Below the pieces are notes generated by a model that saw nothing but the letters and a program-made list of their open reading frames with translations, was not told the origin of the DNA and did not search any database. Of a stretch of 64,000 nucleotides of DNA, positions 1 to 64,000 are shown piece by piece. Each line of letters begins with the position of its first letter. The stretch's first letter is position 1. Both the position numbers and the translations under genes were made by a program. Origin of the DNA: an uncultured Gammaproteobacteria bacterium. Its GTDB lineage: Bacteria > Patescibacteriota > Microgenomatia > Levybacterales > GWA1-39-11. The DNA lies in the NCBI GenBank assembly GCA_964511965.1, contig CAZEGF010000022.1, positions 12,101 through 76,100 of the forward strand. Direction: 5' to 3'.

Positions 1-209
1 AGTTCTATTCCATCTGCATTTGCATTTCCTTGATAGTATCTTTTTTTTGAATACCCTTCGGAATATTTATTGGTAAAAACAGAAGAGAGTGCAGATCTGA
101 CTTCAAGGGAAGCATAATTTTCAGATGGAATTAAAGTAATTGTATCTCTTTGCCTTTTGTCTTCTTTTTGAAGAAGAGTATAAACTTCAGGATCTTTTTG
201 GCTTAGCAT
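1..209 (-). CDS. glyA: Serine hydroxymethyltransferase, N-terminal part; the gene continues beyond the window start
   Basis: Reverse-strand translation from the ATG at 207-209 gives MLSQKDPEVYTLLQKEDKRQRDTITLIPSENYASLEVRSALSSVFTNKYSEGYSKKRYY, the classic SHMT N-terminus (IPSENY...TNKYSEGY). Confidence 0.8.
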   Translation of the reverse strand, partial: MLSQKDPEVYTLLQKEDKRQRDTITLIPSENYASLEVRSALSSVFTNKYSEGYSKKRYYQGNANADGIE

Positions 210-229
210 AATTTAGGGTATAGCTATTA

Positions 230-274
230 GGGTTTAAGCGAAGCTTGACCCTTGTGGGATAGCGTTTAGTTTAG
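230..274. repeat. About 45-bp dispersed repeat, copy 1 (gggtttaagcgaagcttgacccttgtgggatagcgtttagttt), in a divergent promoter region
   Basis: Near-identical copy at 15625-15668 with 2-3 mismatches. Both copies lie between divergently transcribed genes. Confidence 0.85.
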
Positions 275-363
275 AAAAGAATAGTTTAAGCAGTGTGGTT
301 TGTCAATATATGTAATTTACTAAACCCTAGGAACTAAACCCTTTATTCTGATACTATTGAATT

Positions 364-966
364 ATGGAGGAGATGATTGAAAAAATTGGGTGGAAGAAAT
401 TCGCAATTATTGTTGTTGTTCTTTGCTTTGTTCTTCTTTCATTTGCACTTTTATCTTTCATGAATATTGATCGAAAGCAGACGGAGGTGCTGAAAAAGAA
501 AATTGAAACTAACAAACAGCAAACAAACAACTCAAATAAAAGTGAAGGGTTTAAAAATACCGAATTTCAACCTTATATAACATCCGATTATCAGTTGAAG
601 TATCCCGGAGATATGACTGTTCAAAAAGCACAACCTGCAATAGGTGCAAAAAGCAGTGTCCAATTCGTGAATCAAAACAATAACTCCAGTATTTTCATTG
701 AAGTTTTTGCAAAACCGAAGAACTCATATGAGGATTTGATACGACCGTATCTTCTTAATAATTATGAACCTGAAGCACAACCACTTTCTTTCGAAAATTC
801 AGTGGAATTTATTCCTAAAAAAATTGAGGATCCACTAATTCACAAGAAAATTGATTTTGTCGAGAAAAAAGATGTGATTATAAAGATAACTTTAACGTAT
901 TCAAAAAATGGTTTAGATACAGAGCTTGAGCGGAATTTTGTCAAAATGATGCTTTCTTTAAAATAG
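364..966 (+). CDS. Hypothetical membrane-anchored protein with a single N-terminal TM
   Basis: 200-aa ORF with hydrophobic segment FAIIVVVLCFVLLSFALLSF near the N-terminus. No recognisable domain. Confidence 0.45.
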   Translation: MEEMIEKIGWKKFAIIVVVLCFVLLSFALLSFMNIDRKQTEVLKKKIETNKQQTNNSNKSEGFKNTEFQPYITSDYQLKYPGDMTVQKAQPAIGAKSSVQFVNQNNNSSIFIEVFAKPKNSYEDLIRPYLLNNYEPEAQPLSFENSVEFIPKKIEDPLIHKKIDFVEKKDVIIKITLTYSKNGLDTELERNFVKMMLSLK

Positions 967-968
967 AT

Positions 969-1781
969 TTAGTATTGAATTGTTGTGCAGGCTTCACTGA
1001 TATCTCCTTCGCCACGATCTCCATCATGAAGAATTATTTGCGCTCTATAAATATGACCATCGGTTAAACCAAGGTTTTTTACTTCCCATATCATTTCAGC
1101 GCCATACGAGGGCTCAAATCTCTGATTTTGACCATCAAATTTGACATTTGATTCTTTTGGAAAAGGGTCAGCACCCGGTCCCAAGTCAAGAGCATTTGCA
1201 GGGAATGGTGCGGTATTTGAATTAAGAGCCTTCCAAGCTCCAAATATTTCATCAGGTTTGTGGGGCTTTCCTCCACTTTGAACATCACCATCTGTGTTGG
1301 CAGGATCTGTTGTTATATCACTGATAAATATTGCAGGGTAGAACGGAAATCCATTCGAGTCTTTTGCTGTTTCATCTCCTACATTAGGATTTATGGCATG
1401 ATCTTGAGAGCTTTTAGGCTCGGTAACCGCTCCTTTTCCAAGAGTTATTGGCCATTCATCCTGATAAAACACTTTAATTTTCCCATCTTTTTGCACAATA
1501 TTTCCGGGTGCAGGGTCTATTGCCCAGAGGATATATGGTTCCGAAATTCCTTGAATTTTCCCATTTCCACAGTCTAATGTAGGTGGGATAAATCTTTTAA
1601 ATTTCAGAGTTTTTAATTGAAGGTTTTGATTTGCCGGTCCTATATCTGATGTGTCCTGACCATATTGCTCAGTAGGATTTGTTGCGGATTTGTTGATCAT
1701 CGCGCCACTAGTCATAAGTATCCCAAAAGCAATAACGATAAAAAGTAGTGGCATCAAAATCTGACCTTTCTGTATTTGCAT
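969..1781 (-). CDS. Hypothetical secreted or membrane-anchored protein
   Basis: 270-aa ORF with an N-terminal hydrophobic segment (PLLFIVIAFGILMTSGA). No recognisable domain. Confidence 0.45.
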   Translation of the reverse strand: MQIQKGQILMPLLFIVIAFGILMTSGAMINKSATNPTEQYGQDTSDIGPANQNLQLKTLKFKRFIPPTLDCGNGKIQGISEPYILWAIDPAPGNIVQKDGKIKVFYQDEWPITLGKGAVTEPKSSQDHAINPNVGDETAKDSNGFPFYPAIFISDITTDPANTDGDVQSGGKPHKPDEIFGAWKALNSNTAPFPANALDLGPGADPFPKESNVKFDGQNQRFEPSYGAEMIWEVKNLGLTDGHIYRAQIILHDGDRGEGDISEACTTIQY

Positions 1782-1948
1782 AATATTTCTTGCTTCTAGC
1801 TACTAGCTTCTAGCTACTAACTACTGAGCCTCCGGCTCGATGCTCCTTCCTTCGACAAGCTCAGGACTGGCGTTATTATCAATAACGCCGCCCTGCTCCC
1901 AGAGCACTAGCCATTTCATGGCGGCGCATTCTAATTTGAGGGTCGTTG

Positions 1949-2968
1949 TCATCTGTCGATGACACCTCCCCATTCTATAGCTGTAAATCCAATACGTTTT
2001 GGAGGAGTGGGTGGATCAAATAGTTTGGTTTCAAACTTCTCATCAACACCTTTAAAGTATGCGATAAACTGGATGAAGGTATCTGGTTTTGGTGAAATTT
2101 CAACATGATCAGTTCTTTCTTTTTCCTCGCGGTCTAAAATTGAGAAGAAAATATATTTTTTGTTAAGATCTGTCAAGCGGGGAGTCCAGTATTCAACGAA
2201 TTCTTCCGATTCGAAAGAATTAAGACCAAGTTTTTGTGTTTTAATTTTAAGTTCATTTCTTATGTTTTCGGTTTTAATAAACATTCCATTGTTGGGAGCA
2301 TTTAGCGTTTTTGATTCTGACTCGTAATAAAGCTCCCTGTAGTAATTACCTTGGTATTTCAAAACTCCGCTTGGCATGGCCAACACTCCAAACCAGCCAT
2401 TATTATATTCAGGAATACTTTCTACTATGTTTCCTGACACTGTAACATCAACAAAAGTAGGTTTTTCAGGGTACAGATAAATTACCGGTTTTCCCATGCA
2501 ATACCAATGGCATGACGGATCCTCTGAAGCACGCGCCTGACATTGAGGCGTGTCGCCTGTACATGTTGGATTTGCAAGTGGTGGGAAATTCCCATTGCAA
2601 TACAGTCCAATTGGTAGATTTGGATTACAGGTGCAACCTATCCTTTCCCCATAGTGAGGGCAGTAATTGCCTGTGGGAGTAGGGATAATTGTAATTCCCG
2701 GTTGTGTGGGAATTGGGGTAACTGCTGTTGGAGTTGGAGAATCAAAATCAAGATCTGTCATGTGTAGCCCTTTGCTATCTACCTGTTTGCTACCGGATGA
2801 CGTATACGTATTTGTATCTGAAATTGGAGATTTGGGGTGCTTGAAAAATCCAGTAAAGTTCATGATGACAAGAAGAACAAGCCCCATGAAAAAAAGAGAA
2901 AGAGCAGAAAAACCCTTCTGCTGTTTAGTAGACATAAGACAGTAGACATAAGACAGAAGTTTAATCAT
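1949..2968 (-). CDS. Secreted Cys/Pro-rich protein; true start may be the internal Met at about 2935
   Basis: 339-aa ORF with a TM/signal segment after MSTKQQKGFSALSLFFMGLVLLVIM. The first 11 codons are encoded by the hexamer repeat agacataagacag, so the start at 2968 is doubtful. Confidence 0.5.
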   Translation of the reverse strand: MIKLLSYVYCLMSTKQQKGFSALSLFFMGLVLLVIMNFTGFFKHPKSPISDTNTYTSSGSKQVDSKGLHMTDLDFDSPTPTAVTPIPTQPGITIIPTPTGNYCPHYGERIGCTCNPNLPIGLYCNGNFPPLANPTCTGDTPQCQARASEDPSCHWYCMGKPVIYLYPEKPTFVDVTVSGNIVESIPEYNNGWFGVLAMPSGVLKYQGNYYRELYYESESKTLNAPNNGMFIKTENIRNELKIKTQKLGLNSFESEEFVEYWTPRLTDLNKKYIFFSILDREEKERTDHVEISPKPDTFIQFIAYFKGVDEKFETKLFDPPTPPKRIGFTAIEWGGVIDR

Positions 2969-3029
2969 ATAAATAGTATAGAGCTTTTAACATTTCACTT
3001 CTACCTTATGACTTCTGACTTATAGCTTC

Positions 3030-3725
3030 TTATTTATAAACTACCGGGGGCTCTGTCGGGAAAACGCCATTGATGGGATAATTTACGATAAGAGTGCTTT
3101 TTTGAAGAACTATAACTTTTCCGCCGTTTCTATTGATCAAAGCAGTTGCAGGAGAGAATGATATTGAAGTTTTTGTGACATTTGTGTTTTTGGGTACAAA
3201 TGTAAGTACAGCTACTTTACCTTGCCCTTTTTGTAGGGGAGTTGTTGCGGCCATTTGAAGAGGAAGAGTTATAATCCCATGAACAGTGTCATTTGAAGAG
3301 GAAGATGTCTCAAAGGCGAGTGAAACTGTAGAATTTTTGTCTTTGAACTGGGTAAGTGTTACATTGTCAATTACATTGGGGTTATAGGCTATAGAAATAT
3401 TTGCCCCGGAGATTTCTTTGCCCCAGGTGTTAACATATACATCAATTGATTGCGTTTTTCCTGGCAATGCATTCACTGTGGTCGGATCAAAATAAACCGT
3501 CGCTTCAGGAGAAGTGAGATTTACTGTCGGTGTAGGGCCAGTGAAAATCCCATTTTTCCCACCTTTTCCGGTAATAAGTGCCACGACAAAAATTATAACT
3601 AGAAAAAGAACTATTGCCCCAGCCAAAAGAACGACTTTGTTTTTAATCAGTTTCTGCAAAGTAACTTCTGGCTTCTGGCTTTTAGCTTCTGGCTCCTGAC
3701 TTATGTTTTTATTTTCTTCTTCCAT
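3030..3725 (-). CDS. Membrane-anchored surface protein, possibly with an Ig-like or cohesin-like beta domain
   Basis: 231-aa ORF with N-terminal TM VVLLAGAIVLFLVIIFVVALI. The N-terminal tail SQEPEAKSQKPEV is encoded by the AGCCAGAAGC repeat. Confidence 0.5.
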   Translation of the reverse strand: MEEENKNISQEPEAKSQKPEVTLQKLIKNKVVLLAGAIVLFLVIIFVVALITGKGGKNGIFTGPTPTVNLTSPEATVYFDPTTVNALPGKTQSIDVYVNTWGKEISGANISIAYNPNVIDNVTLTQFKDKNSTVSLAFETSSSSNDTVHGIITLPLQMAATTPLQKGQGKVAVLTFVPKNTNVTKTSISFSPATALINRNGGKVIVLQKSTLIVNYPINGVFPTEPPVVYK

Positions 3726-3726
3726 A

Positions 3727-5856
3727 TTAATTTGACGTACAACAAAGCCCCCTTATGTCTCCATATGCTGCAGCACAATCCGCATCTCCTACTGGTCTTG
3801 GATTTGGATATGAACCTGTACAAGCTGGTTTAGCCTGACAACTATTTACCCTCCCGTCTCCATTATCTATTGGACAACCTGATGCAGCAGGTCCTTTTGT
3901 TGGAACTGGGGTAGTGGTAGTTCCAGGTGCAGATGTTACAACAGGTGGAGCAGCTGTACATGTTGAAAGTGGTTGATTTCCTCTCGTATAACACTGTGGG
4001 GTGTCTGGATTCCATCCGGCGCATGCAGTATTTGCAGTACTGTCATTGCTTGGTCCAAATCCAACCTGACAATAATTAGTAGGTACACAAAGATGATTTC
4101 CATCATTTGGACATCCTTTTGATTGTGGAGTTGGTGTTGAGTATGGAGTAGAACCTTTACAAACTGCGGGGTCAGTGTTTGCCGGCATTGCACTTTTTGT
4201 GACACTACACCATTTCATACCAGTTGATGGGAAAGGCATGCAATAGTATTTTGTCGGGTCATCAAGAGATGGCTCTGGATTATGAGTTGATGCACATCCG
4301 CAGGAAGTTTGTGAGTCACATGCACACCCTGTTCCTTTTTGTCCAACGGTACAATTCTTTGCTACTCCAGCTGTGGGAGTAGGAGTAGGTGTTCCCGGTG
4401 GATAGAGGCAATGGAAGATCTTATCACCATCAGGATCTAAGCATCTTGCGCCAGCTGCATAATCTGAGCAATCGTTGTCATTTCCTTTTATACAAACGCT
4501 TTGCAGACTCAATTTTCCATAGCACCCCTGTCCTGCATCAACACAAGTGCCAGCAACATCGCAATACCTTTTGTTGTCTGGACAGCAGTGAGTAAGAGTA
4601 TTTTTGTCTTGAGTACCTGAGGAATTGTAGTCAAAAGTACAGGTATAATTTGGACCATTTACTTTTGCACAGTCAACTACAGCTCCACCCACTCCGGCTT
4701 TACAAACTGGAGTTACAGAAGTATCAATCCATGGAACTTGGTCGCATGGGTTATTTGGGTCCGTTGGAGAGCTGAATTTAACATCTACATAGTTTGTTCC
4801 GTCAGCACCAGTTTTTGTACATTTATACCTATCAGCGTACTGTCTACCTTTAACTGCTGTTGCAGGATTTGTTTCTCCTATAAATTTCCCTCCGCATGTT
4901 GCTCCCCAATATCCATCCGGTTTGCTAAATGCTGTATCCAGATTTCCTTTCCCTTCTGCAGTACACCTGTCACTAGATGGAGCAGGACTGTCCTGCCCTG
5001 GAGCTGTTGTTGTGGAGGCGGGTGGAGGATTGTTTCCTGATCCGTTTGATTGTAATTTTCTTGCGGCGTATTTGACTGTGTTGTAGCAGCAAACTCCGCC
5101 ATTGGAGCATTTATTATATGAAGTAGATGTATATTTAGCTTGATTTGGTCCTGAGCATGGGTTTGAAGACGTGTCACATGAGAATACCTCTGCAGTTTGA
5201 GCTGGCGTGTACGGTGGGTCATAATCCAGACATGAATTATCTCCTGATGGTGCTGGCGATTCTGAGCCCCATCCACAAGTGTGAGTTGTACTATCGCAGT
5301 GAGCTGGGTTATAGCAAGCATCATTTCTATTACAGGCGGCGCCAACTGGAAGACTATTGGGGTTAACACAAATAGATAACCCCTGAAAGTCTCTACCTGC
5401 ACAAAATTGACCATTGTTACAGTAAGAATCTAAACCATAACATTGTTTACCTGTAGTATTGGATGATGAAGATGGGGCAGGTGAATTTGTCGGATATTCT
5501 TCTCTACCTTTAGGTGGTGGAGTATAACTTCCAGCATCCTCTACGCACTTAATACCCCCAGCGCTAGCTGGATTTATCTCTTCACACATATAACCTAAAT
5601 CTACACAATGACTATTAACTGGACATGAAAAAGATTCTTTTGAGCTGCCCCGAAGACCAGCAGGGAATTTAATTGTTTTTTTGTCATATGTAGTAGAGCT
5701 AGTGCAATTAAAACTTACTGGTTCAAGAGCCGGGTAGTCACATTTTTTTAGAACCGTATCCCCTTCTGCAGCTTGGATAGCTTGTGGTGAAATTAGAATG
5801 AATAGTGAAATACCGAATAAAACAATAAAAAAAACAAAGTTGGAGAATGATTTCAT
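3727..5856 (-). CDS. Large secreted Cys-rich protein
   Basis: 709-aa ORF with signal peptide MKSFSNFVFFIVLFGISLFILISPQAIQA. It carries many Cys residues and Thr/Pro/Ser-rich linkers. Adjacent to other surface-protein genes on the same strand. Confidence 0.6.
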   Translation of the reverse strand: MKSFSNFVFFIVLFGISLFILISPQAIQAAEGDTVLKKCDYPALEPVSFNCTSSTTYDKKTIKFPAGLRGSSKESFSCPVNSHCVDLGYMCEEINPASAGGIKCVEDAGSYTPPPKGREEYPTNSPAPSSSSNTTGKQCYGLDSYCNNGQFCAGRDFQGLSICVNPNSLPVGAACNRNDACYNPAHCDSTTHTCGWGSESPAPSGDNSCLDYDPPYTPAQTAEVFSCDTSSNPCSGPNQAKYTSTSYNKCSNGGVCCYNTVKYAARKLQSNGSGNNPPPASTTTAPGQDSPAPSSDRCTAEGKGNLDTAFSKPDGYWGATCGGKFIGETNPATAVKGRQYADRYKCTKTGADGTNYVDVKFSSPTDPNNPCDQVPWIDTSVTPVCKAGVGGAVVDCAKVNGPNYTCTFDYNSSGTQDKNTLTHCCPDNKRYCDVAGTCVDAGQGCYGKLSLQSVCIKGNDNDCSDYAAGARCLDPDGDKIFHCLYPPGTPTPTPTAGVAKNCTVGQKGTGCACDSQTSCGCASTHNPEPSLDDPTKYYCMPFPSTGMKWCSVTKSAMPANTDPAVCKGSTPYSTPTPQSKGCPNDGNHLCVPTNYCQVGFGPSNDSTANTACAGWNPDTPQCYTRGNQPLSTCTAAPPVVTSAPGTTTTPVPTKGPAASGCPIDNGDGRVNSCQAKPACTGSYPNPRPVGDADCAAAYGDIRGLCCTSN

Positions 5857-5908
5857 GCTACCATAACTTTATTAAGTTTTATATTCAATGTCAACATTAC
5901 TAATTCTA

Positions 5909-6442
5909 CTAGCAGCCGGTAGGGGGGCCGGTTTTTATTACTTTTTCGACACCTCCCGATGAAAGTTTTATTCTCCAATTTTTTGTATTGTAGCCGGTTG
6001 CGTTATCAAGTTTTACGCTGTAATTTTCGGCAGGTGAATGAAAGGGGATTGCAGCATCTAGCTTCCACGTACCAACAGGATTTTCAATCTCAAGAGTGAT
6101 TGTGCCATCAGTACTTCCTTTTGCCGTGATATTTTCTTGCTTGAAAGAAGACTTTCCTGTTTGGCAAGTCCCCTCCACAATATCAATTGACCAACTGGCA
6201 TCTGGAGTAGGGGTGACGGTTGTGCTTCCAGGGGTAGAATTTGCGTCAGTAGTAGGGGAGGGCTCGTCAGTTATTGAAGATGGTTCATTTCCGGTAAAAA
6301 GTGAGCCTCCACCACCTGCAAGCATTACAGCAAAAATGATAACAACAATGACAAGAATAATATAAACGGTGGATTGGCCGCGCGAGCGTTGCTCGCGTGT
6401 AGCAAGTAGCAAGTAGTAAGCATCAAGGCAGTTTTTGAGCAT
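5909..6442 (-). CDS. Membrane-anchored Thr/Pro-rich surface protein
   Basis: 177-aa ORF with a TM followed by a Gly- and Thr/Pro-rich linker. The N-terminal tail overlaps the AGCAAG repeat plus the palindrome cgcgagcgttgctcgcg. Confidence 0.45.
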   Translation of the reverse strand: MLKNCLDAYYLLLATREQRSRGQSTVYIILVIVVIIFAVMLAGGGGSLFTGNEPSSITDEPSPTTDANSTPGSTTVTPTPDASWSIDIVEGTCQTGKSSFKQENITAKGSTDGTITLEIENPVGTWKLDAAIPFHSPAENYSVKLDNATGYNTKNWRIKLSSGGVEKVIKTGPPTGC

Positions 6443-6508
6443 AGTTTAAGCATACCACAGAGTCACGATATTCTTGATTCTTTATTCTTTATTTGCGTAC
6501 AATGAAGT

Positions 6509-7447
6509 ATGGCTGAAAGACGAAAACGTGGTGGATATTTTGGTAACGGAGGTTCTTCATCTGGTGGTCGTTTTGGAATGAGTCTTACTGGACCGGGTAC
6601 AATGTTCACTATTGCATTCATTGCACTAGCAATTGGCATGGGCATATTACTCTCAAGAGGAGTAACTCCAAAAACAGTCCTCTCGGATCCGGGTGAAACG
6701 GGAGACTTGGAATTGGTTCTTGAAACCCCTTCTGCAAATGGATCACGTCTACAATTAAAAACTTTGAAATTTAGAGAATGCGCAAGTAAGGCTGCTGTTG
6801 GACTTATTGTTGATCGCTCTGGGTCTATGAGGGGAGAAAAGATGACAAATCTTAAAGATGCGCTTAGTACATTCACTACAGGGCTTGGTAACCAATCAGT
6901 AATTGGTATGATTTCATTTAGTAGTAATGATAACTCAATCGAAACGAGTGAAGATGTTCCATTTTCAAGATATCAGGATGTAAAAGGACAAGTTGCTTCT
7001 GCTATAAAAGCGCTATATGCAGCAGGTTCTACCCACACAAGAGCTGCATTTGCACTCATGAAAGATAGAATTATTGTAGCACAAAAAAAATTCCCCGAAA
7101 ATAATTTTGCAATGATTTTATTGTCTGACGGTGTCCCTGAGGATAGATCCGAAACAGGAACGAATTGTCCAAGTGGCCTGTTACATGGAGGAAGATGTTT
7201 TGCATTATCTCAAGATCCAACTCAAGAACCAAGTATAGCTCGTGAAATCCGTGATGCAGGAATAAATGTTTACGCGATAGCAATTTATGATAAAAATGAT
7301 CCGGATGATGTGTATTTTCTGCCAGCAATGCGCAACATGATGCAAAATATTGTGTCTTCTCCTACTAATTTTTACGAGACTCCAGATCCAACGAAATTGA
7401 AACAAATATACAAAGAAATCGCACAAAAAATCTGCAGCGACCTCTGA
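6509..7447 (+). CDS. von Willebrand factor type A (vWA) domain protein, membrane-anchored
   Basis: The MIDAS motif DRSGSM (DxSxS) follows an N-terminal TM. Length and layout are typical of vWA proteins. Confidence 0.75.
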   Translation: MAERRKRGGYFGNGGSSSGGRFGMSLTGPGTMFTIAFIALAIGMGILLSRGVTPKTVLSDPGETGDLELVLETPSANGSRLQLKTLKFRECASKAAVGLIVDRSGSMRGEKMTNLKDALSTFTTGLGNQSVIGMISFSSNDNSIETSEDVPFSRYQDVKGQVASAIKALYAAGSTHTRAAFALMKDRIIVAQKKFPENNFAMILLSDGVPEDRSETGTNCPSGLLHGGRCFALSQDPTQEPSIAREIRDAGINVYAIAIYDKNDPDDVYFLPAMRNMMQNIVSSPTNFYETPDPTKLKQIYKEIAQKICSDL

Positions 7448-7480
7448 TAAGTAGCAAGCAGCAAGCATTATGTAGAAAGG

Positions 7481-7846
7481 TTAATAGGAGGATTTAAGAC
7501 TTTTAATTAGTCCATTTATCATCTTGTGTGTTTCTATAGTTAATTCCCAAGCTAAATCAAAATTCTTTTTCTCTATTAATCCTAAATCTCTTGAAGCAAT
7601 AAGTTGATTTTGGACTTCAACAACAGAACCTAATGCGATATTGTAAAATTGAACCTTTTCTCTTAATGAGGATCGTCCAAAACCCTCGGCAATATTGGAT
7701 GTAATGGAGAGTACGGCTCTTCTAATTTGCGAAGTTAAGCCAAATTGTTCTGAAGCTGGAAATCGAGAAGTTGCCTTGTAGACTAGAAGTAATAATGCAT
7801 GTCCTTTCTGCCAACAATTTAGATCAGTAAAGTTTTGAATTTTCAT
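7481..7846 (-). CDS. Four-helix-bundle protein (23S rRNA intervening-sequence protein family)
   Basis: WQKGHALLLLVYKATSRFP...ITSNIAEGFGRSS...FYNIALGSVVEVQNQL matches the IVS-protein / four-helix-bundle family. Confidence 0.8.
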   Translation of the reverse strand: MKIQNFTDLNCWQKGHALLLLVYKATSRFPASEQFGLTSQIRRAVLSITSNIAEGFGRSSLREKVQFYNIALGSVVEVQNQLIASRDLGLIEKKNFDLAWELTIETHKMINGLIKSLKSSY

Positions 7847-7967
7847 CCTTTCTACCTGCTACTTGATACATTCTACTACATCAGGTATAATTACCTTCAT
7901 TACACACGCTTTGGATTACTTCCTGGCTGCAATACGCCTGCAAAGCGGAGGAAAGTAAGGAATAAAT

Positions 7968-8789
7968 ATGAGACAAATCACATTAGAAGAATTATTGGAA
8001 GCAGGTTGTCATTTTGGACATCAGGTTAACCGTCGGAATCCAAAAGCTAACCGCTATATTTTTGAAGCCCGCAGTGGGGTTAATATCATCAATCTTGAAG
8101 CAACTCAGGAGGGTCTTATTGCGGCTGCTGAGTATGTTAAGGATCTTGCTTCAAGAGGTGGAAGTCTCGTAGTGGTTGGTACAAAAAGGCAAGCTCAAAC
8201 TATTGTTAAAGAAGAAGTAGAACGTGCTCGTGAAATAACTCCAGACACAATTCACTATATAATTTCCCGGTGGATTGGTGGAATTTTTACAAATTTTGAA
8301 GAAGTTAAGAAAAATTTCAAAAAATTAGTAGACCTTGAAAAAATAGTAACCGCTGAAGACCGCGGAGGATACACGAAAAGAGAAGTGGGAATTTTTGAGA
8401 AAGAACTCGCAAAACTCAAAGATATATATGGTGGGCTTTATACTATTAAAGAAGCTCCTGAAGCTGTTTTTATCATCGACACACATGGGGAAAACACTGC
8501 AGTCAGAGAAGCAGGAAGAGTTGGACTTACCACAATTGGAATAACCGATACAAATGCAGATCCATCTGAAGTTACTTATTCAATTCCGGCAAATGACGAT
8601 GCAGTCGGATCGATAAAATTAATAACTACCTATTTAATAGATGCATGGATCGAAGGATCAAAGGAAAAAACAAAAGCAGATAACATTGCCGCTGAAAAAG
8701 CAGCGAAAGAGGTTGCCAAGAAGGCCCGCCCGCAAGCGTCTGAGCGAAGCGATGACGGGCAGGCAAAAGCAGCAGATGGTAAGAATTAG
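7968..8789 (+). CDS. rpsB: 30S ribosomal protein S2
   Basis: LLEAGCHFGHQVNRRNPKANRYIF...IIDTHGENTAVREAGRVGLTTIGITDTN is canonical S2. Followed by tsf. Confidence 0.95.
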   Translation: MRQITLEELLEAGCHFGHQVNRRNPKANRYIFEARSGVNIINLEATQEGLIAAAEYVKDLASRGGSLVVVGTKRQAQTIVKEEVERAREITPDTIHYIISRWIGGIFTNFEEVKKNFKKLVDLEKIVTAEDRGGYTKREVGIFEKELAKLKDIYGGLYTIKEAPEAVFIIDTHGENTAVREAGRVGLTTIGITDTNADPSEVTYSIPANDDAVGSIKLITTYLIDAWIEGSKEKTKADNIAAEKAAKEVAKKARPQASERSDDGQAKAADGKN

Positions 8790-8858
8790 GATTTAAGAAT
8801 TAGTGATCAGTCTGTAAAGATTTATCACTCATTCCTATCATCTTTATTCCTAAAAAAT

Positions 8859-9311
8859 ATGAAAATAACAGCAGAACAAATAAAAACATTAAGAGAAAAA
8901 ACACAAGCCGGCTTTGCCGATTGTAAAAATGCTTTGGAAGAGGCAAAGGGGGATATGAAAAAAGCAGAAGATATTCTACGAAAAAAAGGCTTTGAAAAAG
9001 CAGCTAAAAAGAGCGATCGCGAAACAGGACAAGGTCTTGTTGAATCATATGTTCACCAGACAGGAAAAGTAGGAGTACTAGTTTCGTTATTGTGCGAAAC
9101 TGATTTTGTTGCAAGAACAGATGAATTTAAAACACTCGCTCATGAAGTTGCAATGCAAGTTGCTGCAATGAACCCAAAAGATACAGCAGCTTTGTTAAAA
9201 CAAGAATATATAAGAGATGGCAGTAAAACTATCAATGATTTAGTCACCGAAACAATCGCGAAATTAGGAGAAAATATCCAAATCGGAGACTTCAAGAGAT
9301 CAGAAATTTAG
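8859..9311 (+). CDS. tsf: Elongation factor Ts, short 150-aa form
   Basis: MKITAEQIKTLREKTQAGFADCKNALEEAKGDMKKAEDILRKKG is the EF-Ts N-terminal UBA-like domain. The rpsB-tsf order is conserved. The short length is typical of CPR-type EF-Ts. Confidence 0.9.
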   Translation: MKITAEQIKTLREKTQAGFADCKNALEEAKGDMKKAEDILRKKGFEKAAKKSDRETGQGLVESYVHQTGKVGVLVSLLCETDFVARTDEFKTLAHEVAMQVAAMNPKDTAALLKQEYIRDGSKTINDLVTETIAKLGENIQIGDFKRSEI

Positions 9312-9369
9312 TCTTTAGTCATTAGTCCTCAGACTTTAGTTTTTATCAGAATTTCTATATAATGAGTCA

Positions 9370-10482
9370 ATGCTGGTTACAGTTCTTGCTTTCATAATAA
9401 TCCTTTCCGTTCTTGTTATCGTCCACGAATTAGGTCATTTCTTTGTTGCCAAAAAATTAGGAATTAAGGTAGAAGAATTCGGAGTTGGGTTCCCACCGAG
9501 AGCTTTCAGTCGCAAAATAGGTGAGACCGTATATTCCATTAACTGGCTTCCTGTAGGAGGGTTTGTGAAATTGTATGGTGAAGATGCAGCAGGAGGGGGT
9601 TCGGTAAGAAGCAAGCAGCAAGAAGCAAGTAGCAAGGGTGTGGATGAGGTGGAGCGGGCATATTATGCAAGACCGCTGTGGCAAAGAATGGCAGTTGTTA
9701 CTGCTGGGGTTATCATGAATGTAATTTTGGCAATTGTTGTTATCTCATTTCTCTTTGCGACACAAGGAGTTCCACTACCTACGGACAACATTATTGTCAC
9801 TGAAGTTGCGCCTAATTCACCTGCTGCAATTGCCGGCATTTTAAAAAATGACAGAATATTAAAAATTGATGGTAAGCAAATAAAAACAACAGAATTATTT
9901 ATTTCACAAACCAAAAAACTCCGCGGACAAGAAGTGACTCTTATTGTAAAAAGAGGAGACAGCGAATTTACGACAAAGTTAACTCCACGGTTAAATGCTC
10001 CGAAAAATCAGGGTGCGATGGGGGTTGCAATATCCAACATCGAAGTTAAAAAATATTCCTGGTTTGAAGCGCCCATTTTTGGGACAATTGAGGCTGCAAA
10101 ATTTTCGTGGATGATAGCAAGTGGGCTTGGCACGATGATAGTTGATTTTGTTTTGCATGGGACAAAACCACAAGGAGTAGCAGGTCCTATTGGTGTTGCG
10201 CAGCTAACTGGTGAAGCAGTAAGAGCAGGGTGGTTTGCAGTATTGTGGTTCATGGCTCTTCTTTCCCTAAATTTAGCCGTTCTTAATATCTTACCTATTC
10301 CAGCCCTTGACGGAGGTCGTTTTTTCTTTATGATAATCGAAATGCTTACTGGCAAAAAAGTAAGTCCAAAATACGAAGCATATGCTCATGGTGTTGGGCT
10401 CGTTCTCCTACTTGGTCTTATGGCGGTCGTGACATTACTTGATATAGTTAGACTTCTGCAGGGGAAAAGCATAATACCCTAA
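9370..10482 (+). CDS. rseP: RIP (site-2) zinc metalloprotease RseP
   Basis: HELGHF motif, PDZ region and the LNLAVLNILPIPALDGG motif. An in-frame insertion SKQQEASSKG is encoded by the AGCAAG hexamer repeat at 9606-9634. Confidence 0.9.
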   Translation: MLVTVLAFIIILSVLVIVHELGHFFVAKKLGIKVEEFGVGFPPRAFSRKIGETVYSINWLPVGGFVKLYGEDAAGGGSVRSKQQEASSKGVDEVERAYYARPLWQRMAVVTAGVIMNVILAIVVISFLFATQGVPLPTDNIIVTEVAPNSPAAIAGILKNDRILKIDGKQIKTTELFISQTKKLRGQEVTLIVKRGDSEFTTKLTPRLNAPKNQGAMGVAISNIEVKKYSWFEAPIFGTIEAAKFSWMIASGLGTMIVDFVLHGTKPQGVAGPIGVAQLTGEAVRAGWFAVLWFMALLSLNLAVLNILPIPALDGGRFFFMIIEMLTGKKVSPKYEAYAHGVGLVLLLGLMAVVTLLDIVRLLQGKSIIP

Positions 10483-10536
10483 ATTGAAACTTGAGAGTTG
10501 AGATTTGAGAATTGAGAGACTATACTTTTTAAAATC

Positions 10537-11100
10537 ATGGATCAACAAATACAATCAGCAACAAAGCAACGCATGGAGCGGGCCCTTCAGGTCCTCAAAG
10601 ATGATTTTGGAACCGTAAAGACCGGTAAAGCAAATCCTCAACTTGTTGAAAATATAGTTATCAAAGCATATGGAGGATCGGCGATGCTTAAAGTAAATGA
10701 GCTTGCAACAATTCATGTGCAGGATGCATCGACGGTTGTAATTACTCCCTTTGACCATTCGGTAATTGGGGACATAGAACGCGGCATTTTCGACTCACAA
10801 ATGGGGCTTGGAATATCGGTTGATGGGAGTATTATCAGAATTACCGTTCCACCTTTGACTCAAGAACGTCGTGAAGAATTTGTAAAACTTGTTCATAAAA
10901 AAGCAGAGAATGGAAAAATTATGATCAGGCAAGCGAGAGCCGAATCAAATGATGAAATAGGAAAAATGAAAAAAAATAATGAGATTACAGAGGATGATGA
11001 AAAGAGGTTGGAAAAGGAAGTACAGAAATTAACGGACGAATATGTTGAAAAGATTGATGAGATAGAGAAAATGAAAGAGCAAGAGTTAATGACAGTATAA
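10537..11100 (+). CDS. frr: Ribosome recycling factor
   Basis: 187 aa with family-typical sequence (MERALQVLKDDFGTVKTGKANPQLVENI...) and conserved position after tsf/rseP. Confidence 0.95.
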   Translation: MDQQIQSATKQRMERALQVLKDDFGTVKTGKANPQLVENIVIKAYGGSAMLKVNELATIHVQDASTVVITPFDHSVIGDIERGIFDSQMGLGISVDGSIIRITVPPLTQERREEFVKLVHKKAENGKIMIRQARAESNDEIGKMKKNNEITEDDEKRLEKEVQKLTDEYVEKIDEIEKMKEQELMTV

Positions 11101-11186
11101 CTTCAGGAAATAGTAACTAGTGACTAGCAAATAGGTTCTGATATGAATAAACCTAGTTACTAATTACTAATCCCTATTTTACTATT

Positions 11187-11804
11187 ATGCGAATTCCAAA
11201 AGCATTAGAGCGTGTTGTAGAAAGTTTTGAGCGTCTTCCCGGTATTGGCCCTAAGTCGGCGCAACGATTGGGATTTTATTTACTGCATGTTCCCCAAAGT
11301 GATCTAGAAGATTTTGCCGACGCGCTTATAAATCTTAAGAAAAATACGAAAATGTGTGCGATTTGTTTTAATATCGGGACTACTGAACTTTGTGATGTAT
11401 GTGCAGATCCGGAGCGTGACAATGGAACTATTTGTGTAGTTGAAGATACTCTAGACGTTCTGGCATTTGAAAAGTCAGACAAATATAAAGGGGTATATCA
11501 CGTATTGCATGGAGTTGTTGATCCATTAAATTCTATCGGACCGGATGACATTTATATTCCACAACTGATGAAGAGGATCAAGCAGCAAGCAGCAAGTGGT
11601 AAGCAAATAGAAGAAATTATTATAGCTACAAATCCCACGATGGAGGGAGAAGCAACAGCTATGTATATTGTGAAAGGTATGAAGAACGAGGAATTAGGGA
11701 TTAAGATCAGTAGAATTGGGAGAGGATTGCCGGTCGGTGCAGATATTGAATATGCGGATGAAGTGACATTGGGTCGAGCTTTGGAAGGAAGAAGCGAATA
11801 CTAA
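11187..11804 (+). CDS. recR: Recombination protein RecR
   Basis: LPGIGPKSAQRLGFYLL HhH motif, C4 zinc finger (CAICFNIGTTELCDVCAD), Toprim IIATNPTMEGEATAMYI. In-frame IKQQAASGKQ insertion encoded by the hexamer repeat. Confidence 0.95.
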   Translation: MRIPKALERVVESFERLPGIGPKSAQRLGFYLLHVPQSDLEDFADALINLKKNTKMCAICFNIGTTELCDVCADPERDNGTICVVEDTLDVLAFEKSDKYKGVYHVLHGVVDPLNSIGPDDIYIPQLMKRIKQQAASGKQIEEIIIATNPTMEGEATAMYIVKGMKNEELGIKISRIGRGLPVGADIEYADEVTLGRALEGRSEY

Positions 11805-13415
11805 CTAACTTTGGCCATCTGTTCCGGTCGGGGCAAGTGGAGATGCTCCTGGAAAAGCAATGACGTTAGATGGAGCTTCACCTGCAGTTGCTTGAGTACC
11901 TCCAAGTGAATCCAGTCCTGTTGCTGGTGCTGATTCGGAAACTGATTGTTGCGCTTCACCTGGGAAAGCGAGTACGTTATTTACTTCTTTTGAATTTGGA
12001 ACAATTTCCAGCTTTGGAGTTTGTGGTAGACCTGCAGCGAGTGGGCTTGAGCCATCAACCATCCCTGGTCCAGTAGCAGAAGCATTTGGATCTGTTGGTG
12101 ACATACCACCGGGAACTGCAGTTACCGGAGCGGTTGGATCAACATCAGTGTTAGCAGTAGCTACAGCGGCATCAGCGACTTCACCGGTTGTAGCTGGTTC
12201 TGATCCGGTTTCAATTGGGATATCGTGGCCAACTTCTTCACTACTGTTTAATGCTTCAGTGGTAAAAGGTGGTTTGTCTGCTGCAGCAGCAGCACCATCT
12301 GCCATTGCTTTTCCTAATGCATCTCCATCAACTGCAGCATCTCCACTAACAACAGGGGCATCAGGATGTGATGCAGTCCCATCGACTGACCAATCAGGAG
12401 GAGCTTGCATTCCATCAGCGACAGCTCCCGGACCAGCATGAACAGCTTCATCATTTGCATCAGCGGATTGAATTGGTGCTTCAGGTTCTTCAACGTGAGT
12501 TTCTGCAACTGGTTCTACCGCTGGAACAGAGGCAACAGGAGTAGTTGTGACATCAGCAACAGATTCGACTGGAGTAGTGGTCGGAGCATCAGGAAGTGTG
12601 CTTTCCTCTTGCGCAGGTTCAGCAGTTGCGCTAGGTGTAAATTCTGCAGGCTTGTCTTCAGTAGTTACTTGGGCAACAGGTTCTGCAATTGATTCTTCTG
12701 CTTCAGCCATAGGTTCAACGGGTGGCTGAGGTACAACTTCCGGTTGAGATGTTCCAAGACTTGGTGCATCTGATGCAACAACTTCTGCTGGAGCAGGTGA
12801 AGATGCGACCACTCCGCCATTTTCTGGACTTGAAATAGAATTTTGGAATGGAACACCAGTCGCAACACCGGCAGCTGTTGCATCAGGTGTTGAGAGTCCA
12901 GCGTAATTATTCTCAGGTGTTGTTGCAGTGGGTGCTTCAAACTTTGGAGCAGAGGCACCATCTGCCGTCGCTCCATTAAGGTTTGCTACATCTGGAGTTT
13001 GAAGTGTCCCATTGCCTGTTGGTATCAAATGATCAGGTGGGGTCGCAACAGCTGCAACTTCTGGCTTTTTACTTTTAAGACCCATTCCTTCCAGTGCTCC
13101 ACCAATAACTTTTCCAAACAAACCTCGTCTTTGTTCGGTCACTGGTGGTTGGTTTTGAACATCTTTCTTCTCTTCAACCATTGCGTTGTGGGTTGCTATT
13201 ATTTCAGGTGTTTGAGGTGTACCAACAGGTTCAAGTCCTGTTAAGACAGCCGGATGTTCTCCTGTTGCCTCCATATCTTGAGTAAGAGTAGTCGATTGTG
13301 CATTCGGATCAGAAGGAGCAGCAACAGACGCTTCGGCAGCAGAACTTGGGGGTACTACACCGTCAACTGGTTGAACACTAGAATTAATATTAGGGGATTC
13401 CGGTTGAATATCCAT
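11805..13415 (-). CDS. Acidic low-complexity (Pro/Ala/Thr/Val/Glu-rich) protein, probably intrinsically disordered
   Basis: 536-aa ORF with no TM segment and a locally higher-GC, strongly biased composition. Internal repeat NV(L/I)AFPG. No recognisable domain. Confidence 0.45.
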   Translation of the reverse strand: MDIQPESPNINSSVQPVDGVVPPSSAAEASVAAPSDPNAQSTTLTQDMEATGEHPAVLTGLEPVGTPQTPEIIATHNAMVEEKKDVQNQPPVTEQRRGLFGKVIGGALEGMGLKSKKPEVAAVATPPDHLIPTGNGTLQTPDVANLNGATADGASAPKFEAPTATTPENNYAGLSTPDATAAGVATGVPFQNSISSPENGGVVASSPAPAEVVASDAPSLGTSQPEVVPQPPVEPMAEAEESIAEPVAQVTTEDKPAEFTPSATAEPAQEESTLPDAPTTTPVESVADVTTTPVASVPAVEPVAETHVEEPEAPIQSADANDEAVHAGPGAVADGMQAPPDWSVDGTASHPDAPVVSGDAAVDGDALGKAMADGAAAAADKPPFTTEALNSSEEVGHDIPIETGSEPATTGEVADAAVATANTDVDPTAPVTAVPGGMSPTDPNASATGPGMVDGSSPLAAGLPQTPKLEIVPNSKEVNNVLAFPGEAQQSVSESAPATGLDSLGGTQATAGEAPSNVIAFPGASPLAPTGTDGQS

Positions 13416-13449
13416 TACAAACTAAGTTACAGGAAAACGGGTTGGATTG

Positions 13450-14196
13450 TCAAGAGTTTTTGCCTTTTTTCCATAGGGCATTTTGTAATAAAACGCCATA
13501 AACATCGGTCTCAGGGTCTATAGAAAGAAGTTTTAATTCCTCCTCTGTCGGATTTCTGTCTTGAAAATTAACAAATGAAATATCCGTAACAACAGCAAGT
13601 GGGGTTTGATTTGCGCCTTCACCCATAACAACTACTGCAGCAGCGGCAATTCCTTCCATAACTCCAACTTGAGTCATTTTTAAAATCCTCCCAAAAATAT
13701 CTGGTGTACCAACGTGGTTATTAAGTGCCAAAAATCCACTATGAGCGATCCCAATTCCCGTTATTCCATATCGTAGTGGTGTGGTTTTACTGTCTGTTAT
13801 CAAAACTCCAACATTTTTTATATTATGTTTTTGAACCAGATGTTCTCTTATTTTATTTGCACTATCTTGAGGATTTTTTGGCCATAATACATATCCGTCA
13901 ATTGTATTTGATTCGTCTATTCCGGCGTTTACTGCCAATATATTATTTTTTAAAGTTACTATTAGTTGGAATGAATTTGTTTCTTTCGGAAGATATTTGT
14001 CAGCTTGTGAGATGACCAAGCTTTCCTTATCAATAGAATCCATGGCAACTGTGTTACCCTCACAAAGTGAGACTATTTTACTCGTAATAACGAGAATGGA
14101 ATTTTCAGAAAGAGTAGGGACATATTGATCAATTATTTTAAGTATGTCATTGTCTTTCACCGTTATTTTGTGTGTTTTGATTGGTACAATATTCAT
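13450..14196 (-). CDS. CofE-like gamma-glutamyl ligase family protein (coenzyme F420-0:L-glutamate ligase-like)
   Basis: N-terminus IVPIKTH...DNDILKII...NSILVITSKIVSLCEGN fits the CofE family pattern (IPI...GDDL...DIVVITSKIVSKAEGR). Confidence 0.5.
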   Translation of the reverse strand: MNIVPIKTHKITVKDNDILKIIDQYVPTLSENSILVITSKIVSLCEGNTVAMDSIDKESLVISQADKYLPKETNSFQLIVTLKNNILAVNAGIDESNTIDGYVLWPKNPQDSANKIREHLVQKHNIKNVGVLITDSKTTPLRYGITGIGIAHSGFLALNNHVGTPDIFGRILKMTQVGVMEGIAAAAVVVMGEGANQTPLAVVTDISFVNFQDRNPTEEELKLLSIDPETDVYGVLLQNALWKKGKNS

Positions 14197-14203
14197 TTGA
14201 ATT

Positions 14204-15307
14204 TTAAAATCTTGGAACTAAAATATTTTTTGTATCGATAAGATCGTATTTGAAGAGGATATTAGATAAAATCGGAGATTTAGTTGCATAAAGTAATTTT
14301 CTTGGATATTTTTCCGCTCTCAGATTTTCAATTTCATGGTATCCCAATAAATAACACGCATCTTTTGGAAATCCTCCCGGGCGGGATGTATCGCGCATAC
14401 CTCTTTTAACACGATACGTCATAATAAAGGCTCTTTGAGGACTTAGATTTTGTGACAATATTTCATAAATCTCAACAAAACTCTTATCGATATTTCTCAC
14501 AGCTTTTATCCGATGGAAATACATTTCAAAAGCACTTGGAGTAATTTTTCTTGTTATGATTTCATTATATATAGCAAGCCCTTCGCTATATAAATTTTGG
14601 TTTCCATATTTTGTAAATTCAGTAAGAAGAGTTGATGAATTTTTTATATTTTCAGTTTGAATGGCATGTGATTCTATTTCATGGACTACGAGCCGATCTA
14701 CATTACATTCAAATCTCTTAATTTCGCTTCCTATTACTATTGTATTATAACCAACCCCAATCATGTGCGGAGCAAAGCTATTAATCTTAACGGTAAAGCT
14801 ATTAATATTATATTTTCGAAGAGCTTTTTCAAATCTTTCTTTTATTTTTTGCGCATCTTTTATTTTATGTTTTATATGCATCTTAAATTCTACATTCGGA
14901 GTATTTGCTAGCAACAAATCTAACCGGTCGGTTCCCCAATTATAAAGTTTATGAACGATTTCGGAAAAATCATCTTCTCCGATTGACAATTTTGTATGAT
15001 ATAAATCAATTTGATTATCTAAAAATTCCAAGATATGTTGTTTGAGATCCTCAGGAATTTTCAAAGAATCAACTCTTAATTTAAAATTATCAATTATTTC
15101 AGGGATATTTGGAAGCTCCTGTTTTTTGTAAATGTATTGTGGATTATAAGAATGGTTTTCAAAGAATTTTGCCATCTCCTCAGAATAATTGAGAGGTGTG
15201 AGAGAAACGTTTCCTAGGCGAAGAGAATTTTTAATTCCTATGATTTCGCGGGCTAATAATTCTAACTTTTCTCTATCCGGAAAAGAATGCATTTGAGATG
15301 ATTTCAT
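14204..15307 (-). CDS. DUF1704 / MATCAP-like putative metallopeptidase (QEGLA-motif family)
   Basis: Contains HEIESH (HExxH) and SEGLA. Both motifs are diagnostic of the DUF1704 / tyrosine carboxypeptidase-like family. Confidence 0.45.
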   Translation of the reverse strand: MKSSQMHSFPDREKLELLAREIIGIKNSLRLGNVSLTPLNYSEEMAKFFENHSYNPQYIYKKQELPNIPEIIDNFKLRVDSLKIPEDLKQHILEFLDNQIDLYHTKLSIGEDDFSEIVHKLYNWGTDRLDLLLANTPNVEFKMHIKHKIKDAQKIKERFEKALRKYNINSFTVKINSFAPHMIGVGYNTIVIGSEIKRFECNVDRLVVHEIESHAIQTENIKNSSTLLTEFTKYGNQNLYSEGLAIYNEIITRKITPSAFEMYFHRIKAVRNIDKSFVEIYEILSQNLSPQRAFIMTYRVKRGMRDTSRPGGFPKDACYLLGYHEIENLRAEKYPRKLLYATKSPILSNILFKYDLIDTKNILVPRF

Positions 15308-15624
15308 GAACTCCTATGTTACCATTCAAGGCTAAAATTGTCTAATTCACGCAGACTGCCCGAAGGGTATATGAATTGAAAATTGAGATTTAAGACTTGA
15401 GAATTGTTTTTGTACAAATAATAGCAACGAATCAAGGGTTTTATATAAATAAAAAATAACAAAACATATTCGCATTTTTGGTGTATATTTTGCACAGAAA
15501 AAGAATGTTTTAAACTACAATAACTTCTAGCTAATATCTATTAGATAATAGAATGTGCGGGGATAAAATTACCGCAATGATTCATTTTTTAAATAGATCA
15601 TAATAGCTCAGGGTTTAGTTGTTA

Positions 15625-15668
15625 GCGTTTAAGCGAAGCTTGACCCTTGTGGGATAGGGTTTAGTTGC
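15625..15668. repeat. About 45-bp dispersed repeat, copy 2 (gcgtttaagcgaagcttgacccttgtgggatagggtttagtt)
   Basis: Matches 230-274. Lies in the divergent region between 14204..15307 (-) and 15687..17285 (+). Confidence 0.85.
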
Positions 15669-15686
15669 TCCGTTATTAAGCAATGC

Positions 15687-17285
15687 TTGTGTGTGAGTCT
15701 ATACATGCATATAATTAGTAACATGCAGTTGAATAAATTCTCAGAAAATCTTATTCATCTTTTCGAGAAGGCAAAAGAAGTACCGCTTGAAAGTGCCAAT
15801 ATTATAAATCCCCTCGTATCCGAGCTTGCTTCCTGGTACGAAAAATTCAGAAATTCTATCGAATACCGTGACGAGGAAGTAATTCTCAGAGCATCAATTG
15901 AGAGAATCTTAAAAAGAAGACTAGCTCTTGGTGGGACTGGAGCAACCGCTGCAAAGCCACTACTTAAAGAGCTAGTGTGGGCACGGTATTTTCCGGAGAG
16001 TTTGTACACTGAGGAGACGATAAACAATATCGAAAAAATTATAAATTTTTATCTCCAACTAAAAAATGAAATCGTAAAAAACCATATCCTAAAAGAAGGA
16101 GAGATGCGGAATCTCATGTTTCAATTAATGTCATCTGATGTAGAGCAAACACTCCATCCAAATAAAGTAGAGGAAGCAGTCGGCAACTATATATTTTATG
16201 TTTTGCAGCACAATATCACAATTGATGAGGGGATGGAGGAGGAAAGGGATGTTCAGTTGTTTATAGCTATCAGACGTGCGTATTCAAAAGACGATCTTGC
16301 TTTTCTAAGATTCAAGCTTTACACACAATACTTTGGGAAGATGAGTTTTCAAGAACCGGCATCTGTTGCAGAAAAATTTGTTGACGCACATACACAAATA
16401 GAAAAACAGCTAACTCATCCGGCTCGTTTTAAAATTTTGTCATATGTTAAAAGACAAATCCCACCTTTTCTTATTATGGAAGATATATTTGCGAGTAACG
16501 AAAACATTCGAGAACTGGCCCAAAACGAGCAAGAATTAAATGATAATGTATTGGCAGCTTGCAAGAAAAAATATAAAACAATTTCTGAGAAAGTGAGACG
16601 TGCAATTATACGAAGTGTAATATTTATTTTACTTTCAAAAACATTAATTGCTTTTGGCATTGAAGGAACATATGAAAGAATTTTTCTGGGACACGTTCAA
16701 TGGTTAACGCTTGCTTTAAATGTTGCGATTCCAACTCTTTTTATGATTGTTGTTGGATTTTCAATAAGAACACCTGGTGATAAAAACTCTAGACTAATTT
16801 TATCCAGAATCCATGCACTTTTATTTGATGAAATGCCAAAGGTAGGACGTTCAATTGTTTTTCCACTTCCTGACAGTAAAAAACCACAAACCGTTATGGA
16901 ATGGGTATTTGGTATTTTATGGGTGACTGCATTTCTTTTAAGCTTTGGTGCTGTTTCATTGGGTCTTTCACTTTTGCATTTTAGTGTGGTCAGTCAAATG
17001 ATATTTATATTCTTCTTAGCAATAGTAAGTTTCTTGGCTTACCGAATAAATATAACTGCACACGAATATAGTGTTGAGAGTAGACAAGGAATACTTACTC
17101 CAATTGTCGACTTTTTCTTCATGCCAATTGCCCGAGTTGGACAATATCTGACCGCAGGAATTTCTCAAATAAATATTTTCTTATTTATTTTAGACTTTAT
17201 TATTGAGGCGCCTTACAAAGGGTTGGTTGCTTTCTTTGATCAGTGGTTTTTCTTCTTACACTCCAAGCGGGAAGAGATAGGATAG
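15687..17285 (+). CDS. Hypothetical polytopic membrane protein
   Basis: 532-aa ORF with a soluble N-terminal half followed by at least five hydrophobic helices. No recognisable family. Confidence 0.5.
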   Translation: MCVSLYMHIISNMQLNKFSENLIHLFEKAKEVPLESANIINPLVSELASWYEKFRNSIEYRDEEVILRASIERILKRRLALGGTGATAAKPLLKELVWARYFPESLYTEETINNIEKIINFYLQLKNEIVKNHILKEGEMRNLMFQLMSSDVEQTLHPNKVEEAVGNYIFYVLQHNITIDEGMEEERDVQLFIAIRRAYSKDDLAFLRFKLYTQYFGKMSFQEPASVAEKFVDAHTQIEKQLTHPARFKILSYVKRQIPPFLIMEDIFASNENIRELAQNEQELNDNVLAACKKKYKTISEKVRRAIIRSVIFILLSKTLIAFGIEGTYERIFLGHVQWLTLALNVAIPTLFMIVVGFSIRTPGDKNSRLILSRIHALLFDEMPKVGRSIVFPLPDSKKPQTVMEWVFGILWVTAFLLSFGAVSLGLSLLHFSVVSQMIFIFFLAIVSFLAYRINITAHEYSVESRQGILTPIVDFFFMPIARVGQYLTAGISQINIFLFILDFIIEAPYKGLVAFFDQWFFFLHSKREEIG

Positions 17286-17387
17286 GAACACTAGTTTTCA
17301 ATTTTCAGTTCACAGTTTCCAATTAGTTTTCATTTAATTAATTTTCAATGAGAACTAACTGAGAATTGAGAAATTGTAACTGGAAAC

Positions 17388-17726
17388 TCATTTGATTTCG
17401 AGGAGTTCAACTTCGAATATGAGATCGGCAAGTGGTGGGATAACATCCCCGGCACCTTCTTCTCCATACCCTAAAGTATATGGAATATATAATTTTCTTT
17501 TTCCGCCTTTTTTCATCCCTGGGACTCCTTTGTCCCAACCGGCAATAACATGACCAACACCGATTTTTGTTTGGAATGGAGCACCCCGGTCTACTGAACT
17601 GTCAAATTTTTCACCATCATCAAACGTACCGGTATAATGAATAACAACGGTGTCACCTGCTTTAACGGCAGGACCAGTTCCCTCAACTATTTCTTCGATC
17701 TTAAATTCTGTGACATTAGTTTTCAT
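17388..17726 (-). CDS. FKBP-type peptidyl-prolyl cis-trans isomerase
   Basis: GDTVVIHYTGTFDDGEKFDSS...IAGWDKGVPGMKKGGKRKLYIPYTLGYGEEG is a canonical FKBP domain. Confidence 0.9.
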   Translation of the reverse strand: MKTNVTEFKIEEIVEGTGPAVKAGDTVVIHYTGTFDDGEKFDSSVDRGAPFQTKIGVGHVIAGWDKGVPGMKKGGKRKLYIPYTLGYGEEGAGDVIPPLADLIFEVELLEIK

Positions 17727-17775
17727 GAGACTTAATTATAAATTAACTAAACGCTAAACGCTAATAGCTAAACGC

Positions 17776-18141
17776 TTATTTTACTCCTACGAAATCAATG
17801 CGGGGGAGAAAGGCACGTATCTGATCCCAGAATTTGTCAGAAAGTCCCGTTGAAAATTTTGAATACTGTCCTTTATCTTGTTGGGAGGTTAATTTCCTTT
17901 CGTATTCACGAATAATATCAACGACTTTTGCACCTTTTTCATTGAACTCTTTTTTAAAAGTTTCTTCATCTTCAACAAATTTGTCATGAACTTCTTTGAA
18001 ATCAAGCATTGTGTCTCGATGCTCTTCCATCATTTCCAAAAATAGTTGGCGGTACTTAGCTGACATTTCTGAAATATTAAATTGAAATATGTAAATAGTC
18101 AAGAGTATTGATAAGTTATCAGTTCTCAATTTACAATTCAC
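17776..18141 (-). CDS. Hypothetical protein; likely start at the internal Met (MSAKYRQLF)
   Basis: ORF only; charged helical sequence. Confidence 0.35.
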   Translation of the reverse strand: MNCKLRTDNLSILLTIYIFQFNISEMSAKYRQLFLEMMEEHRDTMLDFKEVHDKFVEDEETFKKEFNEKGAKVVDIIREYERKLTSQQDKGQYSKFSTGLSDKFWDQIRAFLPRIDFVGVK

Positions 18142-18237
18142 AGTTAATTCTCAATGAAAATTAATTAAATGAAATCTAATTGAAAACTGGAAACTGAAAA
18201 ATGGAAACTTATATAAATAAACTGTATAATTGAACTC

Positions 18238-19146
18238 ATGAAATATCAGATATTACTTTGGTATAAGTATGTTCCTATTGAAAATCCCGTGCACGAAATG
18301 CGGGAGCAGAGGAGGTTATGCGAAAAATTAAATCTTAAAGGAAGAATTATTTTGGCTGATGAGGGGATTAATGGAACAGTTGAGGGGACAATATCAGCAA
18401 CCGAGAAATACATAAAAACAATTGAACAAGACCCACGTTTTTCCGGAATTCACTGGAAAAAATCAACTGGTACTGGTAGTGCTTTTCCAAAACTCTCTAT
18501 TAAAGTTCGCGAGGAAATTGTCAGCATGCATTTACATGAAAATGACCTGAAACCATGGAGTGTGACGGGAAAATATTTGTCACCAGAAGAACTACATAAA
18601 TGGTTTGAAAATAAGGAGGAGTTCTATATTGTGGACATGCGTAATGATTACGAGCACCAATCCGGATATTTTGAAGGATCAATTTTGCCACCTTTAACTA
18701 ACTACCGTGATTTACCAAAATTACTTCCGATGCTAAAAGATCTGAAAGACAAAAAAGTATTGACCGTTTGCACCGGCGGAGTGAGATGTGAGAAGGCGTC
18801 AGGATTTTTGGTCAGTAATGGATTTTCTGATGTATACCAACTCCAGGGTGGAATCGTAAGCTATATGGAAAAATATCCAAACGAGCATTTCAAAGGAAAG
18901 TTATATGTATTTGATCAAAGGATACTCATGGGTTTTAATACAACAGACGCTGCTCATGAAATTGTTGGGAAGTGTGAACGCTGTTTGAAACCCTCCGAAA
19001 ACTATATTAATTGCGACACTATTGGTTGTCACAGACACTTTATTTTGTGTGAAAATTGCATTGAAGAATTTGGAAAAATATGTCCAGAAGGTTGTCAATA
19101 TGCCCGGCGCAAACAAAGAGAAAACCCCGTCCACACTAATAGTTGA
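18238..19146 (+). CDS. trhO: Rhodanese-domain tRNA uridine(34) hydroxylase (YceA/TrhO family) with a C-terminal Cys-rich extension
   Basis: UPF0176 N-domain plus a rhodanese active-site loop (CTGGVRCEKASGFL). C-terminal CERC...C...CHRHF...CENC zinc-ribbon-like tail. Confidence 0.7.
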   Translation: MKYQILLWYKYVPIENPVHEMREQRRLCEKLNLKGRIILADEGINGTVEGTISATEKYIKTIEQDPRFSGIHWKKSTGTGSAFPKLSIKVREEIVSMHLHENDLKPWSVTGKYLSPEELHKWFENKEEFYIVDMRNDYEHQSGYFEGSILPPLTNYRDLPKLLPMLKDLKDKKVLTVCTGGVRCEKASGFLVSNGFSDVYQLQGGIVSYMEKYPNEHFKGKLYVFDQRILMGFNTTDAAHEIVGKCERCLKPSENYINCDTIGCHRHFILCENCIEEFGKICPEGCQYARRKQRENPVHTNS

Positions 19147-19220
19147 TAAATTGAGAGTTGAGATTTGATATTTGAGAATAGTAAAATAAGTATTCCAGAA
19201 AGCGAATCCCCGGTTTTTAT

Positions 19221-20522
19221 ATGGCAAATCAAAAAGAACCAAATTCTCTATTAAGATTATTTCCAGCAATGGGGAGTAGTAATTACAGATATTATTTCGT
19301 TGGGCAACTCATTTCCCAAATCGGAACATGGCTGCAGATAGTTGCTCAAGGATGGCTGGTGCTTCAGCTCACTAATTCAGCACTTCTCATAGGCCTTGTT
19401 GCAGCAGCTGCGACATTACCGTCATTGCTTTTTTCACTATTTGGCGGAGTAATAGTGGACCGATTTGATAAAAAAATGACTATTGTTGCAACTCAAACTG
19501 CTTCGATGATCTTAGCTTTGCTTCTTGGTATGCTTACCGTTCTAAAAATTATTAATGTTTGGGAAATAATGATCATTTCGTTTTTATTGGGAATTGTAAA
19601 CGCCGTTGATATGCCTGCCCGTCAAGCATTCGTAAGTGAAATGGTTCATAAGGATAAAGTTTCATCCGCTATTGCTCTTAATGCAGGAATATTTAATGCT
19701 GCACGTGTTGTTGGTCCTTCGGTTGCCGGAATTTTGATTGCGATAGTTGGAACCGGTGGTGCATTTTTACTTAATGGTGTAAGTTATATTGCAGCCATAA
19801 TTGTACAATTTATGATTGTTCCGATACTTATTCCAAAGCCAAAACATCCACATCCAATAACAGCTATTAAACAAGGTGTATCATACACCTGGACGCATCC
19901 GGTAATCCGCTCTTTAGTACTATTAACTGCAGTTGTTAGTATTTTCGGATGGTCATATACAACAATAATGCCATTTATTGCAGACAAAGTCTTTCATCAG
20001 GGAGCAGCAGGGCTTGGATATCTTTATGCAGCTGCAGGAGCTGGGGCTTTAGTTGCTACTTTTGTAGTATCAGGATATGGAAGTAAATATGCTTCTTCGG
20101 TATTTATTAATGGTGGAATAATACTTTTTGCAATAACCATGATTTTCTTTTCATTCACATCAAATATTTGGATTGCTTATCTCACTTTATTTTTTGGAGG
20201 ATTCGGATTGTTATCCGCTTTTTCGATCATAAATGCACGGATTCAACATCTTGTAGAGCCACAATTTAGAGGACGTGTACTTAGTATCTATCTATTAATG
20301 TTTGTCGGACTTTTTCCAATAGGTAATTTGCAAATTGGATTTATGTCAGAACAATTTGGTCCACAAGTTGCTATCAGAGTAGGGTCTATTATTGTTCTTA
20401 TCGCAGCAATAATAGGGTATCTTATGAAGGGAAAAATTATTTCCTCTCATGCTGAATATCTTACAAAGCTTGAGATAGAAGCAGGCACCCAAGAAGTAAT
20501 TCGTGATACTAGAAAAAGTTAA
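19221..20522 (+). CDS. MFS transporter
   Basis: 433 aa with about 12 predicted TM helices and an MFS-like loop motif (GGVIVDRFDKKM). Confidence 0.8.
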   Translation: MANQKEPNSLLRLFPAMGSSNYRYYFVGQLISQIGTWLQIVAQGWLVLQLTNSALLIGLVAAAATLPSLLFSLFGGVIVDRFDKKMTIVATQTASMILALLLGMLTVLKIINVWEIMIISFLLGIVNAVDMPARQAFVSEMVHKDKVSSAIALNAGIFNAARVVGPSVAGILIAIVGTGGAFLLNGVSYIAAIIVQFMIVPILIPKPKHPHPITAIKQGVSYTWTHPVIRSLVLLTAVVSIFGWSYTTIMPFIADKVFHQGAAGLGYLYAAAGAGALVATFVVSGYGSKYASSVFINGGIILFAITMIFFSFTSNIWIAYLTLFFGGFGLLSAFSIINARIQHLVEPQFRGRVLSIYLLMFVGLFPIGNLQIGFMSEQFGPQVAIRVGSIIVLIAAIIGYLMKGKIISSHAEYLTKLEIEAGTQEVIRDTRKS

Positions 20523-20537
20523 GAAAGGAGGTGGAAT

Positions 20538-21056
20538 ATGAAAGCAATACAATTGTTAAGAATGCAATTTGATTCGGCGCATCACACCATGGAAGCAACG
20601 GTGGGGGAGGCAAAGGCATCTGTTATGAATTTTAATAAAACCAATAAGGCTATCCCTGTTGGTGCTGCATACGCTCATGCTGTTTTGGAAGAAGATATAC
20701 TTTTGTCCTCAATGCTTGCCAATAAAAAACCAATTTTTAAAAGTACAGACCAAGTTGGTATTTCAAAAGAAATTCCATCAATGGATAAATGGGATCAACA
20801 TGAAAAATGGTATTTGACTGTAAAAGTAGATCTGAAAAAATTTCGGGCTTATGCAAAGAAAGTATATAAAGCAACAGATGAATATCTTGCAACCTTAGAA
20901 GATAAAGATTTAGATACGGTTATGGATAGACCGATGGTAGGTAAACAAACAGTGGGATTTTTATTAACAAATTTCTTTCTTCTGCACATAGCAAATTTGG
21001 CTGGTGAAGTTTCAGCTGCTAAAGGATTTCAAGGACTTAAAGGGTACCCTTGGTAA
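20538..21056 (+). CDS. Hypothetical protein (possibly DinB_2-like)
   Basis: 172-aa ORF. RBS aaaggaggtggaatATG. The HH...H pattern is weakly DinB-like. Confidence 0.4.
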   Translation: MKAIQLLRMQFDSAHHTMEATVGEAKASVMNFNKTNKAIPVGAAYAHAVLEEDILLSSMLANKKPIFKSTDQVGISKEIPSMDKWDQHEKWYLTVKVDLKKFRAYAKKVYKATDEYLATLEDKDLDTVMDRPMVGKQTVGFLLTNFFLLHIANLAGEVSAAKGFQGLKGYPW

Positions 21057-21106
21057 ATTTGAGATTGAAATTTTTTGGTAGTAACTCTACAATAATAATT
21101 GACACT

Positions 21107-21287
21107 TTAAATCAAGAGGAGGAGTAGAGTATTGGCTCGTTGATCCCTCCAGCAACCTTTCGGCAATCTCAAGGTAAACCCAGAGATCTGAAAAGGTGCT
21201 ACACCCAACCCTATTAAGGGAAGGATTAGCTTCGATTAAATCGGAGAATAAATAAAAACCTCTCTTTTAGGGAGGTTTTTTTGTGCC
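21107..21287 (+). ncRNA. Candidate small RNA or leader: promoter-like TTGACA-17-TAGAGT, about 140-nt hairpin-forming transcript, intrinsic terminator (cctctcttttagggagg + T7)
   Basis: Seen in sequence: -35/-10-like boxes at 21101-21132 and a terminator hairpin plus T-run at 21258-21287. Contains GGTGCT...GGGAAGGA reminiscent of SRP RNA, but not convincingly so. Confidence 0.25.
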
Positions 21288-21307
21288 TACAATGGAGGTG
21301 AATATGA

Positions 21308-21535
21308 ATGTCTGAATTTGATACAACTAGTAGAAATGAGGTCCCGTTTATGGCTGTTGCCAGGGATGATTTAGATTTTGTTGCCACTCTCAATGACATA
21401 TCAATTAACGGGTTTGTAAATATTAAAACAATTCACGAAAGAGAAGACGGGTCTATGTTTTTTTCCGGATGGATAGTTAGGGAGGGATCGGTTGAGGTAT
21501 GTCTGGGTGATAGCAATCCTGATATTGAAAAATGA
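21308..21535 (+). CDS. Hypothetical small protein
   Basis: 75-aa ORF just downstream of the candidate sRNA/terminator. RBS ggaggtgaatATG. Confidence 0.35.
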   Translation: MSEFDTTSRNEVPFMAVARDDLDFVATLNDISINGFVNIKTIHEREDGSMFFSGWIVREGSVEVCLGDSNPDIEK

Positions 21536-21745
21536 TACCCATCAGGTTATAGTTGCACTATGGAGTTGAAAGAGGGAAGAGATGCCATAGCTCTTTGGCA
21601 TGATACCGGAGAACCGATCGGAAATGAAATGTTTGAACCAAAACCTGAACCTATTGATATTGTAGTGCAAAATAGATTGACAAAGATTATCGTCGAGCAC
21701 ATCAAAAATCCACTACAAATACCTTTAGCTTTTTAAAAACCTCGT

Positions 21746-22372
21746 ATGTTCATTCATTTTGAAAATTGGGCAAATTATATGGGTGGTATCGATGCAAGAA
21801 TACCAAATCAAGGAACTGCAATAAAAGCATACGCAACATTTTCAGATCCACGCGACTTTTTTCAAAATCCAGCTCTTGCGGTTGTGGAAGTTAATCATGA
21901 ACCATTTACTATTGACGAGATGTTCAACTATGGTGACCAGCGTGAAGGGTATTCTGGAATCGGATTGGAAAGTGATCTGTCACGTGCACATGAAATGAGT
22001 CTGAGATTTCAACCTGAAATTCCACTTGATGATATTGCAAAAAAGACAGTGCGTGCAATGATGCGACTTTCTCATTCATCAGAATTTCCAGCGGCAACAA
22101 ATGCAATGCTTGCTAAAGATATTGACGGAACATGGTATTTCAATCATCCATTCAGTCTTTTTCATGGATTTGAAAAATTAGCACCAAGAAAAGGGCGGAA
22201 CATGGCAATTCATTTTGATATCTTATCACCAGATTCTCTGGAACTTTTATCAAGAGTTTTTGATTGGAACGATGCCAGCAAACTTGTTCCTATCCGTGAG
22301 GGAAAAAAGATCAGAGAAGCAGATCTTGCTAGAATTTTTCAGGAGGGTAACCCAAAGGGAAAAGAATTTTAA
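21746..22372 (+). CDS. Hypothetical protein
   Basis: 208-aa ORF; no recognisable motif. Confidence 0.45.
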   Translation: MFIHFENWANYMGGIDARIPNQGTAIKAYATFSDPRDFFQNPALAVVEVNHEPFTIDEMFNYGDQREGYSGIGLESDLSRAHEMSLRFQPEIPLDDIAKKTVRAMMRLSHSSEFPAATNAMLAKDIDGTWYFNHPFSLFHGFEKLAPRKGRNMAIHFDILSPDSLELLSRVFDWNDASKLVPIREGKKIREADLARIFQEGNPKGKEF

Positions 22373-22409
22373 ATTTGTAAACAAACATATTATTTTTTAC
22401 AGTGAAGAG

Positions 22410-22892
22410 ATGAAAAGGTACAAAGTAGGACTTGTAATTGGACGTTTTCAACCCTTTCATTTAGGGCACAAATATTTAATAGACGAGGCCTTAAAAGTTT
22501 GTGACAAAATTATAATAGGTATCGGAAGTTCAAATAAAAAAAACAAAGATAATCCATGGACTGCACATGAAAGAAGAAAAATGCTTAAGAAATTTATAGA
22601 GCACGAAGGATTGAATACCAGGGTTGTTAAGATTATTAATTCTGAGGATCACCCTGATGATGAGATTTGGTTTGAGAAACTCTATAAAAAAACAGGACCG
22701 TTTGATGTGACCTTAGGTAATAATAAATGGAACAACGGAATTATAAAAAGGCATGGGATTAAAGTTATATACACAGGTCTTTTTAATAGAGAAGAATTTG
22801 AAGGGTATAGGATAAGGAAACTGATGAGGACCAAAAAACCCTGGAAGGAAAGAGTGCCAGAGTATCTTTCAGGTGAAATAAGACCTCTTTAG
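22410..22892 (+). CDS. nadM: Nicotinamide-nucleotide adenylyltransferase, archaeal/NadM type (cytidylyltransferase fold)
   Basis: MKRYKVGLVIGRFQPFHLGHKYLI carries the GRFQPFHxGH signature. The start at 22410 is in frame with track ORF 22215 and fits the upstream gene end at 22372. Confidence 0.7.
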   Translation: MKRYKVGLVIGRFQPFHLGHKYLIDEALKVCDKIIIGIGSSNKKNKDNPWTAHERRKMLKKFIEHEGLNTRVVKIINSEDHPDDEIWFEKLYKKTGPFDVTLGNNKWNNGIIKRHGIKVIYTGLFNREEFEGYRIRKLMRTKKPWKERVPEYLSGEIRPL

Positions 22893-23432
22893 GTGTACAA
22901 TTCCCACATGGTAGAGCAATCAGGTTACCCATATGTAGAAGGAAGATATGGTGTTCAATTTCATGCAATGCAGGAGGGGGAAGCAATAAACATTTTAGGA
23001 GGCAGTGGCAGAATATTAAAATACAATTTGTTTCCCGAAGAGATTAGGGTTTATGACCCGGATATAGATTCCCCAACAGAATTATTTGCTAATGTCTCAG
23101 ATGGCATGATTCGATTTAGCTTATTTCCAAGACTGACTACTTCTGAGGAATCACCTTACCATCCGGATTTGTTTGCTTCTAAATTTATGGATGTTGCTAT
23201 TAACTATTTTAGGGATGTTGGTATTCAAATAACGGGTTGTATTGCAGATTGGTATCTGGGTACAAACCAGCAACAGTATTGGAGAATGAGAGAAGAAGGG
23301 TACGACCGTGAACACTCCGCAAACAGCACCTGGATGGGAAAGAAACTGATAGAAAAAGGATTTAAACCAGTAAGCGACGAAGATATTTTCGAAAAAAATA
23401 AATTTGTTATAGCCAACTTCTGGAAGCAGTAA
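22893..23432 (+). CDS. Hypothetical protein
   Basis: 179-aa ORF immediately following nadM. Confidence 0.45.
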   Translation: MYNSHMVEQSGYPYVEGRYGVQFHAMQEGEAINILGGSGRILKYNLFPEEIRVYDPDIDSPTELFANVSDGMIRFSLFPRLTTSEESPYHPDLFASKFMDVAINYFRDVGIQITGCIADWYLGTNQQQYWRMREEGYDREHSANSTWMGKKLIEKGFKPVSDEDIFEKNKFVIANFWKQ

Positions 23433-23435
23433 ATA

Positions 23436-24113
23436 TTGTGCTACCATAAAATAATGATCCTGATCTTTTTTCTTGAGCTTTTGGTTCTTTTTTTCCTCTC
23501 AAGATCATTAACATCGCATTTGTCATATTTACTTCGCGCGATTTTTAAGAGTCACAGAATAACAATAATTTTAATGGCAATAATTTTTCTTCCTGGAACA
23601 ATTATTCACGAGTTTGCTCATGCAATCATGGCAAAATTACTTTTTGTTTATGTGGGACGCATGGAACTTATGCCACAACTGCATGATGAGAGCTTAAAAC
23701 TTGGTAGTGTAGAAGTTGGAAAGACAGATATAATTAGAAATTTCTTGATTGGAATTGCACCTTTTATAGTAGGGACAAGTTTGCTTTTATTAATTCTTTA
23801 TTCAGCTTTTGCAAACAAGATTTTTGGATTTAATCTTTTATCGTTTTTAGTTTTATGTTTTACGTTTGTTATCTCAAACACCATGTACTCTTCTAAAAAA
23901 GATATGGAGGGAGCTATTGAATTTTTCTTATTAATTGTTGTGCCAATCATTTTTCTCTATTTCTTTGGTGTTCGAATCCCAGGTATAAGTTTTGAAACTT
24001 TAAGAGGGAGTGGAATTGAGAACTATTTTAAAATGGCATCTATTTTTCTGGCCGTTCCATTACTTCTTGATATATCATTTATCATCTTTGCAAAAGTACT
24101 TCTAAGAAGGTAG
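23436..24113 (+). CDS. Membrane protein with an HExxH motif, putative membrane metalloprotease
   Basis: IIHEFAHAIMA sits within a TM helix, with several further TM segments. Confidence 0.45.
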   Translation: MCYHKIMILIFFLELLVLFFLSRSLTSHLSYLLRAIFKSHRITIILMAIIFLPGTIIHEFAHAIMAKLLFVYVGRMELMPQLHDESLKLGSVEVGKTDIIRNFLIGIAPFIVGTSLLLLILYSAFANKIFGFNLLSFLVLCFTFVISNTMYSSKKDMEGAIEFFLLIVVPIIFLYFFGVRIPGISFETLRGSGIENYFKMASIFLAVPLLLDISFIIFAKVLLRR

Positions 24114-24124
24114 AATATTGACCT

Positions 24125-24514
24125 ATGGCTTTAGAGGCAGAATTTGGTTTAATTCAAGATGGAGCTTTGAAATATGTTGAGGAGGATATTTTGCCTCCAG
24201 GAACTTTTAGGCAATATGAAAATTATCCTGGGATAAAAGCATTTATCGGTGCTGACAATGGAAGAAGTTTGTTGCAGTTAAGAGATACTGATGGTGTTTT
24301 TGCTATTCATTTCGTTGATGACGCTGACGAAGAAGGTGAAATACTGTGGTTGGAAGAAAAAAATATAGAATTAAGTAGTGGGCAACAAGTTTGTATCGGT
24401 GTAAATGCTAGACAAAATCAATTACAACAAGAAATATGGTTCACTCATACATCAAGTGGAAATGTTAAAACATCTCCCTTTAGTATTAACAATCCAGTTT
24501 TAAGCACAAGATAA
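24125..24514 (+). CDS. Hypothetical protein
   Basis: 129-aa ORF. Confidence 0.4.
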   Translation: MALEAEFGLIQDGALKYVEEDILPPGTFRQYENYPGIKAFIGADNGRSLLQLRDTDGVFAIHFVDDADEEGEILWLEEKNIELSSGQQVCIGVNARQNQLQQEIWFTHTSSGNVKTSPFSINNPVLSTR

Positions 24515-25993
24515 TTATAAATATCCTACCTTCTCAAGTAATTCATCTTCCCAGTGTGTAACTTTTTGTTCAGGTAATAAAAGGGCTTTAGTGGGTTTTA
24601 ATTCCTTTATGAAATCCTCTGTGTGGCTCACAATAATAAGTGTTCCTGTATATTTTTTAATTGCCTCAAGAATTATTCTTTGAGACATAACATCCAAATA
24701 CGTCGTTGGTTCATCAAGAATAAGCATGTTGTAATTTTCTAAAAGTAGTAGAGCAATTGAAAGTCTTGTTTTTTCTCCACCTGATAATGATCCTACTTTT
24801 TGAAAGACACGGTCTCCTGAAAAAAGAAATGCTGATAGGTGCTGGCGTATTTTTTCAATTGGCATAGCCTTTACAGTTTCAATTGTCTCAATAAGATTTA
24901 GTGAAAAGTCGAGTGCTTCAAGTTCTTGTGAGTAGTATCCGATCTTAAGTCTTTCAGCTTTTATCACCTCACCTTTTGATGGAGTTTCGTTCCCAACTAT
25001 TATTTTAATAAATGTACTTTTTCCTGCCCCATTGTGCCCGATAAGTGCTATTTTTTCACCTTTTCCCACAATCATTGAGAAGTCCTCTAAAATTACTTTG
25101 TCATCATATGACTTTGAGACATCAACGATTCTGACGGGAATATCGCTCATGTTTTGTGGTTCTGGAAGTGTTAATTTAAATCCCCGAGCTTCTTTTGGAA
25201 GAGGAGGAAGGGATTCTTTAATTCTCTCAATTCTTTTTTGAAGTTGCACGCGTTGTCTAACCCCTTTTTCAGATTTTCTACTCATAAGACCCACCAAACT
25301 TTTTTCCATTCTTTTAACATGCTTTGTTTCGTTAACAATTTGACGGGTTAAAAGTGCGTCGTGTTGAGCTTTTAACTTGAGATACGTTGTATAGTTCCCT
25401 TTGTATTCTTCAATCTGTGCTTTTGCCGGATTTATTGCTATCACTTTATCAATTGAGCTATCCATAAGTTCAAGATCATGACTCACAAGAAGGAGGGTTT
25501 TGGGATAAGTACTTAAGAATTTTGAAACCCATGCTTTCCCTTTTGTGTCTAGGAAGTTAGTTGGCTCGTCAAGAAGAAGTATATCAGGTTCCAAAAGTAG
25601 AGCACGGATAATAGCAAGTTTTGTTTTTTGACCTCCGGAAAGACTATGCGGATCTCCATACAAATCAATATCATTCATCTCAAGTCCATGAAGCATTGAT
25701 ATAATTTCTCTGTCGTCTTTTACATAATGCTCGTCTAAATACTCACGGATCGTAAAACTTTTTTCCAAAATTGGGTCATATTTAATTTCTTGCGGGACTA
25801 GTACTATCGAGCCATCAATGATGATATTTCCCTCTTTTGGATGCTCTTCACGCATCAAAAGTTTGAATAACGTACTTTTCCCGGCACCATTCGGGCCAGC
25901 AATGCCGACTATTTGATCATCTCCCACGGTAAAACTAACATCGGTAAAGATGGGACGAAGGTGCGCAAACGTAAGATTTTTTACCTGGATCAC
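24515..25993 (-). CDS. ABC-F family ATPase (two tandem ABC domains, no TMD)
   Basis: Walker A motifs GPNGAGKST and GHNGAGKST, two signature motifs (LSGGQKTKLAI, LSGGEKTRLSIA), and an inter-domain linker. Confidence 0.9.
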   Translation of the reverse strand: MIQVKNLTFAHLRPIFTDVSFTVGDDQIVGIAGPNGAGKSTLFKLLMREEHPKEGNIIIDGSIVLVPQEIKYDPILEKSFTIREYLDEHYVKDDREIISMLHGLEMNDIDLYGDPHSLSGGQKTKLAIIRALLLEPDILLLDEPTNFLDTKGKAWVSKFLSTYPKTLLLVSHDLELMDSSIDKVIAINPAKAQIEEYKGNYTTYLKLKAQHDALLTRQIVNETKHVKRMEKSLVGLMSRKSEKGVRQRVQLQKRIERIKESLPPLPKEARGFKLTLPEPQNMSDIPVRIVDVSKSYDDKVILEDFSMIVGKGEKIALIGHNGAGKSTFIKIIVGNETPSKGEVIKAERLKIGYYSQELEALDFSLNLIETIETVKAMPIEKIRQHLSAFLFSGDRVFQKVGSLSGGEKTRLSIALLLLENYNMLILDEPTTYLDVMSQRIILEAIKKYTGTLIIVSHTEDFIKELKPTKALLLPEQKVTHWEDELLEKVGYL

Positions 25994-26088
25994 AGGTAGT
26001 TATTATACCTTATTTAGGCGTTAGGGTCTGGGGGGAGGAAACCTGCCCGCAATGTTTCGCAACGCGATGTAGGCGGGTCTTCTTGCAG

Positions 26089-26634
26089 TTAAGCATTCGG
26101 GTCTGGGGGTAAAAACTCTTCTCCTCCGCTATCGGGGGATTTAACATATTCTCCAGGTTTGAGCCATTCAACATAGGTGCAACCCGTTGCAGTCCTTGTT
26201 TTTGCATCCCAACCACTCGTTGAACATTTCTTCATTTTCTTACCGGCTGCTGTTGTATAAAGAACCAATTTGTTACCACACGTTGGACAATCTTCATCAA
26301 GTGCCTCGGTTGTACCATTTATCCATTCAACATAGTCGCATCCTGTTGCTTGCTTGGTCTCGGCATTCCATTGATTAGTAGAGCATTTCTTCATCTTTTT
26401 ACCAAAGCGGGTAACTACCATAACAAGAGGATTGCCACATTTTGGACATTTTTCATCCAATTCTTCAGGAGGAGTCTCTAACCATTTAACATAATCGCAC
26501 CCAACATTTTTTTTAGCTTCCTTGTCCCACGATCCGGTAGAACATCTCTGGAGTCGTCTTCCGGAAGGAGTGGTCGTTACTTCTGCAAGCGGGTTACCGC
26601 ATTTTGGACACTTTTCTTCAACCATGGAATTCAT
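26089..26634 (-). CDS. Protein made of three tandem topoisomerase-type C4 zinc ribbons
   Basis: Three repeats of CPKCGNPL...GKKMKKCST..W......TGC.YVEW. Confidence 0.6.
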   Translation of the reverse strand: MNSMVEEKCPKCGNPLAEVTTTPSGRRLQRCSTGSWDKEAKKNVGCDYVKWLETPPEELDEKCPKCGNPLVMVVTRFGKKMKKCSTNQWNAETKQATGCDYVEWINGTTEALDEDCPTCGNKLVLYTTAAGKKMKKCSTSGWDAKTRTATGCTYVEWLKPGEYVKSPDSGGEEFLPPDPNA

Positions 26635-26668
26635 AGTACGGTTTGCAACATCTTATGTCAAGAGGAAA

Positions 26669-27292
26669 CTAGAATCCGAGGTCTTCTTTTACAAATATTA
26701 AATTAATCCTATTTGGAGTTATTTCAGAATTTACTATCAATAGTTTTCTCACCTGACTCTCAACTTGCGGGCCATAAACACTTTTCAATCTTTTATCTTC
26801 AAGGGGAAGAACATACTTGTTGATTCTTTCAAACCCTTCATCTAAATTTTTAACAATTTTTTTCGTACTTACAACCCACACAACATGACTAGCACCATAC
26901 ACATATCCTGGTATCTGACTACCGGTATTGGAAGCAATCAATACTTTTCCATCCTCAGTTACTGCATGAACGCTTCCTATTATATATTCTGGAGCTGCAC
27001 CTATTTTTTGCATGGTAAGAGAATCAGTTACTCGGTTAAGTTTTGACAATTCTTCCTTTACAGACTTATATTTACCACTTTCATTAATTTCTTTGGTAAT
27101 ACCCAGATTCTCAAGAGTAATGGAGGAGGCTGTCATAACTTCGGCTCCTTTAGGGATAAGAGCATGAACTAACTTTTTTGCTCCATCCGAGTTATCCGCA
27201 ACATGAACGGTTATTCCGTGAGCGGTAAGTGCAGTTGTTGCCTTATCGATTGATGCGGTAGAAGCGAGTGTTGCAAATTTGTTATTTTTCAT
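26669..27292 (-). CDS. LUD/DUF162-like (LutC/YkgG family) protein, tentative
   Basis: About 207 aa from the internal Met MKNNKFATL; composition and length resemble LUD-domain proteins. The Met1 of track ORF 26669..27331 lies in a hydrophobic, unlikely leader. Confidence 0.35.
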   Translation of the reverse strand: MKNNKFATLASTASIDKATTALTAHGITVHVADNSDGAKKLVHALIPKGAEVMTASSITLENLGITKEINESGKYKSVKEELSKLNRVTDSLTMQKIGAAPEYIIGSVHAVTEDGKVLIASNTGSQIPGYVYGASHVVWVVSTKKIVKNLDEGFERINKYVLPLEDKRLKSVYGPQVESQVRKLLIVNSEITPNRINLIFVKEDLGF

Positions 27293-27397
27293 AATACAAT
27301 ATATAATAAATACTAAGTAACTATCTAGCAAGTACCCACTTAATAGGTAGATACATACTAAAAAGTAAGTAAGGATTCATTCAGGTAATTTTAAGCT

Positions 27398-27796
27398 ATG
27401 AAAAATAAACTAACTAAAGACATGAATTCAAAAGACATCACAAGCTGCTCATCTGTCAAGGTAACCCTTGAAGTAATGGGTGGAAAATGGAAACCACTTA
27501 TTATGTTTCTTCTTGTCGAGCGTACGATGCGATTTTCAGAATTGCAAAGGAATATTACCGGTATTACTCAGAAAATGCTGACAGAACAATTACGGGAATT
27601 AGAGCGTGATGGATTAGTCTCAAGAAAAGTATATCCTCAGGTTCCCCCAAAAGTTGAATATTCAATAACTACTTATGGTAGAACTCTTCTTCCGGTTCTT
27701 GAAACAATGCACGCTTGGGGAAAAAATCATCAGTCAAAAGACAGTAGTCATAAGACAGAAGCAAGGAAACAAATTCCCCTAGTTACTAGTTACTAA
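27398..27796 (+). CDS. HxlR-family winged-helix transcriptional regulator
   Basis: CSSVKVTLEVMGGKWKPLIMFLLVERTMRFSELQRNITGITQKMLTEQLRELERDGLV matches the HxlR family well. Confidence 0.8.
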   Translation: MKNKLTKDMNSKDITSCSSVKVTLEVMGGKWKPLIMFLLVERTMRFSELQRNITGITQKMLTEQLRELERDGLVSRKVYPQVPPKVEYSITTYGRTLLPVLETMHAWGKNHQSKDSSHKTEARKQIPLVTSY

Positions 27797-27816
27797 TCAC
27801 TATTTCCTATTTTTAC

Positions 27817-27975
27817 TTCATCTTGATGTTCATGAAAGGGATGGTTACTCCCGGGGTTTGAGGAGGCAATACTTTAGCAGGCCTAACTCTCGCATTTTGT
27901 ATGAGAAGCAAAGCAATAATTAGTATAAGTCCCACGCAAATCAAAAGTTGCATCAGAGAAAACTTCATTCTACAT
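27817..27975 (-). CDS. Possible 52-aa small secreted or TM peptide (MKFSLMQLLICVGLILIIALLLIQNARVRPAKVLPPQTPGVTIPFMNIKMK)
   Basis: Found by manual translation; below the ORF-track cutoff. Signal-like N-terminus. Coordinates approximate. Confidence 0.25.
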
Positions 27976-28035
27976 TTTAACCCGCCAACTCTTTAACCCG
28001 CAACTCGTAACGATCCTTATTGTATACTGTAAATT

Positions 28036-28974
28036 GTGAAACCGGAAATTCAGGAAAAGAAAATAACAGCAAAAAAAGTTATTGTAGCTTCCTTCGCTGT
28101 TGATCTTCTCGATATCCTTTTATCAGTTGGGGTAGCAATAATTACGGGTAGTGTCATCATGCTTACTGAATCCTTGGAAGGAATTTCAGATCTTGTATCC
28201 TCCGGTCTTCTTTGGATTGGACTAAAGAGATCATCAAGGAAAGAAGATAGATCCCATCCTTTTGGATATGGGAGAGAAATTTATTTCTGGACTCTTCTTG
28301 CTGCGCTTATCATGTTTGGAGTTACTTCTTCGGTATCAATATATATTGGTTGGGAACGATTTCTGAATCCCCATCCGGTAAAAAATGTATTTCTTGCACA
28401 AGTTGTTCTTTTGATTGCGCTTGGAACAAATGGCTATGCATGTTATCTGAGCTATAAAAGATTGTTAAAAAAGAGACATTGGAAGCAAATAATACGAATT
28501 TTTTACCGTTCATCTTTGGTCGAGACAAAAACGACTTTTATACTTGATCTCATGGGTAGCGTGGCCTCACTGGTCGGAACCTTGGCTCTTCTAATATACG
28601 TGATTACCGGGGATATACGCTTTGACGGAATAGGTGCAATTATTATCGGAATTGTTCTTGCTGTCCTTGCGTTTCTGCTTTTAATGGGTATTCGAGACCT
28701 TTTGGTAGGTCGAAGTGCTTCAGCCGAAACTGAGGCAAAGATACGTGATGCTGCACTTACGGTCCCTGAGGTAGATAAGGTTCTTGACCTCAAAACTTTG
28801 CATGTAGGCTCGGAAAAGCTTTTGGTAAATCTTGAGGTTAATATGGATAACGATTTAAATACAGATGAGCTTGAAAAACTCATGGATAAAGTGAAAGAGA
28901 GCATACAAGCACAAGTTCCATCGGTAAAGTATATTCAGGTAGAGCTTGAAACACCTGACAGGACAATAACCTAG
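28036..28974 (+). CDS. Cation diffusion facilitator (CDF) family metal efflux transporter
   Basis: Six TM segments, the HPFGYGR motif and a C-terminal cytoplasmic domain. Confidence 0.85.
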   Translation: MKPEIQEKKITAKKVIVASFAVDLLDILLSVGVAIITGSVIMLTESLEGISDLVSSGLLWIGLKRSSRKEDRSHPFGYGREIYFWTLLAALIMFGVTSSVSIYIGWERFLNPHPVKNVFLAQVVLLIALGTNGYACYLSYKRLLKKRHWKQIIRIFYRSSLVETKTTFILDLMGSVASLVGTLALLIYVITGDIRFDGIGAIIIGIVLAVLAFLLLMGIRDLLVGRSASAETEAKIRDAALTVPEVDKVLDLKTLHVGSEKLLVNLEVNMDNDLNTDELEKLMDKVKESIQAQVPSVKYIQVELETPDRTIT

Positions 28975-29235
28975 CCTCAAAACCACTCGGAATCCCACTT
29001 TTTGTCAAGAGCAAATAATCTTTAAATTGGTATAAAAATATGCTATACTACATGTTCGGTTTTAGGCCCATAGTGTGATTTATCACGCGAACGTGTTAGG
29101 AGTTTAAATCACTCTTACTACGTATAGTCTACGTTTTGCATGTAGACTTTTTTGGTCCAAAAACCCAAGCACTTTGAAAATTTGGTTTCGTATTTTTTAA
29201 TTTCATCCCGCACTTGATGCGGGATCTAATAAGTA

Positions 29236-29361
29236 CTTGATCGTGGACAAGCGGATTTCATCCGCAACTTAAAACTTAAAACTTAAAGCCTCAAAAAATT
29301 ATTTTTGTTTTGAAGTTTGTAGTTTTTTATTTGTAGTTGCTACCGCCTGCCCACGATCAAG
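29236..29361. repeat. Imperfect 19-bp inverted repeat (cttgatcgtggacaagcgg / ccgcctgcccacgatcaag) flanking an AT-rich word spacer at the left edge of GC island 1
   Basis: Arms at 29236-29254 and 29343-29361 are reverse complements with 2 mismatches. Confidence 0.7.
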
Positions 29362-29397
29362 ATTTCCATATTTGTCTTGTCTGGGAGGAGGTTCGTA

Positions 29398-29586
29398 TTG
29401 ACGAACAAGATATTAGAAAGAGTCGCAAGGCTCATTGGCAAACGCGCCCACGAAGTTGGGCATGCTGCCGTTGAGTTCGGACATATTACGGTCCACGACA
29501 TCGAACGCGCGGCTGCACGCCGCAAGCCCAGGGAAAAAGCTGACAAAGCTCATCCCGCCATCGTCAACGACAAGTCCGTCAATTAG
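29398..29586 (+). CDS. Small protein P1 (about 62 aa) with a HEVGH...E..GH motif, in the GC-rich island
   Basis: Strong SD GGAGGAGG 6 nt upstream of the TTG at 29398. The track ORF 29377..29586 is in the same frame. The multi-frame ORFs of GC-rich DNA make this uncertain. Confidence 0.35.
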   Translation: MTNKILERVARLIGKRAHEVGHAAVEFGHITVHDIERAAARRKPREKADKAHPAIVNDKSVN

Positions 29587-29618
29587 GCGGGCGCCAAGTC
29601 CTACCCAGGAGAGTATAC

Positions 29619-29861
29619 ATGTCTCACGCAAATAGGCGAGGAATCGCAGGATTCCCCCGCCGACCGAAGACCAAACCGGCAAGCTACGGTAACACGCGTA
29701 TGATGCCTATCGTCAGGACTCCTGGCGAATTGGCGGCGCTCATGACCGAGCTTCCGGAACACGAAGCCCTTAATCGGGCCTGTATTTCGATCGAGGCTGT
29801 TTACGGACTCGGTGAGCCCGTACTCTTTCGGCCTCTCGACAGCATGTACTACCACCGCTAA
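29619..29861 (+). CDS. Small protein P2 (80 aa), GC-rich island
   Basis: RBS ggagagtatacATG. Same strand and operon layout with ppsA. Confidence 0.35.
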   Translation: MSHANRRGIAGFPRRPKTKPASYGNTRMMPIVRTPGELAALMTELPEHEALNRACISIEAVYGLGEPVLFRPLDSMYYHR

Positions 29862-29882
29862 CAGCGGCGCGAAGAAAGAAAC

Positions 29883-30086
29883 ATGTCAGACCACCATCGA
29901 AGGACGAGGCGTCAGCACTACGCTGACGAATCAAACCGAGATTCGTGGGAATTTGCCAAAGCCTTTCGTCAAGCCCGTTATTTCATAAAGACGGGTCAAC
30001 TCGGGCGAGGTCAAGCTCTCATCCAACCATTCCGCGGCATACGCCGTGGTTCCATGGAACAAATCCAAAACGAGGAGAACACTTAG
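29883..30086 (+). CDS. Small basic protein P3 (67 aa), GC-rich island
   Basis: ORF ends 1 nt before the ppsA start. Its last codons provide the GAGGAG SD for ppsA. Confidence 0.35.
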   Translation: MSDHHRRTRRQHYADESNRDSWEFAKAFRQARYFIKTGQLGRGQALIQPFRGIRRGSMEQIQNEENT

Positions 30087-32405
30087 TTGGGCAAGACAGC
30101 AGTAATCGAAAGCGAACTTTCTCAGAAGACCATCTACTGGTTTTCGGAGGTAAGTCGCGATGACCTGGGAGTCGTCGGAGGGAAGGGCGCCAACCTTGGC
30201 GAACTGACCAAAGCCGGCATTCCGGTCCCACCAGGGTTCGTCGTTTCGGCGGACACATATTTTCGCTTCATCCAGATGAACAGCCTCGAGTCGCTCATCA
30301 AGAAGGAGCTTTTCGGCCTCGATGTCCACGACAGCAGGGTGCTCGATGAGCGCGCGGCCAACATTCGGCAGCGCTTCATGGATGCTCCCATGCCGCGGTC
30401 TATCGCATCGGAAATCATGGACGCGTACCGCGAACTGGGCGAAGGCCCTGTTGCGGTCCGGTCGTCGGCAACAGCCGAAGACCTGCCCGAAGCATCTTTT
30501 GCCGGTCAACAGTCGACGTACCTTAACGTCGTCGGCCCAGAGAACGTTGTTCTCGCCGTCCAGGCGTGCTGGGCATCCCTCTTTGAGGGACGCGCCATCT
30601 TCTACCGGGAAGAAGCAGGATACGACCACATGAAGGTCGGACTTGCCGTCCCGGTCCAACGGATGGTGCAAAGCGAGATCTCAGGCGTCATGTTCACGGT
30701 CGAACCCGTGACGAGCGACCCTAAGAAGATCACAATCGAGGCTGTTTACGGTCTCGGAGAAGGGATTGTTTCGGGTGAGATCAGCCCGGATCTGTACATG
30801 ATCGACAAGCAGTCTCTTCAAATCACTGATCAGACCGTCACTCCACAGCCCAAAATGATTGCAAGGGCGCCGGAGTCAGACGGAAGCCATGAGGGAGCTA
30901 ACTCGTGGCAAGACGTTCCCGAGCATCTGCAGGAAAAGCAAAAGCTCACGGACAATGAGATCCACGAACTTGCCGCTATCGGCAAGGCCGTGGAAGAATA
31001 CTACGGAAGTCATCAAGACATCGAATGGGCCTATGAGGGCGGTAAGTTCTACCTCACTCAAGCACGCCCGGTGACGACCATGACTGAAGAACAACACGCT
31101 GATGTAACGGAACACGAAGAGGAGATCGCACCGGTCATCCTCAAAGGTCAGCCGGCTAGCCCTGGAGTAGGGCACGGACCGGTCCGTATCATCACCGATC
31201 CGAAAGACATCGACCAGGTCATGCAAGGCGACGTTCTAGTTGCTGAGATGACTACTCCGGATTTCGTTCCGGCGATGAAACGAGCTTCGGCCATCATTAC
31301 CGAACGCGGTGGAAGGACCTGCCACGCGGCCATTGTGTCACGCGAGCTGGGGATTCCCTGCGTCGTCGGAGTCAAAGGTGCTACCCAAGAGCTAAAGCCA
31401 GACCAGCAGGTTTCGGTTGACGGCTCGCAAGGTCTCATCTACAACGGTGAGGCGAAAACACGCCTGGCATGGGATCAGAGGCGGAGAAAACAACTCCTCC
31501 GAAAGTCCACAATAAAGACCACTACCAGACTCTACGTCAACCTCGCCGAGCCTGAGCTAGCCGAAGTCGTTGCTATGCGCAACGTCGACGGCGTCGGTCT
31601 TTTGCGCGCCGAATTCATCGTCGCGCAAATCAACCAGCACCCGAAGAAATACGTCGAGGACGGACAGGGTGCTGAGTACACACGGCTTCTTGCGGAAGGT
31701 ATCCGTAAGTTCTGCGAAGCCTTCAAGGGTCGTCCAGTCGTTTACCGACTGACCGACTTCAAGACGAACGAGTACGCCAACCTTCGGGGAGGCGCCAAGT
31801 TCGAGGCTACCGAAGAAAACCCGATGATCGGATTCCGCGGGGCATCCCGTTATATCCAGGACACGGAAGTCTTCATGCTAGAAGTCGAGGCGATCAAGCA
31901 AGTCCGCGAGGAATTCAAGAACCTGTACGTCATGGTTCCCTTCGTCCGGACTGAAGCTGAGCTGAAAGGCGTCAAGAATCTCCTGGCCGAGCAAGGTTTG
32001 GTCAGGGGAGTGGACGACTTCAAGCTCTGGATGATGGTGGAAGTTCCCTCCAACGTTATCATCCTCGACCGCTTCATCGACGTTGGTATCGATGGGATCT
32101 CCATCGGCTCCAACGACTTGACCCAGCTGGTTCTGGGCATCGATCGCGACAGTGAGGCTCTCGCCGATACCTTCGACGAGCGCAACGAAGCTGTCATGGC
32201 CGCCATCGAAACTGCGGTCACAGTCGCACGGCGTCGTGGTATTACCGCGAGCATCTGCGGCCAGGCACCCTCCGTTTACCCGGAGGTTACCGAAAAGCTG
32301 GTGGAGTGGGGGATCACCTCCGTCTCCGTTAGTCCTGACATGATCGAGCAGACACGCGAGATCATCCACAACGCCGAGGTCAAGCTCGGCCGCGCTCCCC
32401 AGTAG
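30087..32405 (+). CDS. ppsA: Phosphoenolpyruvate synthase / pyruvate, water dikinase (PEP-utilising enzyme)
   Basis: N-terminal PPDK_N motif (GGKGANLGEL...GIPVPPGFVVSADTY), phosphohistidine domain (GGRTCHAAIVSRELGIPCVVG) and a C-terminal PEP-utilising TIM barrel. TTG start with GAGGAG SD. The region is clearly GC-rich. Confidence 0.85.
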   Translation: MGKTAVIESELSQKTIYWFSEVSRDDLGVVGGKGANLGELTKAGIPVPPGFVVSADTYFRFIQMNSLESLIKKELFGLDVHDSRVLDERAANIRQRFMDAPMPRSIASEIMDAYRELGEGPVAVRSSATAEDLPEASFAGQQSTYLNVVGPENVVLAVQACWASLFEGRAIFYREEAGYDHMKVGLAVPVQRMVQSEISGVMFTVEPVTSDPKKITIEAVYGLGEGIVSGEISPDLYMIDKQSLQITDQTVTPQPKMIARAPESDGSHEGANSWQDVPEHLQEKQKLTDNEIHELAAIGKAVEEYYGSHQDIEWAYEGGKFYLTQARPVTTMTEEQHADVTEHEEEIAPVILKGQPASPGVGHGPVRIITDPKDIDQVMQGDVLVAEMTTPDFVPAMKRASAIITERGGRTCHAAIVSRELGIPCVVGVKGATQELKPDQQVSVDGSQGLIYNGEAKTRLAWDQRRRKQLLRKSTIKTTTRLYVNLAEPELAEVVAMRNVDGVGLLRAEFIVAQINQHPKKYVEDGQGAEYTRLLAEGIRKFCEAFKGRPVVYRLTDFKTNEYANLRGGAKFEATEENPMIGFRGASRYIQDTEVFMLEVEAIKQVREEFKNLYVMVPFVRTEAELKGVKNLLAEQGLVRGVDDFKLWMMVEVPSNVIILDRFIDVGIDGISIGSNDLTQLVLGIDRDSEALADTFDERNEAVMAAIETAVTVARRRGITASICGQAPSVYPEVTEKLVEWGITSVSVSPDMIEQTREIIHNAEVKLGRAPQ

Positions 32406-32524
32406 GAGCCATAACGTGAGCGTATACACGTTTATACGAAGCCAGATTAGACCGACCGCGAGGTCGGAAATTCCGCCGGACTTATGTCCGGCACCCCCTC
32501 CGCGTATAGCGGGCAACCCAACCT

Positions 32525-32562
32525 GGGTTCCCATCGCTTGCGCGGAGGGAACCCTTTAAAAA
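32525..32562 (+). terminator. Hairpin gggttccc...gggaaccc followed by TTTAAAAAAA at the right edge of GC island 1
   Basis: Perfect 8-bp stem. The T-run is short, so this is a weak intrinsic terminator. Confidence 0.35.
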
Positions 32563-32823
32563 AATTCACCAATTCCTAATCACTAATTACTACTCCAAAG
32601 GAGCAAGCTTTGCTTATTCACTAGTCACTATTTTGCGGGTTGACTTCAGTTTTTTTTAAAGCCTACAATTAAATAAGAAGAAAGTAGCAAGAAGCAAGTA
32701 GAAAGGGAAAATATGTTCTCTTAATACTTTATTCTTTATTCTTTATTCTCCCAAAATGTATTAGCTTTTGGACCGACTGGGACTAAAGCCAAGGAATGCA
32801 ACATTTAAAATATATAACGAAGC

Positions 32824-34068
32824 ATGTATTACTTCAGCGAGCTTATTAATAAAAAAGTAGTCAATGAAAACGGTAAGTCATTGGGTAAGCTTAAAGACTT
32901 CCTTTTTCTTGCTGAAGAATCTCCAAAAATCACAAAATTATTTGTAAAAAAAAGCCCCAGACGAAGTTATGCAATTCTTATAAAAGAGATAAAAACAATT
33001 GACGATAGAATAGTTGTTAATAAAGATTTTGTTGAAAAAGATATTGCAGAGCGGGAGTTTTCAATTGCCCACAATTTACTAAATAGGCAAATAATTGATG
33101 TTAAGGGCGGAAAGGTAGTTAGGATAAATGATATTGCGATTCAAGATAAGCAGTCGGTACCAACCGGTACTGTAACAGACGGCAATCAAGAGTATTATAT
33201 TGCAGGAGTAGACGTTGGATTTCGAGCAATTCTGCGGTGGTTTAAGTTGGAAAAGCCAACAGTTCCCCTCTATAAATTTTTCAAAATATATTCTCATCCA
33301 CACTTTCTATCATGGGGAGATATTGAACCACTAGAGTTGGCTCGTGGTAACGTGCAATTGAAAAAAGATATCGGAGACCTTGAACGGATGCGCCCTGAAG
33401 ATCTGGCTGATTACCTTGAGAAGACGAATATTAGAAATGTTAATAAAATTATTACCGGTCTTGATGATGAATATGCGGCCGATGTTATCGAGGATCTTAA
33501 TATTAATTATCAGACGGCTCTATTTAAAAGATTTGCACCCGAGCAAGCAACCCGTCTTATTGACTTTCTTGAACCAGATGAAGCAGTTGATATTCTTTTG
33601 ACTCTTCCACGGGAGAAAAGGAACGAAATCCTAGATAGTCTACCAAAAGGTAAAGGAGAAGAGCTTCGGGAGCTTATGAAGTATTCCAAAACTTCTGTTG
33701 GAAAGCTGCTAAATCCAGAATTTATAACAGTTAGTTCTGAAGCAACCGGATCTCAAGCGTTAGGTGTCGTAAAAGAAAAACTACCCGAATCTCCATTTTC
33801 TTCCTATATATATGCACTCAATCAGGAAGGTCATCTGGTCGGAGTTGTTGAATTATCTGATTTGTTGTTGCATGAAGGGGATGAGCAGGTTTTTAAATTT
33901 ATGGAGCAAGATGTTGTTGTCGCACATTTAACTACACCTCAAGAAATAGCACTTAAAAGGATGCTCAAATATAAATTATATGCACTCCCTGTAATTGAAG
34001 ACAATCAAAAAATGATAGGAGTAGTGACCTTTGATGACATGATAGAGGATGTAGTGGATAAGCTATAG
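32824..34068 (+). CDS. PRC-barrel + MgtE-N + tandem CBS domain protein with no membrane domain
   Basis: MgtE N-domain-like (DLADYLEKTNIRNVNKIITGLDDEYAADVIEDL...EAVDILLTLPREKRNEILDSLP) followed by a CBS pair. No TM helices. Confidence 0.65.
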   Translation: MYYFSELINKKVVNENGKSLGKLKDFLFLAEESPKITKLFVKKSPRRSYAILIKEIKTIDDRIVVNKDFVEKDIAEREFSIAHNLLNRQIIDVKGGKVVRINDIAIQDKQSVPTGTVTDGNQEYYIAGVDVGFRAILRWFKLEKPTVPLYKFFKIYSHPHFLSWGDIEPLELARGNVQLKKDIGDLERMRPEDLADYLEKTNIRNVNKIITGLDDEYAADVIEDLNINYQTALFKRFAPEQATRLIDFLEPDEAVDILLTLPREKRNEILDSLPKGKGEELRELMKYSKTSVGKLLNPEFITVSSEATGSQALGVVKEKLPESPFSSYIYALNQEGHLVGVVELSDLLLHEGDEQVFKFMEQDVVVAHLTTPQEIALKRMLKYKLYALPVIEDNQKMIGVVTFDDMIEDVVDKL

Positions 34069-34093
34069 GAGAATAAAGTGGTGAGAATAAAGT

Positions 34094-35389
34094 ATGAAGG
34101 AAATACTTTATACTTACTTCTTGATTCTTAATTCTAAAAATAATATGAGGAAATTGTGGAGACAGTTACGAATTAAGCTTCTTATTATTATGGCGGTCAT
34201 GGGGCCAGGACTTATTACTGCTTTTGCAGATAACGATGCCGGTGGTGTAGCTACCTATTCGGTTGCTGCAAGTAAGTTCGGTTACTCAATGTTAACGACC
34301 CTTATACCAATTACTGTAGTTCTTATGATTACACAAGAAATTGGAAGTAGGCTTGCAGTTGTGACAGGAAAAGGACTTGGTGATCTAATACGGGAAAAAT
34401 TTGGAATCCGAGTTAGTGTTCTTATTTTTACAATTTTATTCTTTGTTAATTTCGGCGTTATCATCCAGGATCTTGGTGGACTGAAAGATAGTCTTTCGCT
34501 TTTTCACCTAAATTTATGGATTTTTATGCCCATTGTGATAGCTTTTCTATTCCTTCTTATTACAAAAGCATCATATGCAAAGGTCGAAAAGTTTTTCCTC
34601 TTTCTTATATTTTTCTACCTCTCGTATGTGATAAGCGCAGTATTGGCAAAACCTGACTGGGCGTTAGTTGGAAAATCATTAGTAATTCCTCATGGAAAAA
34701 TTTCATTTGGATATTTGTATACCGCTGTTGCTGTTCTTGGAACTACCGTTACTGCATGGGGACAATTTTTTATAAATAGTTATGTAAAAGACAAGAAATT
34801 AACCGTAGACCGTCTCAAATACAACCAAGCAGAAATTTATTTTGGAGCATTTCTGACTGACATCATAACACTTTTTATGATGGTTGCAGTTGCCGCAACA
34901 ATATTTATCCATAACATACAAATTTCAGGTGCGGCTGATGCTGCTTTGGCTATCAAGCCATTCGCAGGGGATCTAGCCGGTGTGATGTTTGGGGCAGGAC
35001 TTTTGATCGCTGGATTTATCGGGGCAGCAATTGTGCCGTTAGCAACGGCATATGCTTTTTCTGAATTTTTCGGGTATGAGGGAAGCCTTGATGTCAGTTT
35101 TAGTAAAAGCCGTCTTTTTTACGGATTTTTTATTGGGCAAATCCTTCTGGGACTTTTAGTTATCAGTTTTCCAAATTTCTCGCTTTTCAAAATTACTTTG
35201 TATGCTGATTTTATTAATGGTATTTTCCTGCCCGTTATCTTTTTCTTCTTATATAAATTTGTGAATGACAAAGAACTTATGGGTAAATATAAAAATACGA
35301 AATTCCAAAATATAATGCTTGTAGGATCGGGTCTTGCAATAACAATTGCCGCTCTCGTCGGTGGTATCGGATCGCTTTTAGGGAAATAG
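34094..35389 (+). CDS. NRAMP-family divalent metal transporter (MntH-like)
   Basis: MAVMGPGLITAFADNDAGGVATYSVAASKFGY matches the NRAMP GPG...DxGN signature. About 11 TM helices. Confidence 0.65.
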   Translation: MKEILYTYFLILNSKNNMRKLWRQLRIKLLIIMAVMGPGLITAFADNDAGGVATYSVAASKFGYSMLTTLIPITVVLMITQEIGSRLAVVTGKGLGDLIREKFGIRVSVLIFTILFFVNFGVIIQDLGGLKDSLSLFHLNLWIFMPIVIAFLFLLITKASYAKVEKFFLFLIFFYLSYVISAVLAKPDWALVGKSLVIPHGKISFGYLYTAVAVLGTTVTAWGQFFINSYVKDKKLTVDRLKYNQAEIYFGAFLTDIITLFMMVAVAATIFIHNIQISGAADAALAIKPFAGDLAGVMFGAGLLIAGFIGAAIVPLATAYAFSEFFGYEGSLDVSFSKSRLFYGFFIGQILLGLLVISFPNFSLFKITLYADFINGIFLPVIFFFLYKFVNDKELMGKYKNTKFQNIMLVGSGLAITIAALVGGIGSLLGK

Positions 35390-35458
35390 GGGTCCTGTCG
35401 CTTGACCCTTTAGACTAACTACTTGCTACTTTCTACTAAATTTTATATCCTAGATTTC

Positions 35459-36514
35459 ATGGCACGTTTAACTTATCAGGAATTAATTAACAAGCATTTA
35501 GAAATTCTTAAATCCCTCCAATACGACTCCGGTCTATTTGCTGCAGCCGGAAATGCGGTCGAAACCGGATATGACAAATCATGGCTAAGGGATAATTTTT
35601 ATGAAACAATTGCATTTGAAGTAGTAGGGGATTGGGATACCGTTGAAAAGACATATGAGGCTATCTTGCAAATTTTAATAAAGCACGAATCAAAGATTGA
35701 CTGGGCAATTGAAAATAAGCCAACAGAATCATTCCAATACATACATGCAAGATTTCATCCTGAGACATTTGACGAGTTCTGGGAATCTTGGGGTAACAAA
35801 CAAAACGACGCGATCGGATGCATCCTTTTTCGTATCGGAGAACTTGAAGCCCATCACAAAAGGACAATTTTGAAAGACGAGGCTCATGTTCGCATTGTCA
35901 ACAAATTAGTCCGATATCTTGAGGCGGTTGAGTATTGGAAAAATGGTGATAGTGGGATGTGGGAAGAGGGGGAAGAGCTTCATGCTTCATCAGTTGGTGC
36001 GTGTGTTGCCGGTCTTCGCTCAATAAATAGGCTTGAAAATGTTGAGGTACCTGATGATTTAATTCAAAAAGGACAAGACGCTTTAAATGAATTGCTACCT
36101 CGTGAGTCCGAAGGGAAATTCGTGGACCTGGCTCTTCTGTCACTCATCTGGCCTTACAGAGTGGTTTCTGATGAACAAAGAGACAAAATTTTAGAGAATG
36201 TCGAGTACCATTTACTTCGCGATAGGGGTGTTATCCGCTATAAGGGTGATGCATACTACAATAAAAATGAAGACGAAAGAAGTGAAGAAGCGGAGTGGAC
36301 TTTTGGTCTTTCTTGGCTCGCAATTATATATCAAGAAATGGGACAAAAGGAAAAAGCGATGGAGTGCATAAAAGATCTTATTGCTAGTGACACACCAGAA
36401 GGATTACCAGAATTATATTTTTCTAATTCACCAGAATATAATGCAAACACGCCGTTGGGGTGGTCAGAATCTCTTTTTATCGTCGCTCTCTACGAGATGC
36501 AGGATAGATTGTGA
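35459..36514 (+). CDS. (alpha/alpha)6-barrel glycoside hydrolase-like protein (GH15/glucoamylase-related), tentative
   Basis: SGLFAAAG...TGYDKSWLRDNFY and a Trp/acid-rich repeat pattern. Start taken at the internal Met MARLTYQEL of track ORF 35423. Confidence 0.4.
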   Translation: MARLTYQELINKHLEILKSLQYDSGLFAAAGNAVETGYDKSWLRDNFYETIAFEVVGDWDTVEKTYEAILQILIKHESKIDWAIENKPTESFQYIHARFHPETFDEFWESWGNKQNDAIGCILFRIGELEAHHKRTILKDEAHVRIVNKLVRYLEAVEYWKNGDSGMWEEGEELHASSVGACVAGLRSINRLENVEVPDDLIQKGQDALNELLPRESEGKFVDLALLSLIWPYRVVSDEQRDKILENVEYHLLRDRGVIRYKGDAYYNKNEDERSEEAEWTFGLSWLAIIYQEMGQKEKAMECIKDLIASDTPEGLPELYFSNSPEYNANTPLGWSESLFIVALYEMQDRL

Positions 36515-36579
36515 TTTTTCTGCCCGGTACTTGACTGGAAGACCCAATTCCTGCATCATAGTAACAGAACTCATTTTCT

Positions 36580-38232
36580 ATGGATCCACAATTACTGTCC
36601 GAGCTTACTAAGGTTGTTGAAGGAGATGTCTCTTCTGATCAAACTACCCTTAACGAATATAGTCACGACGCTTCATTATTTGAAGTAATTCCACAAGCGG
36701 TAGTTTTCCCCAAAAACCAAAAAGATGTAGAAAATTTGGTTACATTTGTCGCAAAGAATAAGAAAAAATATCCAAAACTATCTCTTACTGGAAGAAGTGC
36801 AGGGACAGACATGGGGGGAGGGTCTATCAACGACTCAATTATTGTAGCTTTTTCAAAATATTTCAATGCAACACCAACAATTAAAGAAAGAATTGCAACA
36901 ACCCAACCTGGTGTATTTTACCGCGATTTTGAAAAAGAAACTTTAAAAGAAGGGCTATTGTTCCCTTCATATCCTGCATCACGAGGACTTTGCGCAATGG
37001 GTGGAATTGTTAACAATAATTCGGGAGGAGAAAAATCATTGCAGTATGGCAAAACTGAGCGGTATGTCAAAAGTGTAAAAGTAGTTCTTCGAGACGGGAA
37101 AACATATGAGTTCAAAAAAATAACAGAGGCGGCTTTAGAAAAGAAGATGGAACAAAAAGATCTAGAGGGGGAGATATATCGTGAGATGTTTCATTTGATC
37201 AAAAACAACTACGATGAAATAATGGCAGCAAAACCTCAAGTTAGCAAAAATTCAGCAGGGTATTATTTGTGGAATGTGTGGGATCGTGAAGAAAAGACTT
37301 TTGATTTAACGAAGTTATGGGTAGGAGCGCAAGGAACACTGGGACTTCTTCTCGAAGCAGATATAGAGTTGGTTCCAATACACACACACCGTGAGATGGT
37401 AGTGGTATTTCTTCATGAACTTTCTCATTTAGGAGAAATAATTAATGCAGCACTCCCACTAAAACCCGAAAGCTTTGAGTCATACGATGACAATACGCTT
37501 AAGCTTGCTCTTAAATATTTTCCTGAATTTGCAAAGCAGTTAGGGGCAAAAGGATTTATAGGTAGTGGGATTGCATTTTTCCCTGAATTTTTAATGGTTA
37601 TGCGAAGTGGACTTCCAAAATTAGTTCTTCAAATTGATTTTACCGGAAATGATCCGACGGAGCTTGCTCAAAAGGTAGCAACTCTTAAAGAAAAATTAAA
37701 ACCATTCCATCCACAAATTAAAATTGCCATCGAATCTCAAGAAGAGAAATACTGGTTGATAAGACGTGAAAGCTTCAATCTTCTTAGAAAAAAGATCAAG
37801 AATAAACATACAGCTCCATTTATTGATGATTTTGTTATAAAACCAGAATATATTGCAGAGGTGATGCCTCAAATCAATAAAATTATTCAACGTCATAAGA
37901 ATTTTATTTATACGGTTGCAGGACATGTAGGGGATGGAAATTTTCATATAATCCCACTTGTTGATATAACCAAAAAATCAATAAGAGATGCAATTCCTCA
38001 GATCTCCAAAGAGGTTTATGAACTTATCATAAAATACGGAGGATCAATAACCGGTGAGCATAACGATGGTCTTGTGAGAACTCCGTATTTACGGCAAATG
38101 TATGGAACAAAAATGTATGAACTTTTTGAAAAAACGAAAAATATTTTTGATCCGGAAAATATATTTAATCCCCGTAAAAAAGTGGGGGTGACAATGGATT
38201 ACTCAATGCAACATCTCCGCATGCACTGGTAG
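36580..38232 (+). CDS. FAD-linked oxidase (GlcD / D-lactate dehydrogenase family)
   Basis: N-terminal FAD_binding_4 pattern (VVFPKNQKDVENLVTFVAKNK...LSLTGRSAGTDMGGGSIND) and a C-terminal oxidase domain. Confidence 0.8.
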   Translation: MDPQLLSELTKVVEGDVSSDQTTLNEYSHDASLFEVIPQAVVFPKNQKDVENLVTFVAKNKKKYPKLSLTGRSAGTDMGGGSINDSIIVAFSKYFNATPTIKERIATTQPGVFYRDFEKETLKEGLLFPSYPASRGLCAMGGIVNNNSGGEKSLQYGKTERYVKSVKVVLRDGKTYEFKKITEAALEKKMEQKDLEGEIYREMFHLIKNNYDEIMAAKPQVSKNSAGYYLWNVWDREEKTFDLTKLWVGAQGTLGLLLEADIELVPIHTHREMVVVFLHELSHLGEIINAALPLKPESFESYDDNTLKLALKYFPEFAKQLGAKGFIGSGIAFFPEFLMVMRSGLPKLVLQIDFTGNDPTELAQKVATLKEKLKPFHPQIKIAIESQEEKYWLIRRESFNLLRKKIKNKHTAPFIDDFVIKPEYIAEVMPQINKIIQRHKNFIYTVAGHVGDGNFHIIPLVDITKKSIRDAIPQISKEVYELIIKYGGSITGEHNDGLVRTPYLRQMYGTKMYELFEKTKNIFDPENIFNPRKKVGVTMDYSMQHLRMHW

Positions 38233-38290
38233 ATTTTTAACCTCAAAAAACTTGCCGAACGACCCATAATATGAGATAATTCCCACTCAT

Positions 38291-39331
38291 ATGATGAATC
38301 CAAAAATTGCAAAAGAAGCTCGCGGTCTTTATTCAAGGGCTGAGCGGGAACTTGAGCATTTGGAAATTGCTCGTGCATCAAACACAGAGCTAGCAGTTGC
38401 TGAAGGAATAACCCACGTCGCAGAGTCGATAACACACTCAAAAAGAAACAGTGCTTTACTCTTTGGAGGTATCCTTGGGGTATTTGGTGCTCATCAAGTA
38501 ATAGGAAATGAAAACTTTACTCTGATATCCTCGATTCCGGTCAATGTAGTTGGCGGAATGGTTTTGGGTGAAACAACAAAGCTTGCAACAAGATTTCATC
38601 GCAACAGGGTACAAAAAGAAGGTATTAAAACTCTTGAAGCACCATTAAAGCCGCCAAGTGATGAAATCAAATTGGCTCAAGTGAGAGAGGCTGTCCGCGA
38701 CCTTCTAAGTATTGCACCAGAAGCACCTGTTAAATCAGGAGAAGTTGACCGCTGGGTTGAAAAAAGTCAGATGAACGCAATATACAATGGAGATCCTAGG
38801 GTTACTATAGCTAAAAAACTTCACAAGAGAGTTTCTGAATTTCATCCTGATCACCCAGAAAATGTTTCTGTCCCGGCATTTATGAGGGCTCATGTAGAAA
38901 TGCTAGAGAATAAGAGAACCCGTAGGTCTATTGCCGGTGAAGCAAGACGTCTCTTGTTGGATCAAGCGGCGGGACAAGCTGCGGTATTCGGTCTGTGGGC
39001 ATCAAGTCTCTATGCTTTTGGGAGCAGATACTCTGCGCTGACGGGTGGAGCAGATGATGTTGCGACTTTGGGTCTCATTTATCTTTTCACTCCGGCTAAG
39101 AAAATATTTACTAGTGAAACTGCTCATGACTTATATAATGCTTCGAAGGAAGCGTATAAAAAAGTTGCTTTTTGGAAGAGAGATGAGTTACCGCAAGAAC
39201 CAATTCGTTTGCTAGAAGCTCCAAAACAAGACCAATCAATTGATGCAATACTTCTTAATCCTAATGACGAAATCATAATTGATTCAACGCAAGATTTCGC
39301 AATTTCCGATCCTTCTGATTTTACCTCTTGA
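38291..39331 (+). CDS. Hypothetical protein
   Basis: 346-aa ORF; possibly membrane-associated in the middle (GGILGVFGAHQVIG). Confidence 0.45.
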   Translation: MMNPKIAKEARGLYSRAERELEHLEIARASNTELAVAEGITHVAESITHSKRNSALLFGGILGVFGAHQVIGNENFTLISSIPVNVVGGMVLGETTKLATRFHRNRVQKEGIKTLEAPLKPPSDEIKLAQVREAVRDLLSIAPEAPVKSGEVDRWVEKSQMNAIYNGDPRVTIAKKLHKRVSEFHPDHPENVSVPAFMRAHVEMLENKRTRRSIAGEARRLLLDQAAGQAAVFGLWASSLYAFGSRYSALTGGADDVATLGLIYLFTPAKKIFTSETAHDLYNASKEAYKKVAFWKRDELPQEPIRLLEAPKQDQSIDAILLNPNDEIIIDSTQDFAISDPSDFTS

Positions 39332-39361
39332 CAGAAATTGTAGGCTTGTTATGCTTGATGT

Positions 39362-39979
39362 ATGGCTGCCTCAAAAAAGTCCTCTAATAATCTTCCAAAG
39401 ATCATAATTATAGTAGTAATTCTTCTTCTTTTAGGTGCAGGTGCATATTTTGTATTGGGAAATGGTAAAAATTCTATGATGGGTTCTGCCGTCAATAAGA
39501 TCACTTCTGCAAAAGATCTTCTAACTGCATCAGTTAGCATGCATTGTGAATATGACGAGAATAACATGCATTCCAAAGTTGAAATTAAAAATGGTGCAGT
39601 AAGAGTTGACAGTACCGGTCAAGGTGATGAGCAAAATGGAAGCATAATATTAAAGGGAAAGAGAATGTGGATGTGGCACGGAAAAGAAGGATATATTTAC
39701 AACATCCCCGATGAAGTGGATAGCAATGGAAAAACAGTTGACTCACAGTCAAATCAAAAAGAAGACTTGATGAAATCACTTGAAGCATACAAGGATGCTT
39801 GTAAGCCAGGTGTGGTAAGCGACAGCATTTTTGATGCTCCGGGAGATGTAAAATTCACTGATATGAATGATATGATGAAGCAAAATTCGGGAGACATGAT
39901 GAAATATCAGCAACAATATCAACAACAATATACACCACCAAGCAACGAATCTGATTCATCCTCAAACGACGGTTACTAG
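39362..39979 (+). CDS. Hypothetical secreted or membrane-anchored protein
   Basis: N-terminal TM IIIIVVILLLLGAGAYFVL. C-terminal Q-rich tail. Confidence 0.5.
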   Translation: MAASKKSSNNLPKIIIIVVILLLLGAGAYFVLGNGKNSMMGSAVNKITSAKDLLTASVSMHCEYDENNMHSKVEIKNGAVRVDSTGQGDEQNGSIILKGKRMWMWHGKEGYIYNIPDEVDSNGKTVDSQSNQKEDLMKSLEAYKDACKPGVVSDSIFDAPGDVKFTDMNDMMKQNSGDMMKYQQQYQQQYTPPSNESDSSSNDGY

Positions 39980-40032
39980 ACCTAATCTACTTGCTATATC
40001 TTTAAAATATTATTTGTATTCTTTATTACCTC

Positions 40033-40473
40033 TTGTTATACTGGGACTTGTTTTCTATGAAAAAAACCAAGCTTTCAAAAGAAAAACCAACATTACTCAG
40101 ACCAAGTTGCGATACAAAAACTCTTCTTGATGGTCGTGGTGGAATATTTACTTGGGTACCACAAGACGTTATCAAAGAATTTAATCTTTTATACTTTAAT
40201 ACCGGAATTATTCGAGGGAATCACTATCACCCGGAATTTGTAGAATATTTTCTTGTTGTTGAGGGATCTGGAGCGATGGTTTATAAAGAAGAGAAAGGAA
40301 CTCCTGAGAATGTTGTTCATATGAGTCGTGGTACCTGCGTTAGAACTCCCCCAGGTGTTGCACATGCGTTTCAAGCAATAACAAATGTTACAGCTGTTGC
40401 TTTACTTACCAAGCCATGGGATGACTGCAAGACTCCGATTGTCAGAATTGATGTTATACAGAAATCTTCATGA
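40033..40473 (+). CDS. Cupin-fold sugar-nucleotide isomerase/epimerase-like protein (FdtA/WxcM-like)
   Basis: Cupin motif GIIRGNHYHPEFVEYFLVVEGSG. Stop overlaps the next start (ATGA), indicating translational coupling with downstream sugar genes. Confidence 0.5.
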   Translation: MLYWDLFSMKKTKLSKEKPTLLRPSCDTKTLLDGRGGIFTWVPQDVIKEFNLLYFNTGIIRGNHYHPEFVEYFLVVEGSGAMVYKEEKGTPENVVHMSRGTCVRTPPGVAHAFQAITNVTAVALLTKPWDDCKTPIVRIDVIQKSS

Positions 40474-41168
40474 AACAGATTGCGCTAGTTGGAATAAATG
40501 GTTACATAGGTAGCGCACTTTTTGAAAAACTACGAAAAAATAAAAAATATAATGTTACCGGAGTAACACGTGATAATTATTCTATCTTTCAAAAAAAATC
40601 TTACGACTTGGTGATAAATGCTGCAATGCCATCCAAAAGGCTTTGGGCTGAGCAAAATCCTTTACTGGATTTTGATGAAACTGTAAAAAAAACGGCAGAT
40701 TTAGTGTACACATGGCAATACAAAAAATTCATACAAATTAGTACAATTTCTGCACGCTCAGAATTGGATCGAGTATATGGTAGAAATAAAGCAGCCGCAG
40801 AACGGATTTGCTTGGATGATAAAAATCTTATATTTAGATTAACATCAACATTTGGTGACAGGTTAACAAAAGGATCTGTTATTGATATACTCAATGGACA
40901 AAAGGTTTGGGTAGATGGTAGGAGCCGCTATAGTTTTGCAAGTCTTGAATTTGTTACAAGCTGGATTTCAGAAAATTTAGACAGAAAAGGAATTGTTGAG
41001 GTTGGAGCTAGAAATTCCCTGTCTTTAGAAAGAATTGCACACTATTTAGGAGTAAAGGTTTCCTTTCAAGGAAAAGTTGATCATCAAATTGTAAAAAATC
41101 CGTTGCCGGAATTTCCTGATGCAAGAGAAATATTAAAATACTTAAAGATGCGAATTAATAAAATATGA
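40470..41168 (+). CDS. NAD(P)-dependent sugar-nucleotide reductase/epimerase-like Rossmann protein
   Basis: N-terminal IALVGINGYIGSAL (GxxGxxG). Overlapping stop/start codons on both sides. Confidence 0.55.
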   Translation: MKQIALVGINGYIGSALFEKLRKNKKYNVTGVTRDNYSIFQKKSYDLVINAAMPSKRLWAEQNPLLDFDETVKKTADLVYTWQYKKFIQISTISARSELDRVYGRNKAAAERICLDDKNLIFRLTSTFGDRLTKGSVIDILNGQKVWVDGRSRYSFASLEFVTSWISENLDRKGIVEVGARNSLSLERIAHYLGVKVSFQGKVDHQIVKNPLPEFPDAREILKYLKMRINKI

Positions 41169-42421
41169 TAAATGTTACGAAAGTTAAAAAATGCAGAGTT
41201 TGCAACAATACTGATCTAGTCCCAGTTATTGATCTTGGAAGTCAATACCTTTCATCAGTTTTTCCTGAAAATTTAGCTTACCGCAAAAAAGCAGAAAAAT
41301 ATCCCTTAGATCTTGTCCTTTGTAAAAAAACTAAAGACACATGTGGAGCATTGCAACTGGCCCATTTTATTAATTTAGACAGTATGTATGAGTTGTATCC
41401 TTATTCAAGTTCTACCAATTCATCAATGGTCGGAATTTTAAAAGACGTTGTTGATAGTGCAATTCCATTAGTTCAACTAGAGCGTGATGATCTTATTTTG
41501 GATATTGGAGGTAATGATGGAACGTTATTATCTTTTTTTGCAAAAGAAAAATTGGATCTTTTAACAATTGATCCTGCCCAGAAAATCAAACAAGTTTTTA
41601 AATCAAATAGATACAGATATATTTGCGATTTTTTCAATAAAAAAACTTTTGAGAAAGCGACTAATAAAAAAGCAAAACTCATTTTTAGTATCGCAATGTT
41701 TTATCATTTATCTGATCCTATTTCTTTTTCAAAAGAAGTACGAAGTGCCCTTGCCGATGATGGGGTATGGGTTATTCAAATGGCGTATTTGCCAACAATG
41801 ATAACAACCAATATGTACGACAATATCGTTCATGAACACGCCGGGTATTATACTGCAACAAATATGGTGTGGATTATGGAAAGAGCGGGGTTAGAAGTAT
41901 TTGACGTGATGCTTAATGACGTATATGGTGGAAGTTTTAGAATCTTTGTTAAAAAAACCTCAAACACAAAACTTAAAACTACCAAGAGACTTAGGAAAAT
42001 ATTAGATGATGAGAAGAAACAGAAATTAACCAACACCAAAACATACACTGATTTTATGAATAGAATTGAGAAAACAAAAACAGATCTCAAAAAGTTAATT
42101 GCAAAAATTAAAAAACAAAACAAAAGCATTTGGATTTATGGGGCATCAACAAAAGGTAGTACAATCCTTCAGTTTTGCGATATAACAAATAAAGATATTG
42201 TCGCAGCAGCTGATAGTAATCCATTTAAATTCGGCAAATATATAATTGGCGCCGATATCCCAATAAAAGACGAAAAAGCATTAAGAAAAGCAAAACCAGA
42301 TTATCTTCTTGCCTTGCCATATAGTTTTGTTGATGGGTTTATAAGTAGAGAAAAAGAACTAGTAAAAAACGGAACAAAATTCATTGTTCCACTTCCCCGT
42401 GTGAAAGTAATTCCAAAGTAG
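41165..42421 (+). CDS. NDP-hexose C-methyltransferase-like SAM methyltransferase with an N-terminal zinc ribbon (TylCIII-like)
   Basis: CRVCNN zinc ribbon, LDIGGNDG SAM motif I, and a C-terminal C-methyltransferase-like region. Confidence 0.6.
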   Translation: MINVTKVKKCRVCNNTDLVPVIDLGSQYLSSVFPENLAYRKKAEKYPLDLVLCKKTKDTCGALQLAHFINLDSMYELYPYSSSTNSSMVGILKDVVDSAIPLVQLERDDLILDIGGNDGTLLSFFAKEKLDLLTIDPAQKIKQVFKSNRYRYICDFFNKKTFEKATNKKAKLIFSIAMFYHLSDPISFSKEVRSALADDGVWVIQMAYLPTMITTNMYDNIVHEHAGYYTATNMVWIMERAGLEVFDVMLNDVYGGSFRIFVKKTSNTKLKTTKRLRKILDDEKKQKLTNTKTYTDFMNRIEKTKTDLKKLIAKIKKQNKSIWIYGASTKGSTILQFCDITNKDIVAAADSNPFKFGKYIIGADIPIKDEKALRKAKPDYLLALPYSFVDGFISREKELVKNGTKFIVPLPRVKVIPK

Positions 42422-42436
42422 TATAATTTTTCCCTT

Positions 42437-42877
42437 ATGTTAGAGAGTAGATTGTTTAAAATTGGTGGTATCGCTCTTTCCGGGATGTTATTATTTGCAT
42501 CTTGTGAGCAAGACAGAAACACATCATTCACAAGATGTGAATATGATAATAACCCTCAAAGTACTGGTGATGAACCGATTTATTTACGCGAGAATAGGAT
42601 AGGAACTAACTACGAATTAACATTGGGAGAAAATAAATTTTTAAGAAATCCGGATACTGGTGTGCTTGAATGGATAGTGAAAGGAGTAAAGCAAGAAATG
42701 TTTCCTGACAATGAAATAATTGTTTTTGATAACCACACGGGGAGAACTGCAGATTTAACAATAACAAATCACGAAAAATTTATTAAAGTAGATATTACAA
42801 CTGAGTGTAACAGTAATAAACCCCTAACACCAGTTTTAACTACTGGCGGGATGCTTCAAGACTCAAGTACTCAATAA
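42437..42877 (+). CDS. Hypothetical lipoprotein
   Basis: Lipobox LLFASC after the signal segment. Confidence 0.5.
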   Translation: MLESRLFKIGGIALSGMLLFASCEQDRNTSFTRCEYDNNPQSTGDEPIYLRENRIGTNYELTLGENKFLRNPDTGVLEWIVKGVKQEMFPDNEIIVFDNHTGRTADLTITNHEKFIKVDITTECNSNKPLTPVLTTGGMLQDSSTQ

Positions 42878-44186
42878 CCAAATCTGGAACATAAATAAAA
42901 TCAGTCTTTTTATATCCATTGCGAAGTAGTGCATCAGCAACACTTTTAGAAAGAACTACAGGGTAATAGTCGTCGATTTTTCGAGCAAGAGTTTGTTGTT
43001 CTGTTTGGTCTTCTAAAAGATCATAGCCAATTGTCAGAATACCTTTCGTTATCTTTTTTGGTTTGTATTTTAAAATATCCAGTCTGTCATAAAATCTTTT
43101 CTTGTATTCTTGTATCCCTTCTTTTGTTGCACGAAAAGCAATAACTCGCCCATTTGCAATTTCGATAACCTTCTTAAGAACAATATCAGTTGGATCAATT
43201 ATTGTTACGTTAGGATATTTTTTGGAAATTGTCTCAAGGCTTATTACATCCTCGCTTTTTTGAATTTTTCCCCGTCTATCTTCAGATTGGACTACTGATT
43301 TGTGAAATCGGTCTCCAACAATTAAAATTCTTTTTGGCTTCCATTTGTTTTGTTTTTCAATGGTACGAAGGTCTTGGCATAAAATATCTAATTTATGTGG
43401 AGATAAATCATATGAATTTGCTCCTGGTAAAAATATTTGGTCATCTTTGACAGGGAAGAAAATATATTCACCGGTAGTTTTGTCACAAACTCTGTTAATT
43501 ACTTTTTCAAGTGCATCATATGAAGAATTTGCATCATAATAATTCCATATATTTGTGTAGCTGGGTTTTACACTGGCAATTGTTACCGCATCCAATTTTT
43601 TATGATTGTGGACAAATTGAGTCGCAATAAAATCCCCATTTCCGGAAAAAAGAACAGAATGTCCTTTGGAAAGATCAAGATTTAGAGTTCCGTCGGATAG
43701 ACTTTTTGTAAGTATTCCTTTTGCGAAATTTACTTTATCAACCCATGTTCTTCGATCTATAGCATCAAACAATTTTTTAATTCCCAAAAATCCAAAAGAA
43801 TAGAGGATGATATTTGGGACATGGTACAAAATATTTTTTTGATCAACAGTGTCACCAATAATATTCCATACGTAATTTAATCCGTTAAAAATAGGATCTG
43901 GTAAATTTGTCCAGGAGGGTAGACTTTTTGAAAAATGATCTGCAAACTGGGGGAAAACTGCCATCATAAATCCAAGAGTTAGTCCTAAAGGCACTGCGGA
44001 TTTTTTCAAAAAGCCAACGGTTTTTGATTCCTCATCCCGCTTTTCAAAAGCAAGAATAAGATCCATCTCATTTGGAGTTATTTTGTTATTTGTTGTAATC
44101 TTTTTGGAAACAGTAAGTAACTGCTTTTTAGAATACTTCATAATATTTTGTGTATTGTAACGTAAAGGATAGAAAAAATAAAACAT
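42840..44186 (-). CDS. Hypothetical protein; likely start at the internal MKYSKKQ, about 44141
   Basis: 448-aa ORF; no recognisable motif. Confidence 0.45.
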   Translation of the reverse strand: MFYFFYPLRYNTQNIMKYSKKQLLTVSKKITTNNKITPNEMDLILAFEKRDEESKTVGFLKKSAVPLGLTLGFMMAVFPQFADHFSKSLPSWTNLPDPIFNGLNYVWNIIGDTVDQKNILYHVPNIILYSFGFLGIKKLFDAIDRRTWVDKVNFAKGILTKSLSDGTLNLDLSKGHSVLFSGNGDFIATQFVHNHKKLDAVTIASVKPSYTNIWNYYDANSSYDALEKVINRVCDKTTGEYIFFPVKDDQIFLPGANSYDLSPHKLDILCQDLRTIEKQNKWKPKRILIVGDRFHKSVVQSEDRRGKIQKSEDVISLETISKKYPNVTIIDPTDIVLKKVIEIANGRVIAFRATKEGIQEYKKRFYDRLDILKYKPKKITKGILTIGYDLLEDQTEQQTLARKIDDYYPVVLSKSVADALLRNGYKKTDFIYVPDLVIEYLSLEASRQ

Positions 44187-44252
44187 ATAGACATATATTA
44201 AAATTTGGAGAATAATAAAATTAATATGATAATTAACAAAGGAGGTGAGTCT

Positions 44253-44423
44253 ATGAAAAATAATGCAGGATCAGGTGCTATTTATGGTCTCGGTGTTCTA
44301 GGAGCTCTTGTTTATTTCCTTCAGCATGCAACTTCTTTTGTTGATGGTCTCATAGGTATAATACAAGCAGTTTTTTGGCCGGGAGTAGTGCTATATAAAG
44401 TTTTGGAAATGTTAAAACTTTAG
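44253..44423 (+). CDS. Small hydrophobic protein (56 aa), possibly Pmp3/YqaE-like
   Basis: Strong RBS aaaggaggtgagtctATG. Two TM helices. Weak WPGVVLYKVL resemblance to Pmp3. Confidence 0.4.
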   Translation: MKNNAGSGAIYGLGVLGALVYFLQHATSFVDGLIGIIQAVFWPGVVLYKVLEMLKL

Positions 44424-45118
44424 GTCGAACGGAAAATTTCGACGTTGAATGGGTCGGGATAAGGATTACTTACCTTTTCAAATCTCTCTTCCCACATACG
44501 GGGGAATGCACTAACCTCTTTCATACCACACGTAACAACAGTAATAGGTTTGGTTTCCGCAATTTTTCGCAAATTATTTTCTACTGCAAATTGAGATTTC
44601 TGAGCATCGGGCCAAAAGGGATTGAACATAAAAAATATGGTTCCGTCATCCATTTCAGTTCTTGCCGCATCTCCATGAATAAATGTAGCATTTTCAATTT
44701 CAAAATGTTCTTTTATACCAGTTGCAGCTTCAAATCTATGTTCAACGAATTCTATACCTTTAAATGTTGCATCAGTTGTAAGAGCACCGTATAAAGTGAA
44801 GCGTCCATATCCTGAACCAATATCATAGACAATATCATCTTTAGTAGGATTGACTTCATGTAAAATAAGCTGCGCAAGTCTGTACGGAATTCCTTGATAA
44901 ATATAATCTCTATATGTCAGGCCATATCTGTCAGGGTATTGATGGTTGGATATGTATTCCTGTCCATAATAAGATATAAATCTCGGGATTCCCAAAAGGG
45001 TATCCAAAAAACACGAATCTATTTTCCCATCACCTTGATCCATGGCTTGAACTATATCTCGCAAATTCTGCGGTTCTTGTGATAACGCTTCTTGTAAAGG
45101 CCGATAATATTCAGACAT
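44420..45118 (-). CDS. Class I SAM-dependent methyltransferase
   Basis: Motif I VYDIGSGYGRF. Start taken at the ATG giving MSEYYRPLQ. The track ORF extends to a TTG at 45160. Confidence 0.65.
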   Translation of the reverse strand: MSEYYRPLQEALSQEPQNLRDIVQAMDQGDGKIDSCFLDTLLGIPRFISYYGQEYISNHQYPDRYGLTYRDYIYQGIPYRLAQLILHEVNPTKDDIVYDIGSGYGRFTLYGALTTDATFKGIEFVEHRFEAATGIKEHFEIENATFIHGDAARTEMDDGTIFFMFNPFWPDAQKSQFAVENNLRKIAETKPITVVTCGMKEVSAFPRMWEERFEKVSNPYPDPFNVEIFRST

Positions 45119-45241
45119 GAAGTGGATTATAGCTATGTTGACAGTATGATACAAGTTCAATAAGTATTTTGATTTTTACCTAATTTCCATCGAATATGAA
45201 TTTGTCCAAAAGATAGTTATACTAAATATATCCATGCAATT

Positions 45242-45460
45242 ATGAAATCTAAAAAACATTCCTCAAGCAAAAAGAGGTCACTAGCCAAATCATTTACATT
45301 CCGGGTTTTGATAATTTTTACTGATGGAATTATTGGATTTGCATTAACTCACAGATATGATCTGACAGTTGGATTTGTTATTTTTACAAATATAGCAAGT
45401 ACTATCATTTACTTTCTCCATGAAAGAGTATGGTCCAGGACTAGATGGGGAATTTCTTAA
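45242..45460 (+). CDS. DUF2061-like small membrane protein
   Basis: 72 aa with two TM helices and a C-terminal HERVW motif. Confidence 0.4.
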   Translation: MKSKKHSSSKKRSLAKSFTFRVLIIFTDGIIGFALTHRYDLTVGFVIFTNIASTIIYFLHERVWSRTRWGIS

Positions 45461-45490
45461 AAAAACTCTTTTTTGCTATAATCCCCTCAA

Positions 45491-46150
45491 ATGAGTTCGC
45501 CAGAAGGATCACTGCCTGACTTTTCACAATTTCACAGCTTAGAATTAGGGACCCGCATTGCTGAAGGGGGAGATAGTGTGGTGTATAGATTTGGAGGGTA
45601 TGTTGTTAAAGAATACAAGAATTCAATATATATTGACCAAGTAACTCAATACCAAAAAGCAACTGAGCAGGTTGTTGCATCTTTGATTGAAGATCCATTA
45701 ACTCAAGAAGTAAAAATTGGAGATGAAACGTGGGATGGAAGATACTATGCAAACCCAATAATAGAAGTTTTGAGCCCTCAACATTCTATAGGTCTTGTAA
45801 AAGCTGTCAGTAGATATATTGCAGGACCTAACGGAAATGATTTAATGTTAGGAACAAATGTTTATACTGGTAGGCTTCATCAGCAGCTTGATGAATTGGG
45901 TGACACTGCAGAAGCTACATTTCTTCGTGAAATTGGCAGAAAAATGCCCGAGCGAAAACTTAGAGACAATTTTTTGAGAAGTACATTATCCAATGCATTG
46001 ATGGAAAGGATAAGAATAGTAACGGGAGTCAGAAACCTTAGAACTCTATCTGCCTTGAATATAAAATATAGGGCGAATACTGAAAATCAGACATTAAATA
46101 TGATAGTCACCGATTTTGCAGACGATTTAGAAGACCTAGTGTTTCCATAG
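45491..46150 (+). CDS. Hypothetical protein
   Basis: 219-aa ORF. Confidence 0.45.
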   Translation: MSSPEGSLPDFSQFHSLELGTRIAEGGDSVVYRFGGYVVKEYKNSIYIDQVTQYQKATEQVVASLIEDPLTQEVKIGDETWDGRYYANPIIEVLSPQHSIGLVKAVSRYIAGPNGNDLMLGTNVYTGRLHQQLDELGDTAEATFLREIGRKMPERKLRDNFLRSTLSNALMERIRIVTGVRNLRTLSALNIKYRANTENQTLNMIVTDFADDLEDLVFP

Positions 46151-46159
46151 TGAAATATG

Positions 46160-46260
46160 CAAAGCAAGAAAAGCTTGGCTACGCTAAGCAAAGCCTGTGG
46201 GTTTTGAGAAAGCGATTCTTGTAAAGGCCGATAATATTCAGACATGGAGGAAATAATATC
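46160..46260 (-). pseudogene. Duplicated 5' fragment of the methyltransferase gene (MSEYYRPLQESLSQNPQAL...) fused to an aagcttggctacgctaagc repeat
   Basis: About 30 bp (cttgtaaaggccgataatattcagacatg) are identical to 45091-45119. The encoded N-terminus matches the first 19 aa of the MTase, then diverges into the dispersed repeat. Confidence 0.55.
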
Positions 46261-46293
46261 ACTCCACAACTCTGAAGGTAACCCGATTGAACT

Positions 46294-46896
46294 TTGACAA
46301 CATTGGTTCTCACAAGCATACAACTTCTTCCCTATAATTTAGAAACCCCCTGTTATATAATGACCCTCATGAAGTTATTCAACTTTAGTTTCAGAGATTT
46401 GGGATTGTCTTTTCTATCTTTCATTATAGTTCTCCTAATTTGGATGATGAGTTTCCTTCACGTTGGAAGATCAAATCTCTTCGTTTACAACGAAAAATTT
46501 GACTACATTCGAATATTGCTGTTTTCTATTTTTTACCAGATAGTAGCTATATTTTTTGTAACTTTTTTTGTATCAAAGTTTCTAAAGATCTGGATAATTT
46601 ATATATTTTCAATTTTACTTACAATCCTTATCATTTATTATCAACTTCCACACCAGATTACACTTTTGACAACACCTCTTCCAAATGGAAATTATGATTA
46701 TGTCGTTTATAATATGCAAACTTTTGCGGAACTCTCTGTACGACCCTGCGTAACTACTATGGTAAAACAGAAAGGTTCACCGGATTATTTCAATCTCGGA
46801 AATAAAAAGATTATTAAAGAAATTCGTAGAGTAAATTCAATATGTATCGATTATTCTAGAAAACCGAATTTTCAAAATTTCGAATACCCACTCTGA
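46294..46896 (+). CDS. Hypothetical polytopic membrane protein
   Basis: 200 aa with 4-5 TM helices. Confidence 0.45.
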   Translation: MTTLVLTSIQLLPYNLETPCYIMTLMKLFNFSFRDLGLSFLSFIIVLLIWMMSFLHVGRSNLFVYNEKFDYIRILLFSIFYQIVAIFFVTFFVSKFLKIWIIYIFSILLTILIIYYQLPHQITLLTTPLPNGNYDYVVYNMQTFAELSVRPCVTTMVKQKGSPDYFNLGNKKIIKEIRRVNSICIDYSRKPNFQNFEYPL

Positions 46897-46909
46897 TATA
46901 ATTACACTC

Positions 46910-48010
46910 ATGAATGTTTCAGTAGGAATTGTTGGGTTGCCAAATGTTGGGAAGTCAACGTTATTTAATGCATTGTTGAAAAAACAGGCTGCGCTTGCTG
47001 CAAATTATCCTTTTGCAACAATAGAACCAAATGTCGGAATTGTACCAGTGCCCGACGATCGTCTCACCCGTTTGGCAGAAATTACCAAAGAAGAAGTAGG
47101 GATGAGTGATCTTCCCCCAATAAAACCAGCTATGGTTGAATTTGTTGATATAGCAGGACTTGTAAAAGGTGCTTCAGAAGGGGAGGGACTTGGGAATAAA
47201 TTTCTTTCACACATTCGAGAAGTAAAGGTAATTGCGCATGTTGTCAGAGCTTTTGAGGATAAAGATGTTATACGCGAGGGTTCAGTTGGCGTTAAAGAGG
47301 ATTATGAAACTATAACAACGGAGTTGATACTTGCAGATCTTGATACACTTTCTAAAATTAATGAGAAAACCTTAAGAACTGATACTGTTCTAAATTCTGC
47401 AATTACAAAATTAAAATCTCATTTAGATACCGGTCTTCCTGCCCGAAGCTCTTTGCTTACTGATGGAGAGCAGGAAACAATAAAACAGTTATCGCTTTTA
47501 ACTTCAAAGCCGGAAGTTATGGTTCTAAATGTTGGTGAAGAATCTTATTCAGAAAGCAAATTTGAATCAATAATTGGTCAATACAGTCAACTATTGGGTA
47601 TGGATAAGAAAGATATGGTCGTTGTGTCGGCAAAAATCGAATCAGAACTTGCTGAACTTGGGGAAGAGGATGCGACGCAATATTTAAAAGAATTAGGAGT
47701 TGAAAAGTCTGGGCTTGAAAGACTCATCCAGAAGGCTTACGAGAAATTGGGACTAATATCATTTCTTACCTGTGGAGAAAAAGAAGTAAGAGCATGGACA
47801 GTTAAAATTGGAGCAACTGCAGTTGAGGCAGCAGGAGAAATCCACACAGATTTTATGGATAAATTTATCAAGGCAGAGGTTGTAAGTTACAATGATTTTG
47901 TAGAATGTAATGGTTGGAAAGGGGCCCGGGAAAAGGGCAAAGCCGGACTTCAGGGGAGAGAATACGTCATGCAAGACGGAGACACAGTAGAATTTAAGAT
48001 TGGCCGTTGA
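46910..48010 (+). CDS. ychF: Ribosome-binding ATPase YchF (Obg-family)
   Basis: [32 protein letters not shown] and a C-terminal TGS domain. Confidence 0.95.
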
Positions 48011-48068
48011 TATTAATTAAATTGTAACCAATCCTTGATTTCTGCGAAATTAAGATAGGAAGATAAAT

Positions 48069-48506
48069 ATGGCTGAAGATAAAAGTGATGCTCAAAGAGA
48101 AGCGGAAGAGATGGAGGCAATGTTTAACAGCATTAATAAACTAATTGGAGAAAACCTCACACTTCCAGTAACTTTAAGCCTCGAGGATGCAGAAAGATTA
48201 AGACGGTTTGTTGAGAAAGGATATGTCAATGATGTCGGTGGGACAAGCGTTGAAAGACAACGACTTTGGGAAACAGCGCTTGTTATACATGAAAGAATAT
48301 TAATGGAACAAATGGAACATGAGAACAAATCAGAGGATAGCATAACAATTCCATTGTTCGAAACCCAAATTGCTGAGCTTGAGTCATTAACTCACAGTGG
48401 ATTAAATTTTGGAATGATGCTTGATGAGCGATTAGATGTTATTGAAGCAATTAGTCATACACGCGAAGCATATGTTAAGAGTAGATCCGAAATTCAAGGT
48501 CAATAA
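48069..48506 (+). CDS. Hypothetical acidic protein
   Basis: 145-aa ORF. Confidence 0.45.
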   Translation: MAEDKSDAQREAEEMEAMFNSINKLIGENLTLPVTLSLEDAERLRRFVEKGYVNDVGGTSVERQRLWETALVIHERILMEQMEHENKSEDSITIPLFETQIAELESLTHSGLNFGMMLDERLDVIEAISHTREAYVKSRSEIQGQ

Positions 48507-48546
48507 ATTCCTGGACACGATGTTTAAATTGTTTTAATATAGTTCT

Positions 48547-48879
48547 ATGAATGACTGTATATTCTGCGAAATTGTTAAAGGAGAAATTCCAAAAGACTTT
48601 AGATTTAAGGATGAGAATGTCCTGGCGTTTGATGATATTCATCCGGTTGCCAAAGTCCACGTTCTTTTCATAAGCCGAGAGCATTACAATGCATTCGAAG
48701 ATCTTCATGATGATGATGTTATGTCATCAATGAGAAAAGGAATTCAAAAATTAGTTGAAGAGACAAATCTTGTTGGAAAAGGTTACAAAGTTCTTGTTAA
48801 CGGCGGAGGAGGACAGGTCATAAATCATCTTCATTTTCACCTCATTGGCCCAACTGGGCTGCAAGCACCCATAAAGTAA
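48547..48879 (+). CDS. HIT-family (histidine triad) nucleotide hydrolase
   Basis: CIFCEI...HLHFHLIG histidine triad. Confidence 0.85.
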   Translation: MNDCIFCEIVKGEIPKDFRFKDENVLAFDDIHPVAKVHVLFISREHYNAFEDLHDDDVMSSMRKGIQKLVEETNLVGKGYKVLVNGGGGQVINHLHFHLIGPTGLQAPIK

Positions 48880-48940
48880 CTTTAAACGTTAAACTTAAAA
48901 CCTCAAACTGAAATTTTGTTGTGGGAAATTATATAGAAGG

Positions 48941-49930
48941 GACCCTGCTGTTTCCGCAGCAGGGTCCCAGAGAAGCGGGAGCCCGGAGGCTCCTGGTCAA
49001 TCACAGTCCGCCGTAATTCGCGCGTGCTTATCGCAGCGATGGCAGACCAGAGATGATCCTCATCATTTGCATGTCCCCATAGCGGGGAAGGTGGGCTCTA
49101 GCCCCACCTTCCCCTAGGGAAGGAACGCATAACGGTCAAGGAGAACCAAAAAACCGTCAGCGGAATCCTTTTGGGTGGGACGGGCCGACATGGGGAGGTA
49201 TGTCTACCCGTCCCGTGGAATGAGGGAGGAGTCCACATTCCGTGAAACCGCTTGGTCAGGGCGGCTTCCTCGATCAGCGGCTTATATGCCGCGGGAAAAC
49301 CGGGAAGGGCTGGACAACGAAGTCCAGCCCAATTCCGGCCGGAGACAGAAGAGGTCGAGTTTTCTGCTCCTAAGATCTTGTTCCCGAACCTGCGGGCGGG
49401 CGGATTCGCAGAGAAACAAGATCCTCTCGACCAGCGGCTTATATGCCGCGGGAAAACCGGGAAGGGCTGGACAACGAAGTCCAGCCCAATTCCGGCCGGG
49501 GATAAATCCCCTAGGGTTATCTGGTGGAGACCTAGGTGGGTAAACGGGGTGAAATGGGTTTGTCTCCTGGCCAGCGTTACCCTTCTTTATCCAGTTTCCG
49601 TACATAGGTCGGATCAGGACGGGGGTAATGCCCCCGTCCATCACCGTTATCAAGAGCTAAGGTTTTTGCGTTACCGCCTATTGGCGGCTTCGATAATGGC
49701 GGTCAGACCCTTGCGGTGTCTGCCAAATTCTTGGGCTAAAAAGCCCTGGATATAACCACAGGCGGTCCCTTGTTGGGACCATAGCTATAAGCCAGTATCA
49801 CCATGTCAAACCTCTCCAGTTTGAATTTGCTACACCCGACTAGCGGGTGGAACATGCAAATGTATGTAAAAGAGCGCCCGCAATGCGGGCAATGCCCTTT
49901 ACGGTAGAGTGAATTATAGGTCAACAGTAG
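48941..49930 (+). ncRNA. Candidate large structured non-coding RNA or RNA-like element (GC-rich, hairpin-dense, contains a 69-bp tandem-like repeat). Strand assignment tentative.
   Basis: Many perfect hairpins: gggaccctgctg/cagcagggtccc, gggaaggtgggc/gccccaccttcccc, ggacggggg/cccccgtcc, gggctggac/gtccagccc x2. No convincing ORF with an RBS. The frame-overlapping track ORFs here are GC artefacts. Confidence 0.35.
49264..49500. repeat. Two near-identical 69-bp direct repeats (cagcggcttatatgccgcgggaaaaccgggaagggctggacaacgaagtccagcccaattccggccgg) about 95 bp apart
   Basis: Copies at about 49264-49332 and 49432-49500. Each folds into two hairpins (gcggc/gccgc and gggctggac/gtccagccc). Confidence 0.9.
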
Positions 49931-49959
49931 CCCGTTTTCAATATTGTTTTAATGTGATA

Positions 49960-50145
49960 GTTTTTTTTGAAAAGCTTTTGAGGTATGAGCCCTGTCGTGC
50001 TCTATCACAACAAACATGTTTATATTTAGATGAAGTTGAGATATAAGCAAAGCTTGGCTACGCTAAGCAAAGCTTGGCTACGCTAAGCAAAGCTTGTACC
50101 TCAAAATCTATTAGTTTTTTTTGAAAAGCTTTTGAGGTATAATTA
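49960..50145. repeat. Palindrome-rich repeat block: ttttttttgaaaagcttttgaggtat x2 flanking tandem aagcaaagcttggctacgctaagc x2
   Basis: Seen directly. A third aagcttggctacgctaagcaaagc copy sits at 46165-46200. Confidence 0.85.
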
Positions 50146-50193
50146 CCCTATCTTGTAGTAAATTACAGGAAATTTAGGAGGTGTTTTTAAAAT

Positions 50194-50379
50194 ATGGTTT
50201 TTGTAAAAAAACAACCAGGGGATAGCCCTGATGCCATGATAAGAAAATTTTCTCGCAAAGTAATGAGCGAAGGTATTATTACTGAGATGAAAAAAAGAGA
50301 ATTTCATCTCAAGCCTTCATTGGCTAAAAAATTCAAAAAAGCTCTGAAGCAGAAAATGGCAAAACACAATCAGTATTAA
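50194..50379 (+). CDS. rpsU: 30S ribosomal protein S21
   Basis: MVFVKKQPGDSPDAMIRKFSRKVMSEGIITEMKKREFHLKPS is canonical S21. RBS aggagg upstream. Confidence 0.9.
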   Translation: MVFVKKQPGDSPDAMIRKFSRKVMSEGIITEMKKREFHLKPSLAKKFKKALKQKMAKHNQY

Positions 50380-50462
50380 GTTTAGAATAAAGGAGTAGGA
50401 ATAAAGAATAAAGGAACTTGCTTAATACTTAATTCTTAATACTTAATTCTAATTTTCAAAGT

Positions 50463-50849
50463 ATGAATTCTATCTCAATCCCAATTTACGTGGAGAGTCG
50501 GTATAAAATTAATCGAAAAAGGATTAAGGAGACTGTCATTAAAGTGCTTTTAAAACAACATATTACAAGTCCTGTTGAGGTGAGCATTGCTGTAATTGGC
50601 AATCGCAAAATGCGTGCTCTTAACAAAAAATATAGAGACATAGATAAATCCACGAATGTCCTTTCTTTTTCCCAGACCGAAGGTGATGGTGTCATGCAAC
50701 CCCCGGACAAGCTTTATTTAGGGGACATCGTCCTTTCTTTCCCGAAAGTAATTGAGGAGTGTGCCCGTGACAATATGTTGATTGATGACCGAGTAGACGA
50801 ATTAGTCGAGCACAGTCTCATGCATCTTCTTGGCTTCCACCACAGATAA
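50463..50849 (+). CDS. ybeY: Endoribonuclease YbeY
   Basis: HSLMHLLGFHH (HxxxHxxxxxH) zinc motif and a length of 128 aa. Confidence 0.9.
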   Translation: MNSISIPIYVESRYKINRKRIKETVIKVLLKQHITSPVEVSIAVIGNRKMRALNKKYRDIDKSTNVLSFSQTEGDGVMQPPDKLYLGDIVLSFPKVIEECARDNMLIDDRVDELVEHSLMHLLGFHHR

Positions 50850-50955
50850 AGTGAATTAAGGGTTAAGAATAAAGTATTAAGGGTTTACACCTGAATTTAT
50901 TTCGAATATACTGCTTTTGCTTAATACTTACTTCTTGATTCTTTATTCTTAAGTT

Positions 50956-52437
50956 ATGGTATATTACAGAAAATACAGACCCCAAACAATTTCCGATCTT
51001 GATCTTTTTTACGTTCGAGAAAAGCTTTCAGCAATTCTTTCATCAAAAGAAATCCCTCACGCATTTTTATTTACCGGTAGTAAGGGTCTTGGAAAAACTT
51101 CATCTGCTCGAATTTTGGCAAAGGCAATCAACTGCACAGAAAGAGTATCTAGCAACTTGCAACTAGCATCTAGCAAGAAGCAAGAAGCAAGAAGCCAGGA
51201 GCCTATTTCCATTGAACCTTGTAATAAATGTGATGTGTGTGTCTCAATAACCAATGGGTCAAATATTGATGTCCTTGAAATCGATGCTGCCTCGAATGGG
51301 GGAGTAGAGGAAATGCGTACTCTCAGGGAGAGAGTTAAATTTGCATCTTCAACCCTCAAGAAAAAAGTGTACATAATCGATGAGGTGCATATGTTATCCA
51401 CCGGTGCATTTAATGCACTTTTAAAAACACTGGAGGAGCCACCTTCTCATGTAGTATTTGTTCTGGCAACAACGGAGCTGCATAAATTGCCTGCAACGGT
51501 TGTTTCTCGTACCTTTCAAGTTCAATTTGAAAAGCCCTCACAGGATGAATTAATTCATTCATTGAAAAGAATAGTTACAGGTGAAAAATTGAAAGTTAAT
51601 GACGAAGTTTTGACAGAAATATATAAAGTTGCCGAAGGAAGTTTTCGGGATGGTGCAAAAATTTTGGAAGAATTGGCGCTTTCTTCCGGTGGCAAACATA
51701 TAACGATAGACCTATTTGAAAAAACTTTTCATACGAAAGGATTGAATGATGAGGTGGTAGCTCTTCTTGAAGCATACGCCTCAAAAAACGCAAAAGAGGG
51801 GCTTCAGACAATAAATGCATTATATGAATCAGGCGCCGACTTTAAGATAGTTATCGAAAAATTAGTTGATCATTTACGGGGGTTACTGATGCTACGAAAT
51901 GGAATAACAAGCGATGTGCAAGATATTAAGGATTTGAATATTGATAATATTCGATCGCTTTTAGAGCTTGCCAATGAAGCTTATGGAGAACTAAAAATAT
52001 CAGTGATACCACAATTACCGTTAGAGCTTATGACTGTCAAGTATTGCATTATAGATAGGGGACAGAAGTCAGAAGACAGCAGGCAGGAGACAGTAAACAG
52101 TAGTCAGAAGTCAGAAGGAAAAAACCAAACGGTTGTCATTGAGAGGAGTGAAACGACGAGGCGCCACCATGAAATGGCAAGTACTCTTAGGGTGCAATCT
52201 GATAATACAACTCTACTTAAATCCCTCATTGATGAACTAAATATTGTTAACAAACCAGGCGCTGCATTATTGAGGTCGGCAAAGGAGGCTGTTTTGGATA
52301 AAGAGACAATGGTTATTTATACTCCTTTTCCCATTCACGCAGAGCGGTTGAAATCTGAAAAAGTATACCCCGATCTTCTTAAATCCGCAGGAGTAGTCGC
52401 GGGTCGCAAGGTTGATCTTGCCATAAAAATTTCCTAA
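50956..52437 (+). CDS. dnaX: DNA polymerase III subunit gamma/tau
   Basis: GLGKTSSARILAKAINC Walker A, zinc module CNKCDVC, DEVHMLS box. A 24-aa insertion (VSSNLQLASSKKQEARSQEPISIE) and a later SQKSEG block are encoded by hexamer repeats. Confidence 0.9.
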   Translation: MVYYRKYRPQTISDLDLFYVREKLSAILSSKEIPHAFLFTGSKGLGKTSSARILAKAINCTERVSSNLQLASSKKQEARSQEPISIEPCNKCDVCVSITNGSNIDVLEIDAASNGGVEEMRTLRERVKFASSTLKKKVYIIDEVHMLSTGAFNALLKTLEEPPSHVVFVLATTELHKLPATVVSRTFQVQFEKPSQDELIHSLKRIVTGEKLKVNDEVLTEIYKVAEGSFRDGAKILEELALSSGGKHITIDLFEKTFHTKGLNDEVVALLEAYASKNAKEGLQTINALYESGADFKIVIEKLVDHLRGLLMLRNGITSDVQDIKDLNIDNIRSLLELANEAYGELKISVIPQLPLELMTVKYCIIDRGQKSEDSRQETVNSSQKSEGKNQTVVIERSETTRRHHEMASTLRVQSDNTTLLKSLIDELNIVNKPGAALLRSAKEAVLDKETMVIYTPFPIHAERLKSEKVYPDLLKSAGVVAGRKVDLAIKIS

Positions 52438-52448
52438 AAAACAAAAAA

Positions 52449-52473
52449 GGCCACCTCCTGGGTGGAGGTGGCC
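52449..52473. terminator. Bidirectional hairpin ggccacctcc-tggg-tggaggtggcc, flanked by an A-run upstream and a T-run on the minus strand
   Basis: Perfect 10-bp stem. On the minus strand it is followed by TTTTTTGTTTTTT, so it is a strong terminator for the minus-strand small-ORF unit and probably also for dnaX. Confidence 0.7.
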
Positions 52474-52515
52474 TGATTTGCACAGTGAACTCTGGGAGTT
52501 GGAAGGCCCTGCCTT

Positions 52516-52809
52516 TTATGAAGTGCCCGACTGGGCGTTTCGCAGATCGTGTTCGTACTGGATTGCGTTGAACATGCACTTGCAGTACATGCCGTCCATG
52601 TAGCCACTGCCGAGGCAGAGACAATTCTGGCTGGGTCTGTCATGCAGCGTTCCGGTGTAGACACCACGAAGCTCGGTTTCTGTCTTGTTGGCCGGCCGAG
52701 CCTCAGGGGTGCGGATCCTACGCTCCGCCGACAGCCTGAGATCCCATACCGAAGGTTGTGGTGCTTGTAGAACCGGAGCCTTACCATTGCTGGTAGGTGT
52801 TCTTGCCAT
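52516..52809 (-). CDS. Small Cys-rich protein (97 aa; ...SQNCLCLGSGYMDGMYCKC...) in GC island 3
   Basis: RBS gaaagggtgag-N7-ATG. Shares a [DE]x2-4NC[LW][CL] motif with ORFs at 53712 and 53946. Frame choice in GC-rich DNA is uncertain. Confidence 0.35.
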   Translation of the reverse strand: MARTPTSNGKAPVLQAPQPSVWDLRLSAERRIRTPEARPANKTETELRGVYTGTLHDRPSQNCLCLGSGYMDGMYCKCMFNAIQYEHDLRNAQSGTS

Positions 52810-53002
52810 CTTGTTGGCTCACCCTTTCTGTTCCGTAAGGAACTGTTGCTTCAGAGGATCCGAAGCAATTGCTATCCTTTTGCAGGATCGGCCCCGTCTC
52901 TCGACGGGGCTTCTCCCCGGCATTTCCCTTGCCTGACTTGACTGCGCTCGGTGGTAGTTACCTCCTTTTCGTCATTTTTAACGCCCTTGGGGACGATGAC
53001 GT

Positions 53003-53149
53003 CTAGTGGATCTGAGTTACCAGAATGGCTATTGCAACTGCGAATGCAGAGCATACCATCAAGGCAGAGTAGGCTGTTTGTTTCCGATATGCTGCCTGGC
53101 GGGCAGCCTTGGAGTGAGGCGGCGGGGGTGGCCCCTTTTTCCTGAACAA
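53003..53149 (-). CDS. Possible 48-aa proline-rich small membrane peptide (MFRKKGPPPPPHSK...AFAVAIAILVTQIH)
   Basis: Strong SD AAGGAGAGG 8 nt upstream of the TTG. C-terminal TM helix. Preceded on the minus strand by an AT-rich promoter-like tract. Confidence 0.3.
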   Translation of the reverse strand: MFRKKGPPPPPHSKAARQAAYRKQTAYSALMVCSAFAVAIAILVTQIH

Positions 53150-53359
53150 GACTGTACCTCTCCTTGTGTCGTATTCGACAACCAACATGCAATTCTCAAA
53201 TAAATTGTAAATTGGTTGTCGACTACGACTTCTCCCAAAATTTCAAAGTGCAAATAAATACATTTAGCACAATTTCTTTACAAGCAAAAAAAGTAAAGAA
53301 TTATCCTATTTGTGGCTAGATTATAGCATATAGTAGTTTTAAATGAGGATATGGCAAAA

Positions 53360-53380
53360 GGCCGTCCGTGGAGGACGGCC
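53360..53380 (-). terminator. Intrinsic terminator (ggccgtcc-gtggag-gacggcc + TTTTG on minus strand) ending the A-B-C small-ORF operon
   Basis: Perfect 7-bp GC stem followed by a U-tract on the minus strand, about 20 nt after the stop of ORF 53400..53684. Confidence 0.55.
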
Positions 53381-53399
53381 CAAAATTGCACGGTGATAT

Positions 53400-53684
53400 T
53401 TATGGATGTTCATTCTTCTCGATGTAAAGTTGGACAAGCCTTATCCACTCTGGCTTGATGGTCGGCCAATTTTGCCGCACATACGGGTGCGGAAAGTTGT
53501 TGTAGAGCCAAGCCTCGAGCGTGCCAGTCGAGAAAGTGCGCTTCGGTCCACCTGGTGGCTTGCGAAACCTCCGTTCGAGAGGTAAACCATTTGGATAGGA
53601 AATTGCCACCGACCAGTAGTCTTGGTTGACGGTTGGAGAACGCATCTCCAGAGAAAGTCCAGCCGTGAGATGTAGACTGATCAT
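53400..53684 (-). CDS. Small protein C (94 aa), GC island 3
   Basis: GGAG 9 nt upstream of the ATG. The alternative overlapping frame (53410..53697) lacks an RBS. Confidence 0.3.
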   Translation of the reverse strand: MISLHLTAGLSLEMRSPTVNQDYWSVAISYPNGLPLERRFRKPPGGPKRTFSTGTLEAWLYNNFPHPYVRQNWPTIKPEWIRLVQLYIEKNEHP

Positions 53685-53711
53685 TATCCATCTCCATAGG
53701 GAAACTTGGTG

Positions 53712-53930
53712 CTAGCGCGTTGGGATGTGAAGTGATTTCCTGATCTCATCTTGCGTCATATAGACACACAGGCAGTTCATGGGTTCGCCTTCGTCGGTGG
53801 TGTCGGGCTTGACGCCGCGATCGCACTTGAGAACGCAGTCGGGGCTGAACGGGTACTTGTGAGGCCCGCGGCCCGCTTGTAGCAGTTGTTCCCGAGCTTC
53901 GGAATAGTGAGAATCCTCATTGTATTCCAT
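53712..53930 (-). CDS. Small Cys-rich protein B (72 aa; CVLKCD...NCLCVY)
   Basis: RBS GGAAGAG 8 nt upstream of the ATG, and tight spacing after ORF A. Confidence 0.4.
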   Translation of the reverse strand: MEYNEDSHYSEAREQLLQAGRGPHKYPFSPDCVLKCDRGVKPDTTDEGEPMNCLCVYMTQDEIRKSLHIPTR

Positions 53931-53945
53931 CAGATGTGCTCCTTC

Positions 53946-54191
53946 CTAACAGTCATGGTACCCATACAGATCGTAAGAAACGATGGGTCGTGGTTTTGGA
54001 ATGATTTCAAGCAGCCAGCAATTTTCATGTTGAGCCGCTTGGTTGAATTCGTCTTCGCACGAAGGAACGTGCCCTTGCTCAAAGTACGAATTGTGTTCTG
54101 GATCAAGGCAGAGCCTCGATTTGACGTGTTGACCGCAGAGTGTGCAGTCTCGAGGTGCGCCGTTGACTTTTACGCCTATGAGTTGAGTCAT
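53946..54191 (-). CDS. Small Cys-rich protein A (81 aa; CTLCGQH...C...C...NCWL)
   Basis: Strong SD tcAGGAGGgaaaATG. First gene of the minus-strand trio. Confidence 0.45.
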   Translation of the reverse strand: MTQLIGVKVNGAPRDCTLCGQHVKSRLCLDPEHNSYFEQGHVPSCEDEFNQAAQHENCWLLEIIPKPRPIVSYDLYGYHDC

Positions 54192-54393
54192 TTTCCCTCC
54201 TGACTACCGCTTCAGGCAAAGAATTGCCCAAGGCGGTAGCCAAAAAGGAATCCATAAATTTCAAAGTGCTGAAAATCATGATGAGAACGCCATAGTAGAG
54301 CGCATCTACTAATTAATTCTCAAATTTAGAACGATTATACATCGAAACAGATTGTAAAACGATAATTTGTAGCCTATAATTCATTTTTGCACT

Positions 54394-55440
54394 ATGGCAG
54401 GTGAACAGAATTTATCATTGGTTGAATTCAGGGGAATTCCTGTCGAGAGACGTTATAGGAATTCAGTTGATTCATATCTTGTTTCACACCTCAATTATTT
54501 AGATCCTCAGGTCGGGCAAATGGCAAAACACCATTTTGGATTTGAGACAGAAGATGGAAGTACTAGTATCCATAGTGCTGGAAAGCAACTTCGACCAACC
54601 TCACTTCTTTTGACTATAGATGCTATGGGAGGTGCTTGGGATGCTGCGGTTCCAGCGGCTGGGGCCATAGAACTTTTTCATAATGCGACACTTGCTCATG
54701 ATGACGTAGAAGATGGAGATGAGTCACGGCATGGGAAACCAACTATAGGAAAAATATGGGGTGAGGCACGCGCAATAAATTCTGGTGATATATTCTTTGC
54801 AGAGAGTACCGGTCTATTGTTCCGTCTTCCAAGAGATATTTATAATACTGAAACCATTTTGAAAGCAGCGCAAATGTTTTCAGACCAGACGAAGAAAGTT
54901 TTTCAAGGACAAGAGTTTGATATAAGGTTTGAAAAAGAAGCATATATTACAAGGGACCAGTATGAAGAAATGATCTCACTTAAAACAGGAGCATTATTTT
55001 CTTTATCATTTGGTATGGGAGCACTACTTGCAGGTCGGGATGAGCAGACAATAGGGCAAATGTCAGAATTTGGACTAAATTTGGGAAGAGGATTTCAGCT
55101 GGCTGATGACCTTAGTGAGCTGGTTGACCCGAAAACTATACCATCAGATATACTAAAACGTAAAAAAACTTTGCCGGTTGTACTTGCGCAAGAAAGGGAA
55201 GATGTCGAAGGGTATAGTCGTTTTATGCAACATATATCGCCAAACGATATTCCTCCTACCGGAGTTGAGAGTCGCGAGATTTTGGATTTTTTGCAAAAGG
55301 CAGGCACAATAGTTGAAGCAAAAAAGCTTCTTGAAGCGCTAAATCAAGAATTAATAACAGAGGTCGAAGAAAAACTGCCAATTGAGAAATGGGCAGCGGA
55401 AGATTTTTCAAAAATGGTTTCTCTAACTCTTAAAGTTTAA
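54394..55440 (+). CDS. Polyprenyl diphosphate synthase (trans-isoprenyl diphosphate synthase family)
   Basis: First Asp-rich motif LAHDDVEDGD and second motif GRGFQLADDLSE. Length of 348 aa. Confidence 0.8.
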   Translation: MAGEQNLSLVEFRGIPVERRYRNSVDSYLVSHLNYLDPQVGQMAKHHFGFETEDGSTSIHSAGKQLRPTSLLLTIDAMGGAWDAAVPAAGAIELFHNATLAHDDVEDGDESRHGKPTIGKIWGEARAINSGDIFFAESTGLLFRLPRDIYNTETILKAAQMFSDQTKKVFQGQEFDIRFEKEAYITRDQYEEMISLKTGALFSLSFGMGALLAGRDEQTIGQMSEFGLNLGRGFQLADDLSELVDPKTIPSDILKRKKTLPVVLAQEREDVEGYSRFMQHISPNDIPPTGVESREILDFLQKAGTIVEAKKLLEALNQELITEVEEKLPIEKWAAEDFSKMVSLTLKV

Positions 55441-55442
55441 TT

Positions 55443-55652
55443 TTAATCCAGACTATCGCCCTTGTCATAAACAAACGATTGCGGTTTTAATCTCATAGCT
55501 AATTCTTCTGCTTGAGCTTGTATTTCTGCGGGTGTTTTGAAAGAGTTAGAAGGAATAAAATCTACACCTTCAATAAGTCTACAAGGATCGGGTGCTTCGT
55601 TTTGTATAGGTTGGGTAGCATCTACAGGTGTAAAGCCCCTTATTTCTGACAT
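55443..55652 (-). CDS. Hypothetical small protein
   Basis: 69-aa ORF only. Confidence 0.3.
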   Translation of the reverse strand: MSEIRGFTPVDATQPIQNEAPDPCRLIEGVDFIPSNSFKTPAEIQAQAEELAMRLKPQSFVYDKGDSLD

Positions 55653-55824
55653 TACAATATTCTAAATGACATAAATTGAATTATCAAGTAAAATATAGTT
55701 GCCAATTTATGTAAAAATTGGTACTCTAGCGGATACTAGTTGTTATTTATTAGTTGATAGTTGTTATAATATTTAGTAACTATTAAATACTAAATAATGG
55801 TATGAAGGGTGGTGTTTTAGCATT

Positions 55825-56112
55825 ATGATGAATCCATTCAAACAAGCAGCAGAAATCAAAAGACTTCGGGACCAAGCAAAAAAAATCCAAGACGAATTAG
55901 CTCAAATTGAGGTAGAATCCGAAAAGGGAAGAGTAAAGGTAGTTATGAGCGGGGACATGAAAGTAAAGTCAGTTGAAATTAATGGTGAGGAAATGAAGGA
56001 CGCCCGTGAAGCATTCAATGAAGCTGTCGACCGAGCACAGAAAAAATCTGCACAAAAAATGCAGCAAATGGGAGCAGGATTGCAAGATCTTTTAGGAGGC
56101 TTGGGACAATAG
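55825..56112 (+). CDS. ybaB: Nucleoid-associated protein YbaB/EbfC
   Basis: MMNPFKQAAEIKRLRDQAKKIQDELAQIEVESEKGRVKVVMSGDMKVKSVEING is typical of the YbaB family. Confidence 0.85.
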   Translation: MMNPFKQAAEIKRLRDQAKKIQDELAQIEVESEKGRVKVVMSGDMKVKSVEINGEEMKDAREAFNEAVDRAQKKSAQKMQQMGAGLQDLLGGLGQ

Positions 56113-56128
56113 AATTGAGAATTGAAAG

Positions 56129-57040
56129 TTGAGAATTCCTATGGTTTTTTTTGGAGATGGACAGAACGTGCCTCTTTCTAAAGGGATTGCAGCAACCCTC
56201 AAAACCACTGCCATTTATCCTGAGGTTACAGTGTTTTCTGATGGGGAAAGGCGGGTTCGTTTAAAGCTTGAAGTACTAAACGAGGACGTTGTTTTTTTAA
56301 AGTCAGCTTCTATTACTCCAAATGTCGATTCACTTGTAGTTGAAACTACATTTATCATAGATGCATTGAGAAGAAGTGGGGCAAAGTCAGTTACCGGTAT
56401 ATTTCCTCATTTTCCATATAGTCGAGGGGACCATTTATTTGGGGTTGGTGAGGCTGTCCCTCTGGAGGTTGTTATCCGGATGTTTGAAAGTGCGGGTCTA
56501 ACAAAAGTACTTTTCGTTGACCCTCATACAGTTAAAATTAGCGAGATGTTTGCTATACCATCAGTTAATGTTTCCGCACATTCATTGTTTTCTAAGAAAA
56601 TTAAATCGCTTGGATTTAACGAGAAAGATTCAATTCTTGTGAGTCCAGACAACGGGGGGCTAAGAAGGGTCAAGGCTCTTTCAGAAACTCTAAAAAACGC
56701 ACCATATATTGCGCTTGAAAAAAATAGAAATCACACAACAGGTAAAATAAAATTTGGAAAACTGAATGAAAAAGTAGCACCAAATTGCTACATTGTTGAT
56801 GATGAAATAGCTGGTGGCGGAACCGTTTTAAAAGCTATGGAAATACTCAAACAAAGTGGAGCTAAAAATATATTTGTGTTTGCAACGCACGCTGTTTTTT
56901 CAGGTAAAGCCCCTCAATTGCTCCAAAAATCAGAAGCCAGTAAAATTATTGTTACTGATAGTATCCCCGTAGGAAAAGACAAACATTTTAGAAAGCTAGA
57001 AGTTATATCGTTAGCTTCTATTATCGGCCAAAAGTTGTAG
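56129..57040 (+). CDS. prs: Ribose-phosphate pyrophosphokinase (PRPP synthetase) homologue, divergent
   Basis: FSDGE...ALRRSGAKSVTGIFPHFPYSRGD (vs IPYFGYARQD), VSPDNGGLRR, and YIVDDEIAGGGTV (vs VDDMIDTGGT). TTG start; an ATG 12 nt downstream is an alternative. Confidence 0.7.
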   Translation: MRIPMVFFGDGQNVPLSKGIAATLKTTAIYPEVTVFSDGERRVRLKLEVLNEDVVFLKSASITPNVDSLVVETTFIIDALRRSGAKSVTGIFPHFPYSRGDHLFGVGEAVPLEVVIRMFESAGLTKVLFVDPHTVKISEMFAIPSVNVSAHSLFSKKIKSLGFNEKDSILVSPDNGGLRRVKALSETLKNAPYIALEKNRNHTTGKIKFGKLNEKVAPNCYIVDDEIAGGGTVLKAMEILKQSGAKNIFVFATHAVFSGKAPQLLQKSEASKIIVTDSIPVGKDKHFRKLEVISLASIIGQKL

Positions 57041-57805
57041 AACTTGTGTGTGAAGAACTCCATTTGAAGCGACAATATTTGGAGATGTCCTTAACAAATC
57101 ATTCCCATCAAAATCTGTAACTTTTCCGCCTGCTTCTCGAATAAGTACCGTTCCTGCTGCAATATCCCAATAGTTGAACTTTGTTTTAAAGTAAAAATCC
57201 AAATGCCCTTCGGCAACAGATGCCAAATGCAACGCTCCACTTCCAAAAATCCTTACTCCTCGCACTTTCTCCCGGATCTTATATAGGAGATCAAAATCAC
57301 TTTCCCGTGTCTCCATTTTTGAAGAGTTTTCTGTTGCAAAAAGAGTTTTAAGTAAGTTTAATTCTGTCGAAACATGAATTTCCTTGCCATTTAGAGTTGC
57401 ACCTTCGCCTTTTATTGCAACGAAAAGTTTGTCATAAACAGCCTGATAAATAACTCCTAATACTAAAACTCCATCTTTCTCTAGAGCAATTGAAACGCAG
57501 TATTCATTGATATGACGCTCAAAATTGATAGTTCCGTCAACCGGGTCAATAACCCACATATAACTTGATGAGATATCATTTTGTCCACTTTCTTCCGATA
57601 GAATAGCGTGATCCGGAAAGTTTTCCCTGATTTTTTTGACAATGAGACTTTCGGATTTGGTATCTGCCTCAGCTAAAATATCGTATGGTCCTTTTTCTTG
57701 AAATTTTATGTCTTGTGTTGAGAGCTGAAGTGCGAGTGCACCTGCTTCTTTTGCAGCCTCAACTGCAATTCGTTTGAATTCATCCATTAGACAATGATAA
57801 CACAT
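57011..57805 (-). CDS. suhB: Inositol monophosphatase family protein (SuhB-like)
   Basis: WVIDPVDGTINFERHINEYCVSIA, the IMPase signature, and a C-terminal WDIAAG motif. Confidence 0.85.
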   Translation of the reverse strand: MCYHCLMDEFKRIAVEAAKEAGALALQLSTQDIKFQEKGPYDILAEADTKSESLIVKKIRENFPDHAILSEESGQNDISSSYMWVIDPVDGTINFERHINEYCVSIALEKDGVLVLGVIYQAVYDKLFVAIKGEGATLNGKEIHVSTELNLLKTLFATENSSKMETRESDFDLLYKIREKVRGVRIFGSGALHLASVAEGHLDFYFKTKFNYWDIAAGTVLIREAGGKVTDFDGNDLLRTSPNIVASNGVLHTQVLQLLADNRS

Positions 57806-58112
57806 TGCCCGGAGAAACCGTTTGCGTTTGATCGAGAGTTACTATATGCCCCGGAATTAATCTTCTTAAAGTTTCAACAGCAGCAAGTTCAACTCCAATA
57901 TGAACAGCGGATGAAGGAAGATCATTAAATTCACCCTGTCTGATATCCCCAATTGCATTTGATGTGTCAAGAGCAGCTGACAAAACCCCAACAGCAACAA
58001 CCGTTTTGTAAGCCTTGCTTCGCAAAATATTTTGAATTCCCCCATGAATCCATTCATTTGTCCATGCTTCTTCTGCTAGTGATTGCAAACCATAGCCCAT
58101 TTCTCTAATCAT
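57780..58112 (-). CDS. Hypothetical protein
   Basis: 110-aa ORF overlapping the suhB start by about 25 nt. Confidence 0.35.
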   Translation of the reverse strand: MIREMGYGLQSLAEEAWTNEWIHGGIQNILRSKAYKTVVAVGVLSAALDTSNAIGDIRQGEFNDLPSSAVHIGVELAAVETLRRLIPGHIVTLDQTQTVSPGNVLSLSNG

Positions 58113-58226
58113 ATACTATAAGTTTAGACCTTAACTACAGAAAGTCAATTATTTCACTAATATTTTGTGAAGTTTTTGAGAGGTAGATATCAAGTTCAAA
58201 TTGAATACTAGCGATAAACTAGCATC

Positions 58227-58469
58227 ATGAAACTGACAAATGCAGAGATACTAAAAACAAACACAGCTGAAAATGTAACTTTGAAAGACAGAATTTCTGA
58301 AGCTGAGAATAAGGCAACCGGTGAAGAATTGAAATTGCACGAGGCTGAGGAGGATGCACGAAGTCTGGATTTACTTTTACAACAAATAGAAGCGACACAC
58401 GAGAAAAAAGAAGAAGCAGAGCGCAAAGGAAAAGAAACGTCGGAAAAAATAGCTGAAATATCAGGATAG
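58227..58469 (+). CDS. Hypothetical coiled-coil protein
   Basis: 80-aa ORF. Confidence 0.3.
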   Translation: MKLTNAEILKTNTAENVTLKDRISEAENKATGEELKLHEAEEDARSLDLLLQQIEATHEKKEEAERKGKETSEKIAEISG

Positions 58470-58535
58470 TAAGAAATAAGAATGAATTATTAAGAACGGA
58501 CTAATCACTAATTACTATTCACTAATCACTAATTT

Positions 58536-58832
58536 ATGACATACAAAACATTACAAACTAATTTTGAAAAAGAACTTTTGTTCCATCTGATATTTAGTTT
58601 GAAAAGAAAAAAGATCACAAAAGATCAGGGGCAAAAAATCGCAAAAGAATTTTTGGAGGTGCTACGCTGTGCCGACAATCCTGAGGATTTTTTGCAAGGG
58701 ATTTCAAAAATTGCTCCTTATTATTTAGAAATAAGAGAGAGTTTTCTAAAAGTGGTGCCGGAATATGAGAAAGAAAATGTTGAAGAAAGACTAATTAATG
58801 TAAGACAAATTTTGAAAGGAGGAAGTATCTAA
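58536..58832 (+). CDS. Hypothetical protein
   Basis: 98-aa ORF; the next ORF starts 3 nt after its stop. Confidence 0.4.
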   Translation: MTYKTLQTNFEKELLFHLIFSLKRKKITKDQGQKIAKEFLEVLRCADNPEDFLQGISKIAPYYLEIRESFLKVVPEYEKENVEERLINVRQILKGGSI

Positions 58833-58834
58833 CT

Positions 58835-59527
58835 ATGGAAACAATGGAAATGCCAATGACACAAGGAGTTTCACAAACAATAGACACTCAGGAGTTGGAA
58901 GTTAGGAGTTTGGAGCTGGAACAAGAATCAGAGAATTCGAACGAGGAATTAAGAGGAAGTATGCATGAGAGTCAAACGATAGATTCGCTTTTAGAACATG
59001 CAGCTGAGGAGGGAACGGGGTTTGAAGATATTTTAGAAAAAATTGCTGAAGGGGAATTTGAAGAAGAGTCAAGTGAGGGAAAGGCAGAGACAGAAGTGCA
59101 AACTGAAGCAGATGATGAAATAGTTGAAGAAGAAATGTTAGATGAGGATGTCACTATGTCTTCTGAGGAATTTCAAGTTCTTGAGGAAAAAATGGATACT
59201 GTCATTGAAAATACAAAGGAAATTTTGGAAAAACAAGATACGGCTTCACCCGAAATCCGTATGTCTTCAAAAGAATTCTTTGACATGATTTTAGCAATGT
59301 ATTTACTGGCCAAACAAGAAAAAAGTAAAAAGAGAAAGAGCAGCATGTTCTTATTTCTGATTAATCTTATTGGAACATTTATGCAATCCATAGCAGATCC
59401 TGAATCCTTGGACAAAAAAGTTGAAAGCATGAAGACAGCGGAGTTGGAGGAGGAAGAGCCTGATGAAGATAATCTCATTGACATGGTGAAATACCTTGAG
59501 AAGAACAAAATGCTGAATGTAGCATAA
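58835..59527 (+). CDS. Hypothetical highly acidic protein
   Basis: 230-aa Glu-rich ORF, co-directional with and tightly spaced from the previous ORF. Confidence 0.45.
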   Translation: METMEMPMTQGVSQTIDTQELEVRSLELEQESENSNEELRGSMHESQTIDSLLEHAAEEGTGFEDILEKIAEGEFEEESSEGKAETEVQTEADDEIVEEEMLDEDVTMSSEEFQVLEEKMDTVIENTKEILEKQDTASPEIRMSSKEFFDMILAMYLLAKQEKSKKRKSSMFLFLINLIGTFMQSIADPESLDKKVESMKTAELEEEEPDEDNLIDMVKYLEKNKMLNVA

Positions 59528-59575
59528 ATTAATCCTCTTTAATTCTTAATTCGGATGATATACTATCCTTAAACC

Positions 59576-60817
59576 ATGAAATATTCTCAATTATTTGTAA
59601 GTACTCTTCGTGAGGCTCCAAAAGAAGCAGAGACCACCAACCACAAACTACTTGTACAGGGAGGATTTGTAGATCAGTTAATGGCTGGTGTTTTTTCCTA
59701 TCTCCCTCTTGGTTTGAAAGTACTCCGAAACATTGAGCAAATTGTTAGAGAGGAAATGGATAAAATTGGAGGTTCTGAAATTCTCATGCCAATTTTACAC
59801 CCGAGTGATGTTTGGAAAACAACAGGCGGGTGGGACAGCATAGATGTACTTTTCAAAATTAAATCCCGCACAGAAAAGGATTATGCTTTAGGGCAAAGTG
59901 AGGAAGAAGTGGTAACACCTCTAGTTATGTCTAGAGTCAACACCTACAAAGATTTGCCTATTGCTGTCTATCAAATCCATTGGAAGTACCGTGATGAGTT
60001 GAGGGCAAAATCAGGAATATTGCGGGGCCGTGAATTTTTTATGAAAGATATGTATTCATTTCATGAAAATCAGGAAGATTTTGACAGATTTTACCAAGAG
60101 GTTAAAGAAGCATATTTGAGAATCTACAGTCGATTGGGATTGACAGCTAAAGTAACAGAAGCATCGGGAGGATCTTTCTCAAAAAAGATTTCATACGAAT
60201 TCATGGTTCTAACTGATGCCGGGGAGGATGACATTTTGTATTGTGATAAATGTGATTATTGCGTCAATGTTGAGGTTGCTGAAGGTAAAAATGAGGGAGA
60301 CACCTGCCCTCGTTGTAATGAGTCAAATTTACTTAAAGCTCGAGCATCTGAAGTTGGGAATGTATTTGATCTGGGGCAAAAATATGGGAAAGACTTTGAT
60401 CTGGGTTTTTTGGACAGAGATGGGCAAAAACAATTTCCTATCATGGGTTGTTATGGAATTGGAATTTCACGGGCAATGGGTGTTATTGTTGAGAAATTTA
60501 ACGACGAGCGGGGGATAATTTGGCCTGAGGAAGTTTCTCCATTTCAAGTGTATCTAATTTCAATTGGAAAAGATGAAGAGGCAAATGCTTTATATGAAGA
60601 GCTAAAACAAAAAGGGGTAGAGGTGTTATTTGATGACAGGGATAAAAATCCCGGAGAAAAATTTGGCGATTGCGATCTTTTAGGAATCCCAATGCGAATA
60701 GTTCTGTCAGGCAAATTAGAAGAAGGAATGGTAGAAGTTAAAAAGAGAACCGAAAGTGACGTTTCAATACTATCGAAGGAGAAATTAATGAATTTATTAA
60801 TTTCTTATAATAACTAA
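59576..60817 (+). CDS. proS: Prolyl-tRNA synthetase lacking the INS editing domain, with a Cys4 zinc-ribbon insertion
   Basis: MKYSQLFVSTLREAPKEAETTNHKLLVQGGF is the ProRS N-terminus, followed by class II motifs. The 413-aa length means no editing domain. CDKCDYC...CPRC insert. Confidence 0.9.
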   Translation: MKYSQLFVSTLREAPKEAETTNHKLLVQGGFVDQLMAGVFSYLPLGLKVLRNIEQIVREEMDKIGGSEILMPILHPSDVWKTTGGWDSIDVLFKIKSRTEKDYALGQSEEEVVTPLVMSRVNTYKDLPIAVYQIHWKYRDELRAKSGILRGREFFMKDMYSFHENQEDFDRFYQEVKEAYLRIYSRLGLTAKVTEASGGSFSKKISYEFMVLTDAGEDDILYCDKCDYCVNVEVAEGKNEGDTCPRCNESNLLKARASEVGNVFDLGQKYGKDFDLGFLDRDGQKQFPIMGCYGIGISRAMGVIVEKFNDERGIIWPEEVSPFQVYLISIGKDEEANALYEELKQKGVEVLFDDRDKNPGEKFGDCDLLGIPMRIVLSGKLEEGMVEVKKRTESDVSILSKEKLMNLLISYNN

Positions 60818-60849
60818 ACCCTAAACGCTTCCTTAACTAAATGCTAGCG

Positions 60850-61434
60850 TTAGCGCTTTATAAACCCAAATATTATTGCCCAGAAGAGCCCCCAGACGAT
60901 TATAAAAACCAGTCCTAGGACTATTAATACAGGTAATGAAATTTTTGATTTCTTCTTTGCACCTGCTGCGGGCGTAGCTGTACCGGGTACAGTCGGGGAG
61001 GCTGGCGGTTGGTGAGCTGTACCACTAAATGCAAAAGTATTTCCTTCACTGATTGGTCTTGCGGGAGCACTACTTAAAGCTTGTTCAGCAGTACTATCCA
61101 TTGTTGGCATCCCATTCATTGGTGGCATGGCTCCGCCCAGAGGGTTGGGCGCAGCGGGTTGTGCTGGTGCAGTAGGCATTTCTAATGGGGGCGGCATAGT
61201 TCCACCCAGAGGATTTGGAGCGGCGGGTTCAGCTGGCATTACTGGAGGTGTTGTTCCAAGCGGTGGCGGCATTGAAGGAGTACCAAGGGGGCTTTGTCCT
61301 GCAGGAGGCGTAGCCGATGTTGCAAGAGGCGGAGTAGTGCCAGGAGTAGCTGCTGCTTTACTACCTGAAGTATTCATAACTCTATCGTAAATTTCCTTCA
61401 GTTCCGGGGTAAGGTTGGTCTTTTTTGTATCCAT
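60850..61434 (-). CDS. Pro-rich membrane-anchored protein with APNPLGG(A/T)MPP repeats and a C-terminal TM
   Basis: 194-aa ORF with low-complexity Pro/Ala/Gly repeats and C-terminal ISLPVLIVLGLVFIIVWGLFWAIIFGFIKR. Confidence 0.5.
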   Translation of the reverse strand: MDTKKTNLTPELKEIYDRVMNTSGSKAAATPGTTPPLATSATPPAGQSPLGTPSMPPPLGTTPPVMPAEPAAPNPLGGTMPPPLEMPTAPAQPAAPNPLGGAMPPMNGMPTMDSTAEQALSSAPARPISEGNTFAFSGTAHQPPASPTVPGTATPAAGAKKKSKISLPVLIVLGLVFIIVWGLFWAIIFGFIKR

Positions 61435-61593
61435 GGCAGTACCTTAGTTTATTTATTATCGGGTTTAAATGTCAAGGCTTCATTGTTTTTGAGGTTAAAA
61501 ACCAGTATACTAACATATAATTTAAAATTTGAAATTTAAAATTTAAAAAATTGACTAAAAATTATAAATTCAAAATTAAAAATTTGTAAACAT

Positions 61594-62508
61594 ATGAGAA
61601 AAATCGTAACCCATAAAAGTTCAGACCTTGACGCTGTAACAAGCGTTTGGCTTCTCAAGCGGTTTTTGCCAGGTTGGGAAGAGGCAGAAATTGCATTTGT
61701 TAATGCAGGGGAAAAACTTGCTGGAGATTATTCATCCAGTCATCCTGAGCAAAGCGAAGGATCTCAAGCAATTGAAACTGTTGATGGTATTCCAGTAATT
61801 CACGTAGATACAGGACTTGGAGCATTGGATCATCATCAAACAGCAGATAATAATATATGTGGTGCAAGCCTGACATTAGATTTCGTACTGACAAACCCCG
61901 AATCAACCCTACATAAGCACGACAATAAAAGAGATGCAGTTAAAAGGATTGTAGAGCTTGTTATTGATGACGATCATTTTCAAGAAGTATATTATCCGGA
62001 TAGTAATGCAGATGTATATGAAGCTGGAATAGTTGCAATTATACAAGGATATAAAATCCTACATAAAGGTGATGACATGGCGCTTGTTGAGTTTTGTTTT
62101 GAATTGTTGGATGACATTTTGCATAACCTGGAAGCCAAAATTTGGGCAGAAAGCGAAATAAAAGAGAAAGGAATTGAGTTTGAATCTAAATGGGGTAAAG
62201 CAATTGGAGTTGAGACTATCAATGATGAGGTATTGAAAAGAGCGCAGATGATGGGATATACAGTATCTGTCCGGAAAGACCCGAGTGTTGGTTTTATTCG
62301 GATAAAAGCTCTTCCTGATAAAAGGGGAGGGGATAGTCTTAATATTGATTTGACGGAAACCTATGATAAATTAAAATCAATGGATCCCGATTCTTCATGG
62401 TTCCTTCACGCTTCAAAAAGAATGCTTCTCAATGGTTCTTCCAAAAATCCTGAGATGAAGGGGAGTAAACTCACTCTTGAACAGGTGATAGAGGTCTTAA
62501 AAGTATAG
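61594..62508 (+). CDS. DHH-family phosphoesterase (NrnA-like), tentative
   Basis: N-terminal HKSSDLDAVTSVWLL (DHH motif I/II-like) and GALDHHQT (DHH motif III). Confidence 0.5.
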   Translation: MRKIVTHKSSDLDAVTSVWLLKRFLPGWEEAEIAFVNAGEKLAGDYSSSHPEQSEGSQAIETVDGIPVIHVDTGLGALDHHQTADNNICGASLTLDFVLTNPESTLHKHDNKRDAVKRIVELVIDDDHFQEVYYPDSNADVYEAGIVAIIQGYKILHKGDDMALVEFCFELLDDILHNLEAKIWAESEIKEKGIEFESKWGKAIGVETINDEVLKRAQMMGYTVSVRKDPSVGFIRIKALPDKRGGDSLNIDLTETYDKLKSMDPDSSWFLHASKRMLLNGSSKNPEMKGSKLTLEQVIEVLKV

Positions 62509-63052
62509 GTACGAGTTGTTGCAAAACTCGCGTATCATTATCAACAACACCAACCGTAAAATCATAATCAATCTCATCAATCTTACCAACTGTTCGTTCA
62601 TATAATCCATGATGGTCTTCTCTCGCTTCAAAATCTATGAGTGATCTTTTCCTCTTATTATCAACTCGATAATCATCAATGATTGTTTCAGGATGCATAT
62701 TGGTCATTACCCGTAAAATTGGGCGGGAAGATATACCTCGTTCTGCATCAGTTCTTACTGCTTTCATAGCGAAAGTACGAGCAAGGGTAATTGTGTAACT
62801 AAAAAACAGAGGATGTATGTGTTTTCCTTTCATTCTGTCAGGGTCTATGAGTGAGTAATAAGTGTATTGTGCATCCACACTGTCGGGTGTTTGTTCTGGA
62901 TCATAACTTTTTGCTAACTCAATTAATTGATCACGATATGTTGAAGTGCCGTGCAACCCAACGTTTGGACGAGCAAGCTTGAGTAATTCTTTTTCGACTT
63001 CGCGTCTTTCAGGGGAAAGTTTATAGGGGTTTCTTTTTGGAAAAAATTCCAT
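62471..63052 (-). CDS. Hypothetical protein
   Basis: 193-aa ORF. Confidence 0.45.
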   Translation of the reverse strand: MEFFPKRNPYKLSPERREVEKELLKLARPNVGLHGTSTYRDQLIELAKSYDPEQTPDSVDAQYTYYSLIDPDRMKGKHIHPLFFSYTITLARTFAMKAVRTDAERGISSRPILRVMTNMHPETIIDDYRVDNKRKRSLIDFEAREDHHGLYERTVGKIDEIDYDFTVGVVDNDTRVLQQLVPILLRPLSPVQE

Positions 63053-63071
63053 GTGTGGATTTTACCACAAC

Positions 63072-63422
63072 TTATTCAATAATTTTGTATTCAGCGTCTA
63101 TAAATTTTGGATCATCTTGAGGAACATCAGGAATATCTATTCTGGTTCCAAACATAAAAATAGCATCCTCACAAAATTCATTACGTCTCCTGCGATAAGG
63201 ATCGACAATATTTGCAATTGTTATCTCACCCACACCAATTCCAACGGTACTTACACCAGTAGTTGCTAACAAAATACCCTTCGGGATATCATAGGATATG
63301 CTTTCGGCAACCCCAAGACCAGCGATAAGTGATCCTGTGCCGATTGTTGCAAGTCCAAGTCTTCTAATAATTTTATGGCCGTTCTCTTTCATATTATTCA
63401 GCTGTTGTTTCTTGAGGAACAT
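63072..63422 (-). CDS. Hypothetical membrane protein
   Basis: 116 aa with two TM helices. Confidence 0.4.
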
Positions 63423-64000
63423 TATTTTCAGAATTGTGAAGATCTTTTAAGAGTTCATCAATATCTCCATCCATAAAAGTAGGGAGATTGTGGTAGGATT
63501 TGCCTATTCTGTGATCTGTAACTCTGTCTTGTGGGAAATTGTATGTCCGAATTTTCTCATTACGCATTCCACTTCCAACTTGTGTAGATTTAAGTTCTGC
63601 AACTTCAAGGTGTTGCTTTTCAACTTCAGCTTCCCACAATTTAGAACGAAGAACTTCCATAGCATTTTCTCGATTTTGATTTTGAGACCTCTCACGAGAT
63701 GCTGTTACAATAATTCCAGATGGGATATGCTTGACTCTTACCGCAGTACTAACCTTATTTACATTCTGTCCTCCATGCCCACCAGCTCGAAAAGCTTCAA
63801 ATTCGATATCCTCTGGTCTGATATGAAGATCAATATCTTGAAGTTCAGGCAAAATACTAACAACAGCAGTTGATGTGTGAACCCGTCCGCGCTTTTCAGT
63901 AAGAGGGACACGTTGCACACGGTGCACCCCTGACTCAAATTTGAAAGTTCCAAAAGCTCTTTTATTGATAATTTTTACACTAAATTCATCCAGCATTTCT
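63394..64000 (-). CDS. prfA: Peptide chain release factor 1 (C-terminal two-thirds; N-terminus beyond the window end)
   Basis: [20 protein letters not shown] (PxT anticodon motif, hence RF1 rather than RF2), GGQNVNKV (GGQ motif), [15 protein letters not shown]. Confidence 0.85.

Follow-up and report, generated by a model that had tools for sequence, protein, structure and literature searches.

Short tandem words recur both in the intergenic spacers and inside 3 conserved genes of a 64-kb stretch of DNA (hereafter, the window), which is part of a Candidatus Levybacteria (Patescibacteria/CPR) genome. The host genes, identified by Pfam, encode RseP (M50 and PDZ domains), RecR, and DnaX, and the question is what these words are, how they arise, and how they persist in proteins of this kind. 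An earlier note on the sequence read them as hexanucleotide repeats inserted in-frame into essential genes by an expanding repeat family. The arrays are real, lie far beyond chance, and had been described correctly in part; the interpretation attached to them is partly supported.

Period and abundance of the arrays

Autocorrelation at 7 array sites amounts to 0.67–0.86 at period 7 and 0.56–0.93 at period 14, with 0.10–0.25 at period 6, and TRF resolves the arrays of the window into head-to-tail tandem units of period 7/14. The window contains 13 period-7 arrays versus 0.15 expected from Markov shuffles, and no enriched arrays were found at periods 4–6 or 8–11 across its whole length; apart from the 14-nt harmonic, 7 is the sole enriched period. 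In 1.3 Mb from 80 related loci, we counted 236 period-7 arrays versus 9 of period 8. The hexanucleotide period is thus ruled out by TRF, by autocorrelation, and by the window-wide counts.

With the period falls the reason that had been offered for frame preservation, because the unit has 7 nt, not 6; as 7 mod 3 is 1, gain or loss of a single unit would shift the frame. The multiples do keep the frame, but not as a property of the unit: the reading of each coding array passes through all three frames, and its total length alone is divisible by 3.

Chance and compositional artefacts are ruled out by the shuffles and by the comparison with other periods. An assembly artefact is unlikely, given that the exact proteins occur on 6–16 contigs (NCBI, JGI, Logan, ENA), and is further disfavored by 4 arrays that are base-for-base identical in the independent assembly of the same-species strain L086. 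A search of the window against Rfam returned a SAM riboswitch only, with no match at the arrays. The coordinates of the arrays and associated hairpins are collected in Table 1.

Table 1. Heptamer arrays and associated features in the 64-kb window (z, folding relative to shuffles)
Feature	Position	Strand	Evidence and details
Intergenic AGCAAGN/CTAGAAG-family array with short hairpin	1787–1825	−	TRF; z −2.71
Inverted pair of 14-nt-period arrays (2927–2959 and 2997–3038)	2925–3038	−	Hairpin z −2.49, 1/200 shuffles
Coding array, N-terminal tail of membrane-anchored ORF 3030–3725	3660–3705	−	TRF, autocorrelation
AGCAAGT array, 5′ edge of ORF 5909–6442 (− strand)	6395–6422	+	
Intergenic AGCAAGC array directly 3′ of the stop of VWA-domain gene 6509–7447	7449–7467	+	TRF
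rseP coding array	9606–9637	+	TRF, autocorrelation; 4.4 heptamers, 14-nt super-unit
TTGAGAN array, 4 units, between rseP and frr	10489–10518	+	TRF
recR coding array	11577–11599	+	Autocorrelation; units ATCAAGC-AGCAAGC-AGCAAGT-GG
Intergenic hairpin	32675–32751	+	z −2.69; TRF
Spacer upstream of ybeY, (AGAATAA)n and inverted (CTTAATA/CTTAATT)n, hairpin	50380–50470	+	z −2.25
ybeY-dnaX spacer, inverted heptamer arrays (arms 50853–50881 and 50920–50948)	50853–50952	+	
dnaX in-frame insert	51136–51201	+	66 nt; L081 has 6 nt there
dnaX C-terminal linker array	52058–52120	+	TRF, autocorrelation; ~9 units GNAGNCA
AATTCTC, 1 copy (L081: 3 copies, +14 nt)	53184–53200	+	Comparison of the window with L081

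The pattern AGCAAGN.AGCAAG (≤1 mismatch) occurs 16 times at 8 loci of the window, versus 0.48 expected, a count that none of 100 shuffles reaches; the AGCAAGN word is present exactly at 6 loci and with at most 1 mismatch at 8. Same-species genomes excepted, it is absent from the ~85 other genomes sampled. Judged by this distribution, AGCAAGN is a lineage-specific word common to the spacers and the 3 genes. The words thus recur beyond any single gene, and the earlier claim that the same words, as one repeat family, populate spacers and coding loops holds; for instance, the array in rseP and the spacer array at 32674–32707 match at 91% identity over 34 nt.

Units are otherwise diverse (122 canonical forms among 270 arrays; A+T, 77%), which rules out a single binding motif. 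In the census, 112 arrays fell in the noncoding 10% of the sequence and 116 deep inside long ORFs, in the coding 90%; intergenic density is ~8.7-fold higher per base, so that, per base, the arrays are predominantly intergenic. The share inside long ORFs is 43%, a figure based on ORF-derived gene calls, in which some arrays counted as deep in coding sequence may sit in false ORFs or leaders (e.g., that at 34118). On the sense strand, arrays in coding sequence are rich in purines (mean 0.62), and K, S, Q, and N make up 53% of the encoded residues, in agreement with the view that the words are tolerated as hydrophilic Ser/Lys/Gln/Glu/Ala-rich loops. The encoded segments lie in permissive places, namely the 2 low-confidence AlphaFold segments of DnaX, a loop of RseP, and a loop of RecR.

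Arrays inside rseP and recR

The rseP array (units AAGAAGC, AAGCAGC, AAGAAGC, AAGTAGC, and a partial AAGG) encodes SKQQEASSKG, the peptide predicted earlier, in the loop between the GEDxAGGG and RAYYARP motifs, and is identical in strain L086. The loop measures ~13–20 aa in 44 of the 45 Levybacteria orthologues and 31 aa in the remaining one. Its period-7 identity is at least 0.70 in 16 of the 45, with differing units, compared with 1 of 969 control rseP segments. The site is extended by 16 aa relative to the solved structure of Aquifex RseP; within Levybacteria, the loop is present across the orthologues and its sequence alone is rewritten, so that the insertion proposed for RseP is not borne out. 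The rseP gene of L038 carries an apparent stop or frameshift, which may be a product of heptamer repeats.

The recR array encodes IKQQAASG(KQ), again matching the proposed peptide, in a short loop that is 3 aa longer than in the closest species and 5 aa longer than in Thermoanaerobacter RecR (PDB 3vdp). In L086, a different heptamer array (GGAAACA-GAAAACA-GGGGACA) occupies this place, and 9 of the 12 loop positions differ between the same-species variants. The array borders a tract, extending from 11577 to ~13100, in which divergence from L086 is raised. From its extent, this difference is probably a recombination tract, not in-place turnover of the RecR loop, and we have withdrawn the latter reading.

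Loops of this kind could be hypervariable for adaptive reasons, with diversifying selection acting on RseP, RecR, and DnaX (e.g., escape from phage or host inhibitors) and the heptamers serving as the mutational means. Loop sequences wholly different among orthologues with conserved flanks, as well as the RecR difference, would fit. However, the repetition is at the nucleotide level (7 nt equals 2.33 codons), the same as in the noncoding spacers, and the signal is therefore mutational, not peptide-driven. Moreover, the RecR difference sits at the edge of the probable recombination tract, and same-species variants do not differ in their RseP and DnaX arrays. These proteins are cytoplasmic or membrane housekeeping factors, and we know of no interaction at the loops in question. 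We regard adaptive diversification as very improbable.

The insert and the linker of dnaX

The dnaX insert comprises 8 heptamers at 51148–51203 (TCTAGCA, ACTTGCA, ACTAGCA, TCTAGCA, AGAAGCA, AGAAGCA, AGAAGCC, and AGGAGCC), is partly palindromic, and separates the Walker-A helix (..AINC) from the zinc module (EPCNKCDVC), where a repeat had been claimed. The site exceeds that of E. coli gamma (solved structure) by 20 aa; the DnaX, RseP, and RecR sites are all extended relative to solved orthologues from unrelated lineages. DnaX is the case in which insertion into an essential gene stands, the insert being absent from L081 despite 99% identical flanks. Approximately half of the DnaX homologues, L081 among them, lack it, and it is therefore dispensable. 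Inserts of 66–93 nt are found at this one codon in 7 lineages, with unrelated sequences and a common plan, that is, an array, an A-rich center, and a reverse-complement array. In 5 of the 7 lineages they fold with z of −2.49 to −8.19. Folding is seen on both strands, with the antisense as good or better, and thus gives no sign of selection on the sense RNA.

The palindromic insert could be taken for a small mobile element of the RPE (Rickettsia palindromic element), MITE, or REPIN type, belonging to a lineage-specific hairpin family that was copied into spacers and, in frame, into gene loops. It keeps the frame, occupies a surface loop, and is found in one but not another of near-identical strains, and RPEs provide a precedent (PMC10969869). 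The restriction of AGCAAGN to this species among the genomes sampled and the resemblance of the rseP array to a spacer hairpin arm point the same way. Array pairs within a genome share long matches twice as often as pairs between genomes (2 of 2,000 permutations reach the observed value), and 2 L081 spacers (9424–9515 and 15045–15140) resemble one ~85-nt element by eye, a match that blastn-short did not report. Yet the within-genome excess is only twofold, and no second full-length copy of the insert exists in the 64 kb, where matches are at the level of arrays and span 20–34 nt. The insert boundaries show neither a target-site duplication (CTGC/ACAG...GGAG/CCT versus the empty CTGC TTGACC CCT of L081) nor visible terminal inverted repeats in the comparison with L081, and 66–93 nt of tandem units are unlike the ~150-bp RPEs. 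Repeated independent hits on a single dnaX codon would be improbable unless it were nearly the sole permissive site. No transposase was found among the ORFs scanned, and no RAYT (Y1 transposase) gene in the scanned subset of window ORFs; the window represents a minor part of the genome. A mobile origin is, in our estimation, quite improbable.

The linker array consists of the units GGGGACA, GAAGTCA, GAAGACA, GCAGGCA, GGAGACA, GTAAACA, GTAGTCA, GAAGTCA, and GAAGGAA and encodes GQKSEDSRQETVNSSQKSEG; the peptide stated previously, QKSEDSRQETVNSSQKSEG, is recovered there. The same GNAGNCA unit family occupies the site in L084, whereas L081 has AAGAATT and CAATCAC arrays instead. In the AlphaFold model of DnaX, pLDDT drops below 50 only at residues 75–83 and 369–416, both array-encoded, with values of 25–45 in the latter, which corresponds to the linker. 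A GGA AAA AAC sequence in the linker was considered as a programmed frameshift site and is treated as chance, because it is not conserved in L081 or L084. A metagenome scan for further alleles with the dnaX flank returned one unrelated genome.

Arrays in N-terminal tails and spacers

Arrays had also been assigned to the N-terminal tails of 3 surface proteins. The one in ORF 3030–3725 (CCAGAAG on the sense strand, 5.4 units; tail peptide SQEPEAKSQKPEV) is clearly coding, because the tail aligns gap-free to the L002 orthologue. The other 2, at 2925–2958 and 6392–6418, are ambiguous with respect to the start codon, with an internal ATG at 2935 and a TTG at 6412, respectively. The closest L002 copies of these ORFs align only from residues 13 and 21, and a more distant L002 paralogue of ORF 1949–2968 aligns from residue 1. 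Two of the 3 putative cytoplasmic-tail arrays may be untranslated leader. The array at 6395–6422, which is pyrimidine-rich on the sense strand of ORF 5909–6442, is probably a leader or a divergent spacer. The 2925–3038 hairpin spans the junction of ORFs 3030–3725 and 1949–2968, and its left arm overlaps with what would be the first 15 codons of the latter, the start codon of which is the ambiguous one.

Among the spacers, the hairpin at 32675–32751 is composed of an AGCAAGN-family arm (32675–32705), a loop, and a TTCTTTA-family arm (32719–32751), and the TTGAGAN array downstream of rseP belongs to the same family as the array at 19151–19177.

Structures of this kind raise the possibility that the arrays, above all the inverted pairs, are selected nucleic-acid elements, with the coding copies retained for the same role. 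As functional cis-elements, they could act as RNA hairpins between co-directional genes (terminators, processing signals, or stabilizers), as tandem −35-like boxes, or as docking sites for a protein that binds RNA or ssDNA and reads heptamers. Folding is better than in shuffles for 5 spacers of the window (z −2.25 to −2.83), and 3 of the 4 orthologous L081 spacers keep hairpins built of different units (z −2.67, −5.76, and −2.82). Of 11 intergenic hairpins, 8 fold better as sense than as antisense strand (mean, 3.9 kcal/mol). Some depend on G.U pairs, for example that at 15045–15140 of L081 (−25.6 versus −10.2 kcal/mol, 8 G.U). TTGAGAN arrays furnish 2 of the 6 best sigma-70-like sites in 11 kb, the dnaX palindrome is retained at the same codon by 5 of the 7 lineages, and MacGregor suggested translational regulation via heptamer arrays (PMC4679880). 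However, a significant inverted partner was found for only ~6 of the 22 window arrays, and among the coding arrays for none except dnaX, internally, so that a hairpin is not a universal feature. The rseP, recR, and dnaX-linker arrays have no excess structure relative to shuffles (z −0.17 and −1.30), and the dnaX inserts, as noted above, are dispensable and fold as well or better in antisense. Furthermore, the units differ between close strains, which is ill-suited to a sequence-specific binding factor. Selected cis-elements are, on balance, an unlikely explanation of the arrays.

Turnover between close strains

The window and L081 share ~97% DNA identity (99.05% in the dnaX core), and 19 blocks hold 855 of the 1,343 differences, many of them period-7 arrays in both genomes. 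The AATTCTC array, with 1 copy in the window and 3 in L081, is the one clear unit-number (slippage) polymorphism. Most array differences are unit replacements at constant length; upstream of ybeY, for example, the L081 block is equal in length and made of other units, and in one equal-length block the same substitutions are repeated in each unit. Within the species, array lengths are identical in 3 DnaX and 2 RseP variants. Given this identity of length and sequence, the arrays are not hypermutable on that timescale. A bAvd-family gene, considered as a possible connection to diversity-generating retroelements, is present in L086 and absent from the window.

Expansion of the family is not seen: the same-species variants are constant in length, and RseP loop length is narrowly constrained. 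The copy-number variation that the earlier note suggested looking for in relatives exists at AATTCTC and was not seen at the coding arrays of the same-species variants. Similarly, the 3 DnaX and 2 RseP variants, a small sample, show no length change of the kind expected of phase-variable contingency loci, in which unit number switches a gene; here, short degenerate arrays reside in housekeeping genes.

Origin of the arrays

With modest confidence, we favor the interpretation that the arrays are heptanucleotide simple-sequence repeats (SSRs) that arise through slippage and template switching and are then filtered by selection. A bias of replication or repair toward 7-nt misalignment would create short arrays, slipped-strand pairing would homogenize them, and fold-back or inter-array template switching would generate the inverted copies seen as hairpins and spread the favored units of a lineage among loci. 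The process would be genome-wide, with selection purging most of its products from genes. Coding survivors would be those whose whole length, unlike that of the unit, is divisible by 3, which are free of stop codons in each of the three reading frames, and which place a harmless K/S/Q/N/E-rich peptide in a loop or linker that is disordered and exposed at the surface; there they would be neutral. The RseP loop, the RecR loop, the site preceding the DnaX zinc module, and the linker between DnaX domains III and IV would be such permissive sites, at which arrays would persist for long while the unit sequence turns over, thereby yielding hypervariable protein loops.

Some observations sit apart from slippage alone. 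Slippage alters length, whereas the units of orthologous spacers change at constant length. Nor does it explain the plan of the dnaX insert, shared at one codon by 7 lineages with unrelated sequences, or the presence of AGCAAGN at 8 loci here and its absence from ~85 other genomes. A bolder proposal, which we consider rather unlikely, is an active, lineage-specific copy-and-homogenize process for heptamer arrays, involving templated synthesis or inter-array conversion beyond passive slippage, that would rewrite permissive loops of essential proteins and maintain the dnaX palindrome. If this were true, the loops would be rewritten repeatedly from the genome's own pool of units, an in-frame palindrome in dnaX would be maintained at a fixed codon phylum-wide despite sequence turnover, and the number 7 would be the footprint of a specific enzyme, identifiable by comparing array-rich and array-free genomes.

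Relationship to known repeats

Heptamer repeats have been known in bacteria from about 1990 on, and their general excess was recognized in 2007; their cause and function have not been established. The strict STRR1–3 are specific units of heterocystous cyanobacteria, which the diverse AT-rich units of Levybacteria do not match. According to PMC4679880 and PMC4692102, both of which document the heptamer SSR class and the proposal of polymerase slippage, Mrazek, Guo, and Shah (2007) reported heptanucleotide long SSRs as over-represented in many prokaryotes; PMC4692102 also remarks that there is no detailed literature on heptamer repeats. We found no report on such repeats in CPR/Patescibacteria. 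The best reading is that the arrays described here belong to this known class, of which the cyanobacterial STRRs and the Xanthomonas/Nostoc and Beggiatoaceae heptamers are the most familiar members, and that the CPR lineage is new and the location in housekeeping genes unusual.

Like the Mrazek-type SSRs and the STRRs of Calothrix and Nostoc, for which cause and function are equally obscure and polymerase slippage has been proposed, the Levybacteria arrays consist of 7-nt tandem units with a period-7 excess, are mostly intergenic, comprise many units per genome, are patchy among lineages, and differ in length or sequence between close relatives. Unlike them, they occur in CPR/Patescibacteria, are AT-rich and do not follow the STRR consensus, lie to 43% in long ORFs, conserved housekeeping genes included (where the literature expects units divisible by three), and are maintained at orthologous loops of proteins throughout the phylum while the units differ.

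The Xanthomonas GGGAATC and Nostoc GGGGA(C/T)T repeats (PMC4692102) likewise lie between the same genes in relatives with variable length and sequence, some as convergent inverted pairs capable of forming stem-loops, and 7–11% of them overlap ORFs. Their units, one of which dominates in each genus, are rich in G and could form G-quadruplexes, whereas Levybacteria have many units, rich in A/T or in purines, that are often found in coding loops. The TAACTGA repeats of Beggiatoaceae and cyanobacteria (PMC4679880) are also short heptamer arrays, often directly upstream of start codons, with occasional in-ORF copies as heptapeptide repeats and an obscure mechanism, but they have one fixed unit, related heptamers being rarely repeated, in contrast to the 122 units in 270 arrays counted here.

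RPEs (PMC10969869) share with the dnaX insert a palindromic structure and in-frame, fold-compatible positions in unrelated housekeeping genes; they form dispersed ~150-bp families, each with a conserved peptide, whereas the dnaX inserts are heptamers of lineage-unrelated sequence at one site, with no dispersed full-length copies in the window. Finally, Borg repeats (PMC9879509) are A-rich, evolve rapidly between relatives, and form in a genome-specific manner; approximately half are in ORFs, creating disordered hydrophilic segments, and disorder is likewise predicted here. Borg ORF repeats have units divisible by three and give perfect amino acid repeats, unlike the degenerate arrays of 3–10 units described here, in which a 7-nt unit is read in three frames.

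Implications

Levybacteria constitute a clean natural experiment, in which array-rich and array-free relatives stand side by side (0 to 13 arrays per 21 kb) and strains 97%–99% identical differ in blocks that are often arrays. This material could render the hypothesis of a 7-nt footprint testable. Annotators of CPR genomes should be aware that heptamer repeats may lie behind low-complexity loops, unusual N-termini, and apparent stop codons or frameshifts. As the arrays are written into essential genes, selection reveals which of them are tolerated. Hypervariable loops result from them, as does the presence or absence of 20 aa in DnaX, a subunit of the clamp loader. The material also shows how non-triplet repeats can produce new disordered protein segments.

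The period of the repeats and the reading frame

The strings and peptides quoted in the earlier note match the sequence, and the word behind them is real and common to spacers and genes: AGCAAGN.AGCAAG, with at most 1 mismatch allowed, has 16 matches at 8 loci in the window against 0.48 expected (see table). The period is 7 nucleotides rather than the 6 first proposed, with a self-similarity of 0.67–0.86 at a shift of 7 versus 0.10–0.25 at a shift of 6 at 7 of 7 sites. At a shift of 14, self-similarity is 0.56–0.93 across the same seven sites, and Tandem Repeats Finder returns a period of 7 or 14 at every one. The whole window holds 13 strict period-7 arrays where Markov shuffles predict 0.15, and periods 4–6 and 8–11 yield none; only period 7, with its 14-nt harmonic, is enriched. 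A more lenient detector recovers 22 arrays, and the observation of the repeats is robust.

Because gain or loss of a single unit moves the frame, a 7-nt unit does not preserve it, and the idea of a hexamer that keeps genes in frame unit by unit was mistaken. Arrays cycle through all three frames (in rseP, ...AGA AGC AAG CAG CAA GAA GCA AGT AGC AAG...), and divisibility by three holds only for the total length of an array. The insert in dnaX, for instance, is 66 nt versus 6 nt in a close relative, which amounts to 60 extra nt, or 8.6 units. Close strains also differ in the copy number of a perfect 20-nt tandem repeat, TAAGCAAAGCTTGGCTACGC, which belongs to another repeat class than the heptamers.

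Coordinates of arrays and other features (window positions unless another locus is named)
Feature	Position	Details
AGCAAGN.AGCAAG, conserved coding	rseP, recR, dnaX	n = 3
AGCAAGN.AGCAAG, plainly intergenic	1789, 7453, 32679	n = 3
AGCAAGN.AGCAAG, ORF 5' edges	6401, 35422	n = 2
rseP array	9606-9637	
recR array	11577-11599	
dnaX insert	51136-51201	before zinc module
dnaX linker array	52058-52120	
Slippery-type heptamer (X XXY YYZ)	52117-52125	GGA AAA AAC; -1 frame stop after 6 codons
Spacer regions folding better than shuffles	50380-50470, 2920-3045, 1780-1830, 17285-17390, 32670-32755	z -2.25 to -2.83
20-nt tandem repeat	50044-50096, upstream of rpsU	2.7 copies; 4.7 in L081
76-nt inverted repeat	17293-17368 and 18134-18209	88% identical, period-7-rich
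Small minus-strand genes between its copies	17388-17726; 17776-18141	FKBP-type; ORF
ORFs with uncertain starts	1949-2968; 5909-6442; 34094	third is Nramp gene
Nramp ORF as called	34094-35389	Pfam match begins at residue 52
Heptamer-array hairpin	34070-34128	26-nt arms, 81% complementary
TTGAGAN arrays	10491-10526; 19151-19187	TTGAGA-17-TATACT before frr; TTGAGA-18-TAAAAT before next gene (19151-19187 array)
Divergent ORF	11805-13415 (-)	536 aa, without Pfam match
23S_rRNA_IVP/bAvd-family gene	L086 4614-4961	115 aa
HTH_17 and serine recombinase genes	L082 2897-4694	upstream of ychF
PPDK/PEP-utilising enzyme gene	30087-32405	772 aa
SAM riboswitch	21106-21231	RF00162, 46.3 bits

Distribution among Levybacteria

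The closest relatives of the RseP protein, with best matches 86–88% identical, belong to Candidatus Levybacteria/Levyibacteriota (Microgenomates, Patescibacteria/CPR) and place the source genome there. In the 80 related loci compared (1.3 Mb, about 21 kb per relative), period-7 arrays number 236 versus 9 at period 8, spread unevenly with 0 to 13 in each 21 kb; the source genome itself is represented by the 64 kb of the window. The 270 arrays from 83 sources comprise 122 canonical units, 77% A+T, and therefore do not represent one single motif. By ORF-based gene calls, 112 arrays lie in non-coding sequence (10% of bases), 42 at gene edges and 116 deep inside long ORFs; density per base is 8.7-fold higher in intergenic sequence, and genes are far from array-free. 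Coding arrays have a mean sense-strand purine content of 0.62, with 5% of arrays below 0.4, and K, S, Q, and N make up 53% of the residues that they encode.

Given several uncertain starts in these calls, some “coding” arrays are probably leaders. The start of the Nramp ORF is probably annotated too far upstream, because its Pfam match begins only well inside the protein; a heptamer-array hairpin covers the first 12 codons of the ORF as called. Of the top six sigma-70-like matches across 11 kb, which are consensus matches only, 2 fall in the TTGAGAN arrays; these arrays could provide -35 boxes in several registers.

The sole Rfam match in the window is a SAM riboswitch, and no tRNA genes were found in the 64 kb. 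A G+C content of 56%, in surroundings of about 38%, points to horizontal acquisition of the PPDK/PEP-utilising enzyme gene.

Arrays in loops of conserved proteins

Pfam identifies the array hosts as the M50/PDZ site-2 protease RseP, RecR, and the tau/gamma clamp-loader subunit DnaX, in ordinary housekeeping neighborhoods (tsf-rseP-frr-recR and rpsU-ybeY-dnaX). The earlier note took these segments for lineage-specific insertions. Against solved structures of unrelated lineages, all three proteins do carry extra residues exactly at the arrays (+20 aa in DnaX relative to Escherichia coli gamma, 1xxi; +16 aa in RseP relative to Aquifex RseP, 9j82; +5 aa in RecR relative to Thermoanaerobacter RecR, 3vdp); within Levybacteria, the cases differ. 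The RseP loop spans 13–20 aa in 44 of 45 Levybacteria orthologues and 31 aa in the other, with a hypervariable sequence. In 16 of the 45, its DNA holds a 35-nt stretch with a period-7 identity of at least 0.70, a level reached by 1 of 969 equal-sized control segments elsewhere in rseP, and the units are all different (GTCAGAA, GTTCAAG, AAACTCA, AAAATTC, CGACGAA, GCCACGA, GGGAACA, and others). The loop is an old site whose sequence has been rewritten. That such loops reflect adaptive diversification seems highly improbable, since the signal sits at the nucleotide level. In the rseP orthologue of one relative (L038, ~6128-7237), an in-frame TAA within the loop array AGCCATA AGCCACC AGCCACC AGCCATC may mean a nonsense change driven by the repeat, a pseudogene, or faulty assembly.

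Among 114 DnaX homologues, the segment ahead of the zinc module has a bimodal length distribution (4–6 residues in 53, 10–41 in 61). The window has the insert and L081, a locus ~97% identical over 20 kb, lacks it, with the 846 nt between the two dnaX array sites 99.05% identical. The linker between DnaX domains III and IV bears arrays in all 3 genomes compared, built of GNAGNCA in the window, the GNAGNCA family in L084, and AAGAATT plus CAATCAC in L081. RecR of the window is 3 aa longer than that of the closest species. In the AlphaFold model of DnaX (mean pLDDT 78.7), values fall below 50 only at residues 75–83 and 369–416, the two array-encoded segments. A slippery-type heptamer in the linker was considered as a frameshift site like that by which E. 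coli dnaX makes gamma and was rejected: neither L081 nor L084 shares the motif, which is probably due to chance.

Change between close strains

The same-species locus L086 differs from the window at ~1 position per 100 nt, and the arrays at 9306, rseP, 10489, and 17747 are identical in the two. In RecR, the L086 loop is encoded by a different heptamer array, and since divergence is elevated from there onward (11577 to ~13100), we read it as an imported allele rather than an in-place change; an additional array lies past the recR stop in L086. The most divergent gene by far between these genomes, the 536-aa ORF, differs by in-frame indels (18, 24, and 9 nt) and by numerous substitutions, and may encode a fast-evolving surface protein or form part of a recombination tract. 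Between the orthologues of this ORF and of 13450-14196, L086 has a bAvd-family gene, of a family that includes diversity-generating retroelement accessory proteins; the window lacks it, with only 23 nt between the aligning blocks (13436 and 13460). The HTH_17 and serine recombinase genes of L082, whose DnaX is identical, form a small inserted mobile element that is missing from the window and L081.

Between the window and L081, 855 of 1343 differences fall into 19 blocks, many of them period-7 arrays in both genomes. AATTCTC at 53184 occurs once in the window versus three times in L081, a pure change in unit number. The spacer at 50380-50470 (91 versus 92 nt) has the same substitutions in each unit (AGAATAA... 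versus TGATTAA...), a pattern of concerted change. Arrays therefore change far more quickly than the sequence on either side, yet are not hypermutable contingency loci, because no length change occurs at the DnaX or RseP arrays among same-species protein variants in a small strain sample.

Hairpins, palindromes, and shared units

In a subset of spacers, an array is followed by its own reverse complement, and the longest inverted repeats of the window are of this type, between co-directional genes. Five such regions fold better than dinucleotide-preserving shuffles, and by the same measure 3 of 4 orthologous spacers in L081 keep hairpins with different units (z -2.67, -5.76, and -2.82). Sense-strand folding is favored in 8 of 11 intergenic hairpins, some of which rely on G.U pairs, a hint that some spacers act at the RNA level. 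As an explanation, selection for RNA or DNA elements is plausible for part of the spacers but weak for coding arrays, and rather unlikely in general. An inverted partner is present for only ~6 of the 22 window arrays, and none was found near the coding arrays. At the left copy of the 76-nt inverted repeat, L086 has unrelated arrays.

The exception among coding arrays is the dnaX insert, which forms an internal palindrome. Its plan in seven lineages is an array, an A-rich center (recurrent “KK”), and the reverse-complement array, with arms of unrelated sequence between lineages and folding z values, from mononucleotide shuffles, of -8.19, -4.84, -3.97, -3.41, -2.49 (window), -1.76, and -1.00. 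The inserts behave as DNA-level palindromes, because the antisense strand folds equally well or better and G.U pairs are few. The dnaX palindrome resembles a Rickettsia palindromic element in how it works (PMC10969869) and, as tested in the window, departs from it in dispersed copies, size, and target duplication. With no full-length second copy of the insert in the window, no target-site duplication, and no evidence there of discrete transposing copies, an RPE/MITE-like mobile element is improbable.

Units are nonetheless shared. Over 34 nt, the rseP array shares 91% identity with the stretch at 32674-32707, the 5' arm of a spacer hairpin, and a 21-nt match to the dnaX insert reaches 95%. Exact AGCAAGN.AGCAAG occurs 9 times at 6 loci of the window and is absent from the other fetched loci (~1.4 Mb, ~85 genomes, L081 included) except L086. 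A second family, GNRRNCA, lies in loop-encoding segments of rseP, recR, and dnaX, mostly in the window's nearest relatives, with two further matches (in relatives L065 and L078) without gene or loop assignment and none in shuffled sequence. Among all arrays, long matches link 2.9% of within-genome versus 1.3% of between-genome pairs, an ~2-fold difference reached in 2 of 2000 permutations. These comparisons indicate lineage-specific sharing of units between loci.

Origin of the arrays

The evidence best supports, with moderate confidence, heptanucleotide simple-sequence repeats of the kind over-represented in many prokaryotes. According to Mrazek et al. (2007), as cited in PMC4679880 and PMC4692102, this class is over-represented in many prokaryotes, slippage related to the polymerase footprint is proposed as its origin, and units divisible by three are expected in coding regions. 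The closest systems, cyanobacterial STRRs, the heptamers of Xanthomonas/Nostoc and Beggiatoaceae, and the general heptamer class, agree in period, excess, intergenic bias, and variability, but differ in host lineage, units, the proportion lying in conserved genes, and retention at orthologous protein loops. Borg tandem repeats likewise create disordered regions, but their units are always divisible by three (PMC9879509). Our literature search on CPR bacteria turned up no description of heptamer repeats.

Slippage would account for changes in unit number, whereas the concerted change at constant length, the inverted copies, and the units shared between loci would need an extra template-switch or conversion step. 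In this Levybacteria lineage, the process would be active enough for arrays to survive in genes too, but only where the whole array is divisible by three in length and free of stop codons in every frame, and where the peptide falls within a disordered loop. The mechanism behind the arrays is now open to testing.

Follow-up and report, generated by a model that had tools for sequence, protein, structure and literature searches.

The locus lies in a genome of Candidatus Levybacteria, of the candidate phyla radiation, from which a contiguous stretch of 64,000 nucleotides (hereafter the window) was analysed. Intergenic DNA constitutes only about 13% of the window and its spacers are 63% A+T. The spacer between rseP and frr holds the tract flagged by the first-pass annotation, which had described it as one of many low-complexity tracts made of a few recurrent words. 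Both the places given for these tracts and the recurrence of the same word families at several spacers were borne out. The arrays found in or beside the spacers, none of which is assigned a strand, are:

1787..1825, GCTNCTA array (period 14, exact) directly upstream of a minus-strand start codon
2927..3038, AGACAnA and CTTCTNA arrays over a gene end and the adjoining spacer (family D4)
6469..6494, TTCTTNA array (right-arm type only) upstream of a VWA gene (D5/D7)
9306..9329, TTTAGTC array encoding the last residues and stop codon of tsf, partly common with relative L002
10489..10518, TTGAGAN array of four copies in the rseP-frr spacer, the flagged tract; a single arm, unstructured (z +0.5)
15373..15402, degenerate TTGAGAN/TTGAAAA array in a divergent spacer (D8, 80%)
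17747..17771, CTAAACG array of 3.5 copies between two minus-strand genes, its word also found in L001, L003, L005 and L010
18142..18237, GAAAACT/GGAAACT arrays in a divergent spacer, unstructured (repeat finder, period-7 tests)
19151..19175, TTGAGAN array just past the stop codon of a rhodanese-domain gene, in a spacer that folds (z -3.5)
27779..27802, CTAGTTA/CTAATCA array at the end of an HxlR-family gene, 93% identical to 11152-11179 (D11)
32571..32602, ACTAATN array downstream of the GC-rich island of PPDK (pyruvate phosphate dikinase) (period-7 tests)
48878..48913, AACTTAA-type degenerate array after a HIT-family gene (repeat finder, period-7 test)
56111..56132, AGAATTG array across the ybaB stop codon (period-7 tests)
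58500..58534, ACTAATC array of five copies ending 1 nt before a start codon (z +1.4)
61516..61584, AATTTAA and TAAAAAT arrays in a divergent spacer (z -0.2)

Some arrays thereby provide neighboring genes with a stop codon, a C-terminal tail or an apparent N-terminus.

The spacer words are tandem repeats of 7-base units. With a strict tract defined as one having at least 12 of 14 self-matches at an offset of 7, the window contains 22, against 0.4 in 200-bp block shuffles; the other periods (3-6, 8-13 and 15) return 0-4 tracts each, and period 14, i.e., twice 7, returns 15. Period 7 or 14 is the best self-match period in 20 of the 23 intervals listed at first pass (period-7 shuffle p <= 0.005), the weak ones being 60805-60850, 59528-59560 and 34060-34090, of which the last has period 14 and forms the left arm of a hairpin. 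Tandem Repeats Finder, the kind of check that the first-pass annotation had proposed, independently gives mostly period 7 or 14. Thus, what had been described as 6-13-nt words are units of 7 nt arranged head to tail, often with two variants in alternation, which results in the period of 14. Their presence at nearly every gene boundary was an overstatement: a local period-7 signal (p < 0.01) is seen in 21 of the 50 window spacers of at least 25 nt, with none of the 50 showing one at periods 5, 6, 8 or 9. In the pooled 1.3 Mb of relatives, exact two-copy period-7 tandems number 264 versus 105 expected and those of at least 2.5 copies 108 versus 0 expected, with no excess at periods 5 and 8; hence, the arrays are both longer and more frequent than chance allows for the composition of the genome. 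Exact 14-nt duplications are also present (e.g., 50421-50450).

The units are AT-rich and of 117 types overall. Within the window genome they form dispersed families of 28-34 nt, whose best-matched copies (families D1, D2, D4, D8 and D11) are 90-93% identical at unlinked loci: the flagged array is 90% identical to 19148-19177 (D8), and 2930-2959 is 90% identical to 27732-27761 (D4). Intergenic tracts number 127 versus 117 genic ones, although intergenic DNA occupies so little of the window. Across 253 arrays there is mild enrichment of TTG, TGA and GAA and depletion of ATG and TAT. A common core motif (CTN-AA, or AAG/CTT every 7 nt) was rejected, as the dinucleotides of these 253 arrays mirror genome biases, with an AAG/CUU periodicity holding only within the R1 hairpin family discussed below. 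Likewise rejected were a three-frame stop-codon function, since stops occur in 83 of 104 units in sense and 81 of 104 in antisense, a symmetry expected for AT-rich heptamers, and GCTTGACCCTTGTGGGATAG as the core of a widespread element, this being common to the dnaX loop of sister strains. Rfam and tRNA scans returned no known RNA family at the tracts, the sole hit being a SAM riboswitch elsewhere.

Arrays also occur outside spacers. By crude gene calls, on which their genic placement rests, 8 of the 22 strict tracts lie within ORFs (3665, 6395, 9606, 11574, 34118, 51152, 52097 and 59312), and those in three genes can be specified:

9606..9637, plus strand, AAGNAGC array in frame in a hypervariable loop of rseP (D1)
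11574..11599, plus strand, CAAGCAG array in frame in recR
51134..51211, plus strand, 78-nt array-bearing segment in the zinc-finger loop of dnaX (strain comparison)
52057..52118, plus strand, GACAGAA/GTCAGAA array in the dnaX linker

The first-pass view of the arrays as spacer features accordingly holds for many of them, but others lie in frame within rseP, recR and dnaX. Its suggestion that they are the substrate for in-frame insertions was confirmed, as the same array families occupy the loops of these genes and the spacers: 34 nt of rseP (9605-9638) are 91% identical to the intergenic 32674-32707 (D1). The dnaX zinc-finger segment stands in place of 18 nt in sister strains of 99% identity, a net gain of 60 nt that preserves the frame. 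On the sense strand, genic arrays contain TCAA 142 times versus TTGA 10 times, which amounts to stop-codon avoidance.

At least seven window spacers consist of inverted arrays that fold into long, mismatched, AU-rich hairpins, with stems of 23-36 bp and a GC content of 21-29%; spacers 8790, 11101, 17286, 19147, 29255, 50380 and 50850 fold with z of -2.8 to -5.3. The two-armed features are:

11101..11186, plus strand, frr-recR spacer, hairpin of inverted TAGTNAC and ACTAATN arrays (z -3.7)
17286..17387, no strand assigned, convergent-gene spacer, 36-bp imperfect hairpin of inverted TTTTCAN and TGAGAAN arrays (-29.7 kcal/mol, z -5.3)
29255..29345, plus strand, hairpin of inverted AACTTAA (three copies) and TTTGTAG arrays at the edge of a GC-rich island (z -4.4)
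32665..32765, plus strand, R1 hairpin with an AAGNAGN arm and a CTTTATT arm (covariance model 90.9 bits)
34060..34147, plus strand, R1 hairpin between mgtE-like and Nramp genes (-22.7 versus -13.6 kcal/mol antisense); its right arm overlaps the called Nramp start
50378..50462, plus strand, R1 hairpin in the rpsU-ybeY spacer (z -2.8)
50842..50961, plus strand, R1 hairpin in the ybeY-dnaX spacer (z -3.75)

The statement that the tracts are mostly not hairpin terminators stands insofar as none has the canonical GC-rich stem plus T-run, but seven window spacers fold significantly, and the R1 copies at 34060 and 32670 are also hairpins. Strong folding characterizes 26% of array-bearing co-directional spacers against 10% of array-free ones, a 2.6-fold difference, and seven of eight window hairpins (the seven z-significant ones and 34060) are more stable on the sense strand, with 11101 as the exception. 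This excess, together with the usual stability of the sense strand in the window, hints at some selection for structure. An inverted partner array within 150 nt accompanies 38 of 253 arrays versus 29 and 23 in composition-matched controls, a weak enrichment.

The period-7 tracts are a property of the lineage, as the first-pass annotation had surmised, in that they occur Levybacteria-wide but patchily. We counted 231 per 1.30 Mb in Levybacteria relatives versus 38 per 0.94 Mb in unrelated bacteria, i.e., 1.8 per 10 kb (80 relatives) versus 0.4, the control being metagenome DnaX matches that are all distant (43% identity or less). Density follows clade yet ranges from 0 to 6.2 per 10 kb: the clade of L064, L039 and L051 is rich and that of L020, L021 and L022 nearly free of arrays, L018, L029, L053 and L066 also count as array-free, and sister genomes differ in a burst-like manner (L001 with 4.8 versus L002 with 0.5 tracts per 10 kb, with a further array-rich/array-free contrast between L023 and L025). 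In the literature, we found no description of heptamer repeats in genomes of the candidate phyla radiation or Patescibacteria.

The arrays turn over very rapidly, and comparison of strains points to two kinds of change. At 53189..53198, the window has one copy of CAATTCT where L180, L182 and L184 have three in tandem, an in-place expansion or contraction of 14 nt and, hence, a change by whole units between related genomes. Among at least ten assemblies of about 100% identity there is no copy-number change, nor is there any indel among eight near-identical full-length strain loci (0-2 mismatches each) or in L171-L174; hence, the arrays are not hypermutable contingency repeats of the phase-variable type, whose copy number differs among near-identical strains. 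The second kind is the swapping of whole spacer cassettes at about 98.5% strain identity (98.4-98.6%). The 32665..32765 hairpin is replaced by a different heptamer hairpin in the 98.6%-identical L175 and L176, and in L180 and L186 an 84-nt hairpin without homology takes the place of the 50378..50462 cassette. Conversely, a cassette of the window type at the latter site, 96% identical, is found in the L183 background, where ybeY is just 83.5% identical, with about 8 nt of converted flank per side. In the rseP-frr spacer, the words differ among the window, L001, L003, L004 and L005, and L002 has none; the length of this spacer across relatives ranges over 0-1207 nt, with about half below 30 nt and only 2 of 30 strongly folded. 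In close relatives the corresponding spacers measure 0-8 nt, which shows that they are dispensable. Where different lineages have hairpins in one and the same spacer, these can be of similar size despite unrelated words, as in the frr-recR spacer of the window, L003, L004 and L010, and in the rpsU-ybeY (83 versus 84 nt) and ybeY-dnaX (106 versus 99 nt) spacers.

Such exchanges raise the question of whether the tracts, if only those with two arms, are small mobile palindromes akin to MITEs, REPINs or Rickettsia palindromic elements, with arms that happen to consist of heptads. An enzyme encoded elsewhere would move them in trans to gene boundaries and, now and then, in frame into a gene. The R1 family brings out both sides of this reading. 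Its four copies (32665, 34060, 50378 and 50842) are homologous, with common imperfections on both arms, and matches to a covariance model of the family lie at non-orthologous sites in three relatives (L004, L005 and L008) and, in L071 and L078, within the rseP ORF. The inverted arms of R1 are about 75% complementary, with ends that are not sharply defined. At orthologous spacers a hairpin is either wholly there or missing, which together with the four homologous copies partly sustains the first-pass label of MITE-like, but filled- versus empty-site pairs show the whole spacer or loop replaced rather than inserted into, with no duplicated flank, and neither a target-site duplication nor a transposase was found. 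Specifically, among the Pfam hits of the genes called over positions 537-62437 of the window there is neither a transposase, the REP-associated tyrosine type included, nor a reverse transcriptase, and there is no Y1 transposase match within the window, whose palindromes are heptad-built and of many families. The cassette replacements, the window-type cassette in L183 and the patchy, burst-like density would suit a mobile element; against this, most arrays are single-armed and of very diverse unit types, the period-7 excess is already apparent at the two-copy level, and copy number can change in place. Further, the dnaX linker of L180 has an AAGNATT array instead of the window's, with a flank about 14% diverged, pointing to ordinary homologous import of a divergent allele. 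On balance, we regard a mobile element as an unlikely explanation.

A further alternative is that the tracts are functional cis-elements, the hairpins acting, in a genome without canonical terminators, as AU-rich terminators or as structures that stabilize or process mRNA ends, and the single arms as multi-site platforms for a protein (cold-shock-domain or S1-like) that occupies about 7 nt at each site, or else as promoter sequence (-35 or upstream). A scan of 1-20 kb shows no enrichment of canonical terminators (17 versus 15.3 expected), with none at array spacers, and the similar-sized hairpins with unrelated words at the same spacers would fit such a substitution, as would the sense-strand stability in the window. 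However, the array hairpins do not have the G+C-rich stem-loop and U-run of an intrinsic terminator, strong folding is limited to 26% of array-bearing co-directional spacers, the R1 stem shows compensatory changes in 0 of 23 pairs, and the folding difference between sense and antisense, a G-U strand test for RNA-level function, is not significant across relatives (12 versus 9). Likewise for the promoter version: arrays within 45 nt of a downstream start favor TTGA over TCAA (16 versus 6), and at 10498, 19158 and 6474 an array hexamer (TTGAGA or TTGATT) is spaced 17-18 nt from one resembling a -10 box, with the flagged array placing TTGAGA 17 nt upstream of TATACT and the 6469..6494 array supplying TTGATT 18 nt before TACAAT. 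Moreover, protein binding has been proposed for TAACTGA heptamers upstream of start codons (MacGregor 2015, PMC4679880). Yet overall orientation bias is absent: on the sense strand, arrays of co-directional spacers are purine-rich in 33 cases and pyrimidine-rich in 32, with A at 0.406 and T at 0.389. With this balance, the near-equality of A and T and spacers of 0-8 nt in close relatives, the proposed directional terminator or nucleoid signal is not supported, and there is no sign that the arrays are a dedicated directional signal. Given also that the spacers are absent or below 30 nt in many close relatives and that identical array families occur within coding sequence, we consider a cis-element origin of the class quite improbable.

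Chance low complexity of AT-rich intergenic DNA, or an assembly artefact, has next to no probability: despite the A+T-richness of the spacers and the largely genome-like dinucleotides of the units, it is refuted by the composition-preserving shuffles, the restriction of the effect to period 7 and the identity of the arrays in independent assemblies from several samples and different studies. Of the two marks by which the first-pass annotation would have told the words from random low complexity, occurrence in related genomes was found and orientation bias was not.

Hence, we propose, with somewhat better than even confidence, that the arrays are heptanucleotide simple-sequence repeats arising from a mutational process that duplicates DNA in a 7-nt register in this Levybacteria lineage. 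The microsatellite expansion envisaged at first pass agrees with this, given the strict period of 7, the exact 14-nt duplications and the one-versus-three-copy CAATTCT at 53189. Briefly, a single heptamer might be duplicated when a strand slips or the template is switched while DNA is replicated or repaired; the resulting array would then lengthen or shorten by 7 or 14 nt and gain point changes, giving rise to forms such as TTGAGAG/T/A. Arrays would last only where selection tolerates them, namely the gene spacers, which the arrays themselves would largely generate, and disordered protein loops, in which only the stop-codon-free orientation would survive. Short-patch recombination could copy arrays between loci and exchange them between strains, yielding the dispersed 28-34-nt families as well as the inverted pairs that form long AU-rich hairpins. 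Some hairpins or TTGA arrays may have come to serve secondarily as structures of RNA 3' ends or as promoter sequence (-35 or upstream), but such use would not be what maintains the class.

Two observations do not sit well with slippage alone: unlinked multi-unit copies have the same idiosyncratic variants (the four R1 hairpins and families D1, D2, D4, D8 and D11), and the frr-recR spacer of the window holds a complete 86-nt two-armed hairpin where L001 and L002, both its closest relatives, have 8 nt. More speculatively, and with a probability that we would place low, Levybacteria and possibly other lineages of the candidate phyla radiation might possess an undescribed class of heptad-built cassettes exchanged as units by a dedicated or specific copy mechanism. 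The hairpins would then substitute for terminators or mRNA-end structures, and the 7-nt register would reflect a molecular ruler in a polymerase, nuclease or binding protein. Each cassette of such a class, at a gene boundary or in a protein linker, would comprise one array or an inverted pair with about four heptads per arm.

Since 1990, heptanucleotide repeats have stood as an unexplained peculiarity of a small number of bacterial phyla. Their strict register in an ultra-small, packed genome of the candidate phyla radiation implies that they are not tied to the large genomes of cyanobacteria or proteobacteria. Comparison of array-rich and array-free sisters (L001/L002, L023/L025) could reveal what sets the 7-nt register and, should a ruler exist, identify it. 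The arrays constitute much of the spacer DNA and the raw material of the hypervariable low-complexity loops in RseP, DnaX and RecR. As they mark structural differences between close strains, they also matter for the binning of metagenome-assembled genomes, strain resolution and gene calling.

Among known systems, we compared the arrays with several classes of repeats. Intrinsic terminators are like the Levybacteria hairpins in lying between co-directional or convergent genes, but the latter have long, AU-rich, mismatched stems of 23-36 bp without a consistent U-tract. Rickettsia palindromic elements, reportedly described by Ogata et al. in 2000, belong to another class of short palindromic dispersed copies at gene boundaries. 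This class also includes the REP/REPIN elements (Bertels and Rainey 2011, PMC3116915) and, as summarized from Elhai et al. 2008, the small dispersed repeats of Nostoc. Like these, the Levybacteria hairpins are present or absent at orthologous sites and occasionally inserted in frame into genes (the R1-type hairpin in rseP of L071 and L078); unlike them, their arms are heptad-periodic, their ends undefined and most arrays single-armed, with no transposase seen. The TAACTGA heptamer direct repeats of marine Beggiatoaceae, Cyanobacteria and Bacteroidetes (MacGregor 2015, PMC4679880) are likewise short intergenic arrays of 2-6 copies, many abutting starts without a Shine-Dalgarno motif. Such motifs are scarce in the window genome as well (12 of 71 genes), and the arrays at 58500-58534, 50932-50952 and 1787-1825 end 1-5 nt from a start. 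However, that system has one dominant word, forward and upstream of genes, whereas in Levybacteria there are many words without orientation bias, of which only some abut a start codon, and arrays are equally often found after stop codons or inside genes.

The closest likeness appears to be with the short tandemly repeated repetitive (STRR) sequences of cyanobacteria, whose consensus units include CCCCAGT, TTGGTCA and CAACAGT, and with other long heptanucleotide repeats. STRR sequences were reportedly described in heterocystous cyanobacteria by Mazel et al. in 1990. According to Mrazek et al. 2007, as relayed by MacGregor 2015 (PMC4679880), genomes with many long simple repeats contain heptanucleotides more abundantly than any other class, and the polymerase has been suggested to slip over about 7 nt. 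The features held in common are 7-nt tandems, several unit families per genome, a strong intergenic preference, a sporadic phylogeny, no established function and the proposed slippage. The Levybacteria arrays are not STRR sequences proper, as the host belongs to a different phylum and the units are different and AT-rich. Further, they make up much of the spacer DNA in a small, packed genome, are often paired in inverted orientation as hairpins, lie in frame in the essential rseP, recR and dnaX and are exchanged as cassettes between strains.

The tract at 10478-10520 lies between the rseP stop codon and the frr start and reads AATTGAAAC-TTGAGAG-TTGAGAT-TTGAGAA-TTGAGAG. Tandem Repeats Finder returned 82 rows for the window, the majority of period 7 or 14, and a self-match scan (at least 12 of 14 matches, with 200-bp block shuffles as control) recovered 22 period-7 tracts against 0.4 in the shuffles; period 14 (2x7) gave 15 tracts, and periods 3-6, 8-13 and 15 gave 0-4 each. 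The tandem words that the first-pass annotation had put at 6-13 nt are thus all heptamers, two variants often alternating, and 20 of the 23 intervals that it listed have a best period of 7 or 14 (shuffle p <= 0.005). When genes were mapped simply from ORFs, a local period-7 signal (p < 0.01) was present in 21 of the 50 spacers that measure at least 25 nt, and no spacer had one at period 5, 6, 8 or 9; this share of about 40%, though striking, is well below the "nearly every" gene boundary originally described. Further, 8 of the 22 strict tracts fall within called ORFs. The spacer-word observation is real and statistically overwhelming, and is to be restated as one of heptanucleotide repeats. 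The flanking genes and the in-frame arrays are:

9370-10482, rseP, Peptidase_M50/PDZ protein
10537-11100, frr, starting downstream of the 10478-10520 tract
9606-9637, in-frame array in rseP
11574-11599, in-frame array in recR
51152-51203, in-frame array in dnaX, site 1
52057-52118, in-frame array in dnaX, site 2

The reference-genome relatives of RseP, at 88% to 50% amino-acid identity, come from metagenome-assembled genomes of Candidatus Levybacteria/Levyibacteriota. The words are present in them as a lineage-wide period-7 excess: 80 loci (1.30 Mb) hold 231 period-7 tracts against 4-67 at the remaining periods of 4-12, where the counts at multiples of 3 are due to coding repeats, whereas 0.94 Mb of unrelated bacteria retrieved with DnaX hold 38, not above periods 9 or 12. 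Exact period-7 repeats number 264 against 105 expected at two copies, and 108 against 0 at 2.5 copies or more; exact repeats of periods 5 and 8 do not exceed expectation. On the RseP tree array density is clade-correlated and patchy, with entire clades near 0, others at 3-6 per 10 kb, and sister genomes in contrast (L001 4.8 versus L002 0.5; L023 2.4 versus L025 0 per 10 kb). Independent assemblies produced in several studies agree exactly on the arrays, so an assembly artefact can be dismissed.

Pooled over all genomes, the 253 tracts comprise 117 units (canonical for strand and rotation), whose dinucleotide make-up largely follows each genome's own biases; no universal core motif was found among them. 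Within the window genome the description of a small vocabulary is nevertheless correct, because the arrays fall into dispersed families, 28-34 nt long, whose members have their variant units in the same order:

10488-10517 and 19148-19177, dispersed pair, 90%
11152-11179 and 27778-27805, dispersed pair, 93%
34106-34138 and 50920-50952, dispersed pair, 91%
2930-2959 and 27732-27761, dispersed pair, 90%
9605-9638 (rseP coding array) and 32674-32707 (intergenic), dispersed pair, 91%

The window has other repeats and features, as follows:

208-271 and 15603-15666, dispersed 64-nt repeat at 88% identity, with GGGTTTA / TAAACCC words on its flanks
45061-45131 and 46188-46258, 71-nt repeat at 80% identity that contains CTTCTTGTAAAGGCCGATAATATTCAGACATG; it may be a duplicated 5' region
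50044-50096, 20-nt tandem repeat TAAGCAAAGCTTGGCTACGC upstream of rpsU, with a single related copy at 46166-46198
26089-26634 (-), zinc-ribbon-rich gene with internal 159-nt direct repeats (26159/26318 and 26265/26424/26586)
29400-32500, 49000-50000, 52400-54200 and 12000-13000, GC-rich islands, 50-57% GC versus ~37% elsewhere
30087-32405, pyruvate phosphate dikinase gene, within one such island
49269-49366 and 49426-49523, 98-nt near-tandem duplicate in the 49-50 kb island, 88%
7481-7846 (-), stand-alone gene of the 23S rRNA intervening-sequence protein family (PF05635)
21106-21231 (+), SAM riboswitch RF00162 (46.3 bits), preceding a small ORF

Strains that are otherwise 99% identical align badly across the islands at 49-50 and 52.4-54.2 kb. 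Accessory proteins of diversity-generating retroelements are among the members of PF05635; the Pfam matches of genes called across window 537-62437 include no reverse transcriptase. No other Rfam family, tRNA gene or rRNA gene was found in the window. The core of the 64-nt repeat, GCTTGACCCTTGTGGGATAG, closely matches an 18-nt dnaX loop segment, TTGACCCCTGTGGGGATA, of three related strain loci (L180, L182, L184) and is absent elsewhere among the retrieved loci.

The arrays turn over rapidly. Between rseP and frr, the window has four TTGAGAN units, L001 and L003 have AATTTTT/AAATTTA arrays, L004 and L005 have GAATAAA/TTCTTGA arrays (in L005 these form a hairpin of R1 type, the family of the four mutually aligning window hairpins), and L002 has none; across the phylum this spacer ranges from 0 to 1207 nt, roughly half of the genomes having less than 30 nt. 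In L012 (11085-11200) it holds a tandem repeat of period ~16 (CCAATATACAAATAAN) in place of heptamers. The 86-nt frr-recR hairpin of the window corresponds to 8 nt in L001 and L002, and to a hairpin of other words in L003, L004 and L010. Eight near-identical strain loci aligned full-length to the window without a single indel, and four further same-species loci (L171-L174) match it at 100%, gap-free. At 98.4-98.6% strain identity, the spacer 32674-32823 is wholly exchanged for a different heptamer hairpin and the 83-nt rpsU-ybeY hairpin for a non-homologous one of 84 nt; the 34060 and ybeY-dnaX hairpins are unchanged. L183, whose ybeY is just 83.5% identical to the window, has the window-type rpsU-ybeY cassette at 96%, with a converted flank of only ~8 nt per side. 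In dnaX, a 78-nt array-bearing segment of the window stands for 18 nt in 99%-identical strains; in L180 the dnaX linker array gives way to an AAGNATT array, and the ~14% divergence of the right flank there indicates homologous import of a divergent allele. A clean in-place event is seen at 53189, where the window has one CAATTCT and L180, L182 and L184 have three in tandem. The 20-nt repeat upstream of rpsU is a true variable-number repeat (2.7 copies in the window, 3.7 in L182, 4.7 in L180).

Several lines of evidence point one way, namely to a mutational product of slippage or template switching in a 7-nt register. The register is strict and exclusive, and the excess is present at two copies already; an in-place change of 14 nt is seen at 53189; strand makes no difference to the arrays, nor does coding versus non-coding context; and the spacers are dispensable. 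We propose that arrays arise by such slippage or template switching and accumulate at tolerant sites. They are also copied or traded as whole blocks, as is evident from the dispersed families, from the gain of complete hairpins and from the swapping of cassettes; part of this traffic, at least, is ordinary recombination between diverged alleles. A dedicated mobilising activity may also contribute. The suggestion of MITE-like elements holds insofar as some members are palindromic, dispersed and now and then in-frame, thereby resembling Rickettsia palindromic elements and REPINs; they fail the test for target-site duplication, and no transposase was seen among the Pfam matches across 537-62437.

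On folding, the array-bearing window spacers form two groups. Inverted arrays (8790, 11101, 17286, 19147, 29255, 50380, 50850) yield long, mismatched, AU-rich hairpins with z of -2.8 to -5.3, and the spacer at 34060 also folds (-22.7 kcal/mol); single-armed arrays (10483, 58470, 9300, 2969, 18142, 61500, 17727) are structureless. Four hairpins (32665-32765, 34060-34147, 50378-50462, 50842-50961) align mutually across both arms, with a consensus stem of 23 pairs and AAG-CUU pairing every 7 nt; the covariance model built from them finds relatives in L004, L005 and L008, as well as within the rseP ORF of L071 and L078. In L071 (7115-7230), L078 (5265-5370) and the rseP of L055, the hypervariable RseP loop holds a complete ~75-nt inverted-array hairpin, whose in-frame translation is SSKYKVSSIKKD.ILNTKY.I.NT, which recalls the way Rickettsia palindromic elements insert in frame.

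Some hairpins or TTGA arrays may have acquired a secondary use. Arrays within 45 nt before a downstream start have TTGA rather than TCAA (16 versus 6), the sole directional hint, and a TTGAGA or TTGATT of an array can be matched to a -10-like hexamer 17-18 nt away. Unconventional signals would be unsurprising here, as the 20 kb scanned (1-20 kb) have no excess of canonical terminators (17 sites versus 15.3 expected) and Shine-Dalgarno-like motifs at -22 to -4 precede just 12 of 71 genes, even weak ones counted. Good -10 hexamers lie only 6-10 nt ahead of the ATG of rseP, a VWA gene and a rhodanese-domain gene (example -10/Shine-Dalgarno sites: 9355-9360, 6498-6503, 18225-18230); together with the rarity of Shine-Dalgarno motifs, this suggests that initiation is leaderless or Shine-Dalgarno-independent. 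The hairpins are not canonical terminators, as that consensus scan placed none at array spacers. In the relatives, 26% of co-directional spacers with an array fold strongly against 10% of those without; the majority with an array are unfolded, and sense and antisense fold about equally (12 versus 9).

That the arrays are primarily a directional signal is disfavoured: the 104 arrays between co-directional genes have a sense-strand composition of A 0.406, T 0.389, C 0.108 and G 0.097, and single arrays, though markedly purine- or pyrimidine-rich, are balanced on that strand (33 versus 32), so that the strand check lends the idea of an orientation-biased signal no support. Within genes the sense strand is A-rich, with TCAA 142 times against TTGA 10 times, the pattern expected if stop codons are filtered out. 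A lineage-wide, fast-turning-over microsatellite and cassette phenomenon is best supported, rather than a regulatory code.

We found no literature report of heptamer arrays in candidate phyla radiation or Patescibacteria genomes; repeats of this kind are already known, and still unexplained. The closest known phenomena are the short tandemly repeated repetitive sequences (STRR) of heterocystous cyanobacteria, likewise heptanucleotide repeats, and the long simple-sequence repeats dominated by heptanucleotides in the survey of Mrazek et al. (2007), who, as related by MacGregor (2015, PMC4679880), suggested that a polymerase contact of ~7 nt favours slippage. The TAACTGA repeats of Beggiatoaceae (MacGregor 2015, PMC4679880) provide a further parallel to the window arrays.

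Follow-up and report, generated by a model that had tools for sequence, protein, structure and literature searches.

The GC-rich block at 29,349-32,560 of the window (the whole 64-kb stretch of DNA analysed) is, in our judgement, probably a pyruvate/PEP dikinase operon of Levybacteria in which the coding sequence of the resident enzyme was replaced in situ by a ppsA gene like those of Tepidiformaceae. Comparison of the sequences indicates a swap at a fixed slot, which is neither an assembly error nor a new four-gene island. The block has a GC content of 55-62% (genome ~37%) and holds on the + strand, where all features described below lie, three small ORFs designated P1 (62 aa), P2 (80 aa) and P3 (67 aa) and a complete gene for PEP synthase. 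The compositional anomaly reported in an initial annotation of this DNA is real: in 1-kb windows the GC content at 30-32 kb is 0.565 and 0.559 in surroundings of 0.34-0.41, in 200-nt windows it climbs within 29,300-29,500 and drops within 32,500-32,700, and among the 59 ORFs of the window ppsA is the sole GC3 outlier (0.68 versus 0.20-0.43).

The PEP synthase and its host

The best named matches of the YchF protein encoded in the window are from Candidatus Levybacteria (82% identity), and by these matches the host is a Candidatus Levybacteria (CPR/Patescibacteria) bacterium, in agreement with the reduced-genome organism initially suspected.

The last gene of the block, ppsA (30087..32405, 772 aa, TTG start), was characterized with family models, by comparison with Tepidiformaceae, at its N-terminal junction and by pN/pS. 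Its recognition as PEP synthase was correct: the protein contains all three domains (PPDK_N, 4.5e-106; PEP-utilizers, 2e-30; PEP-utilizers_C, 5.2e-66), exceeds the two equivalog thresholds for PEP synthase, those of NF005057 (942 bits, cut-off 598) and TIGR01418 (903 bits, cut-off 740), and stays below the threshold of the PPDK model (182 bits, cut-off 843). A pN/pS of 0.08 relative to the 97%-identical strain L083 indicates strong purifying selection.

The search for a donor lineage by protein matches, which the initial annotation had recommended, led to Tepidiformaceae (Chloroflexota, Dehalococcoidia), to whose proteins from genomes and metagenomes PpsA is ~80% identical, with no match between 81% and 99%. 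The similarity is even along the whole protein, the Tepidiformaceae-like part beginning at residue 14 (nt 30126) and reaching the stop codon, and nucleotide homology to Chloroflexi is limited to 30137-32405. A rough neighbour-joining tree, calculated without support values, places PpsA within Dehalococcoidia as a basal branch of the Tepidiformaceae-type cluster. Judged from the best hits and this tree, the coding sequence is foreign, of Tepidiformaceae-like origin; an identity of 80% means either that the actual donor has yet to be sampled or that the transfer is an older one. Of the horizontal acquisition proposed earlier the part concerning PpsA therefore stands, whereas its extension to a four-gene block does not, Chloroflexi homology being found only in the ppsA coding sequence.

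The first codons of ppsA (TTG GGC AAG ACA GCA GTA) resemble the resident TTG ACT CAG ACA GTA GTA of the relative L088, and native Tepidiformaceae N-termini have just ~5 residues ahead of VWFSEV. The first ~9-13 codons thus seem to be resident, of Levybacteria, the homology of the first ~9 resting on a short stretch.

The dikinase slot in related Levybacteria

The slot is fixed, with the gene of a CDF metal transporter on one side and the pair MgtE_N/CBS-Nramp on the other, and in most relatives its occupant is PPDK. At the same position five lineages (L084/86, L085/87, L094-96, L097/99 and L101) have a PPDK, of which the two tested with TIGR01828 scored 1306 and 1318 bits, and L088 has a different PpsA. 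The window PpsA is 51% identical to that of L088 and 23-25% identical to the slot PPDKs; the flanking proteins are 91-99% and the slot enzymes 23-51% identical. None of the relatives that keep the CDF-MgtE_N order has an empty slot, each harboring a GC-rich PPDK or PpsA; L089 is rearranged and retains only a 3' fragment of ppsA.

Relatives with PPDK and relatives with PpsA have the same promoter-proximal inverted repeat, the P1 ORF (some also P2 or P3) and a structured 3' trailer, while none of 80 ppsA loci of Chloroflexi has P1, P3 or any homology to leader or trailer. The leader, P1-P3, the inverted repeat and the 3' hairpins are by these comparisons resident in Levybacteria and not foreign. 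The slot is itself a mosaic, P1 of the window being nearest to L094, P2 and P3 to L088 and the spacer to L084; for this reason the ppsA graft may have been made in another Levybacterium and then brought here by homologous recombination.

The slot occupants of all relatives are GC-rich (GC3 0.68-0.73), as are the clade-restricted leader ORFs and the untranslated regions, and high GC alone is therefore no evidence of recent import.

It had been left open whether the block is a recent acquisition or a chimeric join. A foreign P1-P2-P3-ppsA operon that entered a previously unoccupied intergenic site as an island, bordered by the inverted repeat and a GC hairpin, would explain the sharp GC borders, a GC3 of 0.68 next to flanks of ~0.3, the GC-richness of all four ORFs and the inverted repeat at the left edge. 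This reading is already largely refuted, and we regard it as very improbable, by the lack of an empty site in relatives with the CDF-MgtE_N order, by the occurrence of leader, inverted repeat and trailer in the PPDK-type genomes, by Chloroflexi ppsA loci having neither P1-P3 nor the two untranslated regions, and by borders devoid of tRNA, integrase and direct repeat. That a Chloroflexi fragment was joined onto a CPR contig during assembly is hardly conceivable. The compositional contrast is the sole evidence for such a chimera, apart from the short contig L002 beginning exactly at 29345, within an arm of the inverted repeat; but an identical PpsA is found on nine contigs, on eight of them, from different assemblies, with the same neighbours. 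L002 itself (SPAdes, another sample, hence an independent assembly) is 100% identical over 29345-32858 and so spans the right junction, L083 (JGI) covers both junctions at 97-98% identity, seven more lineages have the same architecture, and the frame of ppsA is fused to resident leader codons.

Leader ORFs and untranslated regions

The operon is preceded by a candidate sigma-70-like promoter read from the sequence (29174..29203; TTGAAA, 17-18 nt, TTAATT/TAATTT), which failed a strict consensus scan; its block GCACTTTGAAAATTTGGTTTCGTATTT is kept in L083, L084, L085, L088 and L101. The presumed 5' UTR would start with a short GC hairpin (29205..29225; ATCCCGCA-CTTGA-TGCGGGAT), also found in L085, L088, L094 and L101, and continue with a long imperfect hairpin (29236..29361; self-inverted 70% over 128 nt), in which inverted-repeat arms surround a variable AT-rich spacer. 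The 19-bp imperfect inverted repeat described at the left border is indeed there (29236-29254 versus 29343-29361, 17/19 positions matching); its arm core CTTGATCGTGG / CCACGATCAAG is kept in all relatives around four different spacers of ~27-100 nt. The RNA 29205-29400 is predicted to fold with -60.2 kcal/mol (z = -5.8). An insertion scar was considered for the repeat and rejected, since the repeat is conserved ahead of the operon in the relatives.

P1 (29398..29586, TTG start, Shine-Dalgarno sequence GGGAGGAGG at 29383-29391) has homologues directly after the inverted repeat, of a 62-aa type in L083 and L094 and of a 50-aa type in L084, L085, L088, L093 and L101, with PPDK or PpsA downstream; in L097 it is unrecognisable. 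With dN/dS of 0.1-0.4 within and ~0.8-1.0 between the types, the peptide is poorly constrained between them. The motif HEVGH...E..GH noticed in P1 is present in the window, but it is not conserved, the homologues reading HDVGH, HDVSH or HNVDH.

P2 (29619..29861, ATG start, preceded by GGAGAG) lies inside an indel segment (29613..29881) missing from L083: the alignment skips from window position 29612 to 29882, with CATGTC at both ends (29618-29623 and 29882-29887). P2 is evidently dispensable in that strain. The 76-aa orthologue in L088 yields a dN/dS of 0.37 (p = 6e-4); in L093 an ORF designated P2' has only the N-terminus in common with P2, and in L094 this position is taken by a basic ORF of 53 aa that is unrelated to P2. 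A single 50%-identity cluster matches P2 among 1.84 billion representatives. Its AF2 model is of low confidence (pLDDT 52), and it contains two PpsA-like motifs, ISIEAVYGLGEPV and MPIVRTPGELAAL, in non-colinear order (HMM score 6.2 bits, whereas none of 300 shuffles exceeded 1.4).

P3 (29883..30086, ATG start) has orthologues in L083, L088 and L093, in the last before a PPDK, with dN/dS of 0.25-0.31 (p = 1e-4 to 1e-3), and is predicted to form a helical hairpin (pLDDT 86-92 over residues 21-50). As had been remarked of one gene pair, stop and start adjoin: the TAG of P3 (30084-30086) abuts the TTG of ppsA at 30087, with GAGGAG 9 nt upstream of the TTG, and the junction ...ACNTAGTTG is conserved. 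Translation of ppsA is probably coupled to that of P3 through this TAG-TTG. The Shine-Dalgarno sequences before P1, P2 and ppsA are present as stated, and P1-P3 are without recognisable family, having no match in Pfam, NCBIfam or PDB.

The structured GC-rich 3' trailer (32406..32565, conserved core 32434-32557) ends in the GC hairpin seen earlier at the right border, a terminator-like structure (32525-32554) in which GGGTTCCC at 32525-32532 pairs with GGGAACCC at 32547-32554, with TTT at the end. The RNA 32406-32575 is predicted to fold with -72.6 kcal/mol (z = -7.1). The trailer matches no Rfam family and is kept at 72-84% nucleotide identity in every relative, after PPDK and PpsA alike; helix 1 does not vary, and in helix 2 three pairs covary.

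From the first reading of the sequence P1-P3 emerged as candidate partners or regulators of PpsA. As such they could functionally replace PSRP/DUF299, P2 for example mimicking PpsA segments and P3 binding the enzyme. The conservation of P2 and P3 beside PpsA under purifying selection in two lineages, the PpsA-like motifs of P2, which exceed chance, the predicted hairpin of P3 and the lack of a DUF299 motif in the window (by a weak regex test) would fit this proposal. The recommended search for P1-P3 upstream of the enzyme in other genomes found them in related Levybacteria and none beyond that clade, and it made dedicated partners unlikely: P1 alone precedes PPDK in L084, L085 and L101, and P1-P2'-P3 precede PPDK in L093, which is why we take P1-P3 to be clade-restricted leader ORFs of the resident dikinase slot rather than PpsA-specific partners. 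Moreover, ppsA is strongly constrained although L083 lacks P2, and the differing ORFs of L093 and L094 at the P2 position likewise speak against partnership.

Less likely still, the 740 nt upstream of ppsA could be decayed coding debris, from an earlier ppsA copy or from donor DNA, with P1-P3 as spurious GC-rich ORFs. GC-rich DNA has long random ORFs on both strands, the gene caller used for the source contig predicted none of the three, P2 contains ppsA-derived motifs that are not colinear, and 29790-29815 matches ppsA 30735-30760 (26 nt, 92%). Against debris, three frames with ribosome-binding sites have stayed open, with in-frame indels, over ~30% nucleotide divergence (L088, L093), synonymous changes are in significant excess (p = 1e-4 to 1e-3), and the similarity of P1 and P3 to PpsA is not above that of shuffles. 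The possibility of spurious frames, which the initial annotation had itself raised, is thus not borne out, P2 and P3 evolving like coding sequence.

Proposed operation and comparison with known systems

In the displacement that we favour, a resident slot in the order promoter region, structured 5' UTR with inverted repeat, one to three leader ORFs, enzyme gene and structured trailer would have received a Tepidiformaceae-like ppsA, which was joined in frame to the first ~9-13 codons of the resident gene and kept its own stop, while the leader ORFs, the ribosome-binding sites and both untranslated regions were retained. A single mRNA would start near 29,205, and the stem of the inverted repeat together with the hairpins of the trailer would protect or process it. 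Ribosomes would translate P1, P2 and P3, and those ending at the P3 TAG could re-initiate at the adjoining weak TTG of ppsA, so that enzyme output would depend on translation of the leader. PpsA would interconvert pyruvate + ATP and PEP + AMP + Pi, in the role played by PPDK in the relatives.

The Levybacteria PPDKs (TIGR01828) share the slot with ppsA, including inverted repeat, P1, Shine-Dalgarno regions and 3' trailer, and are members of the same superfamily of enzymes that act at the pyruvate/PEP node; they differ from the window PpsA in sequence (only 23-25% amino acid identity) and in using PPi/Pi instead of water. The PpsA of Tepidiforma and other Tepidiformaceae has, like that of the window, the three-domain architecture, the TCH phospho-histidine motif and the C-terminal end KLGRAP, with ~80% identity over residues 14-772, whereas the window protein has a 13-residue N-terminal extension of apparently Levybacteria origin, the GC3 of its gene is 0.68 versus 0.76-0.90, and the two loci have no flanks in common.

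Of the regulatory pair of PSRP (DUF299, YdiA) and PpsA/PPDK the target motif, in which a Thr stands at position -2 to the catalytic His, is intact in the window PpsA (GGRTCHAAIV). The absence of the usual kinase noted initially agrees with the six-frame translation of the 64-kb window, which yielded no DUF299 signature in a weak regex test; P1-P3 have no similarity to PSRP.

Translationally coupled upstream ORFs and leader peptides are a general mechanism of bacterial operons. As there, short ORFs with their own Shine-Dalgarno sequences precede the enzyme, the last stop abuts a weak TTG, and the Shine-Dalgarno sequence of the enzyme gene lies inside the upstream ORF. The three ORFs of the slot, which are putatively coupled, are longer (50-96 aa) than classical attenuation leaders, and upstream of the enzyme no regulatory codon run and no terminator/antiterminator pair were identified.

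A further parallel is the xenologous or non-orthologous displacement of a gene in situ while the operon or locus around it is conserved, a widely cited concept reportedly described by Omelchenko and co-workers in 2003 (Genome Biol 4:R55). In both cases flanks and regulatory context are conserved and the central gene is swapped for a distant homologue, here a PpsA of Chloroflexi type or a different PpsA, or for a functional analogue, here PPDK. In the Levybacteria slot, however, the replacement is confined to the coding sequence, fused in frame behind what appear to be resident leader codons; new occupants have entered the slot at least twice, and all occupants, the leader and the trailer are GC-rich within an AT-rich CPR genome.

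The operon, its assembly and its enzyme

In 1-kb windows the GC content at 30-32 kb is 0.565 and 0.559 and that of the surroundings 0.34-0.41; in 200-nt windows it rises between 29,300 and 29,500 and falls between 32,500 and 32,700. This bears out the GC-rich block described in the initial annotation, as does the presence within it of four co-directional open reading frames with ribosome-binding sites on the forward strand: P1 (29398-29586; TTG start, GGGAGGAGG upstream), P2 (29619-29861; GGAGAG upstream), P3 (29883-30086) and ppsA (30087-32405), the TTG start of which directly follows the TAG stop of P3 and has GAGGAG 9 nt upstream. Also found again were the inverted repeat at the left border (29236-29254 versus 29343-29361), together with a wider 126-nt palindrome, and the GC hairpins behind the stop codon at the right border. 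As observation the annotation was sound; its interpretation proved right only in part. ppsA is the sole GC3 outlier (0.68 versus 0.20-0.43) among the 59 open reading frames of the window, many of which have no Pfam family. One of the latter, encoding 536 amino acids on the reverse strand (11805-13415), has a GC content of 48%; in contrast to ppsA it is GC-rich through amino acid composition rather than codon choice, its GC3 being only 0.20.

A chimeric join, one of the two origins considered in the annotation, was not borne out. The window matches ENA contig ERZ27282891 k141_2890628 (117 kb) without any difference, and the exact PpsA protein was found on nine contigs, eight of them with the same neighbors. 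An independent short contig from another sample and another assembler (L002) is 100% identical over 29345-32858 and therefore crosses the right border; both borders are crossed by a contig (L083; JGI 3300028804) from a strain 97-98% identical to that of the window. The GC-rich block is no assembly artefact.

The last gene encodes, as had been stated, a PEP synthase. The protein exceeds the equivalog cut-offs of both NF005057 (942.3 bits versus 598) and TIGR01418 (903.3 bits versus 739.75), and residues 12-767 match the PEP synthase models end to end. The three domains are all there in the expected order: the ATP-grasp domain PPDK_N (PF01326, residues 29-345), the mobile phospho-histidine domain (PF00391, residues 380-449) and the PEP-binding TIM barrel (PF02896, residues 473-764). 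The translation contains ERGGRTCHAAIVSRELG and GISIGSNDLTQ; we take GGxTxHAAI to be the catalytic histidine motif and SxGxNDLxQ the C-terminal signature of PEP synthases. The pyruvate,phosphate dikinase (PPDK) model TIGR01828 is not matched (182 bits versus a cut-off of 843).

Between the window and L083 ppsA differs in 10 amino acids with a pN/pS of 0.08, and because of this purifying selection the gene is probably functional in its host. The sites informative for amelioration were split 22 versus 25 between the two strains, with no direction discernible. The signature motif of DUF299 (PSRP) was not matched in a regular-expression search that covered all six frames of the 64-kb window, and the neighbors of ppsA in the window all belong to other families.

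The dikinase slot and the origin of its occupant

YchF of the window is 82% identical to proteins named Candidatus Levybacteria by NCBI, and the host is accordingly a CPR/Patescibacteria bacterium. Contigs of related Levybacteria were found by way of two flanking proteins, Nramp and the FAD oxidase, through their close homologues. In five of these loci (L084, L085, L088, L094 and L097) the gene order is HxlR - CDF - [slot] - MgtE_N/CBS - Nramp - GH15 - FAD oxidase, and a sixth (L101) keeps it from CDF onward. The slot, the position between the gene of the CDF transporter and the MgtE_N/CBS-Nramp pair, is occupied by a PPDK in L084/86, L085/87, L094-96, L097/99 and L101, the assignment having been checked with TIGR01828 for two of the occupants (1306 bits for L084 and 1318 for L085). 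L088 has a PEP synthase there, with just 51% identity to that of the window and about 51% to all Chloroflexi PpsA, and the window and L083 have a Tepidiformaceae-like PpsA. No empty slot was seen among the relatives retaining the gene order. The flanking proteins of the window are 97-99% identical to those of L088, the PpsA proteins 51%; compared with the PPDK genomes, flanking proteins are 91-96% identical and occupants 23-25%. Over all these loci the identity is 91-99% for the flank proteins and 74-98% for CDF.

Several loci carry further variations. In L089 (5900-6450) the slot is rearranged or deleted: only a 3′ fragment of ppsA (homologous to 32074-32198 of the window) remains, followed by the trailer, and this remnant adjoins the unrelated genes for thymidylate kinase and ArgRS. 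Between the trailer and MgtE_N an orphan open reading frame of 80 amino acids and a DUF2795 gene are found in L088 (7818-8540), L084 (8243-8455), L094 (8353-8595) and L097 (6726-7262), with DUF6496 additionally in this segment of L088 and L089; the whole segment is missing from the window and L083.

The search with PpsA returned its own 99% cluster only and then dropped to 81%; from there to 73% all matches in one-genome-per-species scans were to Tepidiformaceae, Tepidiforma or Dehalococcoidia. The similarity to Tepidiformaceae is even along the whole protein, and a rough neighbor-joining tree, without support values and with taxon sampling that was not broad, placed it at the base of a Tepidiformaceae-type cluster within Dehalococcoidia. 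At the nucleotide level homology to Chloroflexi genomes is confined to 30137-32405, which is coding sequence. The 740-nt leader and the 155-nt trailer have no counterpart in the Tepidiformaceae-type genomes with nucleotide homology to ppsA, and homologues of P1 and P3 were absent from 80 Chloroflexi ppsA loci.

The ends of the gene fit this picture. Native PpsA of Tepidiformaceae starts about five residues ahead of a conserved VWFSEV; that of the window has 13 additional residues at its N-terminus, the first codons of which (TTG GGC AAG ACA GCA GTA) align with those of the resident gene of L088 (TTG ACT CAG ACA GTA GTA). For L093, a further related locus, and for L094 the agreement is limited to three opening codons, TTG ACT CAG, and in the window, L088, L093 and L094 the enzyme starts after the conserved ...ACNTAGTTG junction. 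The C-terminus is Tepidiformaceae-like to its end (KLGRAPQ* versus KLGRAPK*), and the Chloroflexi homology ends at the stop codon. The resident first codons and the end of homology at the stop codon point to a foreign piece that was essentially the coding sequence, set in frame into a resident translation-initiation context. Thus of the recent horizontal acquisition proposed in the annotation for the block as a whole, the foreign, Dehalococcoidia-type origin stands for the ppsA coding sequence; P1-P3, leader and trailer are resident. No marks of a mobile element were found: the window contains no tRNA and the neighbors of ppsA include no recombinase. Borders of a MITE or a genomic island were rejected, since the inverted repeat is confined to the left side and the two borders are not linked by any repeat.

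Leader, small reading frames and trailer

The alignment of the window with its relatives spans the region of the inverted repeat as far as 29390 and, further on, parts of the leader (29491-29608 with L084; 29558-30104 with L088). The right arm together with the Shine-Dalgarno sequence, CCCACGATCAAGATTTCC(T)ATA(T)TTGTCTTGTCTGGGA(A)GGAG, is almost invariant. Of the AT-rich spacer that separates the arms there are at least four unrelated forms, about 27-100 nt long. On these grounds the inverted repeat probably belongs to the operon, either as a conserved stem or as an operator. An insertion scar was rejected since the repeat is conserved in relatives with different enzymes, and an invertible promoter segment since the alternative spacers are unrelated rather than reverse complements. 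The 19-mer of the arm and an 18-mer of the trailer were absent from viral contigs. Short AT-rich "word" repeats (e.g., AAGAAGAAAGTAGCAAGAAGCAAGTAGAAAGG), similar in style to the spacers, are found between genes of the host at 9605-9638, 32674-32751, 34068-34137, 50384-50452 and 50917-50952. Ahead of the operon, between it and the CDF gene, lies an element (29021-29155) with a promoter-like TTTAAA, 17 nt, TATACT including TG, and about 75 nt downstream of it a terminator-like hairpin (29126-29148) followed by T6. Conservation of its start, ACATGTTCGGTTTTAG, extends to L084, L085, L088 and L101; the element could represent a small RNA or else an attenuator.

P1 follows the inverted repeat in all lineages except L097, where it is unrecognizable. 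It comes in a type of 62 amino acids (window, L083, L094) and one of 50 (L084, L085, L088, L093, L101), and is constrained within but not between these types. An HExxH motif, to which the annotation had drawn attention, did not hold up: HEVGH is found only in the window and L083, HDVGH in L094, HDVSH in L088 and HNVDH in L084. The order is P1-P2-P3-PpsA in L088, P1-P2′-P3-PPDK in L093 and P1-PPDK in L084, L085 and L101; in L094 P1 is followed by an unrelated basic frame of 53 amino acids and PPDK. L083 is missing P2, the segment 29613-29881 being gone with CATGTC repeats at its bounds. The small proteins had been proposed as partners or regulators of PpsA; they do recur in relatives but are not specific to PpsA, P1, P2′ and P3 also being found in front of PPDK.

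The synonymous excess is significant for P3 (dN/dS 0.25-0.31) and for P2 (0.37). We consider P1-P3 to be probably real, or at least translated. Neither they nor their variants matched anything in Pfam, NCBIfam or PDB, in agreement with the earlier statement that they have no recognizable family. When 1.84 billion representative proteins were searched with P2 by full HMMER, one 50% cluster was obtained, a protein of 76 amino acids (the length of the L088-type P2) with 71% identity, and a metagenome scan with the P1 alignment gave only L083 and the new locus L093; on this evidence P1-P3 are clade-restricted orphans. In AF2 models P2 is of low confidence (pLDDT 52) and P3 is a helical hairpin only. 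Around the stop codon of P1 (29565-29600) a hairpin, GYCCGYC-AAYUAG-GYGGGC, was recognized by eye; the window, L084, L088 and L093 all keep it, and the changes among them are G.U-compatible. It could be an RNA-level reason for the conserved C-terminus of P1, VNDKxxN*.

P2 contains ISIEAVYGLGEPV (compare PpsA 215-228) and MPIVRTPGELAAL (compare PpsA 616-636), in non-colinear order and both kept in the P2 of L088. With a PpsA-family HMM the P2 frame scored 6.2 bits, the maximum in 300 dinucleotide shuffles being 1.4, and a 26-nt stretch of P2 shares 92% identity with the resident ppsA. We speculate that P2 may be the exapted scar of an earlier ppsA. A leader that is as a whole a decayed ppsA pseudogene was rejected, since P1 and P3 do not score above shuffles and all three frames are conserved.

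The trailer (32434-32574) aligns with that of relatives at 72-84% identity despite the different enzymes, and its fold has a z of -7.1 versus shuffles. Helix 1 is invariant and helix 2 has three covarying pairs. The terminal GGGUUCCC/GGGAACCC hairpin has a competitor in a long-range pairing, CCCUCCGC/GCGGAGGG, which is conserved; the stem of the hairpin is conserved as well and followed by only UUU and then an A-rich sequence, and a consensus terminator scan made no call. With Rfam the 5′ UTR and the trailer gave chance-level miRNA and snoRNA matches (E 0.3-0.6), far below gathering scores. The only Rfam family in the window is a SAM (S-box) riboswitch (21106-21231; 46.3 bits, just over the gathering score).

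Two other GC-rich stretches of the window have no open reading frames. That at 48880-49870 (55-60% GC), behind a gene of the HIT family, contains many perfect GC hairpins and a 77-nt sequence that is directly repeated within it (49269-49345 and 49426-49502, 97%); its predicted fold is -446 kcal/mol versus -351.5 +/- 6.7 for shuffles (z = -14). There was no Rfam match at E <= 0.1 and no Pfam match of its frames; a large structured RNA not described so far is one possibility, an array of hairpin repeats another. The second, about 2 kb long (52440-54390; 50-60% GC), has dnaX on one side and a polyprenyl synthase gene on the other, shows z values of -6.3 (52440-53200) and -3.1 (53380-54300), and matched neither Rfam nor Pfam.

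Taken together, we propose that a promoter-like conserved block (29174-29203) would give rise to the operon mRNA, the 5′ UTR of which (predicted fold z = -5.8) would fold into two elements, a short hairpin at 29205-29225 and a long stem that the arms of the inverted repeat close. P1, P2 and P3 would each be translated from their own Shine-Dalgarno sequence. The weak TTG of ppsA, with its Shine-Dalgarno sequence inside the last codons of P3, would probably be reached by termination-reinitiation at TAG-TTG, and the trailer would stabilize or terminate the transcript. PpsA would take on the PEP/pyruvate step served by PPDK in the relatives.

GC-richness, mosaicism and comparison with known systems

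Every occupant of the slot has a GC content of 57-60% and a GC3 of 0.68-0.73, the flanks having a GC3 of 0.27-0.38. The PPDK alleles are up to 22% apart in amino acid sequence, yet their GC3 is about 0.68-0.71 throughout. For the orphan leader frames it is 0.52-0.62, and both UTRs are GC-rich as well. Because PPDK alleles, leader frames and UTRs are all GC-rich, GC-richness cannot simply mark a recent import. The same caution holds generally: high GC within an AT-rich genome is by itself no sign of recent import, the slot being GC-rich in every relative examined. The cause may be GC-biased gene conversion, with the slot as a recombination hot spot; it may also be selection acting on the structure of the mRNA, or introgression from a GC-richer CPR lineage. 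The slot is a mosaic, P1 of the window resembling that of L094, P2 and P3 those of L088 and the spacer that of L084, and divergence is higher in the CDF plus PPDK block than in the right flank. The graft of ppsA may have occurred in another Levybacterium and reached the genome of the window later.

The most far-reaching reading is that of a recombination-prone dikinase slot of Levybacteria, whose expression cassette is kept GC-rich by a force other than mutation (biased gene conversion at a hot spot, for instance, or selection on RNA structure), whose small proteins and UTRs form a post-transcriptional module accepting PPDK or PpsA from other phyla, and whose P2 is an exapted ppsA fragment mimicking segments of PpsA. 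In this full form we consider it unlikely; if true, the control module of P1-P3 and structured UTRs would be previously undescribed. The three conserved micro-ORFs and the two structured UTRs are in any case candidates for translational control, and to our knowledge almost nothing is known about gene regulation in CPR organisms.

CPR bacteria have a minimal central metabolism, and for them the step between PEP and pyruvate is of key importance in conserving energy. Here one CPR lineage has probably put a Chloroflexi-type PEP synthase in the place of PPDK, with only the coding sequence exchanged and its own regulatory shell kept. This makes the CPR locus a clean, datable example of gene displacement between phyla, and the displacement may hint at partner or neighbor organisms supplying DNA. 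In the literature on Levybacteria or CPR with PPDK and horizontal gene transfer we found no description of the dikinase slot.

Gene displacement in situ is a known kind of event. Conserved synteny, a divergent occupant and its grouping with a distant lineage, all found here, argue for such an event in a CPR genome. The locus is unusual in its repeatedly refilled slot, the coding-sequence-precise grafting, the clade-specific micro-ORFs in the leader, the structured UTRs and the lasting GC-richness.
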